In this document: positions 1 through 64,000 of the stretch, piece after piece
How positions within the stretch are numbered: position 1 is the first letter of the stretch
Layout: each line of letters starts with the position of its first letter
Assembly: GCA_964291285.2 (NCBI GenBank)
Contig: OZ219786.1
Span: 1,056,001-1,120,000, forward strand
Length of the DNA stretch: 64,000 nt
Reading direction: 5' to 3'
DNA from: Alphaproteobacteria bacterium
GTDB lineage: Bacteria; Pseudomonadota; Alphaproteobacteria; Bin95
Notes under the pieces: model-generated
The model's database searches: none
Seen by the model: only the letters and a program-made list of their open reading frames with translations
What the model was told of the DNA's origin: nothing
Made by a program: the position numbers and the translations under genes

Positions 1-748
1 CGGAGGCGGCGATGTTGATATGCCCGTCCGAGGTCGGGAACACGCCGGTCGGGATCGAGGTCGGGTGGTCGTTGCCGGCCTGCGGCGCCACCTCGCCGGA
101 GACCGTCCAGCGCGCCGCCTGGAAGTCCAGCATCATGATCTGCGCTTCCAGCAGCGAGGTATGCACCCACTGCCCCTCGCCGGAGCGTTCGCGTTCGTAG
201 AGCGCCAGCAATATGCCCTGCGCCAGATGCAGCCCGGCCGTCAGGTCCGCGATCGGGATGCCGACCCGGACCGGCCCCTGCCCCGGCAGGCCGGTAATCG
301 ACATGAGGCCGCCCATGCCCTGTGCGATCTGGTCCACGCCCGGCCGGTCCCGGTAGGGGCCGGACTGGCCGAAGCCCGAGATCGAACCGTAGACGATGCG
401 CGGATTGACGGCCTTGACGGCCTCGTAGTCGATGCCGAGCCGGTGCTTCACGCCGGCGCGGTAGTTCTCGACCACCACATCGGCATGTTTCGCCATCTCC
501 AGGAAGATCTCCCGGCCCTTGCCGGCCTTGAGGTTGAGCGTCATCGACCGCTTGTTGCGGTGAAGATTCTGGAAGTCGAAGCCGTGGCGGCTGCCGGACA
601 CCACCGAACGCGCGTCTTCGCCGGGCGGCGCCTCGATCTTGACCACGTCGGCGCCCCAGTCGGCAAGCTGGCGCACGGCCGTCGGCCCGGCGCGGGCGCG
701 GGTGAGGTCGAGGACCCTGATATGGGCGAGAGGCAGCGTGGCGGACAT
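1..748 (-). CDS. CaiB/BaiF family (class III) CoA transferase, 3' end outside window
   Basis: Manual translation from ATG at 748: MSATLPLAHIRVLDLTRARAGPTAVRQLADWGADVVKIE...NLHRNKRSMTLNLK...DVVVENYRAG...SISGFGQSGPY, which are typical class III motifs. Confidence 0.9.
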   Translation of the reverse strand, partial: MSATLPLAHIRVLDLTRARAGPTAVRQLADWGADVVKIEAPPGEDARSVVSGSRHGFDFQNLHRNKRSMTLNLKAGKGREIFLEMAKHADVVVENYRAGVKHRLGIDYEAVKAVNPRIVYGSISGFGQSGPYRDRPGVDQIAQGMGGLMSITGLPGQGPVRVGIPIADLTAGLHLAQGILLALYERERSGEGQWVHTSLLEAQIMMLDFQAARWTVSGEVAPQAGNDHPTSIPTGVFPTSDGHINIAAS

Positions 749-824
749 GGCGGCTCGGGCTTTCGTTCCGGGAAAACAGGCGTCATTCAAGCACACGCGG
801 CGGCTGGCCCGCCAGACCGCCGGT

Positions 825-859
825 TTGACGCAAGGCGCAATCATCACATATATATGTGA
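825..859 (+). promoter_or_regulatory. Putative promoter with palindromic operator for the RHH/PIN pair
   Basis: TTGACG at 825-830; perfect 16-bp palindrome TCACATATATATGTGA at 844-859 over the AT-rich -10 region; GGAG RBS before ATG 877. Confidence 0.65.
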
Positions 860-876
860 CCTGTTGGGAGCGGAAC

Positions 877-1209
877 ATGGCGAACCGAAATACCACTCTG
901 AACCTCCCGGAGTCCCTCATAGCGAAGACAAAGGCGTATGCGGCTGCTCACGGCACCAGCATGACGGCGATTATCCGGGAGCATCTCGAAGCCGTTACGG
1001 ACGAGGTAGAGGTTCCCGAAAGCGACCCTCTCCAGGCCTATGCCGCAGGACTGCTCTCGCGGCGCGCGGCGATCCGCGACGCCGGCGTACGGGATTATGC
1101 GGAGCTTCTCGTCGCCCTGGGCGATGCGGGTCTGACGCCGCCCTGGCCGCCGGAGCACGAAATCGAAAACCAGGCGGCCATGTTCGTCCGGATATGGAAC
1201 GCGGCGTGA
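877..1209 (+). CDS. Putative antitoxin: N-terminal ribbon-helix-helix plus UPF0175-like C-terminus
   Basis: NTTLNLPESLIAKTKAYAAAHGTSMTAIIREHL (RHH pattern) followed by LQAYAAGLLSRRAAIRDAG; stop overlaps the next start (GTGA). Confidence 0.7.
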   Translation: MANRNTTLNLPESLIAKTKAYAAAHGTSMTAIIREHLEAVTDEVEVPESDPLQAYAAGLLSRRAAIRDAGVRDYAELLVALGDAGLTPPWPPEHEIENQAAMFVRIWNAA

Positions 1210-1802
1210 AGCGCTGCACGCTGCTGATCCCCGACGCCGGGCCGCTGAACAGCCTCTGGGTTGCCGACCGGCTCGACCTGCTTCTGCGGCTCGACATGCC
1301 GATCGCGGTGGTGGACGCGGTTTACGACGAAGTCACGAGCGACCCGCGCTATCCTAAGGATGCCGAGGTCAAGGCGTTCATCGAGCGCCACAACCCGCCC
1401 TTCACGATCGAGGAAACCGAAGTCGGGGCCGAGGAGCGCAGGAAAAGGAATGCCGGCAAGCCTCCCAAGAGGAACGCCGGCGAGTTGGCGATGGTGGACT
1501 TCATAAGCGAGGAAGGCGGCGTGCAGCGTTACCTCCGGTCCGGCGACCCGCTTCTGGTGTTGTTCGAGGACCGCGGGAGCCTCCGCGTGTTCGGAAAGCC
1601 TCCGAACATGCACCTCCTGTCCACAGTCGGACTGCTCAGGGGGCTGCAACGCGCGGGGATCGTCCCGTCCGCCGACGAGGTCGTCCGCGAGATGTTGCAC
1701 CCTACCGCTCCGGGACGCCGCCCCGAAGACCGGCGGGCGTTCGCCGATCTGCCGGGAGGAACCGACGAACCGGCGGAAATCGGGAGCGCCTGGGAACCCT
1801 GA
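1206..1802 (+). CDS. PIN-like domain protein (DUF3368-like), putative toxin
   Basis: GTG start; LLIPDAGPLNSL, DAVYDEV, NAGELAM and LVLFED supply PIN-type acidic residues. Confidence 0.65.
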   Translation: MKRCTLLIPDAGPLNSLWVADRLDLLLRLDMPIAVVDAVYDEVTSDPRYPKDAEVKAFIERHNPPFTIEETEVGAEERRKRNAGKPPKRNAGELAMVDFISEEGGVQRYLRSGDPLLVLFEDRGSLRVFGKPPNMHLLSTVGLLRGLQRAGIVPSADEVVREMLHPTAPGRRPEDRRAFADLPGGTDEPAEIGSAWEP

Positions 1803-1835
1803 CAGGGACGACTGTTTCGTGAAAGCCGATCGGGC

Positions 1836-2591
1836 TCAGTGGAAGTAGGCGCCGCCGTCCACGACAAGGGTTTGTCCGGTGACGAAGTCGGATTCCCCGG
1901 ACGCGAAGAAGACCACCGCGCCCACGATGTCCGCCGGGTGCTGGTCGCGCTGGATGACGCGCGCCTGAAGCGAGATGTCCCGAAGCGTTTCAAGCTGGTG
2001 GGGATTTGCGAGCACGCCGTCGGAGAGCGTGAATCCGGGCGCCACCGCATTGACCCGAATGCCCGCGCCGCCGAGTTCCTTCGCGAGCGCCTTGGTCATC
2101 GCGTTCACGGCGCCCTTGCTCGCCACATAGTGCAGCAGGAACGGAACGCCCTTGAACGGCGTGCCCGACGAGAAGTTGACGACCGACCCGCCGCCCTGCC
2201 GGCGCATGGCCGGGACGACCGCGCGGGTCGCCATCGCCTGCCCGATGACGTTCACATCGAGGATGCGCCGCCACTCCTCGACATCGAGGTCCTCGAAGGG
2301 CCCGGTCTTCAGCGAGGAGTAGATGCCGGCATTGTTGACCAGCACGTCTATGCGGCCGAACGCCTCCAGCGCGGCCCCCGCCATGGCCTCGGTGTCGTCC
2401 CGGCTCGACACGTCGCAGGCGACGCCGATGACGGCGTTCCCCGCATTGTCCAGCGCCTTTGCGGCTTCCGCCGCGCCCGCGCGGTCGGCAATGACGACAT
2501 TCGCGCCTTCCGCGAGCAGGCCTTCCGCGACGACGCGCCCGATACCCATCGCCCCGCCGGTGACGATTGCAACCTTTCCCTTGCAACGCAT
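1836..2591 (-). CDS. Short-chain dehydrogenase/reductase (SDR)
   Basis: TGGAMGIG, VNNAG, YVASK, RVNAVAPG motifs. Confidence 0.92.
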   Translation of the reverse strand: MRCKGKVAIVTGGAMGIGRVVAEGLLAEGANVVIADRAGAAEAAKALDNAGNAVIGVACDVSSRDDTEAMAGAALEAFGRIDVLVNNAGIYSSLKTGPFEDLDVEEWRRILDVNVIGQAMATRAVVPAMRRQGGGSVVNFSSGTPFKGVPFLLHYVASKGAVNAMTKALAKELGGAGIRVNAVAPGFTLSDGVLANPHQLETLRDISLQARVIQRDQHPADIVGAVVFFASGESDFVTGQTLVVDGGAYFH

Positions 2592-2663
2592 GTCCCTTCT
2601 CCTCCCGCTTGCCCGCGCTCCCGACCCGCCCGGCTTGGCGACTTCTCTATGCCGGCGCCGGAC

Positions 2664-3080
2664 TTATGCGGTTGCGGGCGTATCGACTCCGGCCGCCCGC
2701 GCCGCTGCCGCCAGCGCCCGGTCCAGCGTGGCGAGCGGCAGCCGCATGCGCAGCGCGAGTTCGAGATAAGTGGCGTCATAGACGGACAGGTCGTGGCGGT
2801 CGGCGAGCGCGAGCGCCGGCCCCCACGCGCAGGATGTGGACACCTGCTCGATTTCGATGGGAAGCGCGTCCAGGCTGGCGCAGATTACCGGCCACTCGCC
2901 GACCCCGATGCGGCGGCGCCGGGTTGCTGCAAGCAGCACGCTACCGACTTCGACGGGCCAAAGCGACGGGACGAACGCGCGGTCGTCGACGAGCGAATCG
3001 CGCAGCCGGTCCGTCGCCTCCGAGGCCTCGTCGGGAAACACCCAAGCCATGGCGACTGAGCAATCGAGAACGAAAGGCAT
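2664..3080 (-). CDS. vapC: VapC-family PIN toxin
   Basis: FVLDCSVAMAW, LWPVEV, LSVYDATYLELA, LATLD; coupled to the upstream antitoxin. Confidence 0.88.
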   Translation of the reverse strand: MPFVLDCSVAMAWVFPDEASEATDRLRDSLVDDRAFVPSLWPVEVGSVLLAATRRRRIGVGEWPVICASLDALPIEIEQVSTSCAWGPALALADRHDLSVYDATYLELALRMRLPLATLDRALAAAARAAGVDTPATA

Positions 3081-3322
3081 CAGTGTTTACGTGCTTCCTC
3101 GACCATCTGCCGGACCGGGGTCCCGCCGAGGGAGTGAGTTCGCTGGAACTCCTTCAACGTATCGATCGCGGATTGCACCTTGCCGGAATCCCGTGAGCGG
3201 AACGGGACCAGTTCGGCCAGCGGCCGGCCGTGCCTGGTGATGACGAACCGTTCGCCTGCTTCCACCCGCCGAAGCAATTGCGGCAAGTGGGTTTTTGCCT
3301 CGAACGCCCCGATTTCCGACAC
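3080..3322 (-). CDS. Phd/YefM family antitoxin
   Basis: GTG start after GAGGAGG; EIGAFEAKTHLPQLLRRVEAGERFVITRHGRPLAELVP. Confidence 0.9.
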   Translation of the reverse strand: MSEIGAFEAKTHLPQLLRRVEAGERFVITRHGRPLAELVPFRSRDSGKVQSAIDTLKEFQRTHSLGGTPVRQMVEEARKH

Positions 3323-3357
3323 TGCGCCTGCCTCCTCTGCGACCCCGCCGCCAATCA

Positions 3358-3395
3358 ACCAGTCTCAGTCTGGTCTTAACAGCAAGCCGGGTCAA
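3358..3395 (-). promoter_or_regulatory. Putative promoter/operator of phd-vapC
   Basis: Minus-strand TTGACC (3395-3390), 17 nt, CAGACT; inverted repeat ACCAG-N7-CTGGT at 3358-3374. Confidence 0.45.
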
Positions 3396-3426
3396 GGACA
3401 CCGACGGCTGCGGGCGCGCGAACCGG

Positions 3427-4077
3427 CTATGCCGGCCCCGGGTTTATGGGCATCTCGGCGAACACCCGGTAGCTCTGCGACTTCGGCCTGTCCCGGTCTT
3501 CGTCCCTGACATAGCGGATGGACGAGGCGCCGAGCAGGGATCGCGGCAGGACCATCGCGCGGATGAAGCGGCTCGGGACATCGAACGACGCCCGCGCGAA
3601 GACGGGCTCCGGTCCGCCCTCGAACCAGGCGCCGCCGGGCCCGTAGGACGAGGAGCGGCCTTCCGTGTCGATCCTGATCTCCCCTTCCCGCAGGCACCTG
3701 ATTCCCGGGCCTTGGTGCGTGTGAAGCAGCGCCGTTCCGCCGGGCGGGAAGGCGACGCTGTCGAGCCGGAGCAGCAGCTCATCGGCGATTGCGGCAAGGT
3801 CGATCGGGCCGGCGAGGCGAAGCGCCGTCCGATGGCCGTATGCGGCGGTGTCGGCATCAGAGGCCGCGACCTCCCAACGCCAGACCGCAGCGCCGCCGCC
3901 GCCGGCGCACAGCCGCACCGGCCCTGCCAGGACAACGCCCCCGTCGGCCGGAACCTCCTCCCCGTTCACCGATACCCCGCCGGCCGGGACATAGAGCGCC
4001 CTCGGCGCGGGACCGTCGAACCGGACCTCCTCGCCGCCGAACAGCACATCTTCGAACAGCCGGATTTCGTACGGCAT
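3427..4077 (-). CDS. Cupin-like protein
   Basis: ATG at 4077 (MPYEIRLFED); HTHQGPGIRCLREGEI and GPGGAWFEGG cupin-type motifs; directly downstream of hydA. Confidence 0.65.
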   Translation of the reverse strand: MPYEIRLFEDVLFGGEEVRFDGPAPRALYVPAGGVSVNGEEVPADGGVVLAGPVRLCAGGGGAAVWRWEVAASDADTAAYGHRTALRLAGPIDLAAIADELLLRLDSVAFPPGGTALLHTHQGPGIRCLREGEIRIDTEGRSSSYGPGGAWFEGGPEPVFARASFDVPSRFIRAMVLPRSLLGASSIRYVRDEDRDRPKSQSYRVFAEMPINPGPA

Positions 4078-4088
4078 GCCCGGCAGCC

Positions 4089-5549
4089 TCACTTCTCCAG
4101 CTTCCGGAGCGCGATGGGGTCGAAGGGGGCGGTGAAACGGCCGGTGGGGCGGATGAAATCGTATGGCTCGCGCTTCAGCCATCGGCCGCGCCCCGGCTCC
4201 GCCGTCACCTCGCCGTCGTTCCACAGCACCTCGCCGCGCGAGAGCGTCATCACGGGCCAGCCCGTCACCGTCATGCCCTCATAGGGCGTGTAGTCGGTCA
4301 GCGTGTGCAGGTCCTCGCTGCGGATGGTGACCTCCCGTTCCGCATCCCAGATCGCGATGTCGGCATCGGAGCCGACGGCGATCGTGCCCTTTTTCGGGTA
4401 GAGGCCGAACAGCCGGGCCGGGTTGGCGGAGGTCAGCGCCACGAATTCGCAAGGACCGATCCTGCCGGCCGCGACGCCCTCGGAGAACACCAGCGGCAGG
4501 CGCGTCTCCAGCCCCGGCACGCCGTTCGGGATTTCGCTGAAGCGCGCATTGGCGCCGTGCAGCGCCTTGCCCCTCGGATCGTCGAAGCTGTAGGGCGCAT
4601 GGTCCGAACTCACGATCCCGAGCGTCCCGTCGGTGAGCGCCCGCCAGATCGCTTCGTGGTCGTCTTCTGTGCGGGGCGCAGGCGAGCAGATGAACTTGGC
4701 GCCCTCGAAGCCGTCCCGGTCCATGTCGTCCGCGGTCAGGGTCAGATATTGCGGGCAGGTCTCGCCGAACACCTTGATGCCGCGCGCCTGCGCCCGGCGA
4801 ATTTCTTCTGCCGCCTCCGCGCAGGTGACGTGGAAGACCTGGATCGGCAGGTCCAGAAGCTCGGCGAGCGCGATCACCCGGTGGACGGCCTCGCGCTCGA
4901 CGACCGGCGGCTTGGACCAGGCGTGATAGCGCGGCGAGGTCAGACCCGCCTCCAGCAGCCGGTCGGTCATCCACATGATGGCGTCGTGGTTCTCCGCATG
5001 GACGCACACGAACGCCCCGTGCTTCTTCGCGCAGGCGAACACCTTGAGCAGCTGCGCATCGTCCATCCGGTTCGACGGATAGGTCATGAAGACCTTGATC
5101 GAGCGGTGGCCCTCGGCGATCAGTTCCGGCAGCTCCTGCTCGATCACCGCCTCGGAGGGGTCGTTGACGATGATGTGGAAGCAGTAGTCGATGACCGCTT
5201 TGCGCGCGAGTGCGGCATAGCCGTCCATCGCCTCCCGCACGCCCCGGCCCCGGACCTGGGGCGAAAAGCTGATCGTGGTGGTGGTGCCGCCGCAGGCCGC
5301 GGAGATCGAGCCGCTGGTGAAGGTGTCGGCATTGGTGCCCCCGGTCGAGCCCGGCTGCTCGATGTGGCAATGGCTGTCCACCCCGCCCGGCATGACCAGC
5401 CGGCCGCCGGCATCGATTTCATGCGCGCCGCCCTCAAGGTTCTCGCCGAGCGCGGCAACGCGCCCCCCGGTGATGCCGATATCGGCCCGGACCATGTCGG
5501 ACGCCGTGACCACCGTGCCGCCGCGAATGACCGTGTCATATGCCGCCAT
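4089..5549 (-). CDS. hydA: Dihydropyrimidinase / D-hydantoinase
   Basis: PGGVDSHCH, GGTTT, VHAEN, ETCPQYL, SSDHAPY, IPNGVPGLETR motifs. Confidence 0.92.
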   Translation of the reverse strand: MAAYDTVIRGGTVVTASDMVRADIGITGGRVAALGENLEGGAHEIDAGGRLVMPGGVDSHCHIEQPGSTGGTNADTFTSGSISAACGGTTTTISFSPQVRGRGVREAMDGYAALARKAVIDYCFHIIVNDPSEAVIEQELPELIAEGHRSIKVFMTYPSNRMDDAQLLKVFACAKKHGAFVCVHAENHDAIMWMTDRLLEAGLTSPRYHAWSKPPVVEREAVHRVIALAELLDLPIQVFHVTCAEAAEEIRRAQARGIKVFGETCPQYLTLTADDMDRDGFEGAKFICSPAPRTEDDHEAIWRALTDGTLGIVSSDHAPYSFDDPRGKALHGANARFSEIPNGVPGLETRLPLVFSEGVAAGRIGPCEFVALTSANPARLFGLYPKKGTIAVGSDADIAIWDAEREVTIRSEDLHTLTDYTPYEGMTVTGWPVMTLSRGEVLWNDGEVTAEPGRGRWLKREPYDFIRPTGRFTAPFDPIALRKLEK

Positions 5550-5566
5550 GTGCGTGTCTCCCGCCT

Positions 5567-6286
5567 TCAGCTTGCCCCGAGAATAACCGAACGCGCGCGC
5601 AAGGCTTCGCCCGAATCGACGAAAAGCGTCTCGCCGGTGACCGAGGGCGTCTCAATGAGATAGGCGAGCGCGGCGGCGACCTCTTCCGGCCGCACCGCGC
5701 GCCGGAGCGGCAGCCTTTCGCCCAGTGTCTCCAGCCGGCCGGGTTTCATGCCCGCGCTCTCATAGACGATGCCGGGCGCAATCGCCGCGATCCGCAGCCG
5801 GGGCGCGAGCTCCGCCGCGAGCGTCCTGACGGCGCCTTCCAGCGCGATCTTGCTGAGTGTGTAGGAGAGGTAGCCGGCCCCCGGATGGCGGATTTTCTGG
5901 TCCACGATATTGACCGCGAGCCCCGTTCCGTCCTCCCCGAGCACAGCCGCAAAAGCCTGGATCGCAAGCAGCGGCGCGCGCAGATTGGTCGCCATGTGGG
6001 CATCGAAGGAGGCGGCGTCCAGCGTGTCGATCCGGTCCGGCTCAAACCGCGCGGCATTGTTCACCAGCACCGAAAGCCCGCCGAGACGCTCATGCGCCTC
6101 GCCGACGATCCGCGCCGGCGCTGAGGGGTCGTCCAGGTCGCCCTGCAGGACCACTGCGTCCAGGTCCGCCGGCGGCCCGGTCATGCGCGTGTGGACGGCG
6201 ACCCGATGCCCGGCCGCCAGCATCGCGCGGGCAAGCGCCAGCCCCAGGCGCCGCGCGCCGCCGGTAATCAGAATGCGTTCCGCCAT
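5567..6286 (-). CDS. SDR family oxidoreductase (pteridine reductase/FolM-like)
   Basis: TGGARRLG, VNNAA, YTLSK motifs. Confidence 0.8.
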   Translation of the reverse strand: MAERILITGGARRLGLALARAMLAAGHRVAVHTRMTGPPADLDAVVLQGDLDDPSAPARIVGEAHERLGGLSVLVNNAARFEPDRIDTLDAASFDAHMATNLRAPLLAIQAFAAVLGEDGTGLAVNIVDQKIRHPGAGYLSYTLSKIALEGAVRTLAAELAPRLRIAAIAPGIVYESAGMKPGRLETLGERLPLRRAVRPEEVAAALAYLIETPSVTGETLFVDSGEALRARSVILGAS

Positions 6287-6490
6287 GCCCCTGCCCCGGC
6301 CGGTCGAACCCGACCCATCCTAGCCGCATCGGAACGCCCGCGCTCCGGGCCGCAGAATCGTTGCGACCAACCGTCCCGCCGTCTTCTACCCGGCCCTGCA
6401 ATGCTCTATATCGGCTTTCCTTTGGGCGGCGTCCGCCCGGCTCGAGAGGCTGCGGCTCTTTGCCAACGAAACCTGCGGAGGTGACATATC

Positions 6491-12506
<6,016 letters not shown>

Positions 12507-12732
12507 ACTTCCGGGGACGAAACGGCGGGCGCCGGTCGTCTTTCCTCCATCAGTCCAGAAGCCCGCCCGCCCGGAGCCGGTCCAGGAAATGCCGCCAGGG
12601 CAGCAGGTCGAAACGAGCCGAATCCGGAATGGTCTGGTTGGCAAGCCTGCCGGAGTCCGGTCCGGCCGGAGCGGTGCCGAAGGGATGCGACAATATCGTT
12701 CATGAAATTTAGGTAATATTTCTCCTTTCAGG

Positions 12733-13176
12733 GCTTGCATCTGATAAAACAGTGATATGATAGGTCCGAGGTAAGCGGAGTCCGCGCGGACCGCTTCCCG
12801 CCCGCGCCGGCCCGGTGCGGAACGACCCCGATTCAGCCGACAGGCGAAGTGCGTCCTGCGCCTGCCTCGCGCGCGGGCAATCAGGCGCGCGAACCGCGCC
12901 GGCGCCGACACCCGCCCGCGCCGGCACAGGCGCCCGCGCAGGATACGCGCGAATAGGGGTCGCTCCGATGCCGGTACGGCATGGCCGTCGAACCGAAACG
13001 GAATGAAGGAGCCGCACATGACATTTCCCGACCCGACCGTCGCCCTCTCCACCCGCCAGGAAGCCTTCTGCCGCCACTACACAGCCTCGACCGGCTCCAG
13101 AGGACCGGCTTCTTCAACCCGCCCGGAGACGTGGAGTTCACCCCCGACCATGACAAAACATGACATTCCATGACAC
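12733..13176 (+). repeat. Copy A of a dispersed TerS-like element (promoter, conserved leader, deleted ORF, triple heptamer end)
   Basis: Colinear with the reverse complement of 53908-55234; 46 nt identical (12877-12922 vs 55052-55097) and 36 nt identical (13141-13176 vs 53908-53943). Confidence 0.9.
13018..13173 (+). pseudogene. Internally deleted terminase-small-subunit-like gene
   Basis: MTFPDPTVALSTRQEAFCRHYTAS matches the N-terminus of 53921-54910 (VALSTRQEAFCRHYTAS); the C-terminal PDHDKT* follows in another frame. Confidence 0.85.
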
Positions 13177-13191
13177 GGCGCGAAGGGTCAT

Positions 13192-13222
13192 CGTCGCCCC
13201 GGACCCCGATCCGGGGCGACGG
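13192..13222 (+). other. GC-rich hairpin right after element copy A
   Basis: CGTCGCCCCGGA / TCCGGGGCGACG inverted repeat; no U-tract. Confidence 0.45.
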
Positions 13223-13371
13223 CGGGGAGAAGCGCATCGTCCGGCCGGGGCGGGAACCGGCTCTCAAACACCGTTATGCCGGGACAGGGCTTCACATCGG
13301 CGCGCTGGATTCGCGCCGCCGGTTCCGGTTTACTTTGGCGCGGCAGCGGAACGGAGGCGGCGGCGGACCCC

Positions 13372-14562
13372 ATGGATGCGATGAACGATGCGAGCCCCAT
13401 CACGATGGAGGTCGGCGAGACCTGGCCCGAGATCCGCGAGGCGGTGCGCCGGCTCTGCGCGAACTATCCGGGCGACTACTGGCGCGAGCTCGACCGCAAC
13501 CGCGAATATCCCGAGACCTTCGTCAAGGCGCTGACCGACGCCGGCTACCTTGCGGTGCTGATCCCCGAGGAATATGGCGGCTCGGGCCTGCCGATCTCGG
13601 CCGGAAGCGCCGTTCTGGAGGAAGTCAACGCCTCGGGCTGCAATGCCGGGGCCTGCCACGCGCAGATGTACATCATGGGCACCCTGCTCCGCCACGGCAG
13701 CGACGAGCAGAAACAGCGCTACCTGCCGAAGATCGCGACGGGCGAGCTGCGGCTCCAGGCCTTCGGCGTGACGGAGCCGAGCAGCGGCACGGACACGCTG
13801 AGCCTGCGCACGACCGCGGTGCGCGAGGGAAACGGCTATGTGGTGAACGGCCAGAAGATCTGGACGAGCCGCGCGCAATATTCCGACCTCATGCTGCTGC
13901 TGGCGCGCACCACGCCCAAGGACCGGGTGGCGAAGCGGACGGACGGACTGTCGGTCTTTCTCGTCGATATGCGCGAGGCGCTCGGCAACGGGCTGGAGAT
14001 CCGCCCGATCCGCACGATGATCAACCACCAGACCAACGAGCTCTTCTTCGACAATATGCGCATTCCGGCCGATGCGCTGATCGGCGAGGAGGGCCGCGGC
14101 TTCCGCTACATTCTGGACGGCATGAATGCCGAGCGCATCCTGGTGGCCTCCGACGCGCTGGGCGACGCCAGGTTCTTCATCGACCGCGCCGTGGCATACG
14201 CCAACGACCGCAGCGTGTTCGGTCGCCCGATCGGGCAGAACCAGGGCATCCAGTTCCCCATCGCGGAAGCATACGCCCAGACCGCCGCGGCGGAGCTTAT
14301 GATGCGCAAGGCGGCCGCGCTGTTCGAGGCGGGCGAGCCCTGCGGGCCGGAAGCCAACATGGCCAAGCATCTCTGCGCCGAGGCCTCCTGGAAGGCGGGC
14401 GACGTGTGCATGCAGACCTATGGCGGCTTCGCCTTCGCGGAGGAGTACGACATCGAGCGCAAGTTCCGCGAGGCGCGCCTCTACCGCACGGCGCCGATCT
14501 CGACCAATCTCGTGCTGGCCTACCTCGCCGAGCATGTGCTCGGCCTGCCGCGCTCCTACTGA
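13372..14562 (+). CDS. Acyl-CoA dehydrogenase
   Basis: FGVTEPSSGTD, NGQKIWTS, RSVFGRPIGQNQGIQF, GGFAFAEEYDIER; start may be 13381. Confidence 0.92.
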   Translation: MDAMNDASPITMEVGETWPEIREAVRRLCANYPGDYWRELDRNREYPETFVKALTDAGYLAVLIPEEYGGSGLPISAGSAVLEEVNASGCNAGACHAQMYIMGTLLRHGSDEQKQRYLPKIATGELRLQAFGVTEPSSGTDTLSLRTTAVREGNGYVVNGQKIWTSRAQYSDLMLLLARTTPKDRVAKRTDGLSVFLVDMREALGNGLEIRPIRTMINHQTNELFFDNMRIPADALIGEEGRGFRYILDGMNAERILVASDALGDARFFIDRAVAYANDRSVFGRPIGQNQGIQFPIAEAYAQTAAAELMMRKAAALFEAGEPCGPEANMAKHLCAEASWKAGDVCMQTYGGFAFAEEYDIERKFREARLYRTAPISTNLVLAYLAEHVLGLPRSY

Positions 14563-14849
14563 TCCGGCAAACGAACCGGCTGTCCGTGCGGCGTCTCCGC
14601 GTGGACGTCCCGCCAGGCTTCCTGCCGGTCGTCCAGTTCGGCGGCGCCTGCGAGGCCGGTTGTCGCCGCCAGTTCCTCCAGCGCGGCGAGCCAGCTTTCC
14701 CAATAGGGACGGTCGGGCTCGGCGCGGAGCGCGCGTCCGAGATGTTCGGACCAGACGGGCCAGGTGAAATACCCCGCCTCGTGCAGCCGGACCGTCATGG
14801 CGAAGGCCCGCGCCTGCCAGGGCTCATCGAACGGCGTGTCCGGCGTCAC
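14556..14849 (-). CDS. Nitrile hydratase accessory protein
   Basis: GTG start overlapping the beta stop; PFDEPWQARAFAMTVRLHEAG.FTW and YWESWLAALE. Confidence 0.85.
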   Translation of the reverse strand: MTPDTPFDEPWQARAFAMTVRLHEAGYFTWPVWSEHLGRALRAEPDRPYWESWLAALEELAATTGLAGAAELDDRQEAWRDVHAETPHGQPVRLPDQ

Positions 14850-15472
14850 GCCGGCTCCAGATAAGGTTCCCAGAGGTCGATCATGACCGAGTCCGCCGCC
14901 GACGCTGACGGTCCCCAGAGTTCGCGCGCCGCGAACCGCACGCTGTAGAGGTGGCGCGGGTCCTGGTCTCCGGTGGCAGCGTGGGAGTCCGGATAAACAT
15001 GCGCGCCCCAAAGCCGCTCGACCGTGCCGATACGGCCGCGGCAATAGCGCGGCAGGCGGGTGTGGCCAACGGGGTGGATGTTCAGCGCGCGCACCCTGTC
15101 GCCGGGCGCGAAGGCCGGGGCGGTTTCGGTCTCGCGCTCCGTCGGGCCGCCGGTCTTCAGCGCCTTCTCGACGTTGCCTGCATCCAGCCGCCGGAGCTTC
15201 GCCGGCGCGCCTTCCAGCAGGCGGCGCTCCGCCAGCAGCGCGTCCAGCCCGAACAGCCAGTGCTCGTAATAGGAGGTCGCCAGATAATCGGCGGGCGCCA
15301 TGGTCTCGCGCGCGTGGCGGGACTTGTCGAGGTTCCATTGCCCGGTGAAGCCCATGGCGAGCGTGAGGGCAAAGGCGCGCCGCTCCCACTCCGCGTGGAA
15401 GACCGGCTCGTCCGCCGCCGGCCCGACCGGGCCGAAGCCGTGCATCCCGCCGAGGTCGTGCGCGCCGTTCAC
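14846..15472 (-). CDS. nthB: Nitrile hydratase beta subunit
   Basis: GTG start: [15 protein letters not shown]...[12 protein letters not shown]...[11 protein letters not shown]...[10 protein letters not shown]. Confidence 0.95.
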
Positions 15473-16056
15473 GGGGCCGCAACCCTGGCCGTGCCGATCA
15501 TGGCGTCGCGCGTGACCAGCCCGGCCAGCGCGTCTGCGCCCCAGCCTTCCGTGCCGGCGGGCCGCTCGGGCAGCACCAGGTAGCGGATCTCGGCGGTCGA
15601 ATCCCAGACGCGGACCTCGACATCCTCGCCCACCTCCATGCCGAACTCGGCGAGCACGGCGCGCGGTTCGATCACCGCGCGGGCGCGGTAGGGCGGCGCC
15701 TTGTACCAGACCGGCGGCAGCCCCAGCACCGGCCACGGATAGCAGGAGCAGAGCGTGCAGACGACGAGGTTGTGGACCCGGCCCGTGTTCTCGACGACGA
15801 CCATGTGCTCGCCCTGCCGGCCGGTGAAGCCGAGCTCGGCAATGGCGGCGGAGCCATCGGCGAGCAGGCGCGCCCTGTATTCCGGGTCGGTCCAGGCGCG
15901 TGCCACCACCCGCGCCCCGTTATGCGGCCCGACCTCATGCTCATAGGTCTCGATCAGCCGGTCCATCGCCTCCGGATCGACATAGCCCCGTTCCACCAGC
16001 AGTGATTCCAGCGCCTGCACCCGGAGTTCGAGAGCATCCGGACCGTGGTCGTGCAT
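15469..16056 (-). CDS. nthA: Nitrile hydratase alpha subunit (cobalt type)
   Basis: [18 protein letters not shown] metal-binding motif; Thr/Tyr indicate the Co-type. Confidence 0.96.
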
Positions 16057-16208
16057 TTCCGCTCTCCCGACATCCCGTCATGCGCGGTGAATATAACCCG
16101 CCGCCGCCCGGCCGGCATACCCAACCGCCTTCCGCCCCGCCGCGCCGTGGCCTAAAGTGGTGGGCAACCTCTCCGCACAGCACCGCAACACCGGGAGACG
16201 ATTGTCCC

Positions 16209-17942
16209 ATGCCACTCGACGAAGGGTCACGCTTCGACAAGAACCGGCTTCCGAGCCGGCATGTCACCGAAGGGCCGTCCAAGGCGCCGCACCGCTCCTT
16301 CTACTACGCCATGGGCATGACGGAGGAGGAAATCCACGCCCCGCTCGTCGGCGTCGCCACCTGCTGGAACGAGGCCGCGCCCTGCAACATCACCCTCTCC
16401 CGCCAGGCGCAGGCGGTGAAGGCGGGCGTCAAGGCCGCCGACGGCACGCCGCGCGAGTTCACCACGATCACCGTCACCGACGGCATCGCCATGGGCCACC
16501 AGGGCATGAAGGCCTCGCTCGTGTCACGGGAAGTGATCGCCGACTCCGTCGAGCTCACAATGCGCGGCCACTGCTACGACGCGCTGGTCGGGCTCGCCGG
16601 CTGCGACAAGTCGCTGCCCGGCATGATGATGGCGCAGGTGCGCCTCAACGTGCCGTCCATCTTCCTCTACGGCGGCGCGATCCTGCCCGGCAATTTCCGT
16701 GGCCAGAACGTCACCATCCAGAATGTCTTCGAGGGCGTCGGCAAGCATGCGTCGGGCGAGTTCTCGGATTCGGACCTCAAGGAGCTGGAAGAATGCGCCT
16801 GCCCCTCCGGCGGGGCCTGCGGCGGCCAGTTCACCGCCAACACCATGGCGACCGTGGCCGAGGCCATCGGGCTCGCGCTCCCGCATTCCTGCTCGGCGCC
16901 CGCTCCCTACCTTTCGCGCGACGCCTATTGCGAGGAGGCCGGCAGGCAGGTGATGAACCTCATCGAGCTGGGCCTGCGCCCGCGCGATATCGTCACCCGC
17001 AAGTCGCTGGAAAACGCCGCCCGCGTGGTCGCGGCATCGGGCGGTTCCACCAATGCCGGCCTGCACCTGCCGGCCATCGCGCATGAGGCGGGCATCGACT
17101 TCGACCTGCTGGAGATCGCCGAGATCTTCCGCACGACGCCCTATATCTGCGACCTCCAGCCCGGCGGGCAGTATGTCGCCAAGGACATGTACGACGCCGG
17201 CGGTATCCCGATCCTGCTTAAGGAACTGCTCGACAACGGCCTCCTGCACGGCGACTGCATCACGGTCACCGGCAAGACCATGGCCGAAAACCTCGAGGAC
17301 ATCAGCTTCCCGACCGACCAGAAGGTCGTCTATCCGGTGAAGACGCCGCTCAGCGAGACGGGCGGCGTGGTGGGCCTCCAGGGCAGCCTCGCCCCGGACG
17401 GCGCGATCGTGAAGGTCGCGGGCATGGACGTGCTGCAATTCGAGGGCCCGGCGCGCTGCTTCGACCGCGAGGAAGAAGCCTTCGACGCCGTGATCGACGG
17501 GCGCATCCAGGCGGGCGATGTCATCGTCATCCGCTATGAAGGCCCCAAGGGCGGGCCCGGCATGCGCGAGATGCTGGCCACCACCTCCGCGATCTACGGG
17601 CGCGGCCTCGGCGAGTCGGTAGCGCTGGTCACTGACGGACGGTTCTCCGGCGCGACGCGCGGATTCTGCATCGGCCATGTCGGGCCGGAGGCGGCCGAGG
17701 GCGGCCCCATCGGGCTGCTGCGCGACGGCGACACGATCCGCATCGACGCCGTGGCGGGCACGCTGGATGTGGACCTCTCCGAGGCCGAAATGGCGGAACG
17801 CGCGAAGACCCGGGTCTCGCCACCGGCCGAATTCGGCTCCGGTTCGATCTGGAAATACGCCCAGACCGTCGGCTCCGCGCGCAAGGGCGCCGTCACCCAT
17901 CCGGGCGGCAGCGGCGAAGTCTCGCAATACGCCGACATCTGA
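16209..17942 (+). CDS. ilvD: Dihydroxy-acid dehydratase
   Basis: ATG 16209; [44 protein letters not shown]. Confidence 0.95.
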
Positions 17943-19421
17943 GGGCTGGGAGAGGGGTGGCGCACAGTTCCCTGTCGCCGGCGCGCGTTTGCGCCAGCGG
18001 CGGGACTTTTACAAACTCGCCCGGTTCTCGGAGGAGCCGCCCATGCTCGCCAACCTGCGGAACGAGAAGCGGCCGCCCTATACACGCGAAACCTTCTGGG
18101 CGGACCTGAGGGCCAGCATTACGCTCGCGGCCTCCAATGTCCCCACCACGATGGCGCTTGGCGTCATTTCCGGAATGGGAGCCCTCGCGGGGCTCTGGTG
18201 CGGCGTGATAGTCGGGATCATCGCGGCGCTGTTCGGCGGCACGCGCGCGATCGTAAGCGGCGCGAGCGCCGTACTCGCGGTCATCACCGCAACGCTGCTC
18301 ACGGGCAACGAGTTCACGCTGGCGGAGCTTGCCGTCATCATCATCATGGCCGGGGCCATCCAGATCGCGCTCGGGCTTGCCGGCGTCGGCCGCTTCGTCT
18401 CCTACATGCCGCATATCGTGCTCGCGGGGTTCATGTCGGGCATCGGCGTGCTCCTCCTCTGGACGCAGGTGGAGAAGCTGGTCCATCTGGGCATAAGCAA
18501 CCTCGCCGTAGCGGGCGTCTGCCTGGTGCTGCTGCTTGCCTGGCCGGCCCGCGTCGGCAAATTCCTGCCGGCGGCGCTTGCGGTCATCGCCATCGGCTGG
18601 CTCTTGGCGCAGTTCCTGCCCGGCGTTGAGCGGCTGGGGCCCGTACCGACGGGACTGCCGGTTCCCGTCCTGGAGATGCCGCCGCTCGCCTTCCTGCCCG
18701 AAGCCGTCGGACCGGCGGTGCTGGTTGCGCTCATCAGCTCGATCTACACGCTGATGTGGGCACTCATCGCCGACAGCTTCACCGGCGGGCAGCACAATCC
18801 CAACCGCGAGCTGTTCGGCGTCGGCCTCGGGAACCTGGCGGCTGGAATCCTCGGCGTCATGCCCGGAGGGGCGACCATCGCCACCATGACGTCGCGCCGC
18901 TTCGGTGGGAAGACCGTCGTCGCGAGCATAATCTGCATGGTCATCGTCGCGGTGCTCATCCTCGGCCTCGGCCGGTATGTCGCGCCGCTTCCGCTCGCGG
19001 CGCTCTCCGCCATCGTCATGCTCGTCGGCTGGAAGATGATCGACTTCTCCTTCCTGCGGAAGGTGCCCCGAATGGACCCGCGGCACTCTACGGTCATGCT
19101 GCTCATCATGGGCGTGACGATCTTCGTCGATCCGCTCTTCGCCATCGTCTTCGGCGTCATCGCCGCGAATATCGTCAGCGCTACGCAGCTGGAATCGCTG
19201 GAGCTCGACAGCGTGATTTCCACACCGCTTCTCGACGCCACTTTCGATGCGGAATCGTCCGATGACTACACCGCACGCATAGGCCTGCTGGCCTTCCGCG
19301 GTTCGTTCACGGTGTCGTCGTCGCGCAAGCTGATCCGCCTGATCGGCGACGACATCCGCGACCATGAGGTCGTGATTTTCGACCTGTCCAACGCCACCCA
19401 TATCGACGACAGCGCCGCTAA

Positions 19422-21435
19422 CCCGACTTCCGCAACTCGGCTTGAGAATCGACTGATTTGACGGTTTTCCGGCGCGAGAAGTGTCGGATTTCGGTGCAGT
19501 ACCTCTCGGGACCGGCTTGTAGTGCCGACCTACCCCCTTGATCGGGCTGGCGAAGATCCGGACGCTGCGCTGATGTTCGTGCGCTGCAAGAGACGCTTCA
19601 AGGACGGCAAGGAGCACCGCTACTGGAGCGTTGTGGAGAACGTCCGGGTCCACGGCAGTCGGGTTGTTCAGCGTCAGGTGCTCTATCTCGGGGAGATCAA
19701 CGACAGCCAGCGAGCGGCGTGGTGCCGCTCGATCGAGGTGGTGGAGGGCAAGTCGCGATCACGGCAGATGGCGCTGTTTCCCGAGGACCGGGAGGCGCCG
19801 GCGCTGACTTGCGAAGTGGTGAAGATCGACCTCTCGCAGGTGGCGCTTCACGACCCGCGCCAGTGGGGGGCGTGCTGGCTGGCGCTGTCCTTGTGGGACC
19901 GCCTGGACCTGGACCGCTTCTGGGAAGAGCGGCTGCCGGCGAGCCGGCAAGGCACGCGGTGGCTGGACATCCTGAAGATCCAGGTCTGCTACCGGCTGAT
20001 CGACCCGGGCAGCGAGTGGCGCCTTCACCGTCACTGGTATGAGCACAGCGCGCTTCGCGATCTTCTGGGTGGCGAGCGGGCGATCGCCGACGACACACTC
20101 TATCGCTGTCTCGACAAGCTGCTGGCGCACAAGCAGGGCTTCTTCTCGTTTCTGCGCGACCGCTGGGCGACGCTGTTCGAGGCGCGCTTCGACGTGCTGC
20201 TCTACGACCTGACCTCGACCTACTTCGAGAGCGATCCGCCGTTCGATGACAAGCGCCGCTTCGGCTACAGCCGGGACAAGCGGCCCGACTGCGTGCAGGT
20301 GGTGATCGCCCTGATCGTTACGCCGCAGGGCTTTCCGCTGGCCTATGAGGTGATGCCGGGCAACACCTCCGACGACACCACGCTGGCGGCGTTCCTCAAG
20401 AAGATCGAGGATCAGTATGGCCGCTCCGAGCGGGTGTGGATCATGGACCGCGGCATCCCCACCGAGGAGACGCTGGCCGCGATGCGCGAGGGCGAGGCGC
20501 CGGTGCGCTACCTGGTGGGCACGCCCAAGGGCCGGCTGACGCGGCTCGAGAAGGTGTTCCTGGGCCTGCCCTGGCAGGAGGTGCGCCAGTCCGTGACTGT
20601 CAAGCTTCTGGTCGAGGATGGCGAGCTCTACGTCCTGGTGCGCAGCGAGGGGCGGCAGGTGAAGGAACGCGGCATGCGCCGGCGCCGGCTGAAGAGGCTG
20701 TGGCGTCGATTGGCCGAGTTGCAAGGGCAGTCGAACAGCCGGGATCAGTTGTTGCTCAAGCTCGGCGCCGCCAGGAAGGAGGCCGGCCGGGCCTGGAGCC
20801 TGGTCGACATCACCGTGCCCGGGACCGACAGCGAACTCGCCGCCAACGGCTTCTCATTCCGCCTGCAGCGCGACCGGCTGCGCCAGGTCCGCCGCCGCGA
20901 GGGCCGTTACCTGCTGCGATCCAACATGGTCGCCGAAGACCCCGCCACGCTGTGGCATCTGTACATGCAGCTCGTCGAGATCGAGCAGGCGTTCAAGGAA
21001 CTCAAGCACGACCTCGCGATCCGCCCCATCTTCCATCAGCGCCAAGAGCGCATCGAGGCGCATATCTTCGTCTCGTTCATCGCCTACTGCCTGCTGGTGA
21101 CCCTGAAGAACCTCGCCCGGCCGCGCGCCCCGGGCCTCACCCCACGCGCCATCCTTGAGGCCTTCGCCACCATCCAGATGGTGGACGTCCATCTGCCAAC
21201 CACCGACGGCCGGCACCTCGTCCTGCCGCGCCACACCCGGCCGAACAAGGAGCACGAGCTACTGCTGCAACAGCTCGGCATGACCTGGCCGCAGCAACCC
21301 GCACCCCGGATCTCCGCCTGACGGCACACGGCGCCGCCTCTCCGTTCGCCGCCTTGTAGTGCCGACCCTCGGGGAGACGATCAAGGCTATTCAATGAGTT
21401 AGCATCCTCATGACCCCCGAGTTGCGGAAGTCGGG
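19422..21435 (+). mobile_element. IS1634-family element, copy 1 (2014 bp)
   Basis: Terminal IRs CCCGACTTCCGCAACTC / GAGTTGCGGAAGTCGGG; flanking CTAA duplication (19418-19421, 21436-21439). Confidence 0.93.
19573..21321 (+). CDS. IS1634-family DDE transposase
   Basis: YDLTSTYFE, GYSRDKRPDC, WIMDRG, IEQAFKELK, RIEAHIF motifs. Confidence 0.93.
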   Translation: MFVRCKRRFKDGKEHRYWSVVENVRVHGSRVVQRQVLYLGEINDSQRAAWCRSIEVVEGKSRSRQMALFPEDREAPALTCEVVKIDLSQVALHDPRQWGACWLALSLWDRLDLDRFWEERLPASRQGTRWLDILKIQVCYRLIDPGSEWRLHRHWYEHSALRDLLGGERAIADDTLYRCLDKLLAHKQGFFSFLRDRWATLFEARFDVLLYDLTSTYFESDPPFDDKRRFGYSRDKRPDCVQVVIALIVTPQGFPLAYEVMPGNTSDDTTLAAFLKKIEDQYGRSERVWIMDRGIPTEETLAAMREGEAPVRYLVGTPKGRLTRLEKVFLGLPWQEVRQSVTVKLLVEDGELYVLVRSEGRQVKERGMRRRRLKRLWRRLAELQGQSNSRDQLLLKLGAARKEAGRAWSLVDITVPGTDSELAANGFSFRLQRDRLRQVRRREGRYLLRSNMVAEDPATLWHLYMQLVEIEQAFKELKHDLAIRPIFHQRQERIEAHIFVSFIAYCLLVTLKNLARPRAPGLTPRAILEAFATIQMVDVHLPTTDGRHLVLPRHTRPNKEHELLLQQLGMTWPQQPAPRISA

Positions 21436-21651
21436 CTAATCTGCTGGCTCTGCTCATCGACCGGGCGAAACAGACCGGCACGCAGATCGTCATGGTCGAC
21501 GCGAGCGACCGTGTCCGAAAAACCCTCTACGCCTTCGACGTCCTCGACCGGATTCCCGACGACCGGATTGTCGGGACCCCGGAGGAGGCCCGGGACCTGG
21601 CCTGGTCGCTGCTGTAGACGCCTTCCGCGCCGCAATGCGCCGGCGGGTCGA

Positions 21652-22293
21652 TCAAGTGTAGCGGCGCACGCCGCCTGTCAGCGCGGGAAAGGCATCTTCC
21701 GGCCGGTAATCGGCGAAACTCGACAACATCTGGGCATCGCACTCCCGCTGCCAATGCGAGCCGGGCAGAACCGCGGAAACGCACCGGTATTTCTCACGGA
21801 ACGCTGCGCTGCGCTCCGTGCTCTCGATGGCGACGGCGGCCAGGCCGGCGACGCCGCCCTGCTGGCGCTCGACGAGGGCGATGGCGCCTTCCATCGTCCC
21901 GCCGGTCTCGATCCACTGGTCAACCAGCAGGACCCGCGTTCCCGGCGCAAAAGCCGGCAGGCGCATCTCCATATGCTGGGTCCGGCCGGAATAGTTCGTG
22001 AACGCCACCCTGTCCGTATCGACGCAGAGCTTGCCGGCCTTGCGGATCGGCAGGAACCCGACGCCCAGCCTCACCGCCAGAGCGGTTCCGAGAACGAACC
22101 CCATGGCGTCGAGGCCCGCAACGACATCGACATCGACGCCCTCCAGATCGGCGTGCAGGTCGTCAAGCAGATCGTGAAACGCCCCTCCATTGATGTAGAT
22201 GGACGTAGGGTCCAGCCAGGCGAACCCGCCGCCCTTGGTGTTCGGCGCCATCAGCCGCAAGTACCAGCGGTCGTCGCGGGGGCCTTTATCCAT
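21652..22293 (-). CDS. Adenine phosphoribosyltransferase-like type I PRTase
   Basis: AGLDAMGFVLG, LPIRKAGKL, VLLVDQWIETGGT (PRPP loop with atypical DQW). Confidence 0.82.
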   Translation of the reverse strand: MDKGPRDDRWYLRLMAPNTKGGGFAWLDPTSIYINGGAFHDLLDDLHADLEGVDVDVVAGLDAMGFVLGTALAVRLGVGFLPIRKAGKLCVDTDRVAFTNYSGRTQHMEMRLPAFAPGTRVLLVDQWIETGGTMEGAIALVERQQGGVAGLAAVAIESTERSAAFREKYRCVSAVLPGSHWQRECDAQMLSSFADYRPEDAFPALTGGVRRYT

Positions 22294-23083
22294 GGCTACC
22301 GATCTCCCGGGCAATCCGCATTAGACGCGCCAGTCGGGCGGGGTCGATATTGTAGAAGTCATCCGGCCGGTTGACCCCGGTTGCCACCAGGAAAGCGTCG
22401 GAATCGGCATAGATTCGCGCGTTCTCGGGCGTAATGCCGGAGGCCAGCGCAAGCGGCGCGTCGCCAACGCCGGCCCTGAAGCGCCGGAGCTTTTGCAGAC
22501 CGGCTTCCTCCCCGGTCGCTGCGCCCGACGTTGTGACGACATCCATGAAGGGGGCTGCCTCGCGCGCGGCGTCCTGCCAGTGTGCCGGATCGACGGGGCG
22601 CTGCTTCTTGAATGCCGTGCCGCCGAAATAGAGTCCGGACCATCCGCTCGCCGCCCGCGCGGCGGCAATCTGCCGGGCTTCGGAGGGGTCCCGCCCGGTC
22701 TCGTCGATCCGCGCGTCGTCTCCCCAGTAGGCATCTATCCGGCAACCGGCCTTCCCGAGTTCGCCCAGGAGCGGGAAGGCGTCGCGGCCCGTGACGGCCA
22801 GGAAGTTGACACCCATCCAGAGCGCCGGCCACGCGCTCCGGACCTCGCTGATGACAGGCAGAAACGGCTCGACGCCGAAGTCATGGTTGATCAGGAAACA
22901 GCCCGGTGCGCCTTCGCCGACCAGAATGCGGATGTTCTCGTTTACCTGTCCCGCGTCCAGTGCATGGATCACGGGCAGGACGACCGGGCCCGGCGCCTTG
23001 AAGAGCTTATGGAATTCCCGAAGCGTCACGGCGGGAAACTTGCGGCCGATTGGCTGTGCAGTCAAAGATGTTCCTTGCTGCAA
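22286..23083 (-). CDS. BtpA/SgcQ-like TIM-barrel protein (start possibly a GTG near 23029)
   Basis: VVLPVIH, GVNFL, DVVTTSGAATG, PLALASGITPEN. Confidence 0.6.
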   Translation of the reverse strand: MQQGTSLTAQPIGRKFPAVTLREFHKLFKAPGPVVLPVIHALDAGQVNENIRILVGEGAPGCFLINHDFGVEPFLPVISEVRSAWPALWMGVNFLAVTGRDAFPLLGELGKAGCRIDAYWGDDARIDETGRDPSEARQIAAARAASGWSGLYFGGTAFKKQRPVDPAHWQDAAREAAPFMDVVTTSGAATGEEAGLQKLRRFRAGVGDAPLALASGITPENARIYADSDAFLVATGVNRPDDFYNIDPARLARLMRIAREIGSHG

Positions 23084-23129
23084 TGTTCAATTCGGGTTTG
23101 GATACCGCGAGCAGCCAACGGGAGGTCAT

Positions 23130-24254
23130 ATGATGAGCGAAAAGGTGAACCTGACGCGCCGCAAGGTGCTTATGGCAACAGGCGCGACGGCGCTCAGCGC
23201 CCCGTTCGTCGGCCGCGCATGGGCCTCGACGACCGAGATCAACATGCTTGCCTGGTACGGCCATGGCGAGCCGGACATCGTCGGCGCCTTCGAGGAAGCC
23301 AACAATGTCAAATTCAAGCCGAAATACTACGCCGGCGGCGACAACATGCTGGCGCTTATCGCCCAGTCGCCTCCCGGCACCTACGACGTGATCCTCTCGG
23401 ACGCCGAGTTCGTGCAGCAGCTGAATGCGGCGGGCTATATCGAGGCTCTGGACGCAAACGACTATCCGTTCGACGACATGCTGCACGACGACTTCACGAA
23501 GTTCCCGGGACATTGGGACGGCGACACGCTGTTCTCGATGATGGTGCGGTTCGGGCATCTGGGCGTCAGCTACAACACGACCGCGATCTCGGCCGAAGAG
23601 GCCATGAGCTACAAGTGCTTCTGGAAGCCCGAGGTGAAGGGCAAGGTCGGGCATTTCGACTGGCACCTGCCGTCTCTGGGCATGATGAGCCTCTATAACG
23701 GCAACGGTGCGGGACTCTGGGACCTAGACGACGCCGAATGGGAGGCGGTGCAGAAGACGACCATGAGCCTGCGCCCGCAGGTCGGCGGCTACTTCGACTA
23801 TGGCGGCACCTTCAACAGCCTGAAGAACGGCGAGATGCTGGCCATGTGCGGGATCGGCGACTGGATCACGGGTGTGCTGGAAAAGGACGGCGCGCCGGTG
23901 GCCTCGGTCATTCCGAAGGAGGGCGGCATACAGTGGACGGAGAGCTACTGCATCGGCAAAGGCTCGTCCAAGGCGGATATCGTCAAGAGCTTCATCCAGT
24001 ACATGCTGAGCCCCGAGGGACAGGTGAAGTCGGCCCAGATGGCCGCCTATCCGGGCAACTGCATCACCAAGGGCGGACGCGCGGCCCTAGTTGCCGCCGA
24101 CAGCGCCGAGGCGGAGCGCTCCAACCAGACGGACGGGAACCCGATGGACCCGATCGCGCTCATCAATGAAGGCCGCATCCACTACCGCAACATCCCGGTC
24201 AACCAGACGCTTGAGGACTGGAACGACTTCTGGTCCGAGTACAAGAACGCCTGA
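23130..24254 (+). CDS. ABC transporter substrate-binding protein (PotD/PotF-like) with Tat signal
   Basis: GGAGG RBS; LTRRKVLM twin-arginine leader; IPKEGGIQW; FIQYMLSPEGQ. Confidence 0.88.
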   Translation: MMSEKVNLTRRKVLMATGATALSAPFVGRAWASTTEINMLAWYGHGEPDIVGAFEEANNVKFKPKYYAGGDNMLALIAQSPPGTYDVILSDAEFVQQLNAAGYIEALDANDYPFDDMLHDDFTKFPGHWDGDTLFSMMVRFGHLGVSYNTTAISAEEAMSYKCFWKPEVKGKVGHFDWHLPSLGMMSLYNGNGAGLWDLDDAEWEAVQKTTMSLRPQVGGYFDYGGTFNSLKNGEMLAMCGIGDWITGVLEKDGAPVASVIPKEGGIQWTESYCIGKGSSKADIVKSFIQYMLSPEGQVKSAQMAAYPGNCITKGGRAALVAADSAEAERSNQTDGNPMDPIALINEGRIHYRNIPVNQTLEDWNDFWSEYKNA

Positions 24255-24377
24255 TGCCGGGGCGAGCGCGTCCGGGGCCACCCTTCCGGTCCCGGACGCT
24301 GACCTGCGGGACCCCGGCGCCAGAGCCTTGACGGCGCGGGGTCCGTTACGCCCTCCCTGCATGTCCAAGCGCGCGCC

Positions 24378-25214
24378 ATGAACCGTTTTGCGTTCGCCTT
24401 CCGGCTGCCGGTCATCGTCTGGCAGGGGCTGTTCTTCCTCGGGCCCCTGTTCTTCATGATCGCGATGAGCTTCTTCCTGGTGAAGAACTACCGGATGGAG
24501 GAGGCGTTCGAGCTCAAGAACTGGGCGCGGATGCTCACCAGGGGCTATGTGTGGGACAGCTACTGGTACACCTTCGGCATGGCGGGCCTGGCGACGCTGG
24601 CGGCGACGCTGGTGGCCTTTCCCGCAGCCTACGCCCTGGCATTCCGGGTGTCGGAGGCGACACGGCGCTGGGCGATCTTTCTTCTCATCATCCCGTTCTT
24701 CACGTCCTATCTGGTCCGCACGTTCTCCTGGTACGTGATCCTGGCGGAATCGGGCGTAATCAATGCCGGGATCGGCGCCGCCGGGCTCGGTCCCTACACC
24801 ATGCTCAACACGCCCTTCGGCACGGTCGTCGGCTACCTGACCCTGACATTGCCGCTGGTCGTCATCCTGCAGACCGTCTCGCTCGCCAATATCGACCGGA
24901 ACCTCGTCCAGGCCGCCCGGAACCTCGGCTGTCCGCCCCGGCGCACGCTGTTCGCCGTGATCGTGCCGCTCGCGAAGGCGGGGCTCATCATCGCGGCGCT
25001 GTTCTGCTTCATCCTGTCCTTCGGCGACTTCGTCGCGCCCTATTACCTGGGCGGGTCGAAACCGCCCACTCTGCCGATACTGATCATCGACACCACGAAA
25101 TCCGGCCAGCAGTGGCCGCGTGCGGCCGTCGTCGCGGTCATGATGATGCTCACGCTGTTCACCATCGCCGCCACCGCCATCTGGCTGGCCTATCGCAAGC
25201 GGTTATCGTCATGA
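24378..25214 (+). CDS. ABC transporter permease (PotB-like)
   Basis: Transmembrane segments; IPFFTSYLVRTFSW; LVQAARNLG EAA-type loop. Confidence 0.9.
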   Translation: MNRFAFAFRLPVIVWQGLFFLGPLFFMIAMSFFLVKNYRMEEAFELKNWARMLTRGYVWDSYWYTFGMAGLATLAATLVAFPAAYALAFRVSEATRRWAIFLLIIPFFTSYLVRTFSWYVILAESGVINAGIGAAGLGPYTMLNTPFGTVVGYLTLTLPLVVILQTVSLANIDRNLVQAARNLGCPPRRTLFAVIVPLAKAGLIIAALFCFILSFGDFVAPYYLGGSKPPTLPILIIDTTKSGQQWPRAAVVAVMMMLTLFTIAATAIWLAYRKRLSS

Positions 25215-25999
25215 GCGCGCGGATCGCGACCGTCCTACTGCTCGGCTGGCTGCTACTGGTGTTCGTCTTCATCTTCGCGCCGATCGTCGCGTCGGTCGTC
25301 TTTTCCTTCAACTCGGACCGGTTCCCGACGATCCCGCTGGGCTCCTTCACCACCCACTGGTACGACACGATTTTCGCCGACGCCGAGATCGGCGAGGCAG
25401 CCCGCAACTCGATCATCGTCTCGCTCTCGACCTCCGTTATCGCGACAACGCTGGGTTTCGCGACCGCCTATACCGACTATCGCTACAGCTTCCGCCTCAA
25501 GGGGCCGTATCTGGCGCTGATCCTGCTGCCGCCGACGATCCCGCTGATCATCATGGCGCTTGCCATGCTCGCCTGGCTGTCCTGGATCGGGGCGTCGGGC
25601 CAGCTCTGGTCGATCGTCATCGCTCATTCCGTGCTGACGGCGCCCTTCGCCATGGCGATCATCCGCCTGCGCCTGAACCAGATCGATCCGAACCTGGAGG
25701 CCGCGGCCTGGAATCTGGGCTCCTCGGAATGGCGGGCGCTGCGGTCGGTCATACTCCCGTTCTGCCGGCCCGCCATTGTCTCCGCCGCCTGCCTCACCGC
25801 CGCCGTTTCCTTTGACGAGTTTGCGGTAGCATGGTTCGTAAGCGGGCTGAACAAGACCGTGCCGGTGATCGTCCTCGAGATCGTCCAGGGCAATATCGAC
25901 CCGCAGGTCAACGCCATCGGGTCGCTTGTGTTCCTGACCTCCATCACGCTGGTGGTCCTCGCTCAACTCTTCTTCATCGCCAGGGTTGGTCGCACATGA
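25211..25999 (+). CDS. ABC transporter permease (PotC-like)
   Basis: ATGA overlap; FSFNS, LEAAAWNLG, SFDEF. Confidence 0.9.
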   Translation: MSARIATVLLLGWLLLVFVFIFAPIVASVVFSFNSDRFPTIPLGSFTTHWYDTIFADAEIGEAARNSIIVSLSTSVIATTLGFATAYTDYRYSFRLKGPYLALILLPPTIPLIIMALAMLAWLSWIGASGQLWSIVIAHSVLTAPFAMAIIRLRLNQIDPNLEAAAWNLGSSEWRALRSVILPFCRPAIVSAACLTAAVSFDEFAVAWFVSGLNKTVPVIVLEIVQGNIDPQVNAIGSLVFLTSITLVVLAQLFFIARVGRT

Positions 26000-27051
26000 A
26001 GGATCCGCTCGTCATTCTCTCAGGCGTGGTAAAGCGGTTCGGGACCTTCACGGCCGTGCATCGCCTGGACCTGGAAATTGCGGCGGGCGAGTTCATCGCG
26101 ATCATGGGCCCGTCGGGCTGCGGCAAGACGACGACGCTGCGGATGATCGCCGGACTGGAAGCGCCGACCGAAGGCGAGGTCCGCATCAGCGGGCGCTTGA
26201 TGAACGACGTGCCGGTCCACGAGCGCGACACGCCCATGGTCTGGCAGTCCCTAGCCCTGTTCCCTTTCCTGAATGCCCGGGAGAATGTCGAGTTCGGGCT
26301 GAGAATGCGCGGGATCGATGCCGGCGAACGGCGCAGGCGCGCCGTGGAATGGCTGGAGCGGCTCGAGATCGGGGAGTTCGCCGAGCGCAATGTCGACACG
26401 CTGTCCGGCGGCCAGCGCCAGCGCGTGGCGCTGGCGCGCTCACTGGTGACGGAGCCCCAGATCCTGTTGCTGGACGAACCGTTGTCGGCGCTGGACGCCC
26501 ATCTGGTCATCCGCATGCAGGGCGTGCTGACGCGCCTGCAGCGCGAGCTCGGCATCACCTTCGTCTATGTCACCCATTCGCAATCCGAGGCCTTCGCCAT
26601 GGCCAACCGGATCGTGATCATGTCGGAGGGCCGCGTCGTCCAGGTCGGCCAGCCGCGCGAGATTTACCGCACGCCCGAAAACCGCTTCGTGGCCGAATTC
26701 GTGGGCCGTAACAACATTCTGGCCGGTATCAGCAGAGGCGACGCGATTGAAACGCCGCTCGGCGCCTTCCCTGCTGCCGGCCTGCCCGCGGCAGGCAGCC
26801 CCGCCGCTCTTGTCGTGGCCGCCGACCTCGTCGAAATCGGCCGCACGCCGTCCGAAGGCGCGATTCCGTGCTCCCTGATCTCCGAGGAATTCGTCGGCGC
26901 GACAGTGACCCTGTTCCTCGAGGCGAAGGACGGGACCGAGCTCAAGGTCCAGTTGCCCGAACGCGCGCTGGGCGACCTGGACCCGCATGCCGGCGGCGAC
27001 TTCCATCTCAGCTGGCCGGCCGATGCCGGTCATGTCCTGCCCGAAAGCTGA
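25996..27051 (+). CDS. ABC transporter ATP-binding protein (PotA-like)
   Basis: GPSGCGKTT, LSGGQRQRVALAR, LLLDEPL, VTHSQ. Confidence 0.93.
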   Translation: MKDPLVILSGVVKRFGTFTAVHRLDLEIAAGEFIAIMGPSGCGKTTTLRMIAGLEAPTEGEVRISGRLMNDVPVHERDTPMVWQSLALFPFLNARENVEFGLRMRGIDAGERRRRAVEWLERLEIGEFAERNVDTLSGGQRQRVALARSLVTEPQILLLDEPLSALDAHLVIRMQGVLTRLQRELGITFVYVTHSQSEAFAMANRIVIMSEGRVVQVGQPREIYRTPENRFVAEFVGRNNILAGISRGDAIETPLGAFPAAGLPAAGSPAALVVAADLVEIGRTPSEGAIPCSLISEEFVGATVTLFLEAKDGTELKVQLPERALGDLDPHAGGDFHLSWPADAGHVLPES

Positions 27052-27063
27052 CCGGAGGCGCAG

Positions 27064-27945
27064 ATGATCCGGAACCCGATTCCCTGGCCGGACGGCGCAA
27101 GGTGCGCCGTCGCAATCACCTTCGACATGGACGCCGACAGCCTGATCCACATTGCGCGGCCGGAGGACGGGTTCGACCGGCTCTACCCGGTCTCGATGGG
27201 CCGCTACGGGCCGACGGTCGCAATTCCCCGCATCCTCGCGACCTACCGGCGTCTCGGGATCAGGCAGAGCTTCTTCATCCCCGGCTGGTGCCTGGAGACC
27301 TACCCGGACGCCGTCGAGGCGATCCTGAGCGACGGGCACGAGATCGGACATCATGGCTGGATCCACGAGGATCCGGTAGCGACGCGCGGCCCGTCCCAGG
27401 CGGAAGCTTTCGAGAAGGCACTGGACGCCCACCGCCGCATCTGCGGAGGCCCCCCGCGCGGCTACCGCGCGCCGGTTTACAACGTCACGCAGCAGGTCAT
27501 CGACCTGATGATCCGTCACGGGCTGCGCTACGACAGCTCCCTGATGGCCGACGACATTCCCTACCGGATTGCGACCCCGGAAGGCGCGCTCTGGGAGATG
27601 CCGGTCCACTGGGCCACCGACGACTGGCCGCCCTTCGCGCACTATGCCGAGATCGGCTACATGATGCAGGTGCGCGAGCCCTCCGCGGGATTGGCCGGCT
27701 TCTGGGAGGAATTCGAGGCGCAGTACGAGGCGGGCGGCTTCTTCATGCCGATCGTCCACCCGTTCCTGACCGGCCGGCTGGCCCGCTGGCGGCTGGTCGA
27801 GCGCTGGCTTGAGGAGACCATGGCGACCCGCAAGGTCTGGGTCGCCCGGCTCGAGGACATTGCCGATCATCTGGATGCCGTCTCCGCCAGGGGCCACGAC
27901 ATCCGTACCGAACGGCTTCCCTATTACGGAGGACCGCAGAGATGA
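27064..27945 (+). CDS. Polysaccharide deacetylase family protein (PuuE/HpPgdA-like)
   Basis: AITFDMD, GHEIGHHGWIHE, RGYRAP, YDSSLM, HPFLTGR. Confidence 0.85.
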   Translation: MIRNPIPWPDGARCAVAITFDMDADSLIHIARPEDGFDRLYPVSMGRYGPTVAIPRILATYRRLGIRQSFFIPGWCLETYPDAVEAILSDGHEIGHHGWIHEDPVATRGPSQAEAFEKALDAHRRICGGPPRGYRAPVYNVTQQVIDLMIRHGLRYDSSLMADDIPYRIATPEGALWEMPVHWATDDWPPFAHYAEIGYMMQVREPSAGLAGFWEEFEAQYEAGGFFMPIVHPFLTGRLARWRLVERWLEETMATRKVWVARLEDIADHLDAVSARGHDIRTERLPYYGGPQR

Positions 27946-28394
27946 GCCTGACCGAGACCGACCGCCGGATGCTGCGCATCGCCTATGAGGAAGCCCTGAC
28001 CGGGTTCGAGGAGGGCGGTTGCCCCATCGGTGCGGTTCTCGCGCGCGGCGATACGGTGGTCTCGCAGGGCCGGAACCGGCGCGTGCAGCAGGACGACCCC
28101 ATCGCGCATGGCGAGATGGACGCGCTGCGCAGGGCGGGCCGCCAGCGGACCTACCGCGACACGACCCTCTACACCTCGCTCTCCCCCTGCATGATGTGCT
28201 CGGGCACCATCGTCCAGTTCGGCATACCCCGCGTCGTCATCGCGGAGAATACGAACTTCGGCGGCAACGAGGCGTTCCTGCGCGAGCGCGGCGTCGAGGT
28301 GATCGTCGCCGACGACCCGGACTGCATCGCGCTCATGACCCGCTTCATCGAGGAACGGCCCGAACTCTGGGCCGAGGACATCGCCGAGGACTGA
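27942..28394 (+). CDS. Zinc-dependent nucleoside/cytosine deaminase (yeast Fcy1-like)
   Basis: PIGAVL, AHGEMDAL, LSPCMMCSG (HxE...PCxxC). Confidence 0.88.
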   Translation: MSLTETDRRMLRIAYEEALTGFEEGGCPIGAVLARGDTVVSQGRNRRVQQDDPIAHGEMDALRRAGRQRTYRDTTLYTSLSPCMMCSGTIVQFGIPRVVIAENTNFGGNEAFLRERGVEVIVADDPDCIALMTRFIEERPELWAEDIAED

Positions 28395-28422
28395 CCGCCG
28401 GCCGTTCGCCGGGCGGGCCCTG

Positions 28423-29175
28423 TCAGCAGGTATAGTTCAGCCCGAGCCGGCCGCCGTCGACATAGATCGTCTCGCCGGTGATGTAGCCCGCCTTTTCCGA
28501 GGCGAGGAAAGCGACGACATCGCCGATCTCGCGCGGCGAGCCCAGGCGCTTGAGCGGCGTGCGCGACATGGCTACCTGCATCGCCTCGGGATTGGCGTTC
28601 ACGCCCGCCATCATCTCCGTGTCGATGGAGCCGGGCCCGACGGCATTGACCCTGATGCCGTGCGGCGCAAGCGCGAGCGCAGCCGCCTTCGTGATCTGCA
28701 TCACACCGCCCTTCGAGGCGCAATAGGCCGGAATTGCCGGGATCGCGACCTGGGCGTTGATCGAGGACATGCTGACGATCGCGCCCCGGATGCCCTTCTC
28801 CACCATCGTCCTGGCCGCGCGCTGCGTGGCGGCGAAGACGCCGACGAGATTGACGCCGATCACGCGCTGGAAGTCGCCCAGATCGTAGGCGAGGAAATCG
28901 CCCGGAAGCGCGATGCCGGCATTGTTCACCAGCGTCGAGACCGGCCCGTAGTCGTTCTCGATCCTGTCGAACAGCGCGGCGATGGCAGCCGGGTCGCCCA
29001 TGTCGCAGATGAGGCCCGCTGCCCCGTCGCCAAGCCTTTCGGCGGCGTCCCGCACGCCATCCTCCTTTATGTCGGCAAGGATCGTGCGGTGGCCGTCTTC
29101 GGCAAGCGCTTCGGCGCATGCGTAGCCGATTCCCTGCGCGCCGCCCGTCACCAGGGCGATGGGTCTCTCAGGCAT
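28423..29175 (-). CDS. SDR oxidoreductase
   Basis: ATG 29175; TGGAQGIG, VNNAG, YCASK. Confidence 0.9.
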   Translation of the reverse strand: MPERPIALVTGGAQGIGYACAEALAEDGHRTILADIKEDGVRDAAERLGDGAAGLICDMGDPAAIAALFDRIENDYGPVSTLVNNAGIALPGDFLAYDLGDFQRVIGVNLVGVFAATQRAARTMVEKGIRGAIVSMSSINAQVAIPAIPAYCASKGGVMQITKAAALALAPHGIRVNAVGPGSIDTEMMAGVNANPEAMQVAMSRTPLKRLGSPREIGDVVAFLASEKAGYITGETIYVDGGRLGLNYTC

Positions 29176-29216
29176 GGCTTTCCTCTCAGGTCTTCCGGAA
29201 ATTAGCGTTCCCGCCG

Positions 29217-30164
29217 CTATGCGGTACCGGCCGGCAGCCGCGCCAGGCGCTCGGTCAGCAGCGCGAAGAAGCCGTCGGCGTCGATGCGTTCGAGCACGCG
29301 GGCATTGGCGGGCCTGCCGCTCCGCCCGCGCGCATCGCAGACCGTGCGCCCGAAGCAGGGGCCTTCGGCAATGTCGATATCGACGCGCATCTCCCGGCCT
29401 TCGAAAAGCTCCGGCTGCAGCAGGCAAGCGATCACGCAGGGGTCGTGCAGCGGCGCGCCGTGGTGGTAGGCCGCCATGTTCTTCGCGCCGTAGAGGTCGA
29501 GCATGCCGCAGACCGCCGCCGCCGGCGCCGTGCCGAGCGCGCGGACCGCCTCCAGCCTCGGCGGCGTCGCAATCGCCTGGTGGGTCACGTCGAGCCCGAT
29601 CATGGTGAGCGGCGCGCCCGCCTCGAACACGACATGCGCGGCGTGCGGATCGGCAAAGATGTTGAACTCGGCGGACGCGGTGACATTGCCGGTGCCGATG
29701 GCCCCGCCCATCGCCACGATCTCGCGCACATTCGCGAGCACCGCCGGGTTCTTGACGATGGCGAGCGCGATATTGGTCAGCGGCCCAAGCGTGGCGAGCG
29801 TGACGGGCTCCGGCGCCGAGAGGAGTGTCTCGACCAGGAAATCGACCGCGTGGGTTGCTTCGGCCGGGCGGCCCGGCTCCGGCAGGTCCGCGCCGTCGAT
29901 GCCCGTCGGCCCGTGGATGCGCTCGGCGGTGACCGGCTCGCGCACCAGGGGACGCGGGCAGCCGGCATAGACCGGTACCTCCGGTCGGCCGCCGAGGTCC
30001 CTGACCCGGCGCGCATTGCTCTCGGTCAGCGCCAGCGGGACATTGCCGGCAACGGCCGTGATGCCCAGAAGGTCGAACTCTTCCGGCGCGGCGAAGGCCA
30101 TCAGCAGGGCGACGGCGTCGTCCTGACCAGGGTCGCAATCGACGATCAGCGGTCGGGGTCTCAC
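29217..30164 (-). CDS. Nucleoside hydrolase (IUNH family)
   Basis: DCDPGQDDAVAL, LGPLTNIA, AEFNIFADP, LHDPC. Confidence 0.93.
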   Translation of the reverse strand: MRPRPLIVDCDPGQDDAVALLMAFAAPEEFDLLGITAVAGNVPLALTESNARRVRDLGGRPEVPVYAGCPRPLVREPVTAERIHGPTGIDGADLPEPGRPAEATHAVDFLVETLLSAPEPVTLATLGPLTNIALAIVKNPAVLANVREIVAMGGAIGTGNVTASAEFNIFADPHAAHVVFEAGAPLTMIGLDVTHQAIATPPRLEAVRALGTAPAAAVCGMLDLYGAKNMAAYHHGAPLHDPCVIACLLQPELFEGREMRVDIDIAEGPCFGRTVCDARGRSGRPANARVLERIDADGFFALLTERLARLPAGTA

Positions 30165-32131
30165 AGCGCCCGCCCTGCCCGATGCCCGTCCACGACCGCG
30201 ACCTCGATATCGCGGGGCTGGAAGCAGTCGCCGATGAGCCGCAGACCGTCCCTGTGCGCCGAAAGCTCCCTGTAGAGGCTAGTATCGGCCTTGCCGCCCG
30301 ACCCGAACACGACGCTGTCGAACCCCTCTATCGTCCGCGGCTCCCAGGTTACGACATTATACGCCTCGACGCTGGTTTCCCCGATTTCCCAGAGCGCCGT
30401 GTGGGTGGTCAGGGCCACGCCGGCCTTCATCAGCTTTTCCAGCAGGTGGTGGCGCGCCGGCGACGGCATGAAGGGCGCGATCGTCTCCAGCCCTGTCAGC
30501 AGTTCGACCCGGTGCCCGCGGCTCGCAAGGTAATCGGCGGTCGTGGCGGCCTCGGCCCGGCCGAGCGTATCGACCACGAGCACGGCTTCGCCCGGCGCGG
30601 CATGGCCCGACAGGACATTGCGGGCGGAGAAGACATGCGGCCGGTCCGTTCCCGCGACTTCCGGCAGCCAGGCGGTGGAGCCGGTCGCCAGCACGATCTC
30701 GTCGGGCCCGGCGGCCAGCACGGTTTCCGCCGCGGCCTCCGTTCCGAGACGGATATCGACGCCGAGCTTCCGCAATTGGCGCTCGAACCAGAGGATGATC
30801 TCCTCGAAATTACCCCGGTCGGGCGTCTTCAGGATCAGGCCGATCTGGCCGCCGAGCCTCCTGCCCCGCTCCATCAGGATGACCTCATGGCCCCGCTCGC
30901 CTGCCACGCGCGCGGCCTCCATGCCCGCCGGGCCCCCGCCGACGATGACGACGCGTTTCCTCGCCTTTGCCGGCCGGAGTTCGGCCCACTCCTTCTCCCG
31001 CCCCGTGACCGGGTTGTAGATGCAGCCGACGCCGAGCCCGAGATCGACATGCCCCACGCAGGACTGGGTGCAGGCGATGCAGGGCCGGATATCCGCGACC
31101 CGGCCCTGCCGGACCTTGTTCGGAAAATGGGGATCGGCGATCAGGGTCTTCGCCATGCCGGCAATGTCGGCCTTGCCCTCGGCGAGAAGGCGCTCGGCCA
31201 CCGCCGGCGAGTCCATCCGCCCCGTGCCGACCACGGGCCGCGTGACGACGGCCTTCACCGCCGCCGGCAGATAGGTGAAGGCACCCGGCCCGTAATAGTG
31301 GCTCGGCCAGTGCGCGCGGCCCTGCCTCGGGCTCGGCACGATCCCGTGCCAGATGTTGAAGTAATCGACCAGGCCTTCGCGGTCGAGGAGCCGCGAGAGA
31401 CCGACGAGGTCCTGCAGCCGCAGGCTGTAGTCCATGACATCATCATAGAGGCGGACGCCGAGCAGCCGGTCCGCCCCCAGCTCGGAGCGGACCGCCGTGA
31501 GCGCCTCGCGCAGGAACGTCATACGCTCCTCAATCGTCCCGCCGCCATATTTGTCCGTCCTCCGGTTTCCGTGCGGGTGGAGGAAATTGGCGAACAGGTA
31601 GTCCATGCCCACCGCCAGTTCGACGCCGTCGAAACCGCCCTGGCGCACGCGGCCCGCGGCTTTCGCGAAGCTCTCGACAATGGCCTCCGCCTCGGCGGTG
31701 GAGAGTTCGTGCGGCATGTAGACCGGCACCGAGAAATCGGGCGGCGGCACGGCCGAGGGCGCAGTGATCGGCCGGCCCAGAAAGGCGGAGACATCGGCCA
31801 CGCGGCGCCCGCGATGCCCGAGCTGGGCAAGGACCGGCACGTCGAACTCATGCACGGCGTCGGCAATCCGCCGATAGACCGGGACGATGCCGTCATGGAA
31901 ATTCGTGAAGGCCAGCGTCGTCTCGCCGTCATACACGGGCACGGTATGCCCGGTGACGATGATGCCGGCACCACCTTTCGCCCGCTCCCTGAGATAGTGG
32001 ACATAGGCTTCGGAAGGCGTGCCGTCCGCCGACTGGTGGTGTGCGGCGTGGCCGGTATTCATGATCCGGTTGCGGAGCGTGTAGCTGCCGACGGCGAGCG
32101 GGCTGAACAGGTTGGGAAAGGTCTCGGTCAT
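30161..32131 (-). CDS. NADH:flavin oxidoreductase (OYE/FadH-like) with C-terminal FAD domain
   Basis: LRNRI, RAKGGAG, NRRTDKYGG, CIACTQSC, VGGGPAGMEAA. Confidence 0.88.
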   Translation of the reverse strand: MTETFPNLFSPLAVGSYTLRNRIMNTGHAAHHQSADGTPSEAYVHYLRERAKGGAGIIVTGHTVPVYDGETTLAFTNFHDGIVPVYRRIADAVHEFDVPVLAQLGHRGRRVADVSAFLGRPITAPSAVPPPDFSVPVYMPHELSTAEAEAIVESFAKAAGRVRQGGFDGVELAVGMDYLFANFLHPHGNRRTDKYGGGTIEERMTFLREALTAVRSELGADRLLGVRLYDDVMDYSLRLQDLVGLSRLLDREGLVDYFNIWHGIVPSPRQGRAHWPSHYYGPGAFTYLPAAVKAVVTRPVVGTGRMDSPAVAERLLAEGKADIAGMAKTLIADPHFPNKVRQGRVADIRPCIACTQSCVGHVDLGLGVGCIYNPVTGREKEWAELRPAKARKRVVIVGGGPAGMEAARVAGERGHEVILMERGRRLGGQIGLILKTPDRGNFEEIILWFERQLRKLGVDIRLGTEAAAETVLAAGPDEIVLATGSTAWLPEVAGTDRPHVFSARNVLSGHAAPGEAVLVVDTLGRAEAATTADYLASRGHRVELLTGLETIAPFMPSPARHHLLEKLMKAGVALTTHTALWEIGETSVEAYNVVTWEPRTIEGFDSVVFGSGGKADTSLYRELSAHRDGLRLIGDCFQPRDIEVAVVDGHRAGRAL

Positions 32132-32250
32132 CCTGCCGCCCCCGGGGAGTAATGCGATCGCAGCCGCCCGTTCGGGACCTTACGCCTTGACGCCGGCGGC
32201 GAACAGGCGACTGTCATGGGCTCCGCCTTTCCGCTTCCGGGGACGGCCCC

Positions 32251-32922
32251 ATGAACGAGCCTTCCTTCATACCGCTGCCCGGCTACCGGGAGTATCCAGA
32301 GGACGAGATGATGAGGCGGGCGCGCGCCTTCCACGAGGAGTTGAAACGCCGCCGCACCGTGCGGGACTTCTCCAGCCGCCCCGTGTCGCGGGCCGTCATC
32401 GACGACTGCCTGCGGGCCGCAACGACCGCGCCGAGCGGCGCGAACCTGCAACCCTGGCATTTCACCGTGGTGGGCGACCCGGAAACGAAGCGGCGCATAC
32501 GGCTGGCCGCCGAGGAGGAGGAACGCGAGTTCTACCGCCACCGCGCGCCCAGGGAGTGGCTGGATGCGCTGGCTCCGCTCGGCACCGACGAGCACAAGCC
32601 GTTCCTGGAGCGCGCGCCCTGGCTGATCGCGGTCTTCTCCCAGAGGTACGGCCGGCTGGCCGACGGCCACCGCGTCAAGCACTACTACCCGATGGAGTCG
32701 GTCGGGATCGCAACGGGCATGCTGATCGCGGCCCTGCACATGGCGGGGCTGGCGACGCTGATCCACACGCCCAGCCCGATGAAGTTCCTGAACGAGATAC
32801 TCGGCCGCCCGAAAGCCGCCGAACGCCCCTTCCTGCTGCTGGTCGCCGGCTACCCGGACGAGAACGCGACGGTGCCGGACATCGGCCGCAAGCCGCTCAC
32901 GGAGGTCGTGACTTACGTTTGA
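32251..32922 (+). CDS. Nitroreductase family, iodotyrosine deiodinase-like
   Basis: [52 protein letters not shown]. Confidence 0.82.
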
Positions 32923-33005
32923 GCGCGGGACGATCCGGGCCCGCAATCGTCGCCCCGGATCTCCGCCCCGCTCCGGCCGGGGCTGTCGGGCCGGGTATGG
33001 GGCGG

Positions 33006-34016
33006 TCAGTCGTATATACGGTAAACCACCTTGCCTTTGCGCTCTTCGCCGGTATTGACGGGCTTTAGCCCGCGGGCCTTTGGCGCCTTGTAGATCGCCT
33101 GTTGCGCCGTGCTCTGCTTGCCGTTGCCGAACTCGGCCTCGAACAGGGCCACAAGCTCGGTAACGGTAACGCCTTCCGGGCGGCGCATGGCGTCAATGGT
33201 CGTGTCAACGCGGCTGCGGGCCTGGCGGCGCGGCTGTGCTTTGTCGGAGCCAGCACCAACCGAGGGTTTAGCTGGCGTCTGCGCCTGCTTGCCCGCTGCC
33301 ATTTGCGCTGCCCGCACAGCAGATGGTCCGCCTTCTTTACCGATGCTTGCGAGCTTGTCTTGCAGAAAGCGAGCAATCGTTTCCCGGTCGGGTGGGTAGC
33401 ACGATATCTCCTTTACCGTGTCGGAAAGTTCTTCACGCAACAGGCTATCCGGATCACCGAGCACTCTCTCCCACGCATCTTGCAAGGCAGCCCTCACGCG
33501 CCGGTCGCGCTCCTGACTCTCGAATTCCCGCTTAGCTTCTTCCTGCGCCTCGCCGCTGACCACGCTACTACGGTTAAGGAAGCGATAAAGCGCTATGGCC
33601 GTATCAGAAGGCTGTTGCTCACGGAAATTCACGCGGAAGAAACGCCGCTGTTCCCAGCTTACCTCGGCCATCGGCAAATACAGCCACCAGATGAGGCCAT
33701 CCGTGAGCACCGCCAGCGGCACGCTCTCGCTGAAGGCATAACGCAGCAATTGTTCCTGATGCTCGGCAAGGTCCGCACCCGCGCGCTTCACCTCAACAAG
33801 AACGAAATCGCGAGCCTGCACCCGCAAGCAATAATCCACACGCCCGCCCCGGACCGAGTATTCGCGGGCGACCTCGTCGCGGTCGAGCGTGTCCCAGCCC
33901 AATTCCCCGATTACGGTATTCACCGCGATCTCGCGCGTGTCCTGCTCGCTGCTCTGGGAAAAGTCGATCCCGACCAATCGGGCGATCAGGGCCTCAAGTT
34001 TCGACAGGTCAGGCAT
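33006..34016 (-). CDS. HsdR N-terminal-like PD-(D/E)xK nuclease domain fused to a C-terminal winged-helix (DUF3489-like)
   Basis: ATG 34016; SEQDTR, EYSVRGGRVDY, VEVKR, QLLRYAF, VLTDG; C-terminal MRRPEGVTVTEL...KGKVVYRI. Confidence 0.75.
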   Translation of the reverse strand: MPDLSKLEALIARLVGIDFSQSSEQDTREIAVNTVIGELGWDTLDRDEVAREYSVRGGRVDYCLRVQARDFVLVEVKRAGADLAEHQEQLLRYAFSESVPLAVLTDGLIWWLYLPMAEVSWEQRRFFRVNFREQQPSDTAIALYRFLNRSSVVSGEAQEEAKREFESQERDRRVRAALQDAWERVLGDPDSLLREELSDTVKEISCYPPDRETIARFLQDKLASIGKEGGPSAVRAAQMAAGKQAQTPAKPSVGAGSDKAQPRRQARSRVDTTIDAMRRPEGVTVTELVALFEAEFGNGKQSTAQQAIYKAPKARGLKPVNTGEERKGKVVYRIYD

Positions 34017-34026
34017 CGCTCGCAGC

Positions 34027-34458
34027 CTACACCACCTGCGCGAAAGGCAGCACCAAGCCATCCTGCACTTCGCGGAAGACAATCTCCACCGGCAGGTCGA
34101 GCCGGAGCGCGGCGGCCTCCGCGCCCAGCATCTGGCATTGCAGGCGCACGCCTTCCTCCAGTTCGACGGTCGCCATGACATAGGGGGTTTCGTCGCGGAG
34201 GGCGGGCACGAAGGGGTGGTGGACCTCCGTCCAGCTATGGAGCCGGCCCCGGCGGGCGGACTCGATCCAGCGGACCTCCAAGGAGTGGCAGGCGGCGCAC
34301 ATCGGGCGGGGATAGTGGCGGACCAGGCCGCAATTGCCGCATTGCTGGAGCAGCAGGCGGCGTTCCTTCAGCCCGTCCCAGTAGGGCTTCGAGTCGATGG
34401 TGGGCTCCGGGACCGGGCGGGAGATCATTGTTTCGCCCGTCGGCGGGCGGGCGCTCAC
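34027..34458 (-). CDS. DUF35 Zn-ribbon/OB-fold protein
   Basis: LLLQQCGNCG, PRPMCAAC, PYVMATVELEEGVR. Confidence 0.9.
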   Translation of the reverse strand: MSARPPTGETMISRPVPEPTIDSKPYWDGLKERRLLLQQCGNCGLVRHYPRPMCAACHSLEVRWIESARRGRLHSWTEVHHPFVPALRDETPYVMATVELEEGVRLQCQMLGAEAAALRLDLPVEIVFREVQDGLVLPFAQVV

Positions 34459-35612
34459 GCCGCCGCTCCCATGATCGCGAGCGAACCGTCGCCGAGATCG
34501 CCGTAGCCGGTGACGAGGCCGATTCCGGCGTCCGCCACCTGCGTGCGGCCGGCCTCGCCGCGCATCTGCTTCACCAGTTCGCAGACATGGTTCATGCCGA
34601 CGATATGCGCCTGGCTGAGCAGGCCGCCATGCGTGTTGACGGGCAGTTCGCCGCCGAGCCCGATGCGCCCGCCCTCGACGAAGGCCCCGCCCTCGCCCTT
34701 GGCACAGAAGCCCAGGTCCTCCAGCTGGCAGATCACCGTCCAGGTGAAGCAGTCATAGACCTCTGCGACATCGACATCCTCGGGACGCACGCCCGCCATG
34801 CCGAAGGCGCGCGGCGCGGCCTTGGCGAGGCCGAGCCGGGTTATGTCCGGGCGCTGGGTGATGACGCTCGGCGAGTCCGGGTGGCCCTCGGCGACGCCCA
34901 GGATCGGCACCGGCCGGCGGGTGTCGGCCGCGCGCTCGGCGCTGGAGACCACCACCGCCGCGCCGCCGTCGCTCTCCAGGCAGCAGTCGAACAGGCGGTA
35001 GGGGTCGCAGATCATCCTGGACGCGTGATGGTCCTCGACCGTCATCGGCTTCTGCATGATGGCGTTGTCGTTCAGCATGGCGTGGCGGCGCATGGTGACC
35101 GCGACCTCGGCGAACTGGTCGGCCGTCGTGCCGTAAAGCTCCATGTGGCGGCGCGCCATCGGAGCGTAGAGCTGCGCCGGGGCGATGGTCCCGGACGGCG
35201 TCTCGAACTCGGAGACGACGTGGAATTGCGGCATGGCGGCCACCCTGGACGCGACGCGCGAGTCCGAATAGCCGCGCCGCCCGATGGGCAGCAGCACGTT
35301 TCGGCAAAGGCCCGTCGCCACGGCAACCGCGGCGGCCTGTATCGCGGCCACGCAACTGGCCCCGCCCATCGGCGTGGTGGCCGAGAAGGTCACGTCCTCC
35401 AGGCCGAAATTGGTGATGAAGTCCTCGGCGACGGCCGCACCCGAGGCATAGGGCAGGAGGCCGTCGATATCCTTCGGCTCCAGGCCCGCATCCTCTATCG
35501 CCCGCAGCGACGCCTCCAACTGCAGCGCCAGCGCGCTCCTGTCCGACCCGCGCTCATATGCCGTCTCGCCGACCCCGACGACCGCCGCCCTGCCGTTCAA
35601 GGATGCCGCCAT
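34455..35612 (-). CDS. Thiolase-like protein (SCP2/Ltp2 type)
   Basis: ATG 35612; AAVVGVGET, DCCLESDGGAAVVV, EVYDCFT, PVNTHGGLLSQAH. Confidence 0.88.
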   Translation of the reverse strand: MAASLNGRAAVVGVGETAYERGSDRSALALQLEASLRAIEDAGLEPKDIDGLLPYASGAAVAEDFITNFGLEDVTFSATTPMGGASCVAAIQAAAVAVATGLCRNVLLPIGRRGYSDSRVASRVAAMPQFHVVSEFETPSGTIAPAQLYAPMARRHMELYGTTADQFAEVAVTMRRHAMLNDNAIMQKPMTVEDHHASRMICDPYRLFDCCLESDGGAAVVVSSAERAADTRRPVPILGVAEGHPDSPSVITQRPDITRLGLAKAAPRAFGMAGVRPEDVDVAEVYDCFTWTVICQLEDLGFCAKGEGGAFVEGGRIGLGGELPVNTHGGLLSQAHIVGMNHVCELVKQMRGEAGRTQVADAGIGLVTGYGDLGDGSLAIMGAAA

Positions 35613-35753
35613 GGCCTTCCCTCCCCCGCTTTGTCCGTTCGCCGCGATGCTATCCCCGCCGCCTCGCCCGCGCCATAGCGGGGCGGCTCGCACCGGGGCG
35701 GCGATGGCCGTATCCTGTGCGCAAGCTCGCCTCCCGCAGGAGACCCCCTTCCC

Positions 35754-37142
35754 ATGTCGGACCCGTTCGCGCCCATCCACGAGCTTGCCCCGGAGATCGC
35801 CGCCGGGCGGCTCTCGCCCGTCGAGGTGACGGAGACCTGCCTCGACCGGATCGCAAGCCTCGACCCGAAGCTGCATGCCTTCGCCGCCGTCTACGCCGAC
35901 GAGGCGCGCGAGGCCGCCGAGGCCGCTCACAGGGCGATCCGCGCCGGGCACCGCATCGGGCCGCTCCACGGCATCCCGATCGGCGTCAAGGACCTCTGCG
36001 ACATGGAAGGCCGGGTCACGACCGGCGGGGCGGCAATCTGGAAGGAGCGCATCTCGCCCACCACTGCCACCCTCGTCGAGCGGCTGCGCGCCGCCGGCAT
36101 GATCGTGGTCGGCAAGACACACACGGTCGAGTTCGCCTATGGCGGCTGGGGCACGAACAACTCGCTCGGCACCCCCTGGAACCCCTGGGACCGCGAGACG
36201 CACCGCATTCCCGGCGGCTCGTCGAGCGGCACCGGCGCGGGCGTCGGCGCGGGGCTCATCCCCTGCGGCATCGGCACCGACACCGGCGGCTCGGTGCGGC
36301 TGCCGGCGGCCTTCTGCGGCACGGCCGGCCTCAAGACCTCGGTCGGGCGGATCAGCACCCACGGCGTGCTGCCGCTCTCGCACACGCTGGACACGCCGGG
36401 GCCGCTCGCCCGCGCCGTCGAGGACTGCGCCTGGCTGCTGGAGGCCATGCAGGGCCCGGACCCGCGCGACCCGAAGACCCGCCGGCTGGCGCCCGTTGAC
36501 GCGACTTCGGGCCTGCGCCGGGGCGTGCGCGACCTTCGCCTTGCGCGGATGCCGGACTCCGAGCGGCCGGGCGTCGACGCCGAAGTGCTGGCGGCCTACG
36601 ACGCCTCGCTCGCGGTTTTCGAGGGACTCGGCGCGCATATCGTCGATATCGACATGCCGCGCGCCATGGCGGACTTCGCAGAGCCGGTCGCCAACATCAT
36701 CGGCGCGGAAAGCTACACCCACCTCAAGGACGTGGTGGACAACGAGGAGCAGCAGCTCGACCCCGACGTGCGCCCGCGCGTGGCGGCCGGCGGACGGCTC
36801 CCGACCCGCGACTATGTCGCCACCCTGCTCGACCGCGAGGCGGTCATGGCGGCCTTCGACGACGCCATGGACGGGATCGACGCGCTGCTGACGCCGACGG
36901 CCCGCTTCGCCGCAATCCCGGTCGCGGAGGTGGACCAGAAGCAGACGCCGGCGACGGTGACCCGCATGGGCAACTATCTGGGCCTGACCGGGCTTGCGCT
37001 GCGCAACGGTTTCACCGGGGCCGGCATGCCGACCTCGCTGCTGGTCAACGCGCGCGACGGCGACGAGGCGCTGGCGCTCCGGATCGGCTGGGCCTACGAA
37101 CAGGCAACGGACTGGCATCGCCGCACCCCGGAGGGATACTGA
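35754..37142 (+). CDS. Amidase (amidase-signature family)
   Basis: GPLHGIPIGVKD, PGGSSSG, GTDTGGSVRLPA. Confidence 0.93.
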   Translation: MSDPFAPIHELAPEIAAGRLSPVEVTETCLDRIASLDPKLHAFAAVYADEAREAAEAAHRAIRAGHRIGPLHGIPIGVKDLCDMEGRVTTGGAAIWKERISPTTATLVERLRAAGMIVVGKTHTVEFAYGGWGTNNSLGTPWNPWDRETHRIPGGSSSGTGAGVGAGLIPCGIGTDTGGSVRLPAAFCGTAGLKTSVGRISTHGVLPLSHTLDTPGPLARAVEDCAWLLEAMQGPDPRDPKTRRLAPVDATSGLRRGVRDLRLARMPDSERPGVDAEVLAAYDASLAVFEGLGAHIVDIDMPRAMADFAEPVANIIGAESYTHLKDVVDNEEQQLDPDVRPRVAAGGRLPTRDYVATLLDREAVMAAFDDAMDGIDALLTPTARFAAIPVAEVDQKQTPATVTRMGNYLGLTGLALRNGFTGAGMPTSLLVNARDGDEALALRIGWAYEQATDWHRRTPEGY

Positions 37143-37146
37143 CGAC

Positions 37147-37629
37147 ATGGCCCGACTGGAAGACATGGCCGCGGAGATCGGCGCGAAGCTGAAGGAACGC
37201 GGCGAGACGATCGCCGTTTTCGAGAGTTCGTCCGGCGGCCTGGTGTCGGCGGCGCTGCTGGCCGTGCCGGGCGCCAGCCGCTACTACCAGGGCGGCGGCG
37301 TGATCTACACGCAGGCGGCCCGTAGCGAGTTGGCCCGCATCGGCGAGGAAGACATGCGCGGTCTGCGCTCCTCCTCCGAGCCCTATGCGCAATTGCTGGC
37401 GGGCCGGGCGCGCACCATCTTCGGCACCGACTGGGGCCTGGCCGAGACAGGCGCCGCCGGCCCTGACGGCAACCGCTACGGCGACGCGCCGGGACACACC
37501 TGCCTCGCCGTGGCAGGCGCCATCGACTTCGCCGAGACGCTGGAGACGGGCGACGCCGACCGCGAGGCGAACATGTGGCGCTTCGCCGAAGCCGCGCTCG
37601 ACCTGATGCGCCGGGCGCTCGCCGTCTGA
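37147..37629 (+). CDS. CinA C-terminal/PncC-like protein
   Basis: ETIAVFESSSGG, VPGASRYY, ETGAAGPDG. Confidence 0.85.
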   Translation: MARLEDMAAEIGAKLKERGETIAVFESSSGGLVSAALLAVPGASRYYQGGGVIYTQAARSELARIGEEDMRGLRSSSEPYAQLLAGRARTIFGTDWGLAETGAAGPDGNRYGDAPGHTCLAVAGAIDFAETLETGDADREANMWRFAEAALDLMRRALAV

Positions 37630-37633
37630 CCTC

Positions 37634-38545
37634 TCAGCTCGCGCGGCGCGCGTTCTCCAAGACTGCCCGGACGACTTGCGGGGCAGCGCCGTCCGGCACG
37701 TCGTGGCCCATGCCGTCGATCACGACCATGCGCGCGCCGGGGATCGAGTTCTTCACGTCCTCGCCCTGCCCGACCGGCACCAGCGGGTCGTCGGCGCCGT
37801 GGATGACGACCGTCGGGGCCGTAATGCCGCCGAGCGCGGCGCAGCGGCTGTCGCCGGAAGCGATGCTGGCCAGCAGGTGCCGGCCGTGGCCGGGGGGATA
37901 GTAGGCCCGGTCGTAGAGCGCGCCGGCCCGGGCGCGCACGCCCGCCTCGTCGCGCGGATAGCCGGGCGAGCCCATGATCCGGTTCTGCTCCCAGGCCAAT
38001 TCCATGAACGTCTCACGGTCGATATCCGACGGGCGCGGCGCATTCAGCCACTCGGAGGCGGCCTGGCTCGGCCGCGGCAGGCCGCGCCGGCCGGAGGTCG
38101 CCATGACGGAGGCGAGCGACTTCGTCTTCGCCGGATGGCGGATCGCCACAAGCTGCGCAATCGCCCCGCCATTGGAGCTGCCATAAATGTGTGCGGCCCC
38201 GATGCCGAGCGCATCCAGCAGGCCGGCGCCGTCGTCGGCCATGTCCTCGATTGTGTAGGGCGCATCGACCGGCTCGCCTGCCCGCGCCTGCTTGAAGGCA
38301 CGTCCGATATTCGCGAGGCCGGCCTCCTCGAAACGGGTGGAGAGCCCGCAATCGCGGTTGTCGAACAGGATCGGCCGGAAGCCCGCATCGCCGAGCCCGT
38401 CGATCAGCGCGTCCGGCCAGGAGACGAGCTGCATCCCGAGCCCGCCGATCATCAGGACCGGCTCGCCGCCGGCAGGGCCCCGCATTTCGTATTCGATCCC
38501 GATTCCGTTCGCTTCTACCCGCGCCACGACGCCATTCCTCCCCAA
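37634..38545 (-). CDS. Alpha/beta hydrolase
   Basis: FDNRDCGLS, GSSNGG nucleophile elbow, IHGADDPLV, GMGHD. Confidence 0.9.
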   Translation of the reverse strand: MGRNGVVARVEANGIGIEYEMRGPAGGEPVLMIGGLGMQLVSWPDALIDGLGDAGFRPILFDNRDCGLSTRFEEAGLANIGRAFKQARAGEPVDAPYTIEDMADDGAGLLDALGIGAAHIYGSSNGGAIAQLVAIRHPAKTKSLASVMATSGRRGLPRPSQAASEWLNAPRPSDIDRETFMELAWEQNRIMGSPGYPRDEAGVRARAGALYDRAYYPPGHGRHLLASIASGDSRCAALGGITAPTVVIHGADDPLVPVGQGEDVKNSIPGARMVVIDGMGHDVPDGAAPQVVRAVLENARRAS

Positions 38546-38633
38546 TTGCTTGACTCGTCCCCGGCGATACTATCCACTTTCCGCTCGTCAACACCTCGGC
38601 ATGCGGCAAATTGCGCCGCCATGTCTTGGCTAA

Positions 38634-40647
38634 CCCGACTTCCGCAACTCGGGGGTCATGAGGATGCTAACTCATTGAATAGCCTTGATCGTCTCCCCGA
38701 GGGTCGGCACTACAAGGCGGCGAACGGAGAGGCGGCGCCGTGTGCCGTCAGGCGGAGATCCGGGGTGCGGGTTGCTGCGGCCAGGTCATGCCGAGCTGTT
38801 GCAGCAGTAGCTCGTGCTCCTTGTTCGGCCGGGTGTGGCGCGGCAGGACGAGGTGCCGGCCGTCGGTGGTTGGCAGATGGACGTCCACCATCTGGATGGT
38901 GGCGAAGGCCTCAAGGATGGCGCGTGGGGTGAGGCCCGGGGCGCGCGGCCGGGCGAGGTTCTTCAGGGTCACCAGCAGGCAGTAGGCGATGAACGAGACG
39001 AAGATATGCGCCTCGATGCGCTCTTGGCGCTGATGGAAGATGGGGCGGATCGCGAGGTCGTGCTTGAGTTCCTTGAACGCCTGCTCGATCTCGACGAGCT
39101 GCATGTACAGATGCCACAGCGTGGCGGGGTCTTCGGCGACCATGTTGGATCGCAGCAGGTAACGGCCCTCGCGGCGGCGGACCTGGCGCAGCCGGTCGCG
39201 CTGCAGGCGGAATGAGAAGCCGTTGGCGGCGAGTTCGCTGTCGGTCCCGGGCACGGTGATGTCGACCAGGCTCCAGGCCCGGCCGGCCTCCTTCCTGGCG
39301 GCGCCGAGCTTGAGCAACAACTGATCCCGGCTGTTCGACTGCCCTTGCAACTCGGCCAATCGACGCCACAGCCTCTTCAGCCGGCGCCGGCGCATGCCGC
39401 GTTCCTTCACCTGCCGCCCCTCGCTGCGCACCAGGACGTAGAGCTCGCCATCCTCGACCAGAAGCTTGACAGTCACGGACTGGCGCACCTCCTGCCAGGG
39501 CAGGCCCAGGAACACCTTCTCGAGCCGCGTCAGCCGGCCCTTGGGCGTGCCCACCAGGTAGCGCACCGGCGCCTCGCCCTCGCGCATCGCGGCCAGCGTC
39601 TCCTCGGTGGGGATGCCGCGGTCCATGATCCACACCCGCTCGGAGCGGCCATACTGATCCTCGATCTTCTTGAGGAACGCCGCCAGCGTGGTGTCGTCGG
39701 AGGTGTTGCCCGGCATCACCTCATAGGCCAGCGGAAAGCCCTGCGGCGTAACGATCAGGGCGATCACCACCTGCACGCAGTCGGGCCGCTTGTCCCGGCT
39801 GTAGCCGAAGCGGCGCTTGTCATCGAACGGCGGATCGCTCTCGAAGTAGGTCGAGGTCAGGTCGTAGAGCAGCACGTCGAAGCGCGCCTCGAACAGCGTC
39901 GCCCAGCGGTCGCGCAGAAACGAGAAGAAGCCCTGCTTGTGCGCCAGCAGCTTGTCGAGACAGCGATAGAGTGTGTCGTCGGCGATCGCCCGCTCGCCAC
40001 CCAGAAGATCGCGAAGCGCGCTGTGCTCATACCAGTGACGGTGAAGGCGCCACTCGCTGCCCGGGTCGATCAGCCGGTAGCAGACCTGGATCTTCAGGAT
40101 GTCCAGCCACCGCGTGCCTTGCCGGCTCGCCGGCAGCCGCTCTTCCCAGAAGCGGTCCAGGTCCAGGCGGTCCCACAAGGACAGCGCCAGCCAGCACGCC
40201 CCCCACTGGCGCGGGTCGTGAAGCGCCACCTGCGAGAGGTCGATCTTCACCACTTCGCAAGTCAGCGCCGGCGCCTCCCGGTCCTCGGGAAACAGCGCCA
40301 TCTGCCGTGATCGCGACTTGCCCTCCACCACCTCGATCGAGCGGCACCACGCCGCTCGCTGGCTGTCGTTGATCTCCCCGAGATAGAGCACCTGACGCTG
40401 AACAACCCGACCGCCGTGGACCCGGACGTTCTCCACAACGCTCCAGTAGCGGTGCTCCTTGCCGTCCTTGAAGCGTCTCTTGCAGCGCACGAACATCAGC
40501 GCAGCGTCCGGATCTTCGCCAGCCCGATCAAGGGGGTAGGTCGGCACTACAAGCCGGTCCCGAGAGGTACTGCACCGAAATCCGACACTTCTCGCGCCGG
40601 AAAACCGTCAAATCAGTCGATTCTCAAGCCGAGTTGCGGAAGTCGGG
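38634..40647 (-). mobile_element. IS1634-family element, copy 2 (2014 bp, inverted)
   Basis: Same IRs as copy 1; CTAA duplication at 38630-38633 and 40648-40651. Confidence 0.93.
38748..40496 (-). CDS. IS1634-family transposase
   Basis: Protein matches copy 1 except HGSR versus HGGR. Confidence 0.93.
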   Translation of the reverse strand: MFVRCKRRFKDGKEHRYWSVVENVRVHGGRVVQRQVLYLGEINDSQRAAWCRSIEVVEGKSRSRQMALFPEDREAPALTCEVVKIDLSQVALHDPRQWGACWLALSLWDRLDLDRFWEERLPASRQGTRWLDILKIQVCYRLIDPGSEWRLHRHWYEHSALRDLLGGERAIADDTLYRCLDKLLAHKQGFFSFLRDRWATLFEARFDVLLYDLTSTYFESDPPFDDKRRFGYSRDKRPDCVQVVIALIVTPQGFPLAYEVMPGNTSDDTTLAAFLKKIEDQYGRSERVWIMDRGIPTEETLAAMREGEAPVRYLVGTPKGRLTRLEKVFLGLPWQEVRQSVTVKLLVEDGELYVLVRSEGRQVKERGMRRRRLKRLWRRLAELQGQSNSRDQLLLKLGAARKEAGRAWSLVDITVPGTDSELAANGFSFRLQRDRLRQVRRREGRYLLRSNMVAEDPATLWHLYMQLVEIEQAFKELKHDLAIRPIFHQRQERIEAHIFVSFIAYCLLVTLKNLARPRAPGLTPRAILEAFATIQMVDVHLPTTDGRHLVLPRHTRPNKEHELLLQQLGMTWPQQPAPRISA

Positions 40648-40667
40648 CTAATACGGGAGGATCCGGA

Positions 40668-41765
40668 ATGAAACCTGTGTTGCGTCCAGTCGCCGCGCTC
40701 GCCTTCCTCGCAGGCGCCGCGACTACCGTCCAGGCTGCGGACTTCGAGTGGAAAATGCAGGCCAGCTGGCCTCCGGGCGGACCGGGGACCCAGTGGGAGA
40801 ACTTCGTGATGTTCGTCGAGGCCGTGGACAAGATGTCCGCCGGCCGCCTCAAGATCGAGCCGCTTCCCGCCGGCGCCATCGTGCCCGCATTCGAGGTGCT
40901 CGACGCCACCTCCCGGGAGGTCATCGACGGCGCGCATACCGCGATGGGCTACTGGGTGGGCCGCAGCAAGGCGGCGATTCCGCTCTCGCACGGGCCGTTG
41001 TTCGGCATGGACTACATCGACTTCTACGGCTGGCTCTATCACGGCGGCGGGCGGCAGCTTGCCGACCAGTGGTACGCCGAGAAGCTGAAGGCGAACGTGG
41101 TCTCCTTCCCGATCCAGCCGGCAGGCCCGCAGGCTCTCGGCTGGTACAAGGAAGAGATCAAGACCTGGGACGACTTCAAGGGCCTCAAGCTGCGCATCTA
41201 CGGCCTCGGCAACCTCGTGTTCAACGCCGCGGGCGTGAGCGCCGTGCAGCTGCCGGGCGCGGAAATCCTGCCGGCGGCGGAGCGCGGCGTCATCGACGCA
41301 GCCGAGTGGGTCGGCGGCATTGCCGACCTCGAGTTCGGCTTCCACACGGTCTGGAAATACACCATGGCGCCGGGCGTCCATGAACAGGTCACCGTCGGCG
41401 ACCTGCTCATCAACAAGGGCCTCTGGGACACCCTGCCCGCCGATCTCCAGGCCATCGTCGAGGCCGCCTGCATCCAGACCTTCTGGCTGTGGAAGACCAA
41501 GTGGCACATGCACAATGCGGACGCCTACGAGGAAATGGTCACCAAGCACGGCGTGAAGAAGATCAGGACGCCACAAGGGATCCTCGATGCCTTCATGGCC
41601 GCCTATGATGACCTCGCCGTACAGTGGGAAGAGGAAGACGAGTGGTACAAGAAGGTGCGCGATTCGCAGCGCGCCTATGCCGAGAAGATCGTGCCGTACC
41701 GCCGGTTTTCGCACCCGCCCTATGAATATCTGAGCGACTACTTCTGGAAGGACAAGATCGACTGA
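40668..41765 (+). CDS. dctP: TRAP transporter substrate-binding protein DctP (TakP-like)
   Basis: GGGAGG RBS; signal peptide; WKMQASW, GRLKIEPLPAGAIVPAFEV, FKGLKLR, ERGVIDAAEW. Confidence 0.88.
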   Translation: MKPVLRPVAALAFLAGAATTVQAADFEWKMQASWPPGGPGTQWENFVMFVEAVDKMSAGRLKIEPLPAGAIVPAFEVLDATSREVIDGAHTAMGYWVGRSKAAIPLSHGPLFGMDYIDFYGWLYHGGGRQLADQWYAEKLKANVVSFPIQPAGPQALGWYKEEIKTWDDFKGLKLRIYGLGNLVFNAAGVSAVQLPGAEILPAAERGVIDAAEWVGGIADLEFGFHTVWKYTMAPGVHEQVTVGDLLINKGLWDTLPADLQAIVEAACIQTFWLWKTKWHMHNADAYEEMVTKHGVKKIRTPQGILDAFMAAYDDLAVQWEEEDEWYKKVRDSQRAYAEKIVPYRRFSHPPYEYLSDYFWKDKID

Positions 41766-41782
41766 CCGGTCGCAGTCCCGAC

Positions 41783-41825
41783 AGCAGGCGGCGTCCTGAC
41801 GGGCGCCGCCTGCTTCCCTTTTCCC
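41783..41825 (+). terminator. Hairpin after dctP (terminator or stabiliser)
   Basis: AGCAGGCGGCGTCC-TGAC-GGGCGCCGCCTGCT followed by TCCCTTTTCCC. Confidence 0.6.
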
Positions 41826-41847
41826 GCACCCCCGGACTCAGGACCCC

Positions 41848-42435
41848 ATGACAACCGACGATCCTTCGCGCGAGGAAGACCCGCCTGTCTGGCTGCTGAA
41901 CACCGTTCAGGGCATCGACCACTATGTGGGTCGGGGTTCGGGCGTCCTGTTCTGCTGGCTCATCATTCCGATGGTCGGCGGGCTGACCTATGAGGTGCTC
42001 TCCCGCTACCTGTTCCATGCGCCGACCATCTGGGCCTATGACATCACCTACATGCTCTACGGCTCGCACTTCATGCTGGGCGCAGCCTACTGCCTGCTGA
42101 GAGGCGGGCATATCCGCACCGACATCTTCTACGGCAAGTGGTCCGAGCGCACGAAGGGCCGGGTCGATGCCACGCTCTACCTGCTGCTGTTCTTCCCCGG
42201 CATGTTCTTCTTCCTCGTCCGGGGCTGGAACGAGGCCTACCATGCTTGGGACATCGGCGAGCGTTCCGACCTCACGCCCTTCCAGCCGATCATGTGGCCG
42301 TTCAAGGCGGTCATTCCGATCACCGCCGCCCTGCTCCTGATCCAGGGCGTCTCCGAGTTCCTCAAGGCCTTCTGGGCCGCGCGCACGGGCAGGGAACTCT
42401 TCCCGAAAACCGATACACCGGCGGAAATGCTGTGA
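41848..42435 (+). CDS. dctQ: TRAP small permease DctQ
   Basis: YEVLSRYLF, PTIWAYD, GGHIRTDIFY; four transmembrane segments. Confidence 0.9.
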   Translation: MTTDDPSREEDPPVWLLNTVQGIDHYVGRGSGVLFCWLIIPMVGGLTYEVLSRYLFHAPTIWAYDITYMLYGSHFMLGAAYCLLRGGHIRTDIFYGKWSERTKGRVDATLYLLLFFPGMFFFLVRGWNEAYHAWDIGERSDLTPFQPIMWPFKAVIPITAALLLIQGVSEFLKAFWAARTGRELFPKTDTPAEML

Positions 42436-43802
42436 GCGGCGAAATCCTCGGACTCGTCCTGCTGTTCGCGCTGCTGACAGGCATCTTCGTCGGCTTCCCG
42501 ATCGCCTTCACCCTCATCATCCTCGGCATCGTCTTCGGCTGGATCGGGTTCGGCGAAACCGTCTTCTTCCAGATGGTCTTCCAGACCATCGGCATGATGA
42601 AGGAAGAAGTGCTCGCAGCGGTCCCGCTGTTCATCTTCATGGGCCACGTGCTGGAGCGCGCCGGCCTGATGGAGCGATTATTCACCTCCTTCCAGTCGAT
42701 CATGGGAGGGCTCAGGGGCTCGCTCTATCTGGGCGTGCTGTTCACGGCAACGATCTTCGCCACTGCCACCGGCATCATCGGCGCCTCGGTCACGGTCATG
42801 GGCCTGCTCGCCGCGCCGGCCATGACCCGGAGCGGCTATGACGAGCGCCTCTCCGCGGGCGTCATCACCGCTGGCGGCTGCCTCGGCATCCTGATCCCGC
42901 CGAGCGTGCTGCTGGTGGTGCTGGGGCCGGTGCTTGGCGTATCGGTCATCCACCTGTTCGCCGCGGCGATCATCCCCGGCATCATCCTGTCCGGCCTCTA
43001 CATCTCCTACACGATCGTGCGCTGCCTCATCAATCCGGAACTGGGGCCGCCGATCCCGCCGGAACAGCGGCTGTCCTCGGGCTGGGAAATCCTCAAGGAG
43101 TTCATCTCCGGCGTGGTGCCGATGGCGGTCATCATCTTCGCCGCGCTCGGCAGCATCATCATCGGCCTCGCCACGCCGACCGAAGCCGCGGCCATGGCGG
43201 CCGTGGGTTCGCTGGCGCTGGCGCTCGGCTACCGCCGGCTGAACTGGACGATGCTGAAGGAGGCCGCGCTCAACACGCTGGAGACATCCAGCCTGGTGCT
43301 GTTCCTCGCAGTCGCGTCGAACGTGTACGGCTCGGTCTTCACGCGGCTCGGCACCGGGACGATGCTCGCCAACTGGCTGCTCGAAATCCCGATGCCGCCG
43401 CTGGCGATGCTGGCCCTGCTGATGGTGGTGCTGTTCCTGCTCGGATGGCCTCTGGAATGGCCGGCGATCGTGTTCATCTTCGTGCCGATCTTCCTGCCGG
43501 TCATCATATCGCTTGGTTCCGACCTTCCAGCGCTCGGCATTGACGAGTCCTGGGCCGACAAGATGCGGGTGCCGCATCTGGTCTGGTTCGGAACACTCCT
43601 TGCAGTCAATTTACAGACGGCGTTCCTGTCGCCACCGGTGGCCATGGCCGCCTACTACCTGAAGTCGGTGGCGCCTCAATGGGACCTGTTGAAGATCTAT
43701 GGCGGCATGTTCGACTTCATGATGCTGCAATGCGTTGGCCTCGCCATCGTGTTCTTCATCCCCGAAGTCGCGCTCTGGCTGCCATCGGTGCTGTTCAAGT
43801 AG
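42432..43802 (+). CDS. dctM: TRAP large permease DctM
   Basis: GTG start; AVPLFIFMG, LGILIPPS, ATPTEAA, NLQTAFLSPP. Confidence 0.92.
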   Translation: MSGEILGLVLLFALLTGIFVGFPIAFTLIILGIVFGWIGFGETVFFQMVFQTIGMMKEEVLAAVPLFIFMGHVLERAGLMERLFTSFQSIMGGLRGSLYLGVLFTATIFATATGIIGASVTVMGLLAAPAMTRSGYDERLSAGVITAGGCLGILIPPSVLLVVLGPVLGVSVIHLFAAAIIPGIILSGLYISYTIVRCLINPELGPPIPPEQRLSSGWEILKEFISGVVPMAVIIFAALGSIIIGLATPTEAAAMAAVGSLALALGYRRLNWTMLKEAALNTLETSSLVLFLAVASNVYGSVFTRLGTGTMLANWLLEIPMPPLAMLALLMVVLFLLGWPLEWPAIVFIFVPIFLPVIISLGSDLPALGIDESWADKMRVPHLVWFGTLLAVNLQTAFLSPPVAMAAYYLKSVAPQWDLLKIYGGMFDFMMLQCVGLAIVFFIPEVALWLPSVLFK

Positions 43803-43890
43803 CGCCCTGAACTTCCATAACCGGCAATCGCGAAACGCCGGCGCCGTCCTCGCGGGCGGCGCCGGCGCCGTCTTTCGGAGGAGTGAACCC

Positions 43891-45018
43891 GTGCTGCTTG
43901 ACGGGATAAAGGTTATCGAAGCGGCGACGTTCATCGCCGGTCCGGCGGCCGCGATGATTCTGGGCGAGTTCGGCGCGGACGTGGTGAAGATCGAACCGCC
44001 CGACGGGGACCCGTTCCGCCATTCGGTGGGCGCGCCCGGCAATCCGCCGACCGCCTTCAACTACCCCTTCAACATGGACAACCGGCACAAGCGGAGCATT
44101 GTGCTGGACCTGAAGCAGAAGGATGACCGCGAGCGGCTTTATGCGATGGTGCGCGAGGCCGATGTCTTCATCACCAACGCGCCGCTCGGCACGCGCGCGC
44201 GGCTCGGCATCCGCGACGGAGACCTCATGTCGCTGAACGAGCGGCTGATCTACGCTTCCGTCACCGCCTATGGCGAAACCGGCCCCGAGGCGGCGCGGAC
44301 CGGCTTCGACTCGACGGCGCTCTGGGCGCGAAGCGGCCTGATGGACATGGTGCGCCCCGCACCGGACTCACCACCCGCCCGCTCGCTCCCCGGCATGGGC
44401 GACCATCCGACCGCGATGACGCTGTTCGCCGCCGTGATGATGGCGCTCTACCGCCGCGAGCGCACGGGCAGAGGCGGCGCCGTCTCCACCAACCTCATGG
44501 CGAACGGCCTCTGGTGGAACGCTTTCCAGACCAGCGCCATGCTCTGCGGCGCCGAGCACAAGCGCCGCCCGGCCCGCGAGGACGCCGCCAACGCGCTCCA
44601 CAACCTCTACCGGTGCCGCGACGGCCGCTGGTTCCATCTCGTACTGCTGCCGGAGGACCGCAACTGGCCTAAGCTGGTGGCGGCACTGGAGAGACCGGAA
44701 TGGCTGGACGACCCGCGCTACCGGGACCGGCCGGCGCGGGTCGCCAACCGGCATGCGCTCATTGCCGATCTCGATGCCGTCTTCGCCGCCCGCGACTGGC
44801 CGGAATGGCGCGAAATCCTCATCCGCCATGCCGTCAGCTTCGGCGAGATCGGCACGCTCGCGGACATTCCGAACGACGTGCAGATGCGCGAAAGCGGCGC
44901 CCTCATCCCCTGCGACGACCCGGAGGCGGGCGCTTCGCTGGCGCTGGCCGTGCCGCTGTTCCTGAAGGGCGAGGAACGGCGCAGGCCGAAGGCAGGTCCC
45001 GCACTCGGCAGCGGCTGA
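43891..45018 (+). CDS. CaiB/BaiF family CoA transferase
   Basis: GTG after GGAGGAG; GADVVKIEPPDGD, NRHKRSIVLDLK, SVTAYGETGP. Confidence 0.9.
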   Translation: MLLDGIKVIEAATFIAGPAAAMILGEFGADVVKIEPPDGDPFRHSVGAPGNPPTAFNYPFNMDNRHKRSIVLDLKQKDDRERLYAMVREADVFITNAPLGTRARLGIRDGDLMSLNERLIYASVTAYGETGPEAARTGFDSTALWARSGLMDMVRPAPDSPPARSLPGMGDHPTAMTLFAAVMMALYRRERTGRGGAVSTNLMANGLWWNAFQTSAMLCGAEHKRRPAREDAANALHNLYRCRDGRWFHLVLLPEDRNWPKLVAALERPEWLDDPRYRDRPARVANRHALIADLDAVFAARDWPEWREILIRHAVSFGEIGTLADIPNDVQMRESGALIPCDDPEAGASLALAVPLFLKGEERRRPKAGPALGSG

Positions 45019-45039
45019 GAGCCCGCGCGACCGCCGCCT

Positions 45040-45483
45040 TCAGACGATAGTCCGGTCGCCGAGCCGGCGGACGGCCCCGGAGAACACGGCCACGGTCTCG
45101 CCATCCTTCTCGCGCACCTCGACCGCATACATGCCGGTGCGTCCCGCATCCGCCTGTTCCCGCGCCTCGGCCAGCAGGAGGCGGCCCGGCCGGCCCGGAC
45201 GCAGGAAGGTGATCGAGCAGAACTGCGCGACCGAGACCCGGTTGCGGCTGTTGCTCGCGAAGGCCATGGCGGAATCGGCGAGGGAGAAGATATAGCCCCC
45301 GTGACAGACCCGGTGGCCGTTCAGCATCTCCTCGGTCACCGGCATCGACATGCGCGCCCAGCCGGCGCCGACGGCCTCCAGGCGGATGCCGAGATTCCGC
45401 GACGCATCGTCCTCCGCATACATGGCGTCGGCGACGCGCCGGGCCAGTGCATCGGCAGCCCCCGTCGTCCGCCCCGCGTCCAT
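45040..45483 (-). CDS. PaaI/PaaD-like hotdog-fold thioesterase
   Basis: MLNGHRVCHGGYIFSLADSAMAFASNS. Confidence 0.88.
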   Translation of the reverse strand: MDAGRTTGAADALARRVADAMYAEDDASRNLGIRLEAVGAGWARMSMPVTEEMLNGHRVCHGGYIFSLADSAMAFASNSRNRVSVAQFCSITFLRPGRPGRLLLAEAREQADAGRTGMYAVEVREKDGETVAVFSGAVRRLGDRTIV

Positions 45484-46685
45484 CAGTGCGCGGCCTCGAA
45501 TTCGTGGATGTAGTCCCGCGTTTCCGGCACCGCGTCCGGGTCCTTCGCAAGCTGGATCTGGAACACGGTCACGATGTTGTTGAGGAACCCGACCTCGCAT
45601 GAGGTGAGGTAGAACTCCCACATCCGGCAGAACCGTTCGTCATACATCTCCCGCGCCCGGTCCCAGTTCGAAACGAAACGGGTCCGCCACGCCCTCAGCG
45701 TCTTCGCATAGTGGCGCTTCAGAACCTCTATGTCCGTCACAAGCAGGTGCTGCTCCTCTATCGCCGGCGTCAGCTCCGAAAGCGTCGGCAGATAGCCCCC
45801 CGGGAAGATATAGCGGGTGATCCACGGGTTGACCGGACCAGGCGTGTCATAGCGGCCGATGGTGTGCACAACCGCAACGCCGTCATCCGTCAGCAGCTCC
45901 CGGAGCTTCCCGAAAAACTCCCGGTAGTGCGCCAGACCCACATGCTCCAGCATCCCCACCGAAACGATCCGCTCATAGCGGCCCGCCTCCTCCCGGTAGT
46001 CCTGGAGCCTGAAACGCACACGCTCCGACAGGCCCGCTTCCGCCGCGCGCGCATTCGACAACTCATGCTGCTCGTGGCTCAAGGTCACGCCCGTCACATC
46101 CACATCCGCCTGCTCCGCCAGGTAGAGCCCGAGCCCGCCCCAGCCCGAGCCGATGTCCAGAACACGGTCCCCCGAACGCAAAAGCAGCTTCGCCGCCAGA
46201 TGCGTCTTCTTCCGCCGCTGCGCCGTCTCGATATCGTCATTGTCCGACGCGAAATAGGCGCAGGAATACTGACGGTCGCTGTCCAGGAACAGGTCGAAAA
46301 GCTCCGGCTTCAGGTCGTAGTGGTGCGAGACCTTGCGCCGCGCCGACCCAACCGGATTGTGCGTACGAAGACGCCCCGCTGCCTTCCGCACGAAGTCCAG
46401 AAAACGCGAATCGCTCTTGAGCCTCGCGCGGCGCTGATTGACGAGGGCGATGGTGAGGAAGTCGAACAGCGTGCCGTCCTCGACCGTCAGCCGCCCGTCC
46501 ATATAGGCCTCGCCCACCGCAAGCGCCGGGTTGCGGAACATGGCGCGCGAAACCGAGGAGTCGTGCAGGCGGACAGCGGCCGACGGACCGCCCGCGCCTT
46601 CCAGCCTGTGTCTGCCCCCTTTCGGGTCGATAACGGTCAAAGTGCCGATTTCGACGAAACGGCGCAGAAACGGCAGATACAGCAT
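45483..46685 (-). CDS. cfa: Cyclopropane-fatty-acyl-phospholipid synthase family methyltransferase, paralog 1
   Basis: HHYDL, QYSCAYF, VLDIGSGWGG, IVSVGMLEHVG, YIFPGG, RMWEFYL. Confidence 0.9.
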   Translation of the reverse strand: MLYLPFLRRFVEIGTLTVIDPKGGRHRLEGAGGPSAAVRLHDSSVSRAMFRNPALAVGEAYMDGRLTVEDGTLFDFLTIALVNQRRARLKSDSRFLDFVRKAAGRLRTHNPVGSARRKVSHHYDLKPELFDLFLDSDRQYSCAYFASDNDDIETAQRRKKTHLAAKLLLRSGDRVLDIGSGWGGLGLYLAEQADVDVTGVTLSHEQHELSNARAAEAGLSERVRFRLQDYREEAGRYERIVSVGMLEHVGLAHYREFFGKLRELLTDDGVAVVHTIGRYDTPGPVNPWITRYIFPGGYLPTLSELTPAIEEQHLLVTDIEVLKRHYAKTLRAWRTRFVSNWDRAREMYDERFCRMWEFYLTSCEVGFLNNIVTVFQIQLAKDPDAVPETRDYIHEFEAAH

Positions 46686-46735
46686 GGCCGCGCCCTCCCC
46701 GGCTTTCCGGCCGCGTCACGCCTGCCGGGCGCCGG

Positions 46736-47938
46736 TCAATGCGCGGCCTCGAATTCGTGGATGTAGTCCCGCGTCTCCGGAACGGCGTCCGGGTCCTTCG
46801 CAAGCTGGATCTGGAACACGTTGAGCTCCTTCGACAGGAAGCCGACCTCGCAGGCGGTGAGGTAGAACTCCCACATCCGGCAGAACCGCTCGTCATACAT
46901 CTCCCGCGCCCGGTCCCAGTTCGAAACGAAACGGGTCCGCCACGCCCTCAGCGTCTTCGCATAGTGGCGCTTCAGAACCTCTATGTCCGTCACAAGCAGG
47001 TGTTGCTCCTCTATCGCCGGCGTCAGCTCCGAAAGCGTCGGCACATAGGTGCCGGGAAAGATGTAGCGCAATATCCACGGGTTGACCGGGCCGGGCGTGT
47101 CATAGCGGCCGATGGTGTGCACAACCGCAACGCCGTCATCCGTCAGCAGCTCCCGGAGCTTCCCGAAAAACTCCCGGTAGTGCCCCAGGCCCACATGCTC
47201 CAGCATCCCCACCGAAACGATCCGCTCATAGCGGCCCGCCTCCTCCCGGTAGTCCTGGAGCCTGAAACGCACACGCTCCGACAGGCCCGCTTCCGCCGCG
47301 CGCGCATTCGACAGCTCATGCTGCTCGTGGCTGAGCGTCACCCCCGTCACGTCCACATCCGCCTGCTCCGCCAGGTAGAGCCCGAGCCCGCCCCAGCCGG
47401 AGCCGATGTCCAGAACACGGTCCCCGGGGCGCAGCAGAAGCTTCGCCGCCAGATGCGCCTTCTTCCGCCGCTGCGCCGTCTCGATATCGTCATTGTCCGA
47501 CGCGAAATAGGCGCAACTGTATTGCCGGTCGCTGTCCAAGAACAGGTCGAACAGCTCCGGCTTCAGGTCGTAGTGGTGCGAGACCTTGCGCCGCGCCGCG
47601 CCCACCGGGTTGTGCGTGCGAAACCGGTTTACGGCCTTCCGGGCGAGGTCCGCAGGTCCCTTGGTGCGCCCGAGATGCGCCTCGCGCCGGTTCACCACCA
47701 GAATGGTCAGGAAATCGAACAGCGTGCCGTCCTCGACCGTCAGCCGCCCGTCCACATAGGCTTCGCCCACCGCAAGCGCCGGGTTGCGGACGAGTGCCCG
47801 GCTCACCGAGGAATCGTGCAGGCGGACGGTAGCCGAGGGCCCGCCCGCGCCCTCGACGCTATGCGTGCTTCCGCGCGGGTCGATTACGGTCAGCCGACCG
47901 AATTGGACGAGCCGGCGCAGAAACGGCACGAACAGCAT
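46736..47938 (-). CDS. cfa: Cyclopropane-fatty-acyl-phospholipid synthase family methyltransferase, paralog 2
   Basis: Same motifs; tandem near-duplicate, also 400 aa. Confidence 0.9.
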   Translation of the reverse strand: MLFVPFLRRLVQFGRLTVIDPRGSTHSVEGAGGPSATVRLHDSSVSRALVRNPALAVGEAYVDGRLTVEDGTLFDFLTILVVNRREAHLGRTKGPADLARKAVNRFRTHNPVGAARRKVSHHYDLKPELFDLFLDSDRQYSCAYFASDNDDIETAQRRKKAHLAAKLLLRPGDRVLDIGSGWGGLGLYLAEQADVDVTGVTLSHEQHELSNARAAEAGLSERVRFRLQDYREEAGRYERIVSVGMLEHVGLGHYREFFGKLRELLTDDGVAVVHTIGRYDTPGPVNPWILRYIFPGTYVPTLSELTPAIEEQHLLVTDIEVLKRHYAKTLRAWRTRFVSNWDRAREMYDERFCRMWEFYLTACEVGFLSKELNVFQIQLAKDPDAVPETRDYIHEFEAAH

Positions 47939-47989
47939 CGGTCCTGCTCTCTCCCTTCCCCACGCCTGCCGCCGGCGGGAAGCGGAAGG

Positions 47990-48604
47990 CTAGCTCTCCT
48001 CGGCCGGTTCCTCTTCCGGCGCGGCCTCGCCGCCTTCGGCGCCACCGCCCTCGGGAACGCCGTCGTCGAAGAACTCGGACAGCCCGCCCTCGAAACGATA
48101 GGCGTCCTCGTCGTCCACCGCCAGCACATCCTCGCCGCGCGCCTGCGCTTCCGCCTCGTCGAGCGTGCGGGCGACATTGGCGGTAATCGGCACCTGGACC
48201 TCGGGGTGCAGCTGCACCGTGATGTCGTGCAGGCCGAGCGACTTGATCGGCTGCGGCAGGCGGAGCTGCCGACGGTCGATCTCGACGCCAATCTCGCTTG
48301 CGGCCTCCGCGATGTCCCGCACCGTGACCGAGCCGTAGAGATGGCCCGTGTCGCCGGCGCGGCGGATCAGCGTGACGCTGAAGCCTTCCAGCTTCCCGGC
48401 GACCGCTTCGGCCTCGCCCTTGCGCTCCAGGTTGCGCGCTTCGAGCTCTGCGCGGCGCGCTTCGAAAACGGCCATGTTCTCCGGCGTTGCGCGCAGCGCC
48501 TTCTTCTGCGGCAGCAGGTAGTTACGCGCATAGCCCGGCTTGACCGTGACGATATCGCCCATCAGCCCCAGGCTCTCGACCCGTTCCAGAAGGACCAGCT
48601 CCAT
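47990..48604 (-). CDS. rplI: 50S ribosomal protein L9
   Basis: [13 protein letters not shown]...[12 protein letters not shown]...LYGSV. Confidence 0.97.
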
Positions 48605-48606
48605 TA

Positions 48607-49545
48607 CTAATTCTCCTTCGGACCGCCCCCGAGACGGGCGCGCAAACCGACATAAGGCTCCGCAAGGCCCAGCGCCGCGACCAGCACGAACGGCCAGGCC
48701 ATCAGGAGCCCCAGCAGATAGAAACCGACCAGCCAGACCGTCCGTCCCGGCAGCCGGGCGACCGCGGCATGGACGACGGCAAGCCCCTGCAGCAGGAACG
48801 GAACGGCGAAGACGATGGCCAGATTCCGGCCGATATACTCCAGCGCCCCGCCGGCGGCAATCCCGGCGAGGCAGGAAAGGCCGAGCGCATACAGCGGCCA
48901 TGCCGGAAGCGTCAGGCTTCGCCATACCGGCGACGGCCGCCGCGCGATGGAGAGACGGGCGGCGATGGCCTGGGCAAGCACGCCGTCGAGGGCAAGCGTC
49001 AGGAAGAGCAGCGCGGCGGCGATGCCCGGCAGGAAATTGGCGGCGCGTTCCGCAAGGCCCTGCTCCCTGGCGCGTTCGGCGACTTCCGGCGGCAGGCCGG
49101 CGTCCAGAACCGCCTCGATCGTCTGCTGGACCTCCAGGCGCGGATCGATGCCCTGCAGAAGGGCGACCGTGAACATGGCCGCAAGCGCGGCAGCCGCCAT
49201 GGCCGTCAGCACGGCGACGAGCTGGCCCGGCGGATACCATTCGACGCCTCCCTGCCCGTCGGCGCGGCTCAGCAGGGCCTGCCGGCAGAGCACCGCGACC
49301 GGAAGCCCGACTATGAGCGCGAAATAGCCCGCGGTGAAAAACCCGATGATTCCAGCGACCGTTGCCGCGCCGATGAGCGCCGCCGCAGCCGCCGGCAGCC
49401 AGCCGAGGGAAAGCCCGACCAGGAACAACGGCGCCGCGGCGAAATAGGCCAGCAGCGCCGCACCCAGAGAGCCTGTGACGATGGAGCCGAAGAGCGCGCC
49501 GGCGGCGAGCCCGCCAACGACCAAGAGGATGAGATCCTTCCCCAT
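48607..49545 (-). CDS. DUF2232/YybS-like membrane protein
   Basis: Polytopic; VEWYPPG motif; located between rpsR and rplI. Confidence 0.8.
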
Positions 49546-49573
49546 CCCACCCGCGCGGGCAGCGGTCCTGGGC

Positions 49574-49810
49574 CTACTTCACGACGTAGGGCAACAGCGC
49601 CATGTAGCGCGCACGCTTGATCGCCTGCGCGAGTTCGCGCTGTTTTTTGGCCGAAACGGCGGTGATCCGGCTCGGCACGATCTTGCCGCGTTCCGACAGG
49701 AACCGCTGCATGAGCTTCACGTCCTTGTAGTCGATCTCGGGCGCGTTGGGCCCGGAGAAGGGACAGCTCTTGCGGCGGCGGAAAAACGGGCGGCGCGGCG
49801 CAGCGTTCAT
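49574..49810 (-). CDS. rpsR: 30S ribosomal protein S18
   Basis: [13 protein letters not shown]...IDYKD...[12 protein letters not shown]. Confidence 0.98.
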
Positions 49811-50274
49811 TGTGCGGCCTCCGGTGCGGCGGCGGCCTGCCGGTCGGCGCCCTCGTCTTTCGTCTCTGCGGCATTCCGCGTCTCTGCGCCGTCCCGCGCC
49901 TCGGCGGCATCCCGGCGCGGGCGCGCATCGCGCCGCCCGCGGTCGTCCCGCGGGCGCGCCTGCAGCATCACCGACGGCCGTTCGTCCACGGCCTCGATCC
50001 GCAGGGTGAGGTAGCGCAGCACGTCTTCCGACAGGCGCATCCGCCGTTCGAGTTCGGCAATCGCATCGCCGGACGCATCGAAATTGAAGAGGACATAATG
50101 GCCCTTGCGGTTCTTCTTGATGCGGTAGGCGAGGGTCTTGAGTCCCCAATGTTCGCGCTTCTCGACCTTGCCGCCGAGCGACTCCATCAGGGCCCCATAG
50201 TCATCCGCCAGGGTCTCGACCTGCGCGGGCGACATGTCCTGGCGCGCGATAAAGACATTCTCGTAAAGAGCCAT
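49807..50274 (-). CDS. rpsF: 30S ribosomal protein S6
   Basis: [13 protein letters not shown]...[20 protein letters not shown]. Confidence 0.98.
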
Positions 50275-50420
50275 TGCCTGTGCGTTTCGTCCTGCAAGTT
50301 GCACTGGGAGCGCGGTTATACACGAACCCGCAACGCGCGCAAGCTGCCGGAATGCGCCCTTGACAGCCCCCTCCGCCGCGCCTTGATTGCTCCCGCGCGA
50401 CGAGGCATCGGGAGGGGTCC

Positions 50421-51362
50421 GTGGCACGAGCTTTCGTCTTTCCGGGACAGGGATCGCAGGCGGTCGGAATGGGCAGCGCGCTGGCGGAAGCCTCGGCGGC
50501 CGCGCGCGAGGTCTTCGAGGAGGTGGACGACGCCCTCGGGCAGAGCCTCTCGCGGCTGATGTTCGAAGGCCCAGGCGACGAACTCACCCTGACCGAGAAC
50601 GCGCAGCCGGCGCTGATGGCGCACAGCATGGCGGTCATGCGCGTGCTGGAGCGCGAGGGCGGCGTTTCGCTGCCCTCCGCCTGCCTGTATCTGGCGGGGC
50701 ACTCGCTCGGCGAATACTCCGCCCTGACCGCGGCGGGCAGCTTCCGGCTCGCCGACACCGCCCGGCTTCTGAAGCTGCGCGGACAGGCGATGCAGGGCGC
50801 CGTGCCCGTAGGCGCCGGCGCGATGGCGGCGCTGCTCGGCCTCGATTTCGAGCAGGCGGCGGCGGTCGCGCGCGATGCGGCGGAAGGCGAGGTCTGCGAC
50901 CCGGCAAACGACAACGCCCACGGCCAGGTCGTGGTGAGCGGCGACCGCGCCGCTGTCGAACGCGCGGTGGAGCTGGCGAAGGCACGGGGCGCGCGCCGGG
51001 CGATCCTGCTCGATGTGAGCGCCCCCTTCCACTGCTCGCTGCTGCAGCCCGCCGCCGACGCCATGGCGGAAGCGTTCGATTCCGTCGATATGCAGGACCC
51101 CTCGGTGCCGCTGGTCGCCAATGTCACGGCGCAGCCGGTGGAAAGCGCCGCCGACCTGCCGGACCTGCTGGTGCGCCAGGTGACGGCGACGGTCCGCTGG
51201 CGGGAGAGCATGATGTTCATGCGCGACAACGACGTGGACCGCGTGGTCGAGCTCGGCACCGGCAAGGTGCTCTCGGGACTGGTCAGGCGGATCGACCGGG
51301 AGATGTCCGGTGTCGCGGTCGAAGGCCCGGACGATATCGAGGCGCTGTTGAAGGAGCTTTGA
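50421..51362 (+). CDS. fabD: Malonyl-CoA:ACP transacylase
   Basis: FVFPGQGSQ, GHSLGEYSAL, VSAPFH. Confidence 0.96.
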   Translation: MARAFVFPGQGSQAVGMGSALAEASAAAREVFEEVDDALGQSLSRLMFEGPGDELTLTENAQPALMAHSMAVMRVLEREGGVSLPSACLYLAGHSLGEYSALTAAGSFRLADTARLLKLRGQAMQGAVPVGAGAMAALLGLDFEQAAAVARDAAEGEVCDPANDNAHGQVVVSGDRAAVERAVELAKARGARRAILLDVSAPFHCSLLQPAADAMAEAFDSVDMQDPSVPLVANVTAQPVESAADLPDLLVRQVTATVRWRESMMFMRDNDVDRVVELGTGKVLSGLVRRIDREMSGVAVEGPDDIEALLKEL

Positions 51363-51367
51363 CGGCC

Positions 51368-52234
51368 ATGCTGACACTCAGGCCCGCCGAAAACGGCTTC
51401 GCGAGGATCGTGGAAGGCGTTGCGCTGCATGAGCAGCCGGACGACGAAATGCGCGAGGCGCTCGATACGGCGCTTGCCGAGCACGGCGTGCTGGTGTTCC
51501 GCCGGCAGGCGCTCTCCGAGGCCGAGCTTGTGGAGGCTGCCTCCTGGTTCGGGGCACCGGAGCTGATCGTGCGGGAGGACTGGGCTTCGAAATACCAGCC
51601 GGAGATCACCTACATCTCCAACATGCGCAATCCGGACGGGGACACGATCGGCGGCATCGGCCAGGGCGAGCTCGCCTGGCATACGGACCAGTCCTACATG
51701 GCCAACCCGGCCACGGGGTCCCTGCTCTACTGCGTCGAGACGCCGGCCGGCGGGGCGCCCACGAGCTGGGCCAATCTGGAAGCCGCCTGGGATGCGCTGG
51801 ACGGTGAGACCAAGGCCGAAATCGACGGCAGGAGGGGCATTTTCAGCTATGCGGTCCGCGTGGCCGGCTACGGCGAGATCGACAAGATGGCCGAGGACGA
51901 AATCCGCCGGCGCACGCCGGACGTCACCCATCCGCTGGTGCATACCCACCCCGTCACGGGCCGCAAGGCGCTCTATCTCGACCCCGGCACCATGGCCGGC
52001 ATCGACGGCATGGAGCCGGGCGAAGGCCGCGCCCTGCTCGACCGGCTGATCGCGCATGCGACCGGGCCCCGCTTCGTCTACCGGCACGACTGGCAGGTCG
52101 GCGACACCGTGCTCTGGGACAACGGCTTCCTGCTCCACCGGCGCGACGATTTCGACCCGGCGGAGAACCGCTGGCTGAAGCGCGCCACCTTCCGGCCCTC
52201 GCCCGCCCGGCACATCGTGCCCGGACACGCCTGA
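51368..52234 (+). CDS. TauD/TfdA family Fe(II)/2-oxoglutarate dioxygenase
   Basis: WHTDQSY, HPLVHTHPVTGRKALY, WDNGFLLHRR. Confidence 0.9.
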   Translation: MLTLRPAENGFARIVEGVALHEQPDDEMREALDTALAEHGVLVFRRQALSEAELVEAASWFGAPELIVREDWASKYQPEITYISNMRNPDGDTIGGIGQGELAWHTDQSYMANPATGSLLYCVETPAGGAPTSWANLEAAWDALDGETKAEIDGRRGIFSYAVRVAGYGEIDKMAEDEIRRRTPDVTHPLVHTHPVTGRKALYLDPGTMAGIDGMEPGEGRALLDRLIAHATGPRFVYRHDWQVGDTVLWDNGFLLHRRDDFDPAENRWLKRATFRPSPARHIVPGHA

Positions 52235-52248
52235 GGCCCGGCGCCGCC

Positions 52249-52578
52249 ATGGCGCTGACGCCCCGCGTCTATATCCAGGCCTGCATCCGCGCGGCATCGG
52301 TCCGGGGCTGCGCCGCCCAGGTGACGCGGCGCGGCTTCGACGGGGCGGGCGCGGTGCTGCTGAAGCTCAACCGCCTCGACGGCACGGCGCAACTGCTGCG
52401 CCCGGCCTGGACCGACGGCGACCGCCGCCGCTGGCTCGCCCGCCCGCCGGGCCCCGAAGCCGAAGCCGACGAGGAAATCGCCCGCGAGGCCGCCCGCGAC
52501 CCGGACCTCTGGGTGCTCGAAATCGAGGACCGCGAAGGCCGCCACCCGCTCGACGAGCCGGTGGAGCTTCTGAGCTAG
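52249..52578 (+). CDS. DUF1491 family protein
   Basis: RRGFDGAGAVLLKL...DPDLWVLEIEDREGR. Confidence 0.8.
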   Translation: MALTPRVYIQACIRAASVRGCAAQVTRRGFDGAGAVLLKLNRLDGTAQLLRPAWTDGDRRRWLARPPGPEAEADEEIAREAARDPDLWVLEIEDREGRHPLDEPVELLS

Positions 52579-52729
52579 GCGGGTTTCCCCGGCCACCTTC
52601 CGGATTCGCGGATCCGCCAGGGCCGGCTTCGTGTTGCGCGGCACCCTCCCGGTGGAGTGGGCCCCTGGTCTCGGACAGTTTTGTTGTAGGAAATTGACAG
52701 GTGCGCGGTCATTGGAAGGATCGACGCCG

Positions 52730-53080
52730 ATGAGGAAGCACCGCACGCACAGCATGGCCTTCAAGCGCCAGGTCGTTGAGGAGTATCTGGCAGGCGAGAC
52801 GTTTTACGGTCTGGCCCGCCGTCATGACCTGTCTCGCACCCTGATCCGGCTGTGGCTGGAGAAGTATGAGGCCGGGGCCTTCGATGAGGAGGCCGAGGCG
52901 GCCGACAGGCTCCGGGCATATGAGGCCCGGATCGCGACGCTCGAACGGCTGGTCGGCCGGCAGGCCGCGGAGCTGGAGTTCCTAAAGGGGGCTTTGCGGC
53001 AAGGACGGCGGTCGAGGCGCGCGCCCATGTCCGTGATCGCCGGCCCCGAGGCCTCTCCGTCGCCGAAGGATGCCGACTGA
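52730..53080 (+). CDS. IS3 OrfA (HTH)
   Basis: HSMAFKRQVV...LARRHDLSRTLIRLW; candidate slippery site CTAAAGGGGG near 52982. Confidence 0.88.
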   Translation: MRKHRTHSMAFKRQVVEEYLAGETFYGLARRHDLSRTLIRLWLEKYEAGAFDEEAEAADRLRAYEARIATLERLVGRQAAELEFLKGALRQGRRSRRAPMSVIAGPEASPSPKDAD

Positions 53081-53874
53081 TGGGGATCGCGCGCTCCACC
53101 TGTTACCGCGAGCCGCAGAGCCCGGTCGACGACACCGCCCTGGTCGAGGCGATGCACGAGATCAAGGACGAGTTCGAGGCCTATGGCTGGCGGCGCATGC
53201 AGGCGGAACTTCGCCACCGGGGCCGGACCGTCAACCACAAGAAGGTCAGGCGGCTGATGCGCGAACACGCCCTGCAGCCGCCGCGCAAGCGCCGCTTTGT
53301 CGCCACCACGGACAGCGGCCACGACGGGCCGGTCTTCCCGGACCGGTCCCGGGACTGCGAGGTCGAGGGCCCGAACCGGCTCTGGGTCGCCGACCTGACC
53401 TACATCGCCATCCTGGACGGCTTCGTCTATCTGGCGGCGGTCATGGACGCCTGGTCGCGCCGCATTGTCGGCTACGCGCTCGGGCAACGCATCGACGCGC
53501 GCCTGACGCTCGCGGCGCTCGACAAGGCGATCGGGAACCGAAGCCCTCAGCCCGGCTGCATCCACCACTCCGACAGGGGCTCGCAATACGCCGCCCATGC
53601 CTACCGGACCCGGCTCGACAAACACGGGATGGTCGGCTCCATGGGACGACGAGCCAACCCCTACGACAACGCCATGATGGAGAGCTTCATGAAAACCCTG
53701 AAGGTCGAGGGCGTCTATCCCATGGCCTTCGAGACCGCCGAAGACGTCGCAAGGCAACTGCCGCGCTTCATCGACAGCTACAACCACAGACGCCTGCACT
53801 CCGCGCTCGGATATCTGAGCCCAAACCGCTTCGAGGAAAAACAACATCGCAACCCTGTCAAAAATGCCGCTTGA
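53080..53874 (+). CDS. IS3 OrfB (rve DDE integrase core), probably expressed by -1 frameshift
   Basis: WVADLTY, HHSDRGSQY, DNAMMESF, RLHSALGY. Confidence 0.92.
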   Translation: MGIARSTCYREPQSPVDDTALVEAMHEIKDEFEAYGWRRMQAELRHRGRTVNHKKVRRLMREHALQPPRKRRFVATTDSGHDGPVFPDRSRDCEVEGPNRLWVADLTYIAILDGFVYLAAVMDAWSRRIVGYALGQRIDARLTLAALDKAIGNRSPQPGCIHHSDRGSQYAAHAYRTRLDKHGMVGSMGRRANPYDNAMMESFMKTLKVEGVYPMAFETAEDVARQLPRFIDSYNHRRLHSALGYLSPNRFEEKQHRNPVKNAA

Positions 53875-53907
53875 AACTGTCCGACCCAAGGGGCCCACTC
53901 CACGGAA

Positions 53908-55234
53908 GTGTCATGGAATGTCATGTTTTGTCATGGTCGGGGGCGGAACCGGCGTTCTCCGGGCCGGTCCTCCGCTTCTTCCCCTTCTTCTTTTTCTGCT
54001 TCTTCCCCCTCGCCGCCGGTCCGCTCCAATCGTCGTCTTCGTCGCCGCTCCGCTCTTCCCGTTCGAGGCGGTCCTGCCTGCGTTCCTCGACCTCCTCCGG
54101 GGCCCAGGGGTCGTAGATGTCGTCGTAGCCGTTGCGGCGCTGGTAGAGCCAGTCATGTTCGGCGCCGTCGGCCCGGTCGTCGTCGGTGCTGTCCTCGTGG
54201 CCGGGCGTGTCGGCAGCGGCCCAGGGGCAGTATTCGTAGGTTTCCTCGGGCGGGTCGTCGGCCGGCGGCAGGTCGTTTGCCGGCGCGGGCGGGGGGCCGA
54301 AGCCGAAGGGCAGGCGGGTGCGCTCCTCGACGGCCGCGGCGAGCCTGCGGGCGGCCTCCTCATGCGCGGCCCCGTCGAAGCCCTCCTGCGCCTCCATCTC
54401 CTCGCGCCGCTCGCAGTGGCGGGCGAGCGCTCGTTCGGCCCGGTCCCGCCCCCGGCGCACGGCGTCTGCGAGCGGTCCGGGCTCGGTGCCGGTCTCCTGC
54501 GCCTCGCCCGCTTCGATCTCGCCGAACTCGTCCTCGTGCGGCAGCGGCCAGAGGCGGGCCCGGTTCGCGCCGGCCGGACTGACAAGCCCGGCGATCTCGG
54601 CCTGGAAGCGCAGCACCCGCAGCATCATGTAGGCCGAGCCGCTGGCGACGGCGGCGTCCCAGGCCTGCTCCGAGCGGGCGAGCAGGATGCGGGCCTCGTT
54701 GCGTTCGGTGCGCCGCCACGACAGGCGGATGCGGCGCACGCGCTCGACGATCCAGGGCCGCTCCAGCAGGGCGCATCCGGTCTGGCGGGCGGAGCGCTCC
54801 GAATATCCGGCCTGCCTTGCGGCGTGTGCGGCATTGCCGGAGGCGGTGTAGTGGCGGCAGAAGGCTTCCTGGCGGGTGGAAAGCGCGACGGCGGGCTCGA
54901 TGACGGGCATGGGGTGCGGGTCCTTTCGTTCCGCTGGCGTTCGACAGGCAGGCCCGGCAGCGGTACGGGACCGCGCCGGGCCGGGAGGGCGGCGTTGACG
55001 GGCAGCGCCGCCCCGTCGGGGAGCGACCCTGTTTCGCGCGTATCGCGTGCGGGCGCGGGCGGGTGTCGGCGCCGGCGCGGTTCGCGCGCCTGATTGCGCG
55101 CGCGAGCCAGAGGGCGCACTTCGCCTGTGCGTCGAATCGGGGTCGTTCCGCGCCGGGACAGCGCGAAGGGAAGCGGTCCGCGCGGACTTCGCCTCCCTCG
55201 GACCTATTCTAGCACATTTTCCTAGAATGCAAGC
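53908..55234 (-). repeat. Copy B (full length) of the dispersed TerS-like element
   Basis: Homologous to 12733-13176 in promoter, leader, ORF start and 36-nt end. Confidence 0.9.
53921..54910 (-). CDS. Orphan terminase-small-subunit-like HTH protein with acidic and Lys-rich tail
   Basis: LSTRQEAFCRHY...GNAAHAARQAGYSERSARQTGCALL resembles the Terminase_2 N-terminus; GAAAGGA RBS. Confidence 0.75.
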   Translation of the reverse strand: MPVIEPAVALSTRQEAFCRHYTASGNAAHAARQAGYSERSARQTGCALLERPWIVERVRRIRLSWRRTERNEARILLARSEQAWDAAVASGSAYMMLRVLRFQAEIAGLVSPAGANRARLWPLPHEDEFGEIEAGEAQETGTEPGPLADAVRRGRDRAERALARHCERREEMEAQEGFDGAAHEEAARRLAAAVEERTRLPFGFGPPPAPANDLPPADDPPEETYEYCPWAAADTPGHEDSTDDDRADGAEHDWLYQRRNGYDDIYDPWAPEEVEERRQDRLEREERSGDEDDDWSGPAARGKKQKKKKGKKRRTGPENAGSAPDHDKT

Positions 55235-55280
55235 TCTTTTCGGGAACTATTTCAAATTTATTCCTGCTTATTCTCAAGGA

Positions 55281-56222
55281 TCATCCTGCAATGAGTAGTT
55301 GATATGGGATGGGTTGTGTTCTGACGGCGCTGTGAAGGAAGCGTGGGATCATGGAGTTGAGTTGGTATCGTCGGTTGTATCGCCATGCGAAGCTGGCGAG
55401 GTAGCGTTCGGCATGGTCGGGACCGAGCTTTCGGTAGGTTCCGGCGATGGCGCTCTTGATGTTGCCGAGGGTCGTGTTGACCCATTTGAAGGGGGCCATG
55501 CGGGCTGCCCGGCGGCCTGAGCCGGTACGGATGGCGCTGTGGCTTGCGGCGATGCCGTCGAGGGCGTTCCAGCAGTGCAGGGCATCGGTGACGACCTCCG
55601 TCCCCGGGGCCAGCCAGCGTTTGGCGCCGCGCGCGATCTCGCGCTTGCGGAAGCCCCTGACCGGGACGAGCTTGACCTTGCGCGGAGCCCCTTCGGCGCT
55701 GGTCGAGACCGCCGCCACGAAGGGCGTCTTGCCCGGCGCGCCCCGGCCGCGCTTGCCGCCGGAGCGCGACCCGCCGAGATAGGCGTCGTCCATCTCGACC
55801 CGTCCTTCGAGCCGCGTGTCGGCTTCGCGCCGGGCCATCACCGCCATGATCTTCTGCTTCATGCTCCAGGCGGTCGGCTGCCTGACCCCGAGGCGGCGAC
55901 CGAGTTCCACCGACGAAATGCCGTTCTTCGCCGTCACCACAAGGTGGATCGCCGCAAACCACAACGTCAGGGGCAGCTTGGTCGAGTGGAAGATCGTCCC
56001 CGACGTCACCGAAACCTGCTTCTTGCAGCGGTTGCACTGGTAAAGCCTGCGCCCGGCAAGAATGCAGTGCCCCCGATGCCCGCAGGAGCCGCACTCGAAA
56101 CCGTTCGGCCAGCGCAATCGGGCTAGCACCGCCCGGCACTGATCCTCCGTGCCGAACGACGCTCGGAACGCATCGTCGCTCAAGCCACGAACACGCGATG
56201 CAACCTTGAATGCCATATCCAT
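55281..56222 (-). CDS. IS1595-family transposase (DDN type)
   Basis: Zn ribbon CGSC...CNRC, SVTSGTIF, VEMDDAYLGG, VVTD, WVNTTLGNIK, YLASFAWRYNRR. Confidence 0.92.
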   Translation of the reverse strand: MDMAFKVASRVRGLSDDAFRASFGTEDQCRAVLARLRWPNGFECGSCGHRGHCILAGRRLYQCNRCKKQVSVTSGTIFHSTKLPLTLWFAAIHLVVTAKNGISSVELGRRLGVRQPTAWSMKQKIMAVMARREADTRLEGRVEMDDAYLGGSRSGGKRGRGAPGKTPFVAAVSTSAEGAPRKVKLVPVRGFRKREIARGAKRWLAPGTEVVTDALHCWNALDGIAASHSAIRTGSGRRAARMAPFKWVNTTLGNIKSAIAGTYRKLGPDHAERYLASFAWRYNRRYQLNSMIPRFLHSAVRTQPIPYQLLIAG

Positions 56223-56364
56223 GACCTCCCGATAACAGAAACCCTTCCAAACCTACAATCTCACAAGATGACTCTCAAGAATAGGGGATTATAGGGCTAG
56301 CTAGCCAAAAGTGTTGACATTCGCCGGACCTTCTGTCAGATTGGCAGCGTCGATGGAGGCAGAC

Positions 56365-57315
56365 ATGGCAAACTCTCCCGGAAAGTCATACCGCAAGGGC
56401 ATCAGCCTGATTGAACTGGCCGAGATGTTCCCGGATGAGGACGCGGCCAAGCGGTGGTTCGAGGAACAGCGCTGGCCGGATGGAGTGCGGTGCGCGCACT
56501 GCCAGTCCGACCGGGTTTCGGCCTGCAAGGACGCGAAGCCCATGCCCTACCGCTGCAAGGACTGCCGGAAGCATTTCAGCGTCCGCACCAAGTCGGTCAT
56601 GGCCGAGTCGCCCTTGCCGCTCCGCAAGTGGGCGTTCGCCATCTACCTTTGCGCCACGAACCTCAAGGGCGTGTCGAGCATGAAGCTCCACCGCGACCTG
56701 AAAATCGCGCAATCGTCGGCATGGTTCGTCGCGCATCGCATCCGCGAAGCACTGGACGGCGATTACGGCCTGCTTGCCGGGCCGGTGGAGGTCGATGAGA
56801 CCTACATGGGCGGCAAGCGCAAGAACATGCCGGCGCGCAAGCGCAAGGCGCTGCAAGAGGCCGGAGCGGGCCGGGGAACGGTCGGCAAGGCCATCGTCGC
56901 CGGGGCGAAGGATCGGGAGACGGGCAAGGTATCGGCCCGCGTCATTGAGGATACGACCAAGCCGACGCTGCAAGGCTTCGTCCGCGACACCGCCGCGCCG
57001 GGCGCAACGCTCTACACGGATGAGCATGGCAGCTACACCGGAATGCCGGAATACGCGCATGAAGCGGTCAATCATGGCGTCGGCGAGTATGTCCGGGAGA
57101 TGGCGCATGTGAACGGCATGGAATCTTTCTGGAGCATGTTGAAGCGGGGCTATCAGGGAACCTTCCACCACTTCTCCGCGAAGCACCTGCAACGCTATGT
57201 CAACGAGTTTGCGACCCGGCAGGGTCTCCGCCCGCACGACACGGAAGCGATGATGGGCGAGATTGCCGCCCGGATGATCGGCCGCCGCCTCACCTATGCG
57301 CGGTTGACCTCGTGA
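56365..57315 (+). CDS. IS1595-family transposase (DDE type)
   Basis: RWPDGVRCAHC, YRCKDC, VEVDETYMGG, LYTDE, HVNGMESFWSMLKR. Confidence 0.93.
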   Translation: MANSPGKSYRKGISLIELAEMFPDEDAAKRWFEEQRWPDGVRCAHCQSDRVSACKDAKPMPYRCKDCRKHFSVRTKSVMAESPLPLRKWAFAIYLCATNLKGVSSMKLHRDLKIAQSSAWFVAHRIREALDGDYGLLAGPVEVDETYMGGKRKNMPARKRKALQEAGAGRGTVGKAIVAGAKDRETGKVSARVIEDTTKPTLQGFVRDTAAPGATLYTDEHGSYTGMPEYAHEAVNHGVGEYVREMAHVNGMESFWSMLKRGYQGTFHHFSAKHLQRYVNEFATRQGLRPHDTEAMMGEIAARMIGRRLTYARLTS

Positions 57316-58256
57316 GCGCCGTTGTCACGGTCCCTCCGACCGACAAGACACCGGAGGAAATCGCTCAAACGCTCTTCCACGGGCAGAACCGCGCCCGGAC
57401 GACCTTGTATCCCGGCGACTGCCGTGAAGTGCTGGCGGACATGGCGGATGAGAGCGTTCACCTTGTCCTCACGGACCCGCCCTATTTTCTCGACCGGCTG
57501 GATGACGGCTGGTGCCCGGATGACATCGAGCGGTCCAAGCGGAACGCCGACGTCGTGGGTGGCCTGCCTATCGGTATGCGCTTCGACCGGGAGCAAGCGA
57601 AGAACCTGCAAGCGTTTCTGGAGCCCGTCGCGGTCGAGCTTCTGCGCGTCCTGAAACCGGGCGGGTTCCTTCTGCTGTTCGCCGCGCCACGCCTCTACCA
57701 CCGCGCCGCCGTTGCAATAGAGGACGCGGGCTTTGAGGTCCGGGACGCCTTCGCATGGCACTTCACGAAAAAGGCGCAGTTCAAGGCGTTCACGATGGAC
57801 CATTTCGTCAAGCGTCGGGCCGACATGACGGCGGCACAGAAAGCCGACGCGCTTAAGTCGCTGGACGGGCGCCGGACCCCGCAGCTCCGCCCGCAGTTCG
57901 AGGCGATCCTATTCGCACAGAAGCCCCGAGAAGGGACTTTCGTCGATAACTGGCTGGCGCACGAGACCGGCCTTATCGACCCGCGCCACAGCCTGACGGC
58001 GCGCGTTCCTGAAACCGTCATGACGGTCGAGAAGGAAGCGAAGGGACGCTTCAACGGGCATCTGACGCCGAAGCCGGTCAAGCTCTGCGAGCATCTCATC
58101 CGGCTGTTCTCTGCCGAGGGCCAGACCGTGCTTGACCCGTTTGTTGGCTCTGGCACGACATGCCTTGCCGCGCGTCGGACCAAGCGCCGAAGCATCGGCA
58201 TCGACATCAACCCCGCCTACATCGACATCGCCCGCAAGCGGCTGGAGTCGCGGTGA
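57312..58256 (+). CDS. DNA N4-C/N6-A methyltransferase, beta class
   Basis: TDPPY (motif IV) precedes HLTPKP and VLDPFVGSGTT (motif I). Confidence 0.92.
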   Translation: MSAVVTVPPTDKTPEEIAQTLFHGQNRARTTLYPGDCREVLADMADESVHLVLTDPPYFLDRLDDGWCPDDIERSKRNADVVGGLPIGMRFDREQAKNLQAFLEPVAVELLRVLKPGGFLLLFAAPRLYHRAAVAIEDAGFEVRDAFAWHFTKKAQFKAFTMDHFVKRRADMTAAQKADALKSLDGRRTPQLRPQFEAILFAQKPREGTFVDNWLAHETGLIDPRHSLTARVPETVMTVEKEAKGRFNGHLTPKPVKLCEHLIRLFSAEGQTVLDPFVGSGTTCLAARRTKRRSIGIDINPAYIDIARKRLESR

Positions 58257-58840
58257 TGGCCGTCCCTCCGCTGGAGAAGCGCCACGGGCACCGGGGCGTT
58301 GCTCATCTGCGCGTCGCGGTCATGGAGGTCCTGTATGCCGCGAAGAAGGCCGGAGAGTGCCTTGGAGCGGCTGGCATAGGCCGTCGAGCGGGCATCTTCC
58401 GTGAACCCGGCTATGCGGTGAAGCAGGGCAACGACTACATCGTGACGGGCGTCCTCAACTCCCTGGTCAAGGACCGGCTGCTGACGAAATGCACCCAGGC
58501 CAACAGGCGGCCGGGTTGGGAGCTTACCGACGCAGCGTTTCAGCGTCGGGATCAGGAAGTCACGGAAATGCCGGATTGGGGCGGCGACAAGCGCATCATC
58601 GACGCCTACCGGCTGAAGCAATGGGGATTCTGCCCCGGCTGCCTTGCGGTGTTGCCGGAGCGCCCCGACGTCGACCATATCCGGGCGAAGGCGCGAGGCG
58701 GTTCAGACGAGGCGGAGAACAAGCAATTGCTCTGCCCGAACTGCAACCGCCGGCGCGGTGCTAAGCCGTTCGCGCAATTCCTCGCCGAGCGGCTGGAGGA
58801 CGGAAACGAGTGGACCGATTACGAGCCAGAGGATGGCTAG
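58256..58840 (+). CDS. HNH endonuclease with N-terminal helical/wHTH-like region
   Basis: TGATG overlap with the MTase; CPGC...DVDHIRAKARGGSDEAENKQLLCPNCNRRR. Confidence 0.85.
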   Translation: MAVPPLEKRHGHRGVAHLRVAVMEVLYAAKKAGECLGAAGIGRRAGIFREPGYAVKQGNDYIVTGVLNSLVKDRLLTKCTQANRRPGWELTDAAFQRRDQEVTEMPDWGGDKRIIDAYRLKQWGFCPGCLAVLPERPDVDHIRAKARGGSDEAENKQLLCPNCNRRRGAKPFAQFLAERLEDGNEWTDYEPEDG

Positions 58841-59014
58841 CCAACCCTATAATCCCCCAAGAATAAGCAGGAATTTATTTCAAACAAAGAGCTGTACCAA
58901 CGGCTGCAAGCAAAGACCGGCAATGCCGGAGGGGCCGGGTTGCGACTGTCGAGGACACCGCCCGCCGCCACCCGCTCGACGAACCGGTGGAGCTGCTCAG
59001 CCCGACACGCCGCC

Positions 59015-61435
59015 CTACTCCGCTGCGGTCAGGCCGGGGCGGTAGAGGGTACGGGGGGCGGCGCGCTCGTATTTGCGCGCGGGCGTTTCGACGATGTCGG
59101 CGAGCGGGGCGGCCTGGCGGGAGCGCAGGACCTGGATTTCCGGCGGGCGGCCATAGTCCGTGGTGCGCTGGACCGGCCGGCGCCCGGCCGCGCGGATGGT
59201 CTCCTCCATGCGGTGCGGGGCCATTTCCTGCCCGTGGACCGTGCCGGCAGCGCGGGTGATGCTCTCGTTCATCAGCGTGCCGCCGAGGTCGTTCGCGCCG
59301 GCCGCCAGCGCCGCCGAAACGCCTTCCGGCCCCATCTTGACCCAGGAGGTCTGGATGTTGGTGAAGTGCGGCGCCAGCGCGAGCCGCGCGACGGCGTGCA
59401 TCAGCACCGCCTCGCGGAATGTCGGCCCCTTGCGCGCCCGGCCCTTGAGGTAGATCGGCGCTTCCATGTGGACGAACGGCAGCGGCACGAACTCGGTGAA
59501 CCCGCCCGTGCGCGCCTGGAGACCGCGCAGCCGCAGCAGGTGCCGCGCCCAGTGGACCGGCCGCTCGACATGGCCGTACATGATCGTCGTCGTGGACCGG
59601 ATGCCAAGCCCGTGCGCGGTCTCCATGACATCCAGCCATTGCTGCGTGTCGATCTTGTCCGGGCAGATGATGCGCCGCACCTCGTCGTCCAGAACCTCCG
59701 CGGCCGTGCCCGGCAGCGTACCGAGGCCGGCGGCCTTCAGGTCGCGCAGGAACGACTCGACGGAAATGCCCAGCGTGTGCGCGCCCTGGAACACTTCCAG
59801 CGGCGTGAAGGCGTGGACGTGGATGCCGGGCGCGGCCTCCTTCACCGCGTCCAGAATGTCGAGATAGGTGCGGCCCGTATAGTCGGGATGGATGCCGCCC
59901 TGCATGCAGACCTCGGTCGCCCCCCGGTCCCAGGCCTCGGCCACGCGGCGTCGGATTTCGTCGAGGTCGAGGTCGTAGGGACGCCCGCGCAGGTTCTCGG
60001 AGAGCTTGCCCTTCGAGAAGGCGCAGAACTGGCACTTGAAGTAGCAGACATTGGTGTAGTTGATGTTGCGGTTCACCACATAGGTGACGGTATCGCCCGC
60101 GAGCCGCGCGCGGGCCCGGTCGGCCGCCTCGGCAACGGCGTGGAAGTCGTCGTCGCGGGCCTGGAACAGCTGCACGATCCCGGCCTCGTCGAGCGGTGCG
60201 CCCGCTTCGGCATCCGCCAGGACCGCCGCGACCTCCGCGCTTACCGCCCCCCGCCTCAGGATCGGTTCGGGCGTCGTCAGCTCGCCCGGCGACCAGTCGT
60301 CCGGTCGCGCCAGGCCCTCGGAATCGGAGAGCTGCAGGGCGCGGGTCAGCAGGGGCGGCGCCAGCCATTCACCGTTGAGATAGCGCGGATAGGCGGTCAG
60401 CCGCTCGACCAGCTGCTTGCCGGCCGCGGCCGTCTCCCGCGCGAGCACCTCCAGATGCGGCCAGGGGGCTTCCGGGTTGACGAAGTCCGGCGTCACCGGC
60501 GACACGCCGCCCCAGTCGTCGATGCCCGCCGCCACGATCGGCCCGAGCGCGCCCGGCGAAAGGTTGGGCGGCGCCTGGATCGAGGCGGCCGGGCCGAAGA
60601 CCAGCCGGGCGGCGGCGATGGTCCACAGCAGTTCTTCCGGGCCGGGTTCCGGCGCGGCGGCCATTTTCGTGTCGGGCTTGGCGCGGAAGTTCTGGACGAT
60701 GATCTCCTGCACCGCGCCCGTCGCGTCGTCGATTTCGCGCAGCGCCAGCAGCGCCTCGACGCGCTCGCGCCGCGTCTCGCCGATGCCGATCAGGATGCCG
60801 GAGGTGAACGGCACCTTCGCCTCGCCCGCGAGCCGGATGGTCTCAAGCCGGCGGGCCGGCGCTTTGTCGGGCGAGCCGTAGTGCGGCATGCCCTTTTCGC
60901 AGAGCCGGTCCGAGGCGCTCTCCAGCATGATGCCCATCGAGGCCGAAACGCCGCGAAGTTCCGCAAGCTCCTCCGCCGTCATCAGGCCGGGATTGAGGTG
61001 CGGCAGCAGGCCGGTCTCCTCGAAGACCAGCTTCGCCATGGCCTTCAGGTAGTCGAGCGTCGTTTCGTAGCCGAGTTCGGCCAGCGCCTCCCGCGCCGCG
61101 CGGTAGCGCCGCTCCGGCTTGTCGCCGAGCGTGAACAGCGCCTCCTTGCAGCCGGCCGCCGCGCCCGCCCTTGCGATCTCCAGCACCTGCTCCGGCGTCA
61201 TGTAGGCGGCCTCGCCCCGGCGCGGCGGCCTGGCGAAGGTGCAGTAGTGGCAGACGTCGCGGCAGAGATGCGTGAGCGGGATGAACACCTTGCGCGAATA
61301 GCTGATCCGCGGCCCGTGCAGCCGGTCGCGCAGCCGGGCGGCGGCATCCATCAGGCCCTCAAGGTCGCCGCAATCGGCAAGCGCCAGCACCTCTGCGGGC
61401 TCCGGGCGTCGGTCGATAAACTGCACAAGTTCCAT
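59015..61435 (-). CDS. fbiC: Fused FO synthase CofG-CofH (FbiC)
   Basis: Two radical-SAM motifs (CRDVCHYC, CYFKCQFC); SRKVFIPLT, NRNINYTN, GANDLGGTLMNESI. Confidence 0.93.
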   Translation of the reverse strand: MELVQFIDRRPEPAEVLALADCGDLEGLMDAAARLRDRLHGPRISYSRKVFIPLTHLCRDVCHYCTFARPPRRGEAAYMTPEQVLEIARAGAAAGCKEALFTLGDKPERRYRAAREALAELGYETTLDYLKAMAKLVFEETGLLPHLNPGLMTAEELAELRGVSASMGIMLESASDRLCEKGMPHYGSPDKAPARRLETIRLAGEAKVPFTSGILIGIGETRRERVEALLALREIDDATGAVQEIIVQNFRAKPDTKMAAAPEPGPEELLWTIAAARLVFGPAASIQAPPNLSPGALGPIVAAGIDDWGGVSPVTPDFVNPEAPWPHLEVLARETAAAGKQLVERLTAYPRYLNGEWLAPPLLTRALQLSDSEGLARPDDWSPGELTTPEPILRRGAVSAEVAAVLADAEAGAPLDEAGIVQLFQARDDDFHAVAEAADRARARLAGDTVTYVVNRNINYTNVCYFKCQFCAFSKGKLSENLRGRPYDLDLDEIRRRVAEAWDRGATEVCMQGGIHPDYTGRTYLDILDAVKEAAPGIHVHAFTPLEVFQGAHTLGISVESFLRDLKAAGLGTLPGTAAEVLDDEVRRIICPDKIDTQQWLDVMETAHGLGIRSTTTIMYGHVERPVHWARHLLRLRGLQARTGGFTEFVPLPFVHMEAPIYLKGRARKGPTFREAVLMHAVARLALAPHFTNIQTSWVKMGPEGVSAALAAGANDLGGTLMNESITRAAGTVHGQEMAPHRMEETIRAAGRRPVQRTTDYGRPPEIQVLRSRQAAPLADIVETPARKYERAAPRTLYRPGLTAAE

Positions 61436-61515
61436 ACTGGGCGACCTTAGCGGCGGACTGCCGAATGGGGCAAACATATGGCGCAGGCGAACCCTCAGGT
61501 CCATGGGGCGGCGGG

Positions 61516-62268
61516 CTAATATTCGGGCCGGCGCTTCTCCAGGAAGGCGGCGACGCCCTCCCGGAAGTCGGGAGAGGCGCGCACCCGGTCGCCGAGCGCC
61601 TGCTCGCGCGGCTCCTGGGAAAGCGTCCATTCCTCCAGCCCGGCGGTGATCTGTTCCTTGACCGCCTGCACCGCCGCCGGGCTGTTGGCGGCAATCAGCC
61701 GCGCCTTCTCCACCGCCCAGTCCAGAAGCTCCCCGGCCGGCACCACCGCGTTCACCAGCCCGATGGCGCGGGCTTCCTCCGCGTCCAGCAGCCGTCCGGT
61801 CAGGATCATGTCCATGAGATGCACATAGCCGATCTGGCGCACCAGCTTGGTCGCCGCGCCGCCGAAGGGATAGATGCCCCATTTGACCTCGGGCAGGCCG
61901 AAACGGGCATGCGGAGCAGAGGCGCGCAGCTCGGTCGAGATCAGCAATTCGATTCCACCCGCAACGCAGTCTCCGTTGACCGCCGCCACGATGGGCTTGC
62001 GGTAGCGCTTCGTCTTGAGGAGCGCGCGCGCCACCGCCGCCGACGTTTCCGGAGACGCCGAGAGGTCCCCCGACACGTCCGCGCCGCTGCAGAACCCCCT
62101 GTCCCCGGCCCCGGTGAGCACGATGGCGCGCGCCGGCCCGGCCTCCAGTTCGTCCCAGAGGCCGGCGAGATCGACCATCATGGGCCGCGTCATGGCGTTG
62201 CGGCGCGCCTCGTTCTCGATCCGCACGAGCGCCACATGCCCGCCAAGGTCCTCCGTGTGGATACGCAT
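61516..62268 (-). CDS. Enoyl-CoA hydratase/isomerase family
   Basis: FCSGAD, KPIVAAVNGDCVAGGIEL, FGLPEV. Confidence 0.92.
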   Translation of the reverse strand: MRIHTEDLGGHVALVRIENEARRNAMTRPMMVDLAGLWDELEAGPARAIVLTGAGDRGFCSGADVSGDLSASPETSAAVARALLKTKRYRKPIVAAVNGDCVAGGIELLISTELRASAPHARFGLPEVKWGIYPFGGAATKLVRQIGYVHLMDMILTGRLLDAEEARAIGLVNAVVPAGELLDWAVEKARLIAANSPAAVQAVKEQITAGLEEWTLSQEPREQALGDRVRASPDFREGVAAFLEKRRPEY

Positions 62269-62345
62269 CCCGCGGCTTCCTCATCGTCCGCCGCCAAGTC
62301 TATGCTGCACACCGGGCTCCGGAAACACCTGGGGGAAGTCCGAAC

Positions 62346-63356
62346 ATGCCTGCCGTTATTTCTCTCGACGAATGCCGCGCGCTTGCCTTCGACGCCTTTT
62401 CCAATGCGGGCGTCTCCCGCGCCCAGGCGGAGGCGACCGCCGACCACATCACCCGCGCGGAGGCCGACGGCTGCAAGAGCCACGGCCTTTTCCGCCTGCC
62501 GGGCTTCATCGCCTCGGTGCAGAGCGGCAGCCTGGACCCGCAGGCGGAACCTGACATCACCGATGCCGCGCCCGGCCTCGTGGCCATAGACGGCCGGCGC
62601 TGTCTCGCGCCGCTGTCGGTCGCGCGCGGGCGCGTGCTGCTGGCGGAGAAGGCCCGCGCCCAGGGCGTCGCCTGCATGACGCTTCGGAACTCGCTCAACT
62701 TTTCGGCCTTGTGGCCGGATATCGAGCCTCTCGCCGAGGAAGGGTTCGTGGCGTTCACCTTCATCAATTCGCAGAGCTTCGTGGCGCCTGCGGGCGGCAC
62801 CAAAGCCCTGTTCGGCACCAATCCGATGGCGTTTGCCTGTCCGCGCGCCGGCGGCCGGCCGCCGATGGTCTTCGACCAGGCGTCTTCGGCAACCGCGCGG
62901 GGGGAACTCCAGATTGCGGCGCGGGACGGCCATGAGGCGCCGCCCGGCGCCGGCCTCGGCCCGGACGGGCAGCCCACCACCGATCCCTCGGAGATCCTGA
63001 AAGGCGTGCAGCTGCCGTTCGGCGGCTACAAGGGCTCGGCCATCGCACTCATGGTGGAGCTTATGACCGGAGGCCTCTCCGGCGGCTTCTTCGGCTATGA
63101 AAGCAGGACCGCCTACAAGGATGACGGCGGACCCGCCAACACCTGCCAGTCCTTCATCGCCATCGATCCGGTCCGGCTCGCAGGCCCCGGATTCACCGCG
63201 CATGTCGAGGCGCTGTTCGAACGGCTGCTTGCCGACGGCGATGCGCGGCTGCCGGGTGACCGGCGCCTTGCAAACCGCGCCCGCACGGCCGAAGAGGGCA
63301 TTACGGTCGAAGAGAAGCTTTACGCCACCGTGCGCGAGCTCGCCGGCAGAGGGTAG
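62346..63356 (+). CDS. Ldh_2 family oxidoreductase (ComC/DpkA-like)
   Basis: SHGLFRL, FGTNPMAF, LPFGGYKGSAIALMVE, RLPG. Confidence 0.9.
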   Translation: MPAVISLDECRALAFDAFSNAGVSRAQAEATADHITRAEADGCKSHGLFRLPGFIASVQSGSLDPQAEPDITDAAPGLVAIDGRRCLAPLSVARGRVLLAEKARAQGVACMTLRNSLNFSALWPDIEPLAEEGFVAFTFINSQSFVAPAGGTKALFGTNPMAFACPRAGGRPPMVFDQASSATARGELQIAARDGHEAPPGAGLGPDGQPTTDPSEILKGVQLPFGGYKGSAIALMVELMTGGLSGGFFGYESRTAYKDDGGPANTCQSFIAIDPVRLAGPGFTAHVEALFERLLADGDARLPGDRRLANRARTAEEGITVEEKLYATVRELAGRG

Positions 63357-63432
63357 CGCGGCTTCCGGGACCCGCTGTCTTGCGCTAGGGTCCGGCTAAT
63401 CGACCGTGAACGCCGGAGAGGGAACCCGCCCG

Positions 63433-64000
63433 ATGGACTTCGAATACAACGACCGGACGAAGGAGCTGGTCGGCCGCGTCCAGGACTTCATGGACCGCTA
63501 CGTCTATCCGAACGAAGAGGTCTATTACGAACAGCTGGACGAGGGCGACAACCGCTGGAAGGTCATCCCGATCCTGGAGGAGCTGAAGGAGAAGGCGCGC
63601 GAGGAGGGGCTCTGGAACCTGTTCCTGCCCGAAAGCGAACTCGGCGGCGGCCTCACCAATCTCGAATACGCCCCGGTCTGCGAGGTCATGGGCCGGATCA
63701 ACTGGGCCCCGGAAGTCTTCAACTGCTCGGCTCCCGACACCGGCAACATGGAGGTGCTGGAGCGCTACGGCACGCCGGAGCAGAAGAAGCAGTGGCTGGA
63801 ACCGCTGCTGGCGGGCGAAATCCGCTCCGCCTTCGCCATGACGGAGCCGCGCGTCGCCTCCTCCGACGCCACCAATATCGAGAGCCGGATCGAGCGCGAC
63901 GGCGACGAATATGTCATCAACGGGCGCAAATGGTGGACCTCCGGCATCGGCGACCCGCGCTGCAAGATCCTGATCTTCATGGGCAAGAACGACCCGGACG
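63433..64000 (+). CDS. Acyl-CoA dehydrogenase, partial
   Basis: Manual translation [12 protein letters not shown]...GLWNLFLP...[18 protein letters not shown]...SAFAMTEP...NGRKWWTSG. Confidence 0.92.

Follow-up and report, generated by a model that had tools for sequence, protein, structure and literature searches.

What kind of genetic unit carries a gene for a protein resembling the small subunit of phage terminase (TerS), and how such a unit came to recur in one genome, are the questions raised by the locus at 53908 to 55234. All coordinates given here are positions within the window, that is, the whole 64,000-nt stretch of contig OZ219786.1 (GCA_964291285.2; host genome G000) that was analysed. 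A preliminary description of this DNA had recognised two copies of one architecture, built around a TerS-like ORF, and had read them as a dispersed, non-autonomous unit. Our analysis shows that the two window copies, one coding and one deleted, belong to a large family of units that are small, mosaic and intergenic.

Architecture of the two window copies

Read from 5′ to 3′, the unit opens with an AT-rich end, followed by a promoter of the extended −10 type and a GC-rich leader (~290 nt); a ribosome-binding site, an ORF that varies among copies and a triple repeat complete it. Members of the family range in size from 0.25 to 1.35 kb. The long window copy lies on the reverse strand. Its promoter-like site (55206..55232), read from the sequence, comprises a −35 element TTGCAT (55232-55227), a 15-nt spacer, TG (55214-55213) and a −10 box TAGAAT (55211-55206), which gives TTGCAT-N15-TGnTAGAAT as the promoter of the unit. 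A simple sigma-70 scanner made no promoter call in either window copy because the −35 element has just 3 matches in 6 positions and is followed by a spacer of 15 nt; TTG and TGnTAnnAT are kept at the promoter position in 29 aligned loci from other genomes, in which the spacer varies. The leader (54911..55199) extends from the predicted transcription start, placed by reference to the −10 box, to the ATG. It contains an invariant 24-nt core, GCAATCAGGCGCGCGAACCGCGCC (55074..55097), that is present twice in the window and 89 times in the genome, and it ends in GAAC-N8-GAAC followed by the ribosome-binding site AAAGGA. The TerS-like ORF of 329 aa (53921..54910), identified from the ORF list, Pfam and a structure model, starts with MPVIEPAVALSTRQEAFCRHYTAS. 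At the 3′ end are three CATGACA heptamers with 10-nt spacing (CATGACAAAACATGACATTCCATGACA; 53909..53935), recognised from the sequence, a self-match of the window and a shuffle control, and units in general end in three or more such heptamers phased one helical turn apart. The triple repeat supplies both TGA and ATG in all three frames, and the stop codon of the ORF lies inside it (..PDHDKT*). In the window, the triple CATGACA-N3 motif and the 24-nt core occur exactly twice each, and neither was found in 100 dinucleotide-preserving shuffles.

The context of the long copy is formed by two insertion sequences, one on each side. An IS1595-family IS of 1,023 bp (55261..56283), identified from its ORFs and genome matches, has removed the 5′ end of the unit by severing it at 55260/55261, and a truncated remnant of the AT-rich 5′ part remains at 55233..55260 (reverse strand; sequence and copy alignment). 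This IS has 14 further genome copies of at least 1,001 bp, together with shorter fragments. On the other side, an IS3-family IS of 1,250 bp (52653..53902, forward strand; sequence and window self-match) lies 5 nt past the last heptamer and is bordered by a CCG duplication (52650-52652 and 53903-53905), beyond which the tail of the long copy resumes from 52649 downwards.

The other copy is located on the forward strand at 12690..13190 (5′ limit approximate), flanked by genes for a glutamate-synthase small subunit and an acyl-CoA dehydrogenase, and was delineated by self-match, ORFs and deletion comparison. It has an AT-rich 5′ end with TTCATGAAAT, a −35 element at 12735-12740, a −10 box at 12756-12761, the core at 12877-12900, an ATG at 13019, a deletion junction near 13079 and the triple at 13149-13175. 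Promoter, leader and the initial 24 codons are retained and run straight into the last ~95 nt, which leaves a 51-aa frame. The preliminary description was right that promoter, leader, ribosome-binding site, ORF start and 3′ end are common to both copies: all of these parts are in place, the 36-nt end is 100% identical (13141-13176 on the forward and 53908-53943 on the reverse strand), and the leader and ORF start match in blocks of 58-70 nt at 80-97% identity. It is equally borne out that the two gene contexts are unrelated (the two enzyme genes versus two insertion sequences), that no large terminase, portal, capsid, integrase or transposase is encoded inside the unit (ORFs, Pfam) and that the unit has no clear TIR or TSD of its own. 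The notion of two copies of one architecture needs amending in that, although the ends, promoter and leader are shared, the second copy is not full but internally deleted.

A cis-acting RNA had also been envisaged. The leader has an MFE z-score of −2.4 and shows compensatory change in 7 of 32 predicted pairs, which weakly suggest such an RNA, whereas the covariation term is −0.99 and Rfam 15 gave no match at the gathering score in the whole window and none at E ≤ 1 in 53850-55300. An Arg-rich frame across the core (..RARNQAREPRRRR..) was rejected as coding, since the core shows no variation at any of the three codon positions, and the indels of the adjacent variable hairpin are not multiples of three.

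Copy number and distribution of the family

That the window might hold the only two copies, as the preliminary description had allowed, is contradicted by some 100 loci in the genome, and its proposal of a multi-copy dispersed unit is upheld. Pieces of the unit are present at 107 loci spread over all five contigs. We counted 10 near-full copies, 8 of them with an intact 329-aa ORF, 89 copies of the invariant core and 111 phased CATGACA-N3 triples (114 when up to one mismatch is allowed). A nucleotide search returned 67 DNA matches to the unit, and a search for the ORF returned 8 ORFs that match residues 1-329 with 93-100% identity, along with two whose C-termini diverge and 8 fragments of the N-terminal part. 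The flanks of the copies are unrelated to one another, and a plasmid collection contained no match to the unit. Units were also found at synteny breaks, and many contig breaks of draft genomes fall at units.

The deletion junction of the short window copy is identical at three other loci, four in all on three contigs, and a second, larger deletion class likewise occurs at several loci. In the manner of MITEs, 28 units shorter than 460 nt contain both the leader core and the triple. The term 'non-autonomous' used in the preliminary description suits these short forms but not the full copies, which have an intact ORF under selection. Among full copies, tracts of at least 93% identity begin 82-175 nt upstream of the core and reach as far as the triple, and the promoter parts are more diverged than these tracts; the ORFs of the long window copy and the C4 copy are separated by a dS of 0.013, yet the two copies have different 5′ ends. 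The same leader and triple also frame ORFs other than the TerS-like one, namely an acidic protein of 190-240 aa with no Pfam match and 155 database relatives, a mini-ORF of ~31-41 aa and one isochorismatase-domain gene. Searches of the ESM Atlas yielded only scores below 0.85, both for the C-terminal part of the TerS-like protein and for the second cargo protein.

Only genomes with the gene have short units in large numbers. The seven gene-carrying genomes have 77-190 triples each, compared with 13 in G008 and none in G001, G003 and G013, four genomes in which a profile search finds no gene; 20 genomes of two sister genera have no triples, and a reversed-pattern control gave zero everywhere. 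Since related genomes are not independent, this co-occurrence of gene and triple is weaker than the counts suggest. Among 80 related loci in other genomes, 53 contain the core. Distant sponge-associated relatives retain a multi-copy gene and CATGAC repeats and lack the long leader; loci at 45-64% amino acid identity are still multi-copy, many still end in CATGACATTTCATGA, and between the −10 box and the ribosome-binding site such relatives have GAACA-N6-GAACA, which is operator-like in appearance. The family is limited to one clade of uncultured Alphaproteobacteria associated with sponges and corals. Virome and RNA data, checked as Logan contigs from four runs, were not decisive: contigs from a coral metatranscriptome match parts of the ORF at 85-90% identity, which is no proof of transcription, and a run labelled as viral metagenome contains family members, short and long, as well as ordinary IS DNA from these bacteria. 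In the public runs, the depth spike at 53944-54017 falls on a low-complexity run of lysine codons and was dismissed as not meaningful.

The TerS-like protein and large terminases

The suggestion that the N-terminus of the ORF product is a TerS-type HTH domain is well supported. Pfam Terminase_2 (PF03592) matches residues 11-70 (E = 1.8e-11; 45.3 bits against a cut-off of 26.1), PHROG terS families match residues 8-65, the PDB profile of the SF6 DNA-binding domain matches at E = 1.4e-4, and Foldseek aligns the model with 4zc3 at a TM-score of 0.85 and an rmsd of 1.5 Å, with 41% identity over 56 residues. Residues ~8-65 constitute an SF6/SPP1-type HTH DNA-binding domain. In the structure model this is followed by long helices within 52-106 (52-90 and 93-106), and the remainder, towards the C-terminus, is conserved, acidic and aromatic, with low model confidence over most of its length. 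The best whole-chain Foldseek match is the full-length TerS 3zqq (E = 4.8e-3), but with an rmsd of 17 Å. No sequence family in Pfam or PHROG covers residues beyond 70, Terminase_2 is the sole Pfam match at E ≤ 1, with no catalytic domain of a transposase or recombinase, and PADLOC and NCBIfam have no match to the ORF. A complex prediction with four copies of residues 1-112 scored 0.19 against a mark of 0.42, a value that counts neither way on a ring.

The TerS-like ORF is under purifying selection. Each of the 8 intact ORFs is exactly 987 nt long and free of stops, and the 28 pairs among these paralogues have dN/dS values of 0.11-0.47 at a dS of ~0.1, a result that holds in all three thirds of the protein. 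An alignment of 27 homologues shows many invariant residues up to position ~280.

Neither in the unit nor beside it is there a large terminase or head gene of the kind that accompanies a small terminase. G000 has no Terminase_6N gene, and its sole large-terminase gene (C2:89785-91365), in a small phage-like module elsewhere on C2, is present in 4 of 17 genomes of the genus. For these reasons a resident GTA was rejected as a general partner, and the packaging hijack contemplated in the preliminary description is without direct support.

Mobility and competing explanations

We looked for traces of insertion at the ends of the unit and at related sites in other genomes. Comparison by eye shows a weak inverted match of 10/12 between the 5′ TGTTCATGAAAT and TGTCATGGAAT, the latter taken from the 3′ end as its reverse complement. 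The unit has no sharp boundary on its 5′ side, where additional repeats are common to some copies, and no TSD was seen in copy alignments. Among the loci of relatives that were compared, no clean empty site was found. At locus L007, G000 has 1,699 nt where G002 has 49 nt and G009 has 19 nt, a stretch that exceeds the unit and includes 166 nt unique in the genome, and G005 has 851 nt of unrelated DNA at this position; a deletion or a recombination hot spot would account for the difference equally well. The flanks of the short window copy are not neighbours in any relative, the left flank of a second locus (L003) is without counterpart in relatives, and when flank pairs were looked for side by side at other places in the genome, only other family members came up. 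For a 20-kb stretch that bears three units, five relatives show contig breaks or occupied sites, and the differing insertions there consist of other genes or of a small repeat of another kind. In at least two cases, other species have the locus occupied at the same position, and therefore many insertions are old. Pfam and NCBIfam reveal no DDE, HUH, serine or tyrosine transposase in the unit. There is no replication-strand bias of the IS200/IS605 type either: of the 42 scorable copies, 24 have their sense strand on the G-rich one.

Overall, the findings suggest, with about an even chance of being correct, a selfish, gene-converting repeat family in which the TerS-like protein would bind the phased repeats and in which master coding copies would be accompanied by MITE-like derivatives. 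The protein may recognise both the 3′ heptamers, with their phased spacing, and the related TGTTCATG/GAACA motifs close to the promoter, in a way that would resemble the binding of G1P of SPP1/SF6 to repeated boxes around its own gene; this would mark the unit ends and probably autoregulate the unit. Duplicative movement and/or gene conversion would then copy and homogenise units in trans, with the cutting and joining activity coming from outside the unit, be it host recombination, an unknown nuclease or a phage terminase. Against this reading stand the lack of a transposase or recombinase domain, of a TSD and of a clean empty site, and the age of many insertions; moreover, the mosaic identity tracts could stem from ordinary homologous recombination between paralogues. 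The copies might simply be paralogous TerS-derived DNA-binding regulators or nucleoid proteins that were duplicated with their regulatory region and undergo gene conversion, with short units as decayed pseudogenes and no mobility today. In favour of this are the same-site occupancy across species, the mosaic tracts, the lack of a catalytic domain, the purifying selection on the ORFs and the operator-like GAACA-N6-GAACA of distant relatives. We regard this as rather improbable, because it sits poorly with ~100 loci on all replicons with unrelated flanks, one deletion form at four loci, unrelated ORFs (the isochorismatase gene included) framed by the same leader and triple, 77-190 triples per genome against 0-13 in genomes without the gene, and the many draft contig breaks at units.

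An involvement of DNA packaging can be put in two forms. A new selfish element with a small-terminase-type protein as its sole product, using the CATGACA repeats as pac-like sites and spreading by hijacked headful packaging, is rather unlikely; ~100 sites and 8-10 cognate TerS genes would make a multi-replicon genome full of packaging start points for the terminase of an incoming phage or particle, so that the element would spread and host DNA would move too, and copying within the genome would follow a terminase- or recombination-dependent route rather than a transposase. We consider quite unlikely the version in which the units are distributed pac-like sites with their own TerS and an infecting pac-type phage or particle-forming element supplies the large terminase, which the TerS-like protein would recruit to the phased repeats, so that neighbouring host DNA is packaged by the headful from ~100 sites, with horizontal transfer of units and host genes and possibly a fall in phage yield. 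The TerS-type DNA-binding domain, with full-length small terminases as best structural matches, is in its favour, as are the phased repeats at the gene's own end (a link conserved to 45% amino acid identity), the purifying selection on all 8 intact ORFs and the unit relatives in contigs of the run labelled as viral metagenome, although that run also holds bacterial IS DNA. Yet no terminase partner emerged (Terminase_6N absent from G000, its sole large-terminase gene present in 4 of 17 genomes of the genus), the TerS sequence match is limited to the N-terminal 60 residues, PADLOC has no match, and multiplication within the genome and the other ORFs between leader and repeats are left unexplained. 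Mobilisation by a transposase encoded elsewhere, for example of the IS3 family or of the single-strand IS200/IS605 type, might be read from the finding that 6 of 8 full copies of the IS3-family IS abut the triple, 5-7 nt past it, with the other two also in family units, and that 16 of 72 triple-bearing copies have an IR-like TGGAGTGGGCCC within 24 nt after the triple. On the 5′ side, however, an IR-like sequence accompanies just 1 of 89 copies, and there it points the wrong way. IS3 ends therefore do not frame the units, and the pattern resembles a target preference of the IS rather than mobilisation by it. With no replication-strand bias and with the selection on the TerS-like ORF unaccounted for, a foreign transposase is very unlikely. 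Finally, the conserved promoter, the heptamers, in which ATG overlaps TGA as ATGA in each of the three frames, and the intergenic position of units would suit a mobile donor of promoter and start codon that lands upstream of genes and drives them, its phased ATGs fitting any frame. This is extremely unlikely given the lack of orientation bias: the downstream coding signal is on the same strand in 29 and on the opposite strand in 31 cases (60 scorable of the 72 triple-bearing copies), upstream coding is split 31 and 21 of 52, and none of the three ATGs of the short window copy opens the frame of the neighbouring acyl-CoA dehydrogenase.

No described kind of mobile element fits the repeat unit, and in the part of the literature reached by full-text search no description of such an element was found. 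G1P of SPP1/SF6 binds repeated pac boxes around its own gene. The TerS-like protein is like this small terminase of Bacillus phages SF6/SPP1 (PDB 4ZC3, 2CMP, 3ZQP/3ZQQ) in its N-terminal HTH, in the long helices after this domain and in the repeated short boxes at its own gene, but it is twice as long, carries a conserved, acidic C-terminal part for which TerS has no equivalent and is encoded without an adjacent large terminase or head genes, by 8-10 gene copies per genome, each with its own promoter and 290-nt leader. Phage satellites (PICIs/SaPIs) carry TerS homologues that redirect the terminase of the helper, and take the form of single-copy islands, 5-15 kb long, that also bear genes for an integrase, for replication and for regulation. 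They share with our unit a TerS homologue that is located on a selfish element apart from any large terminase; compared with PICI, P4-like, PLE and cfPICI elements, however, the unit is a single-ORF element of 0.25-1.35 kb, without integrase and at ~100 per genome. MITEs and the promoter-bearing, interspersed Correia elements of Neisseria are short, intergenic, high-copy repeats. The unit is likewise short, intergenic and high-copy with its own promoter, and has deletion derivatives with the ends of longer coding copies, but its longer copies lack a transposase, there is no clear TIR or TSD, and its copies are not preferentially oriented towards downstream genes. REP/BIME repeats are targets of the IS3-family elements IS1397 and ISKpn1, which resemble the IS described here in inserting at one fixed place of a repeat; here the target is the tail of a phased direct repeat and not a palindromic REP loop.

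A TerS-type protein as the sole conserved product of a high-copy element would be an undescribed way to build a selfish element, the closest cases, phage satellites, needing an integrase and a whole island. The family shapes these genomes through ~100 loci, synteny breaks, IS targets and broken draft assemblies, and since it is limited to uncultured sponge and coral Alphaproteobacteria, a link to packaging would bear on DNA exchange among symbionts. The 24-nt core and the phased heptamers provide probes for binding experiments and lineage markers in metagenomes. As a separate observation, three different IS families are inserted at fixed positions in units.

Structure and copy number of the repeat unit

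The long copy of the unit in the window occupies positions 53908-55260 on the minus strand. A promoter-like site (TTGCAT, 15 nt, TG and then TAGAAT) opens the unit, and between this site and the ORF lies a GC-rich leader of ~290 nt followed by a ribosome-binding site. The ORF (53921-54910, minus strand) encodes a 329-aa protein resembling small terminase subunits (TerS), and its stop codon falls within three CATGACA heptamers at 10-nt spacing, hereafter the triple. Both edges have been damaged by insertion sequences: the AT-rich 5′ part is cut at 55261 by a 1,023-bp IS1595-family element, and a 1,250-bp IS3-family element, accompanied by a CCG duplication, lies 5 nt beyond the last heptamer. 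The short copy (~12690-13190, plus strand) is an internal-deletion form with a remaining frame of 51 aa. The 36-nt ends of the two copies are identical, and their leaders and first 24 codons are 80-97% alike. The window contains exactly two instances each of the triple and of a 24-nt core of the leader; neither turned up in any of 100 shuffled versions.

The two-copy element of the preliminary description is confirmed, and much extended by a search of the whole source genome assembly (G000; 6.1 Mb, five contigs). The unit gave 67 matches and a longer query gave 163 high-scoring pairs, which group into 107 loci. Using the protein as a tblastn query, we found eight ORFs that match it from residue 1 to 329 with 93-100% identity, two ORFs whose C-termini diverge (1-297 and 1-271) and eight fragments of the N-terminal part. 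A 66-nt stretch of the leader, its most conserved part, occurs 89 times, and the triple was found 111 times by regular expression, or 114 times with one mismatch permitted. The ten long copies have unrelated flanks.

All copies share the same order of parts: an AT-rich 5′ end, the promoter, a hairpin directly after the predicted transcription start, variable leader sequence, an invariant GCAATCAGGCGCGCGAACCGCGCC, a variable GC hairpin, ATACGCGCGAAA, an ORF-type-specific part with the ribosome-binding site, the ORF and the triple. At least four kinds of content occupy the ORF position: the TerS-like gene; an acidic protein of 190-240 aa starting MTATDPRP, which has 155 database relatives and no Pfam family; a mini-ORF of 31-41 aa starting MPKT; and, in one unit (L049, C3:1747445-1748446), an isochorismatase-domain gene (PF00857, E 3e-25) in the exact place of the TerS-like ORF, between leader core and triple. 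Some units carry two or three additional segments of ~200 nt, each closed by another triple. The 10-nt heptamer spacing gives each of the three frames a TGA with an overlapping ATG, and all ORF types consequently end in ..HDKT, ..HDIP or ..HDIS.

An identical deletion junction, which arose at a short ACAGC microhomology, is present at four loci, one each on contigs C1 and C3 and two on C2, and the simplest account of this sharing is that a defective copy was itself copied. A second deletion class, leaving a larger remnant, occurs at several loci. Long copies share tracts of at least 93% identity that start 82-175 nt upstream of the core, no earlier than the predicted transcription start, and stop at the triple. 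The promoter parts fall into several diverged types. The copies are therefore mosaics, which implies that the conserved core must often undergo gene conversion or recombination. No orientation bias was seen either toward neighbouring genes (downstream gene on the same strand in 29 copies and on the opposite strand in 31, 60 of 72 being scorable) or relative to replication (24 of 42 copies). The lack of bias gives no support to a role of the unit as a donor of promoters and start codons.

The TerS-like protein and the nature of the unit

The only Pfam match of the protein is Terminase_2 (residues 11-70); PHROGs terS families match residues 8-65, and a profile built from 27 homologues matched the SF6 G1P DNA-binding domain in the PDB. 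The AlphaFold model (mean pLDDT 62, exceeding 90 at residues 11-60) comprises three short helices, helices at 52-90 and 93-106, and further helices at 146-199, 250-260 and 271-288 with low-confidence stretches between them. Small terminases account for all of the first ten Foldseek matches listed. On its own, the N-terminal domain aligns with a TM score of 0.85. Beyond residue 110 the protein is not random filler: invariant residues are numerous up to about residue 280, and the eight intact paralogues, each of 987 nt (dS ~0.1), have dN/dS values of 0.11-0.47 that are alike across all three thirds of the protein.

No Terminase_6N gene is present in the source genome, which contains one small phage-like module (C2:85300-96900; L131, L132) encoding a large terminase, an HNH endonuclease, capsid-like and portal-like proteins and a P4-type integrase, and interrupted by a DDE transposase gene. 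Because this large terminase occurs in only 4 of 17 genus genomes, the TerS-like family is independent of a conserved resident terminase. A packaging-hijack mechanism for the unit is speculation. The unit does not pass the defining tests of IS elements, satellites and single-strand elements, and of the small-terminase tests it passes only that for the DNA-binding domain. Its behaviour resembles that of a MITE family with coding master copies, though one that lacks a transposase. The core idea proposed earlier, that an orphan TerS-like gene forms the centre of a selfish or regulatory unit present in many copies, is upheld; in the parts of the literature accessible to us we found no description of such an element.

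Distribution, site occupancy and distant relatives

Unit DNA is present in 13 of the 16 other genus genomes, and the sampled genera outside it gave only two marginal matches (E ~1e-3). Triples number 114 in G000, 101-190 in five congeners (G005, G006, G009, G011 and G015), 77 in G012, 13 in G008 and zero in G001, G003 and G013, as well as in 20 genomes of the two sister genera; a reversed-pattern control gave zero in all genomes. A profile search did not find the TerS-like gene in G008, G001, G003 or G013. Short-unit abundance thus tracks the presence of the gene, triple counts being low or zero in gene-less genomes, a co-occurrence among related genomes that does not amount to an independent statistical test. 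The protein family comprises at least 332 clusters in a large protein collection, those with names being titled terminase small subunit from uncultured Alphaproteobacteria, and a relative is encoded in 109 of 153 candidate stretches from species-representative genomes. The 80 loci returned all derive from MAGs labelled Alphaproteobacteria or Rhodospirillaceae bacterium, some with names pointing to sponges, and most of the public runs that have words in common with the unit carry sponge, coral or marine metagenome labels.

Comparison of loci among relatives revealed no clean empty site, ends or duplication of the unit. At locus L007 the flanking genes are separated by 1,699 nt in G000 vs 49 nt in G002 and 19 nt in G009, and the site is occupied in G006; these differing lengths indicate that gain or loss at unit-bearing sites is real. 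The additional DNA there is longer than the unit and includes 166 nt found nowhere else in the genome. G002 and G006 both have a unit at the position of locus L002, and one of three units within a 20-kb stretch likewise has its site occupied in G002. A synteny break coincides with the short copy in the window: the genes on either side of it are far apart in every relative. As a separate observation, an intergenic site that bears a unit in G000 is filled in G005 by 851 nt of unrelated DNA that includes small ORFs (L135, G005:C55:37962-38812).

The 24-nt core, allowing up to five substitutions, was found in 53 of the 80 loci and in none of the 17 most distant ones (45-64% amino acid identity). 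Distant genes have a short 5′ UTR with a promoter and GAACA-N6-GAACA directly before the ribosome-binding site, many likewise stop inside CATGACATTTCATGA, and in one relative (L114) an IS3-IR-like TGGAGTGGGCCCC lies six nt past the repeat. They are also multi-copy, one genome having six paralogues 85-90% identical over 0.85-1.3 kb. Since distant genes keep promoter, gene and repeats without core or long leader, these three parts constitute the old conserved core of the system, to which this genus later added the long GC-rich leader. The leader is predicted to fold with greater stability than shuffled sequences (-154 kcal/mol; z -2.4; 3 of 200 shuffles equally stable) and matches no Rfam family. 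Its consensus structure from 31 sequences contains 32 pairs, only seven with compensatory change (covariation term -0.99), and it is chiefly blocks of sequence that are conserved; a DNA-level function is just as likely as an RNA-level one.

Insertion sequences and other repeats around the units

The IS3-family element beside the long copy (52653-53902) has eight full copies in G000, 98.9-100% identical, with a fixed target: six of them, inserted in either orientation, lie 5-7 nt past a CATGACA triple, and the remaining two are also within family units. A TGGAGTGGGCCC-like IR sequence directly follows the triple in 16 of 72 triple-bearing copies, solo IR-like remnants included, and this arrangement recurs in the distant relative L114. 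A second repeated element of >2 kb, beginning CCCGACTTCCGCAACTCGG, is inserted after ..ACGCGCGAATTAG at one identical leader position in at least six units (G000 C2:676537, C3:831588, C3:685904, C3:201464, C1:257868 and C3:196109). The IS1595-family element (55261-56283) has 14 copies of at least 1,001 bp elsewhere in the genome and adjoins a >2.3-kb repeat (56283-58600), which occurs three times and contains a second gene for an IS1595-type transposase.

A separate small repeat based on the hairpin GTCGCCCCGG..CCGGGGCGAC adjoins several units (window 13180-13225). Versions with TACCAGCGG..CCGCTGGTA ends measure 195 nt in G009 (L044) and 132 nt in G004 (L045), at an insertion site that is empty in G000. 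Other small palindromic repeats, such as CCGTCATTTCGACCGGAGC..GCTCCGGTCGAAATGACGG and GTAGGGGAGGGTTTCAAACCCTCCCCTAC, are dense in the flanks of distant relatives (L109-L120). Elsewhere in the window, a perfect 2,020-nt inverted repeat (19419-21438 and 38631-40650) brackets 17.2 kb and may represent two IS copies in a composite structure, and a tandem duplication at 45466-47938 has a period of 1,253 nt and 79-94% identity.
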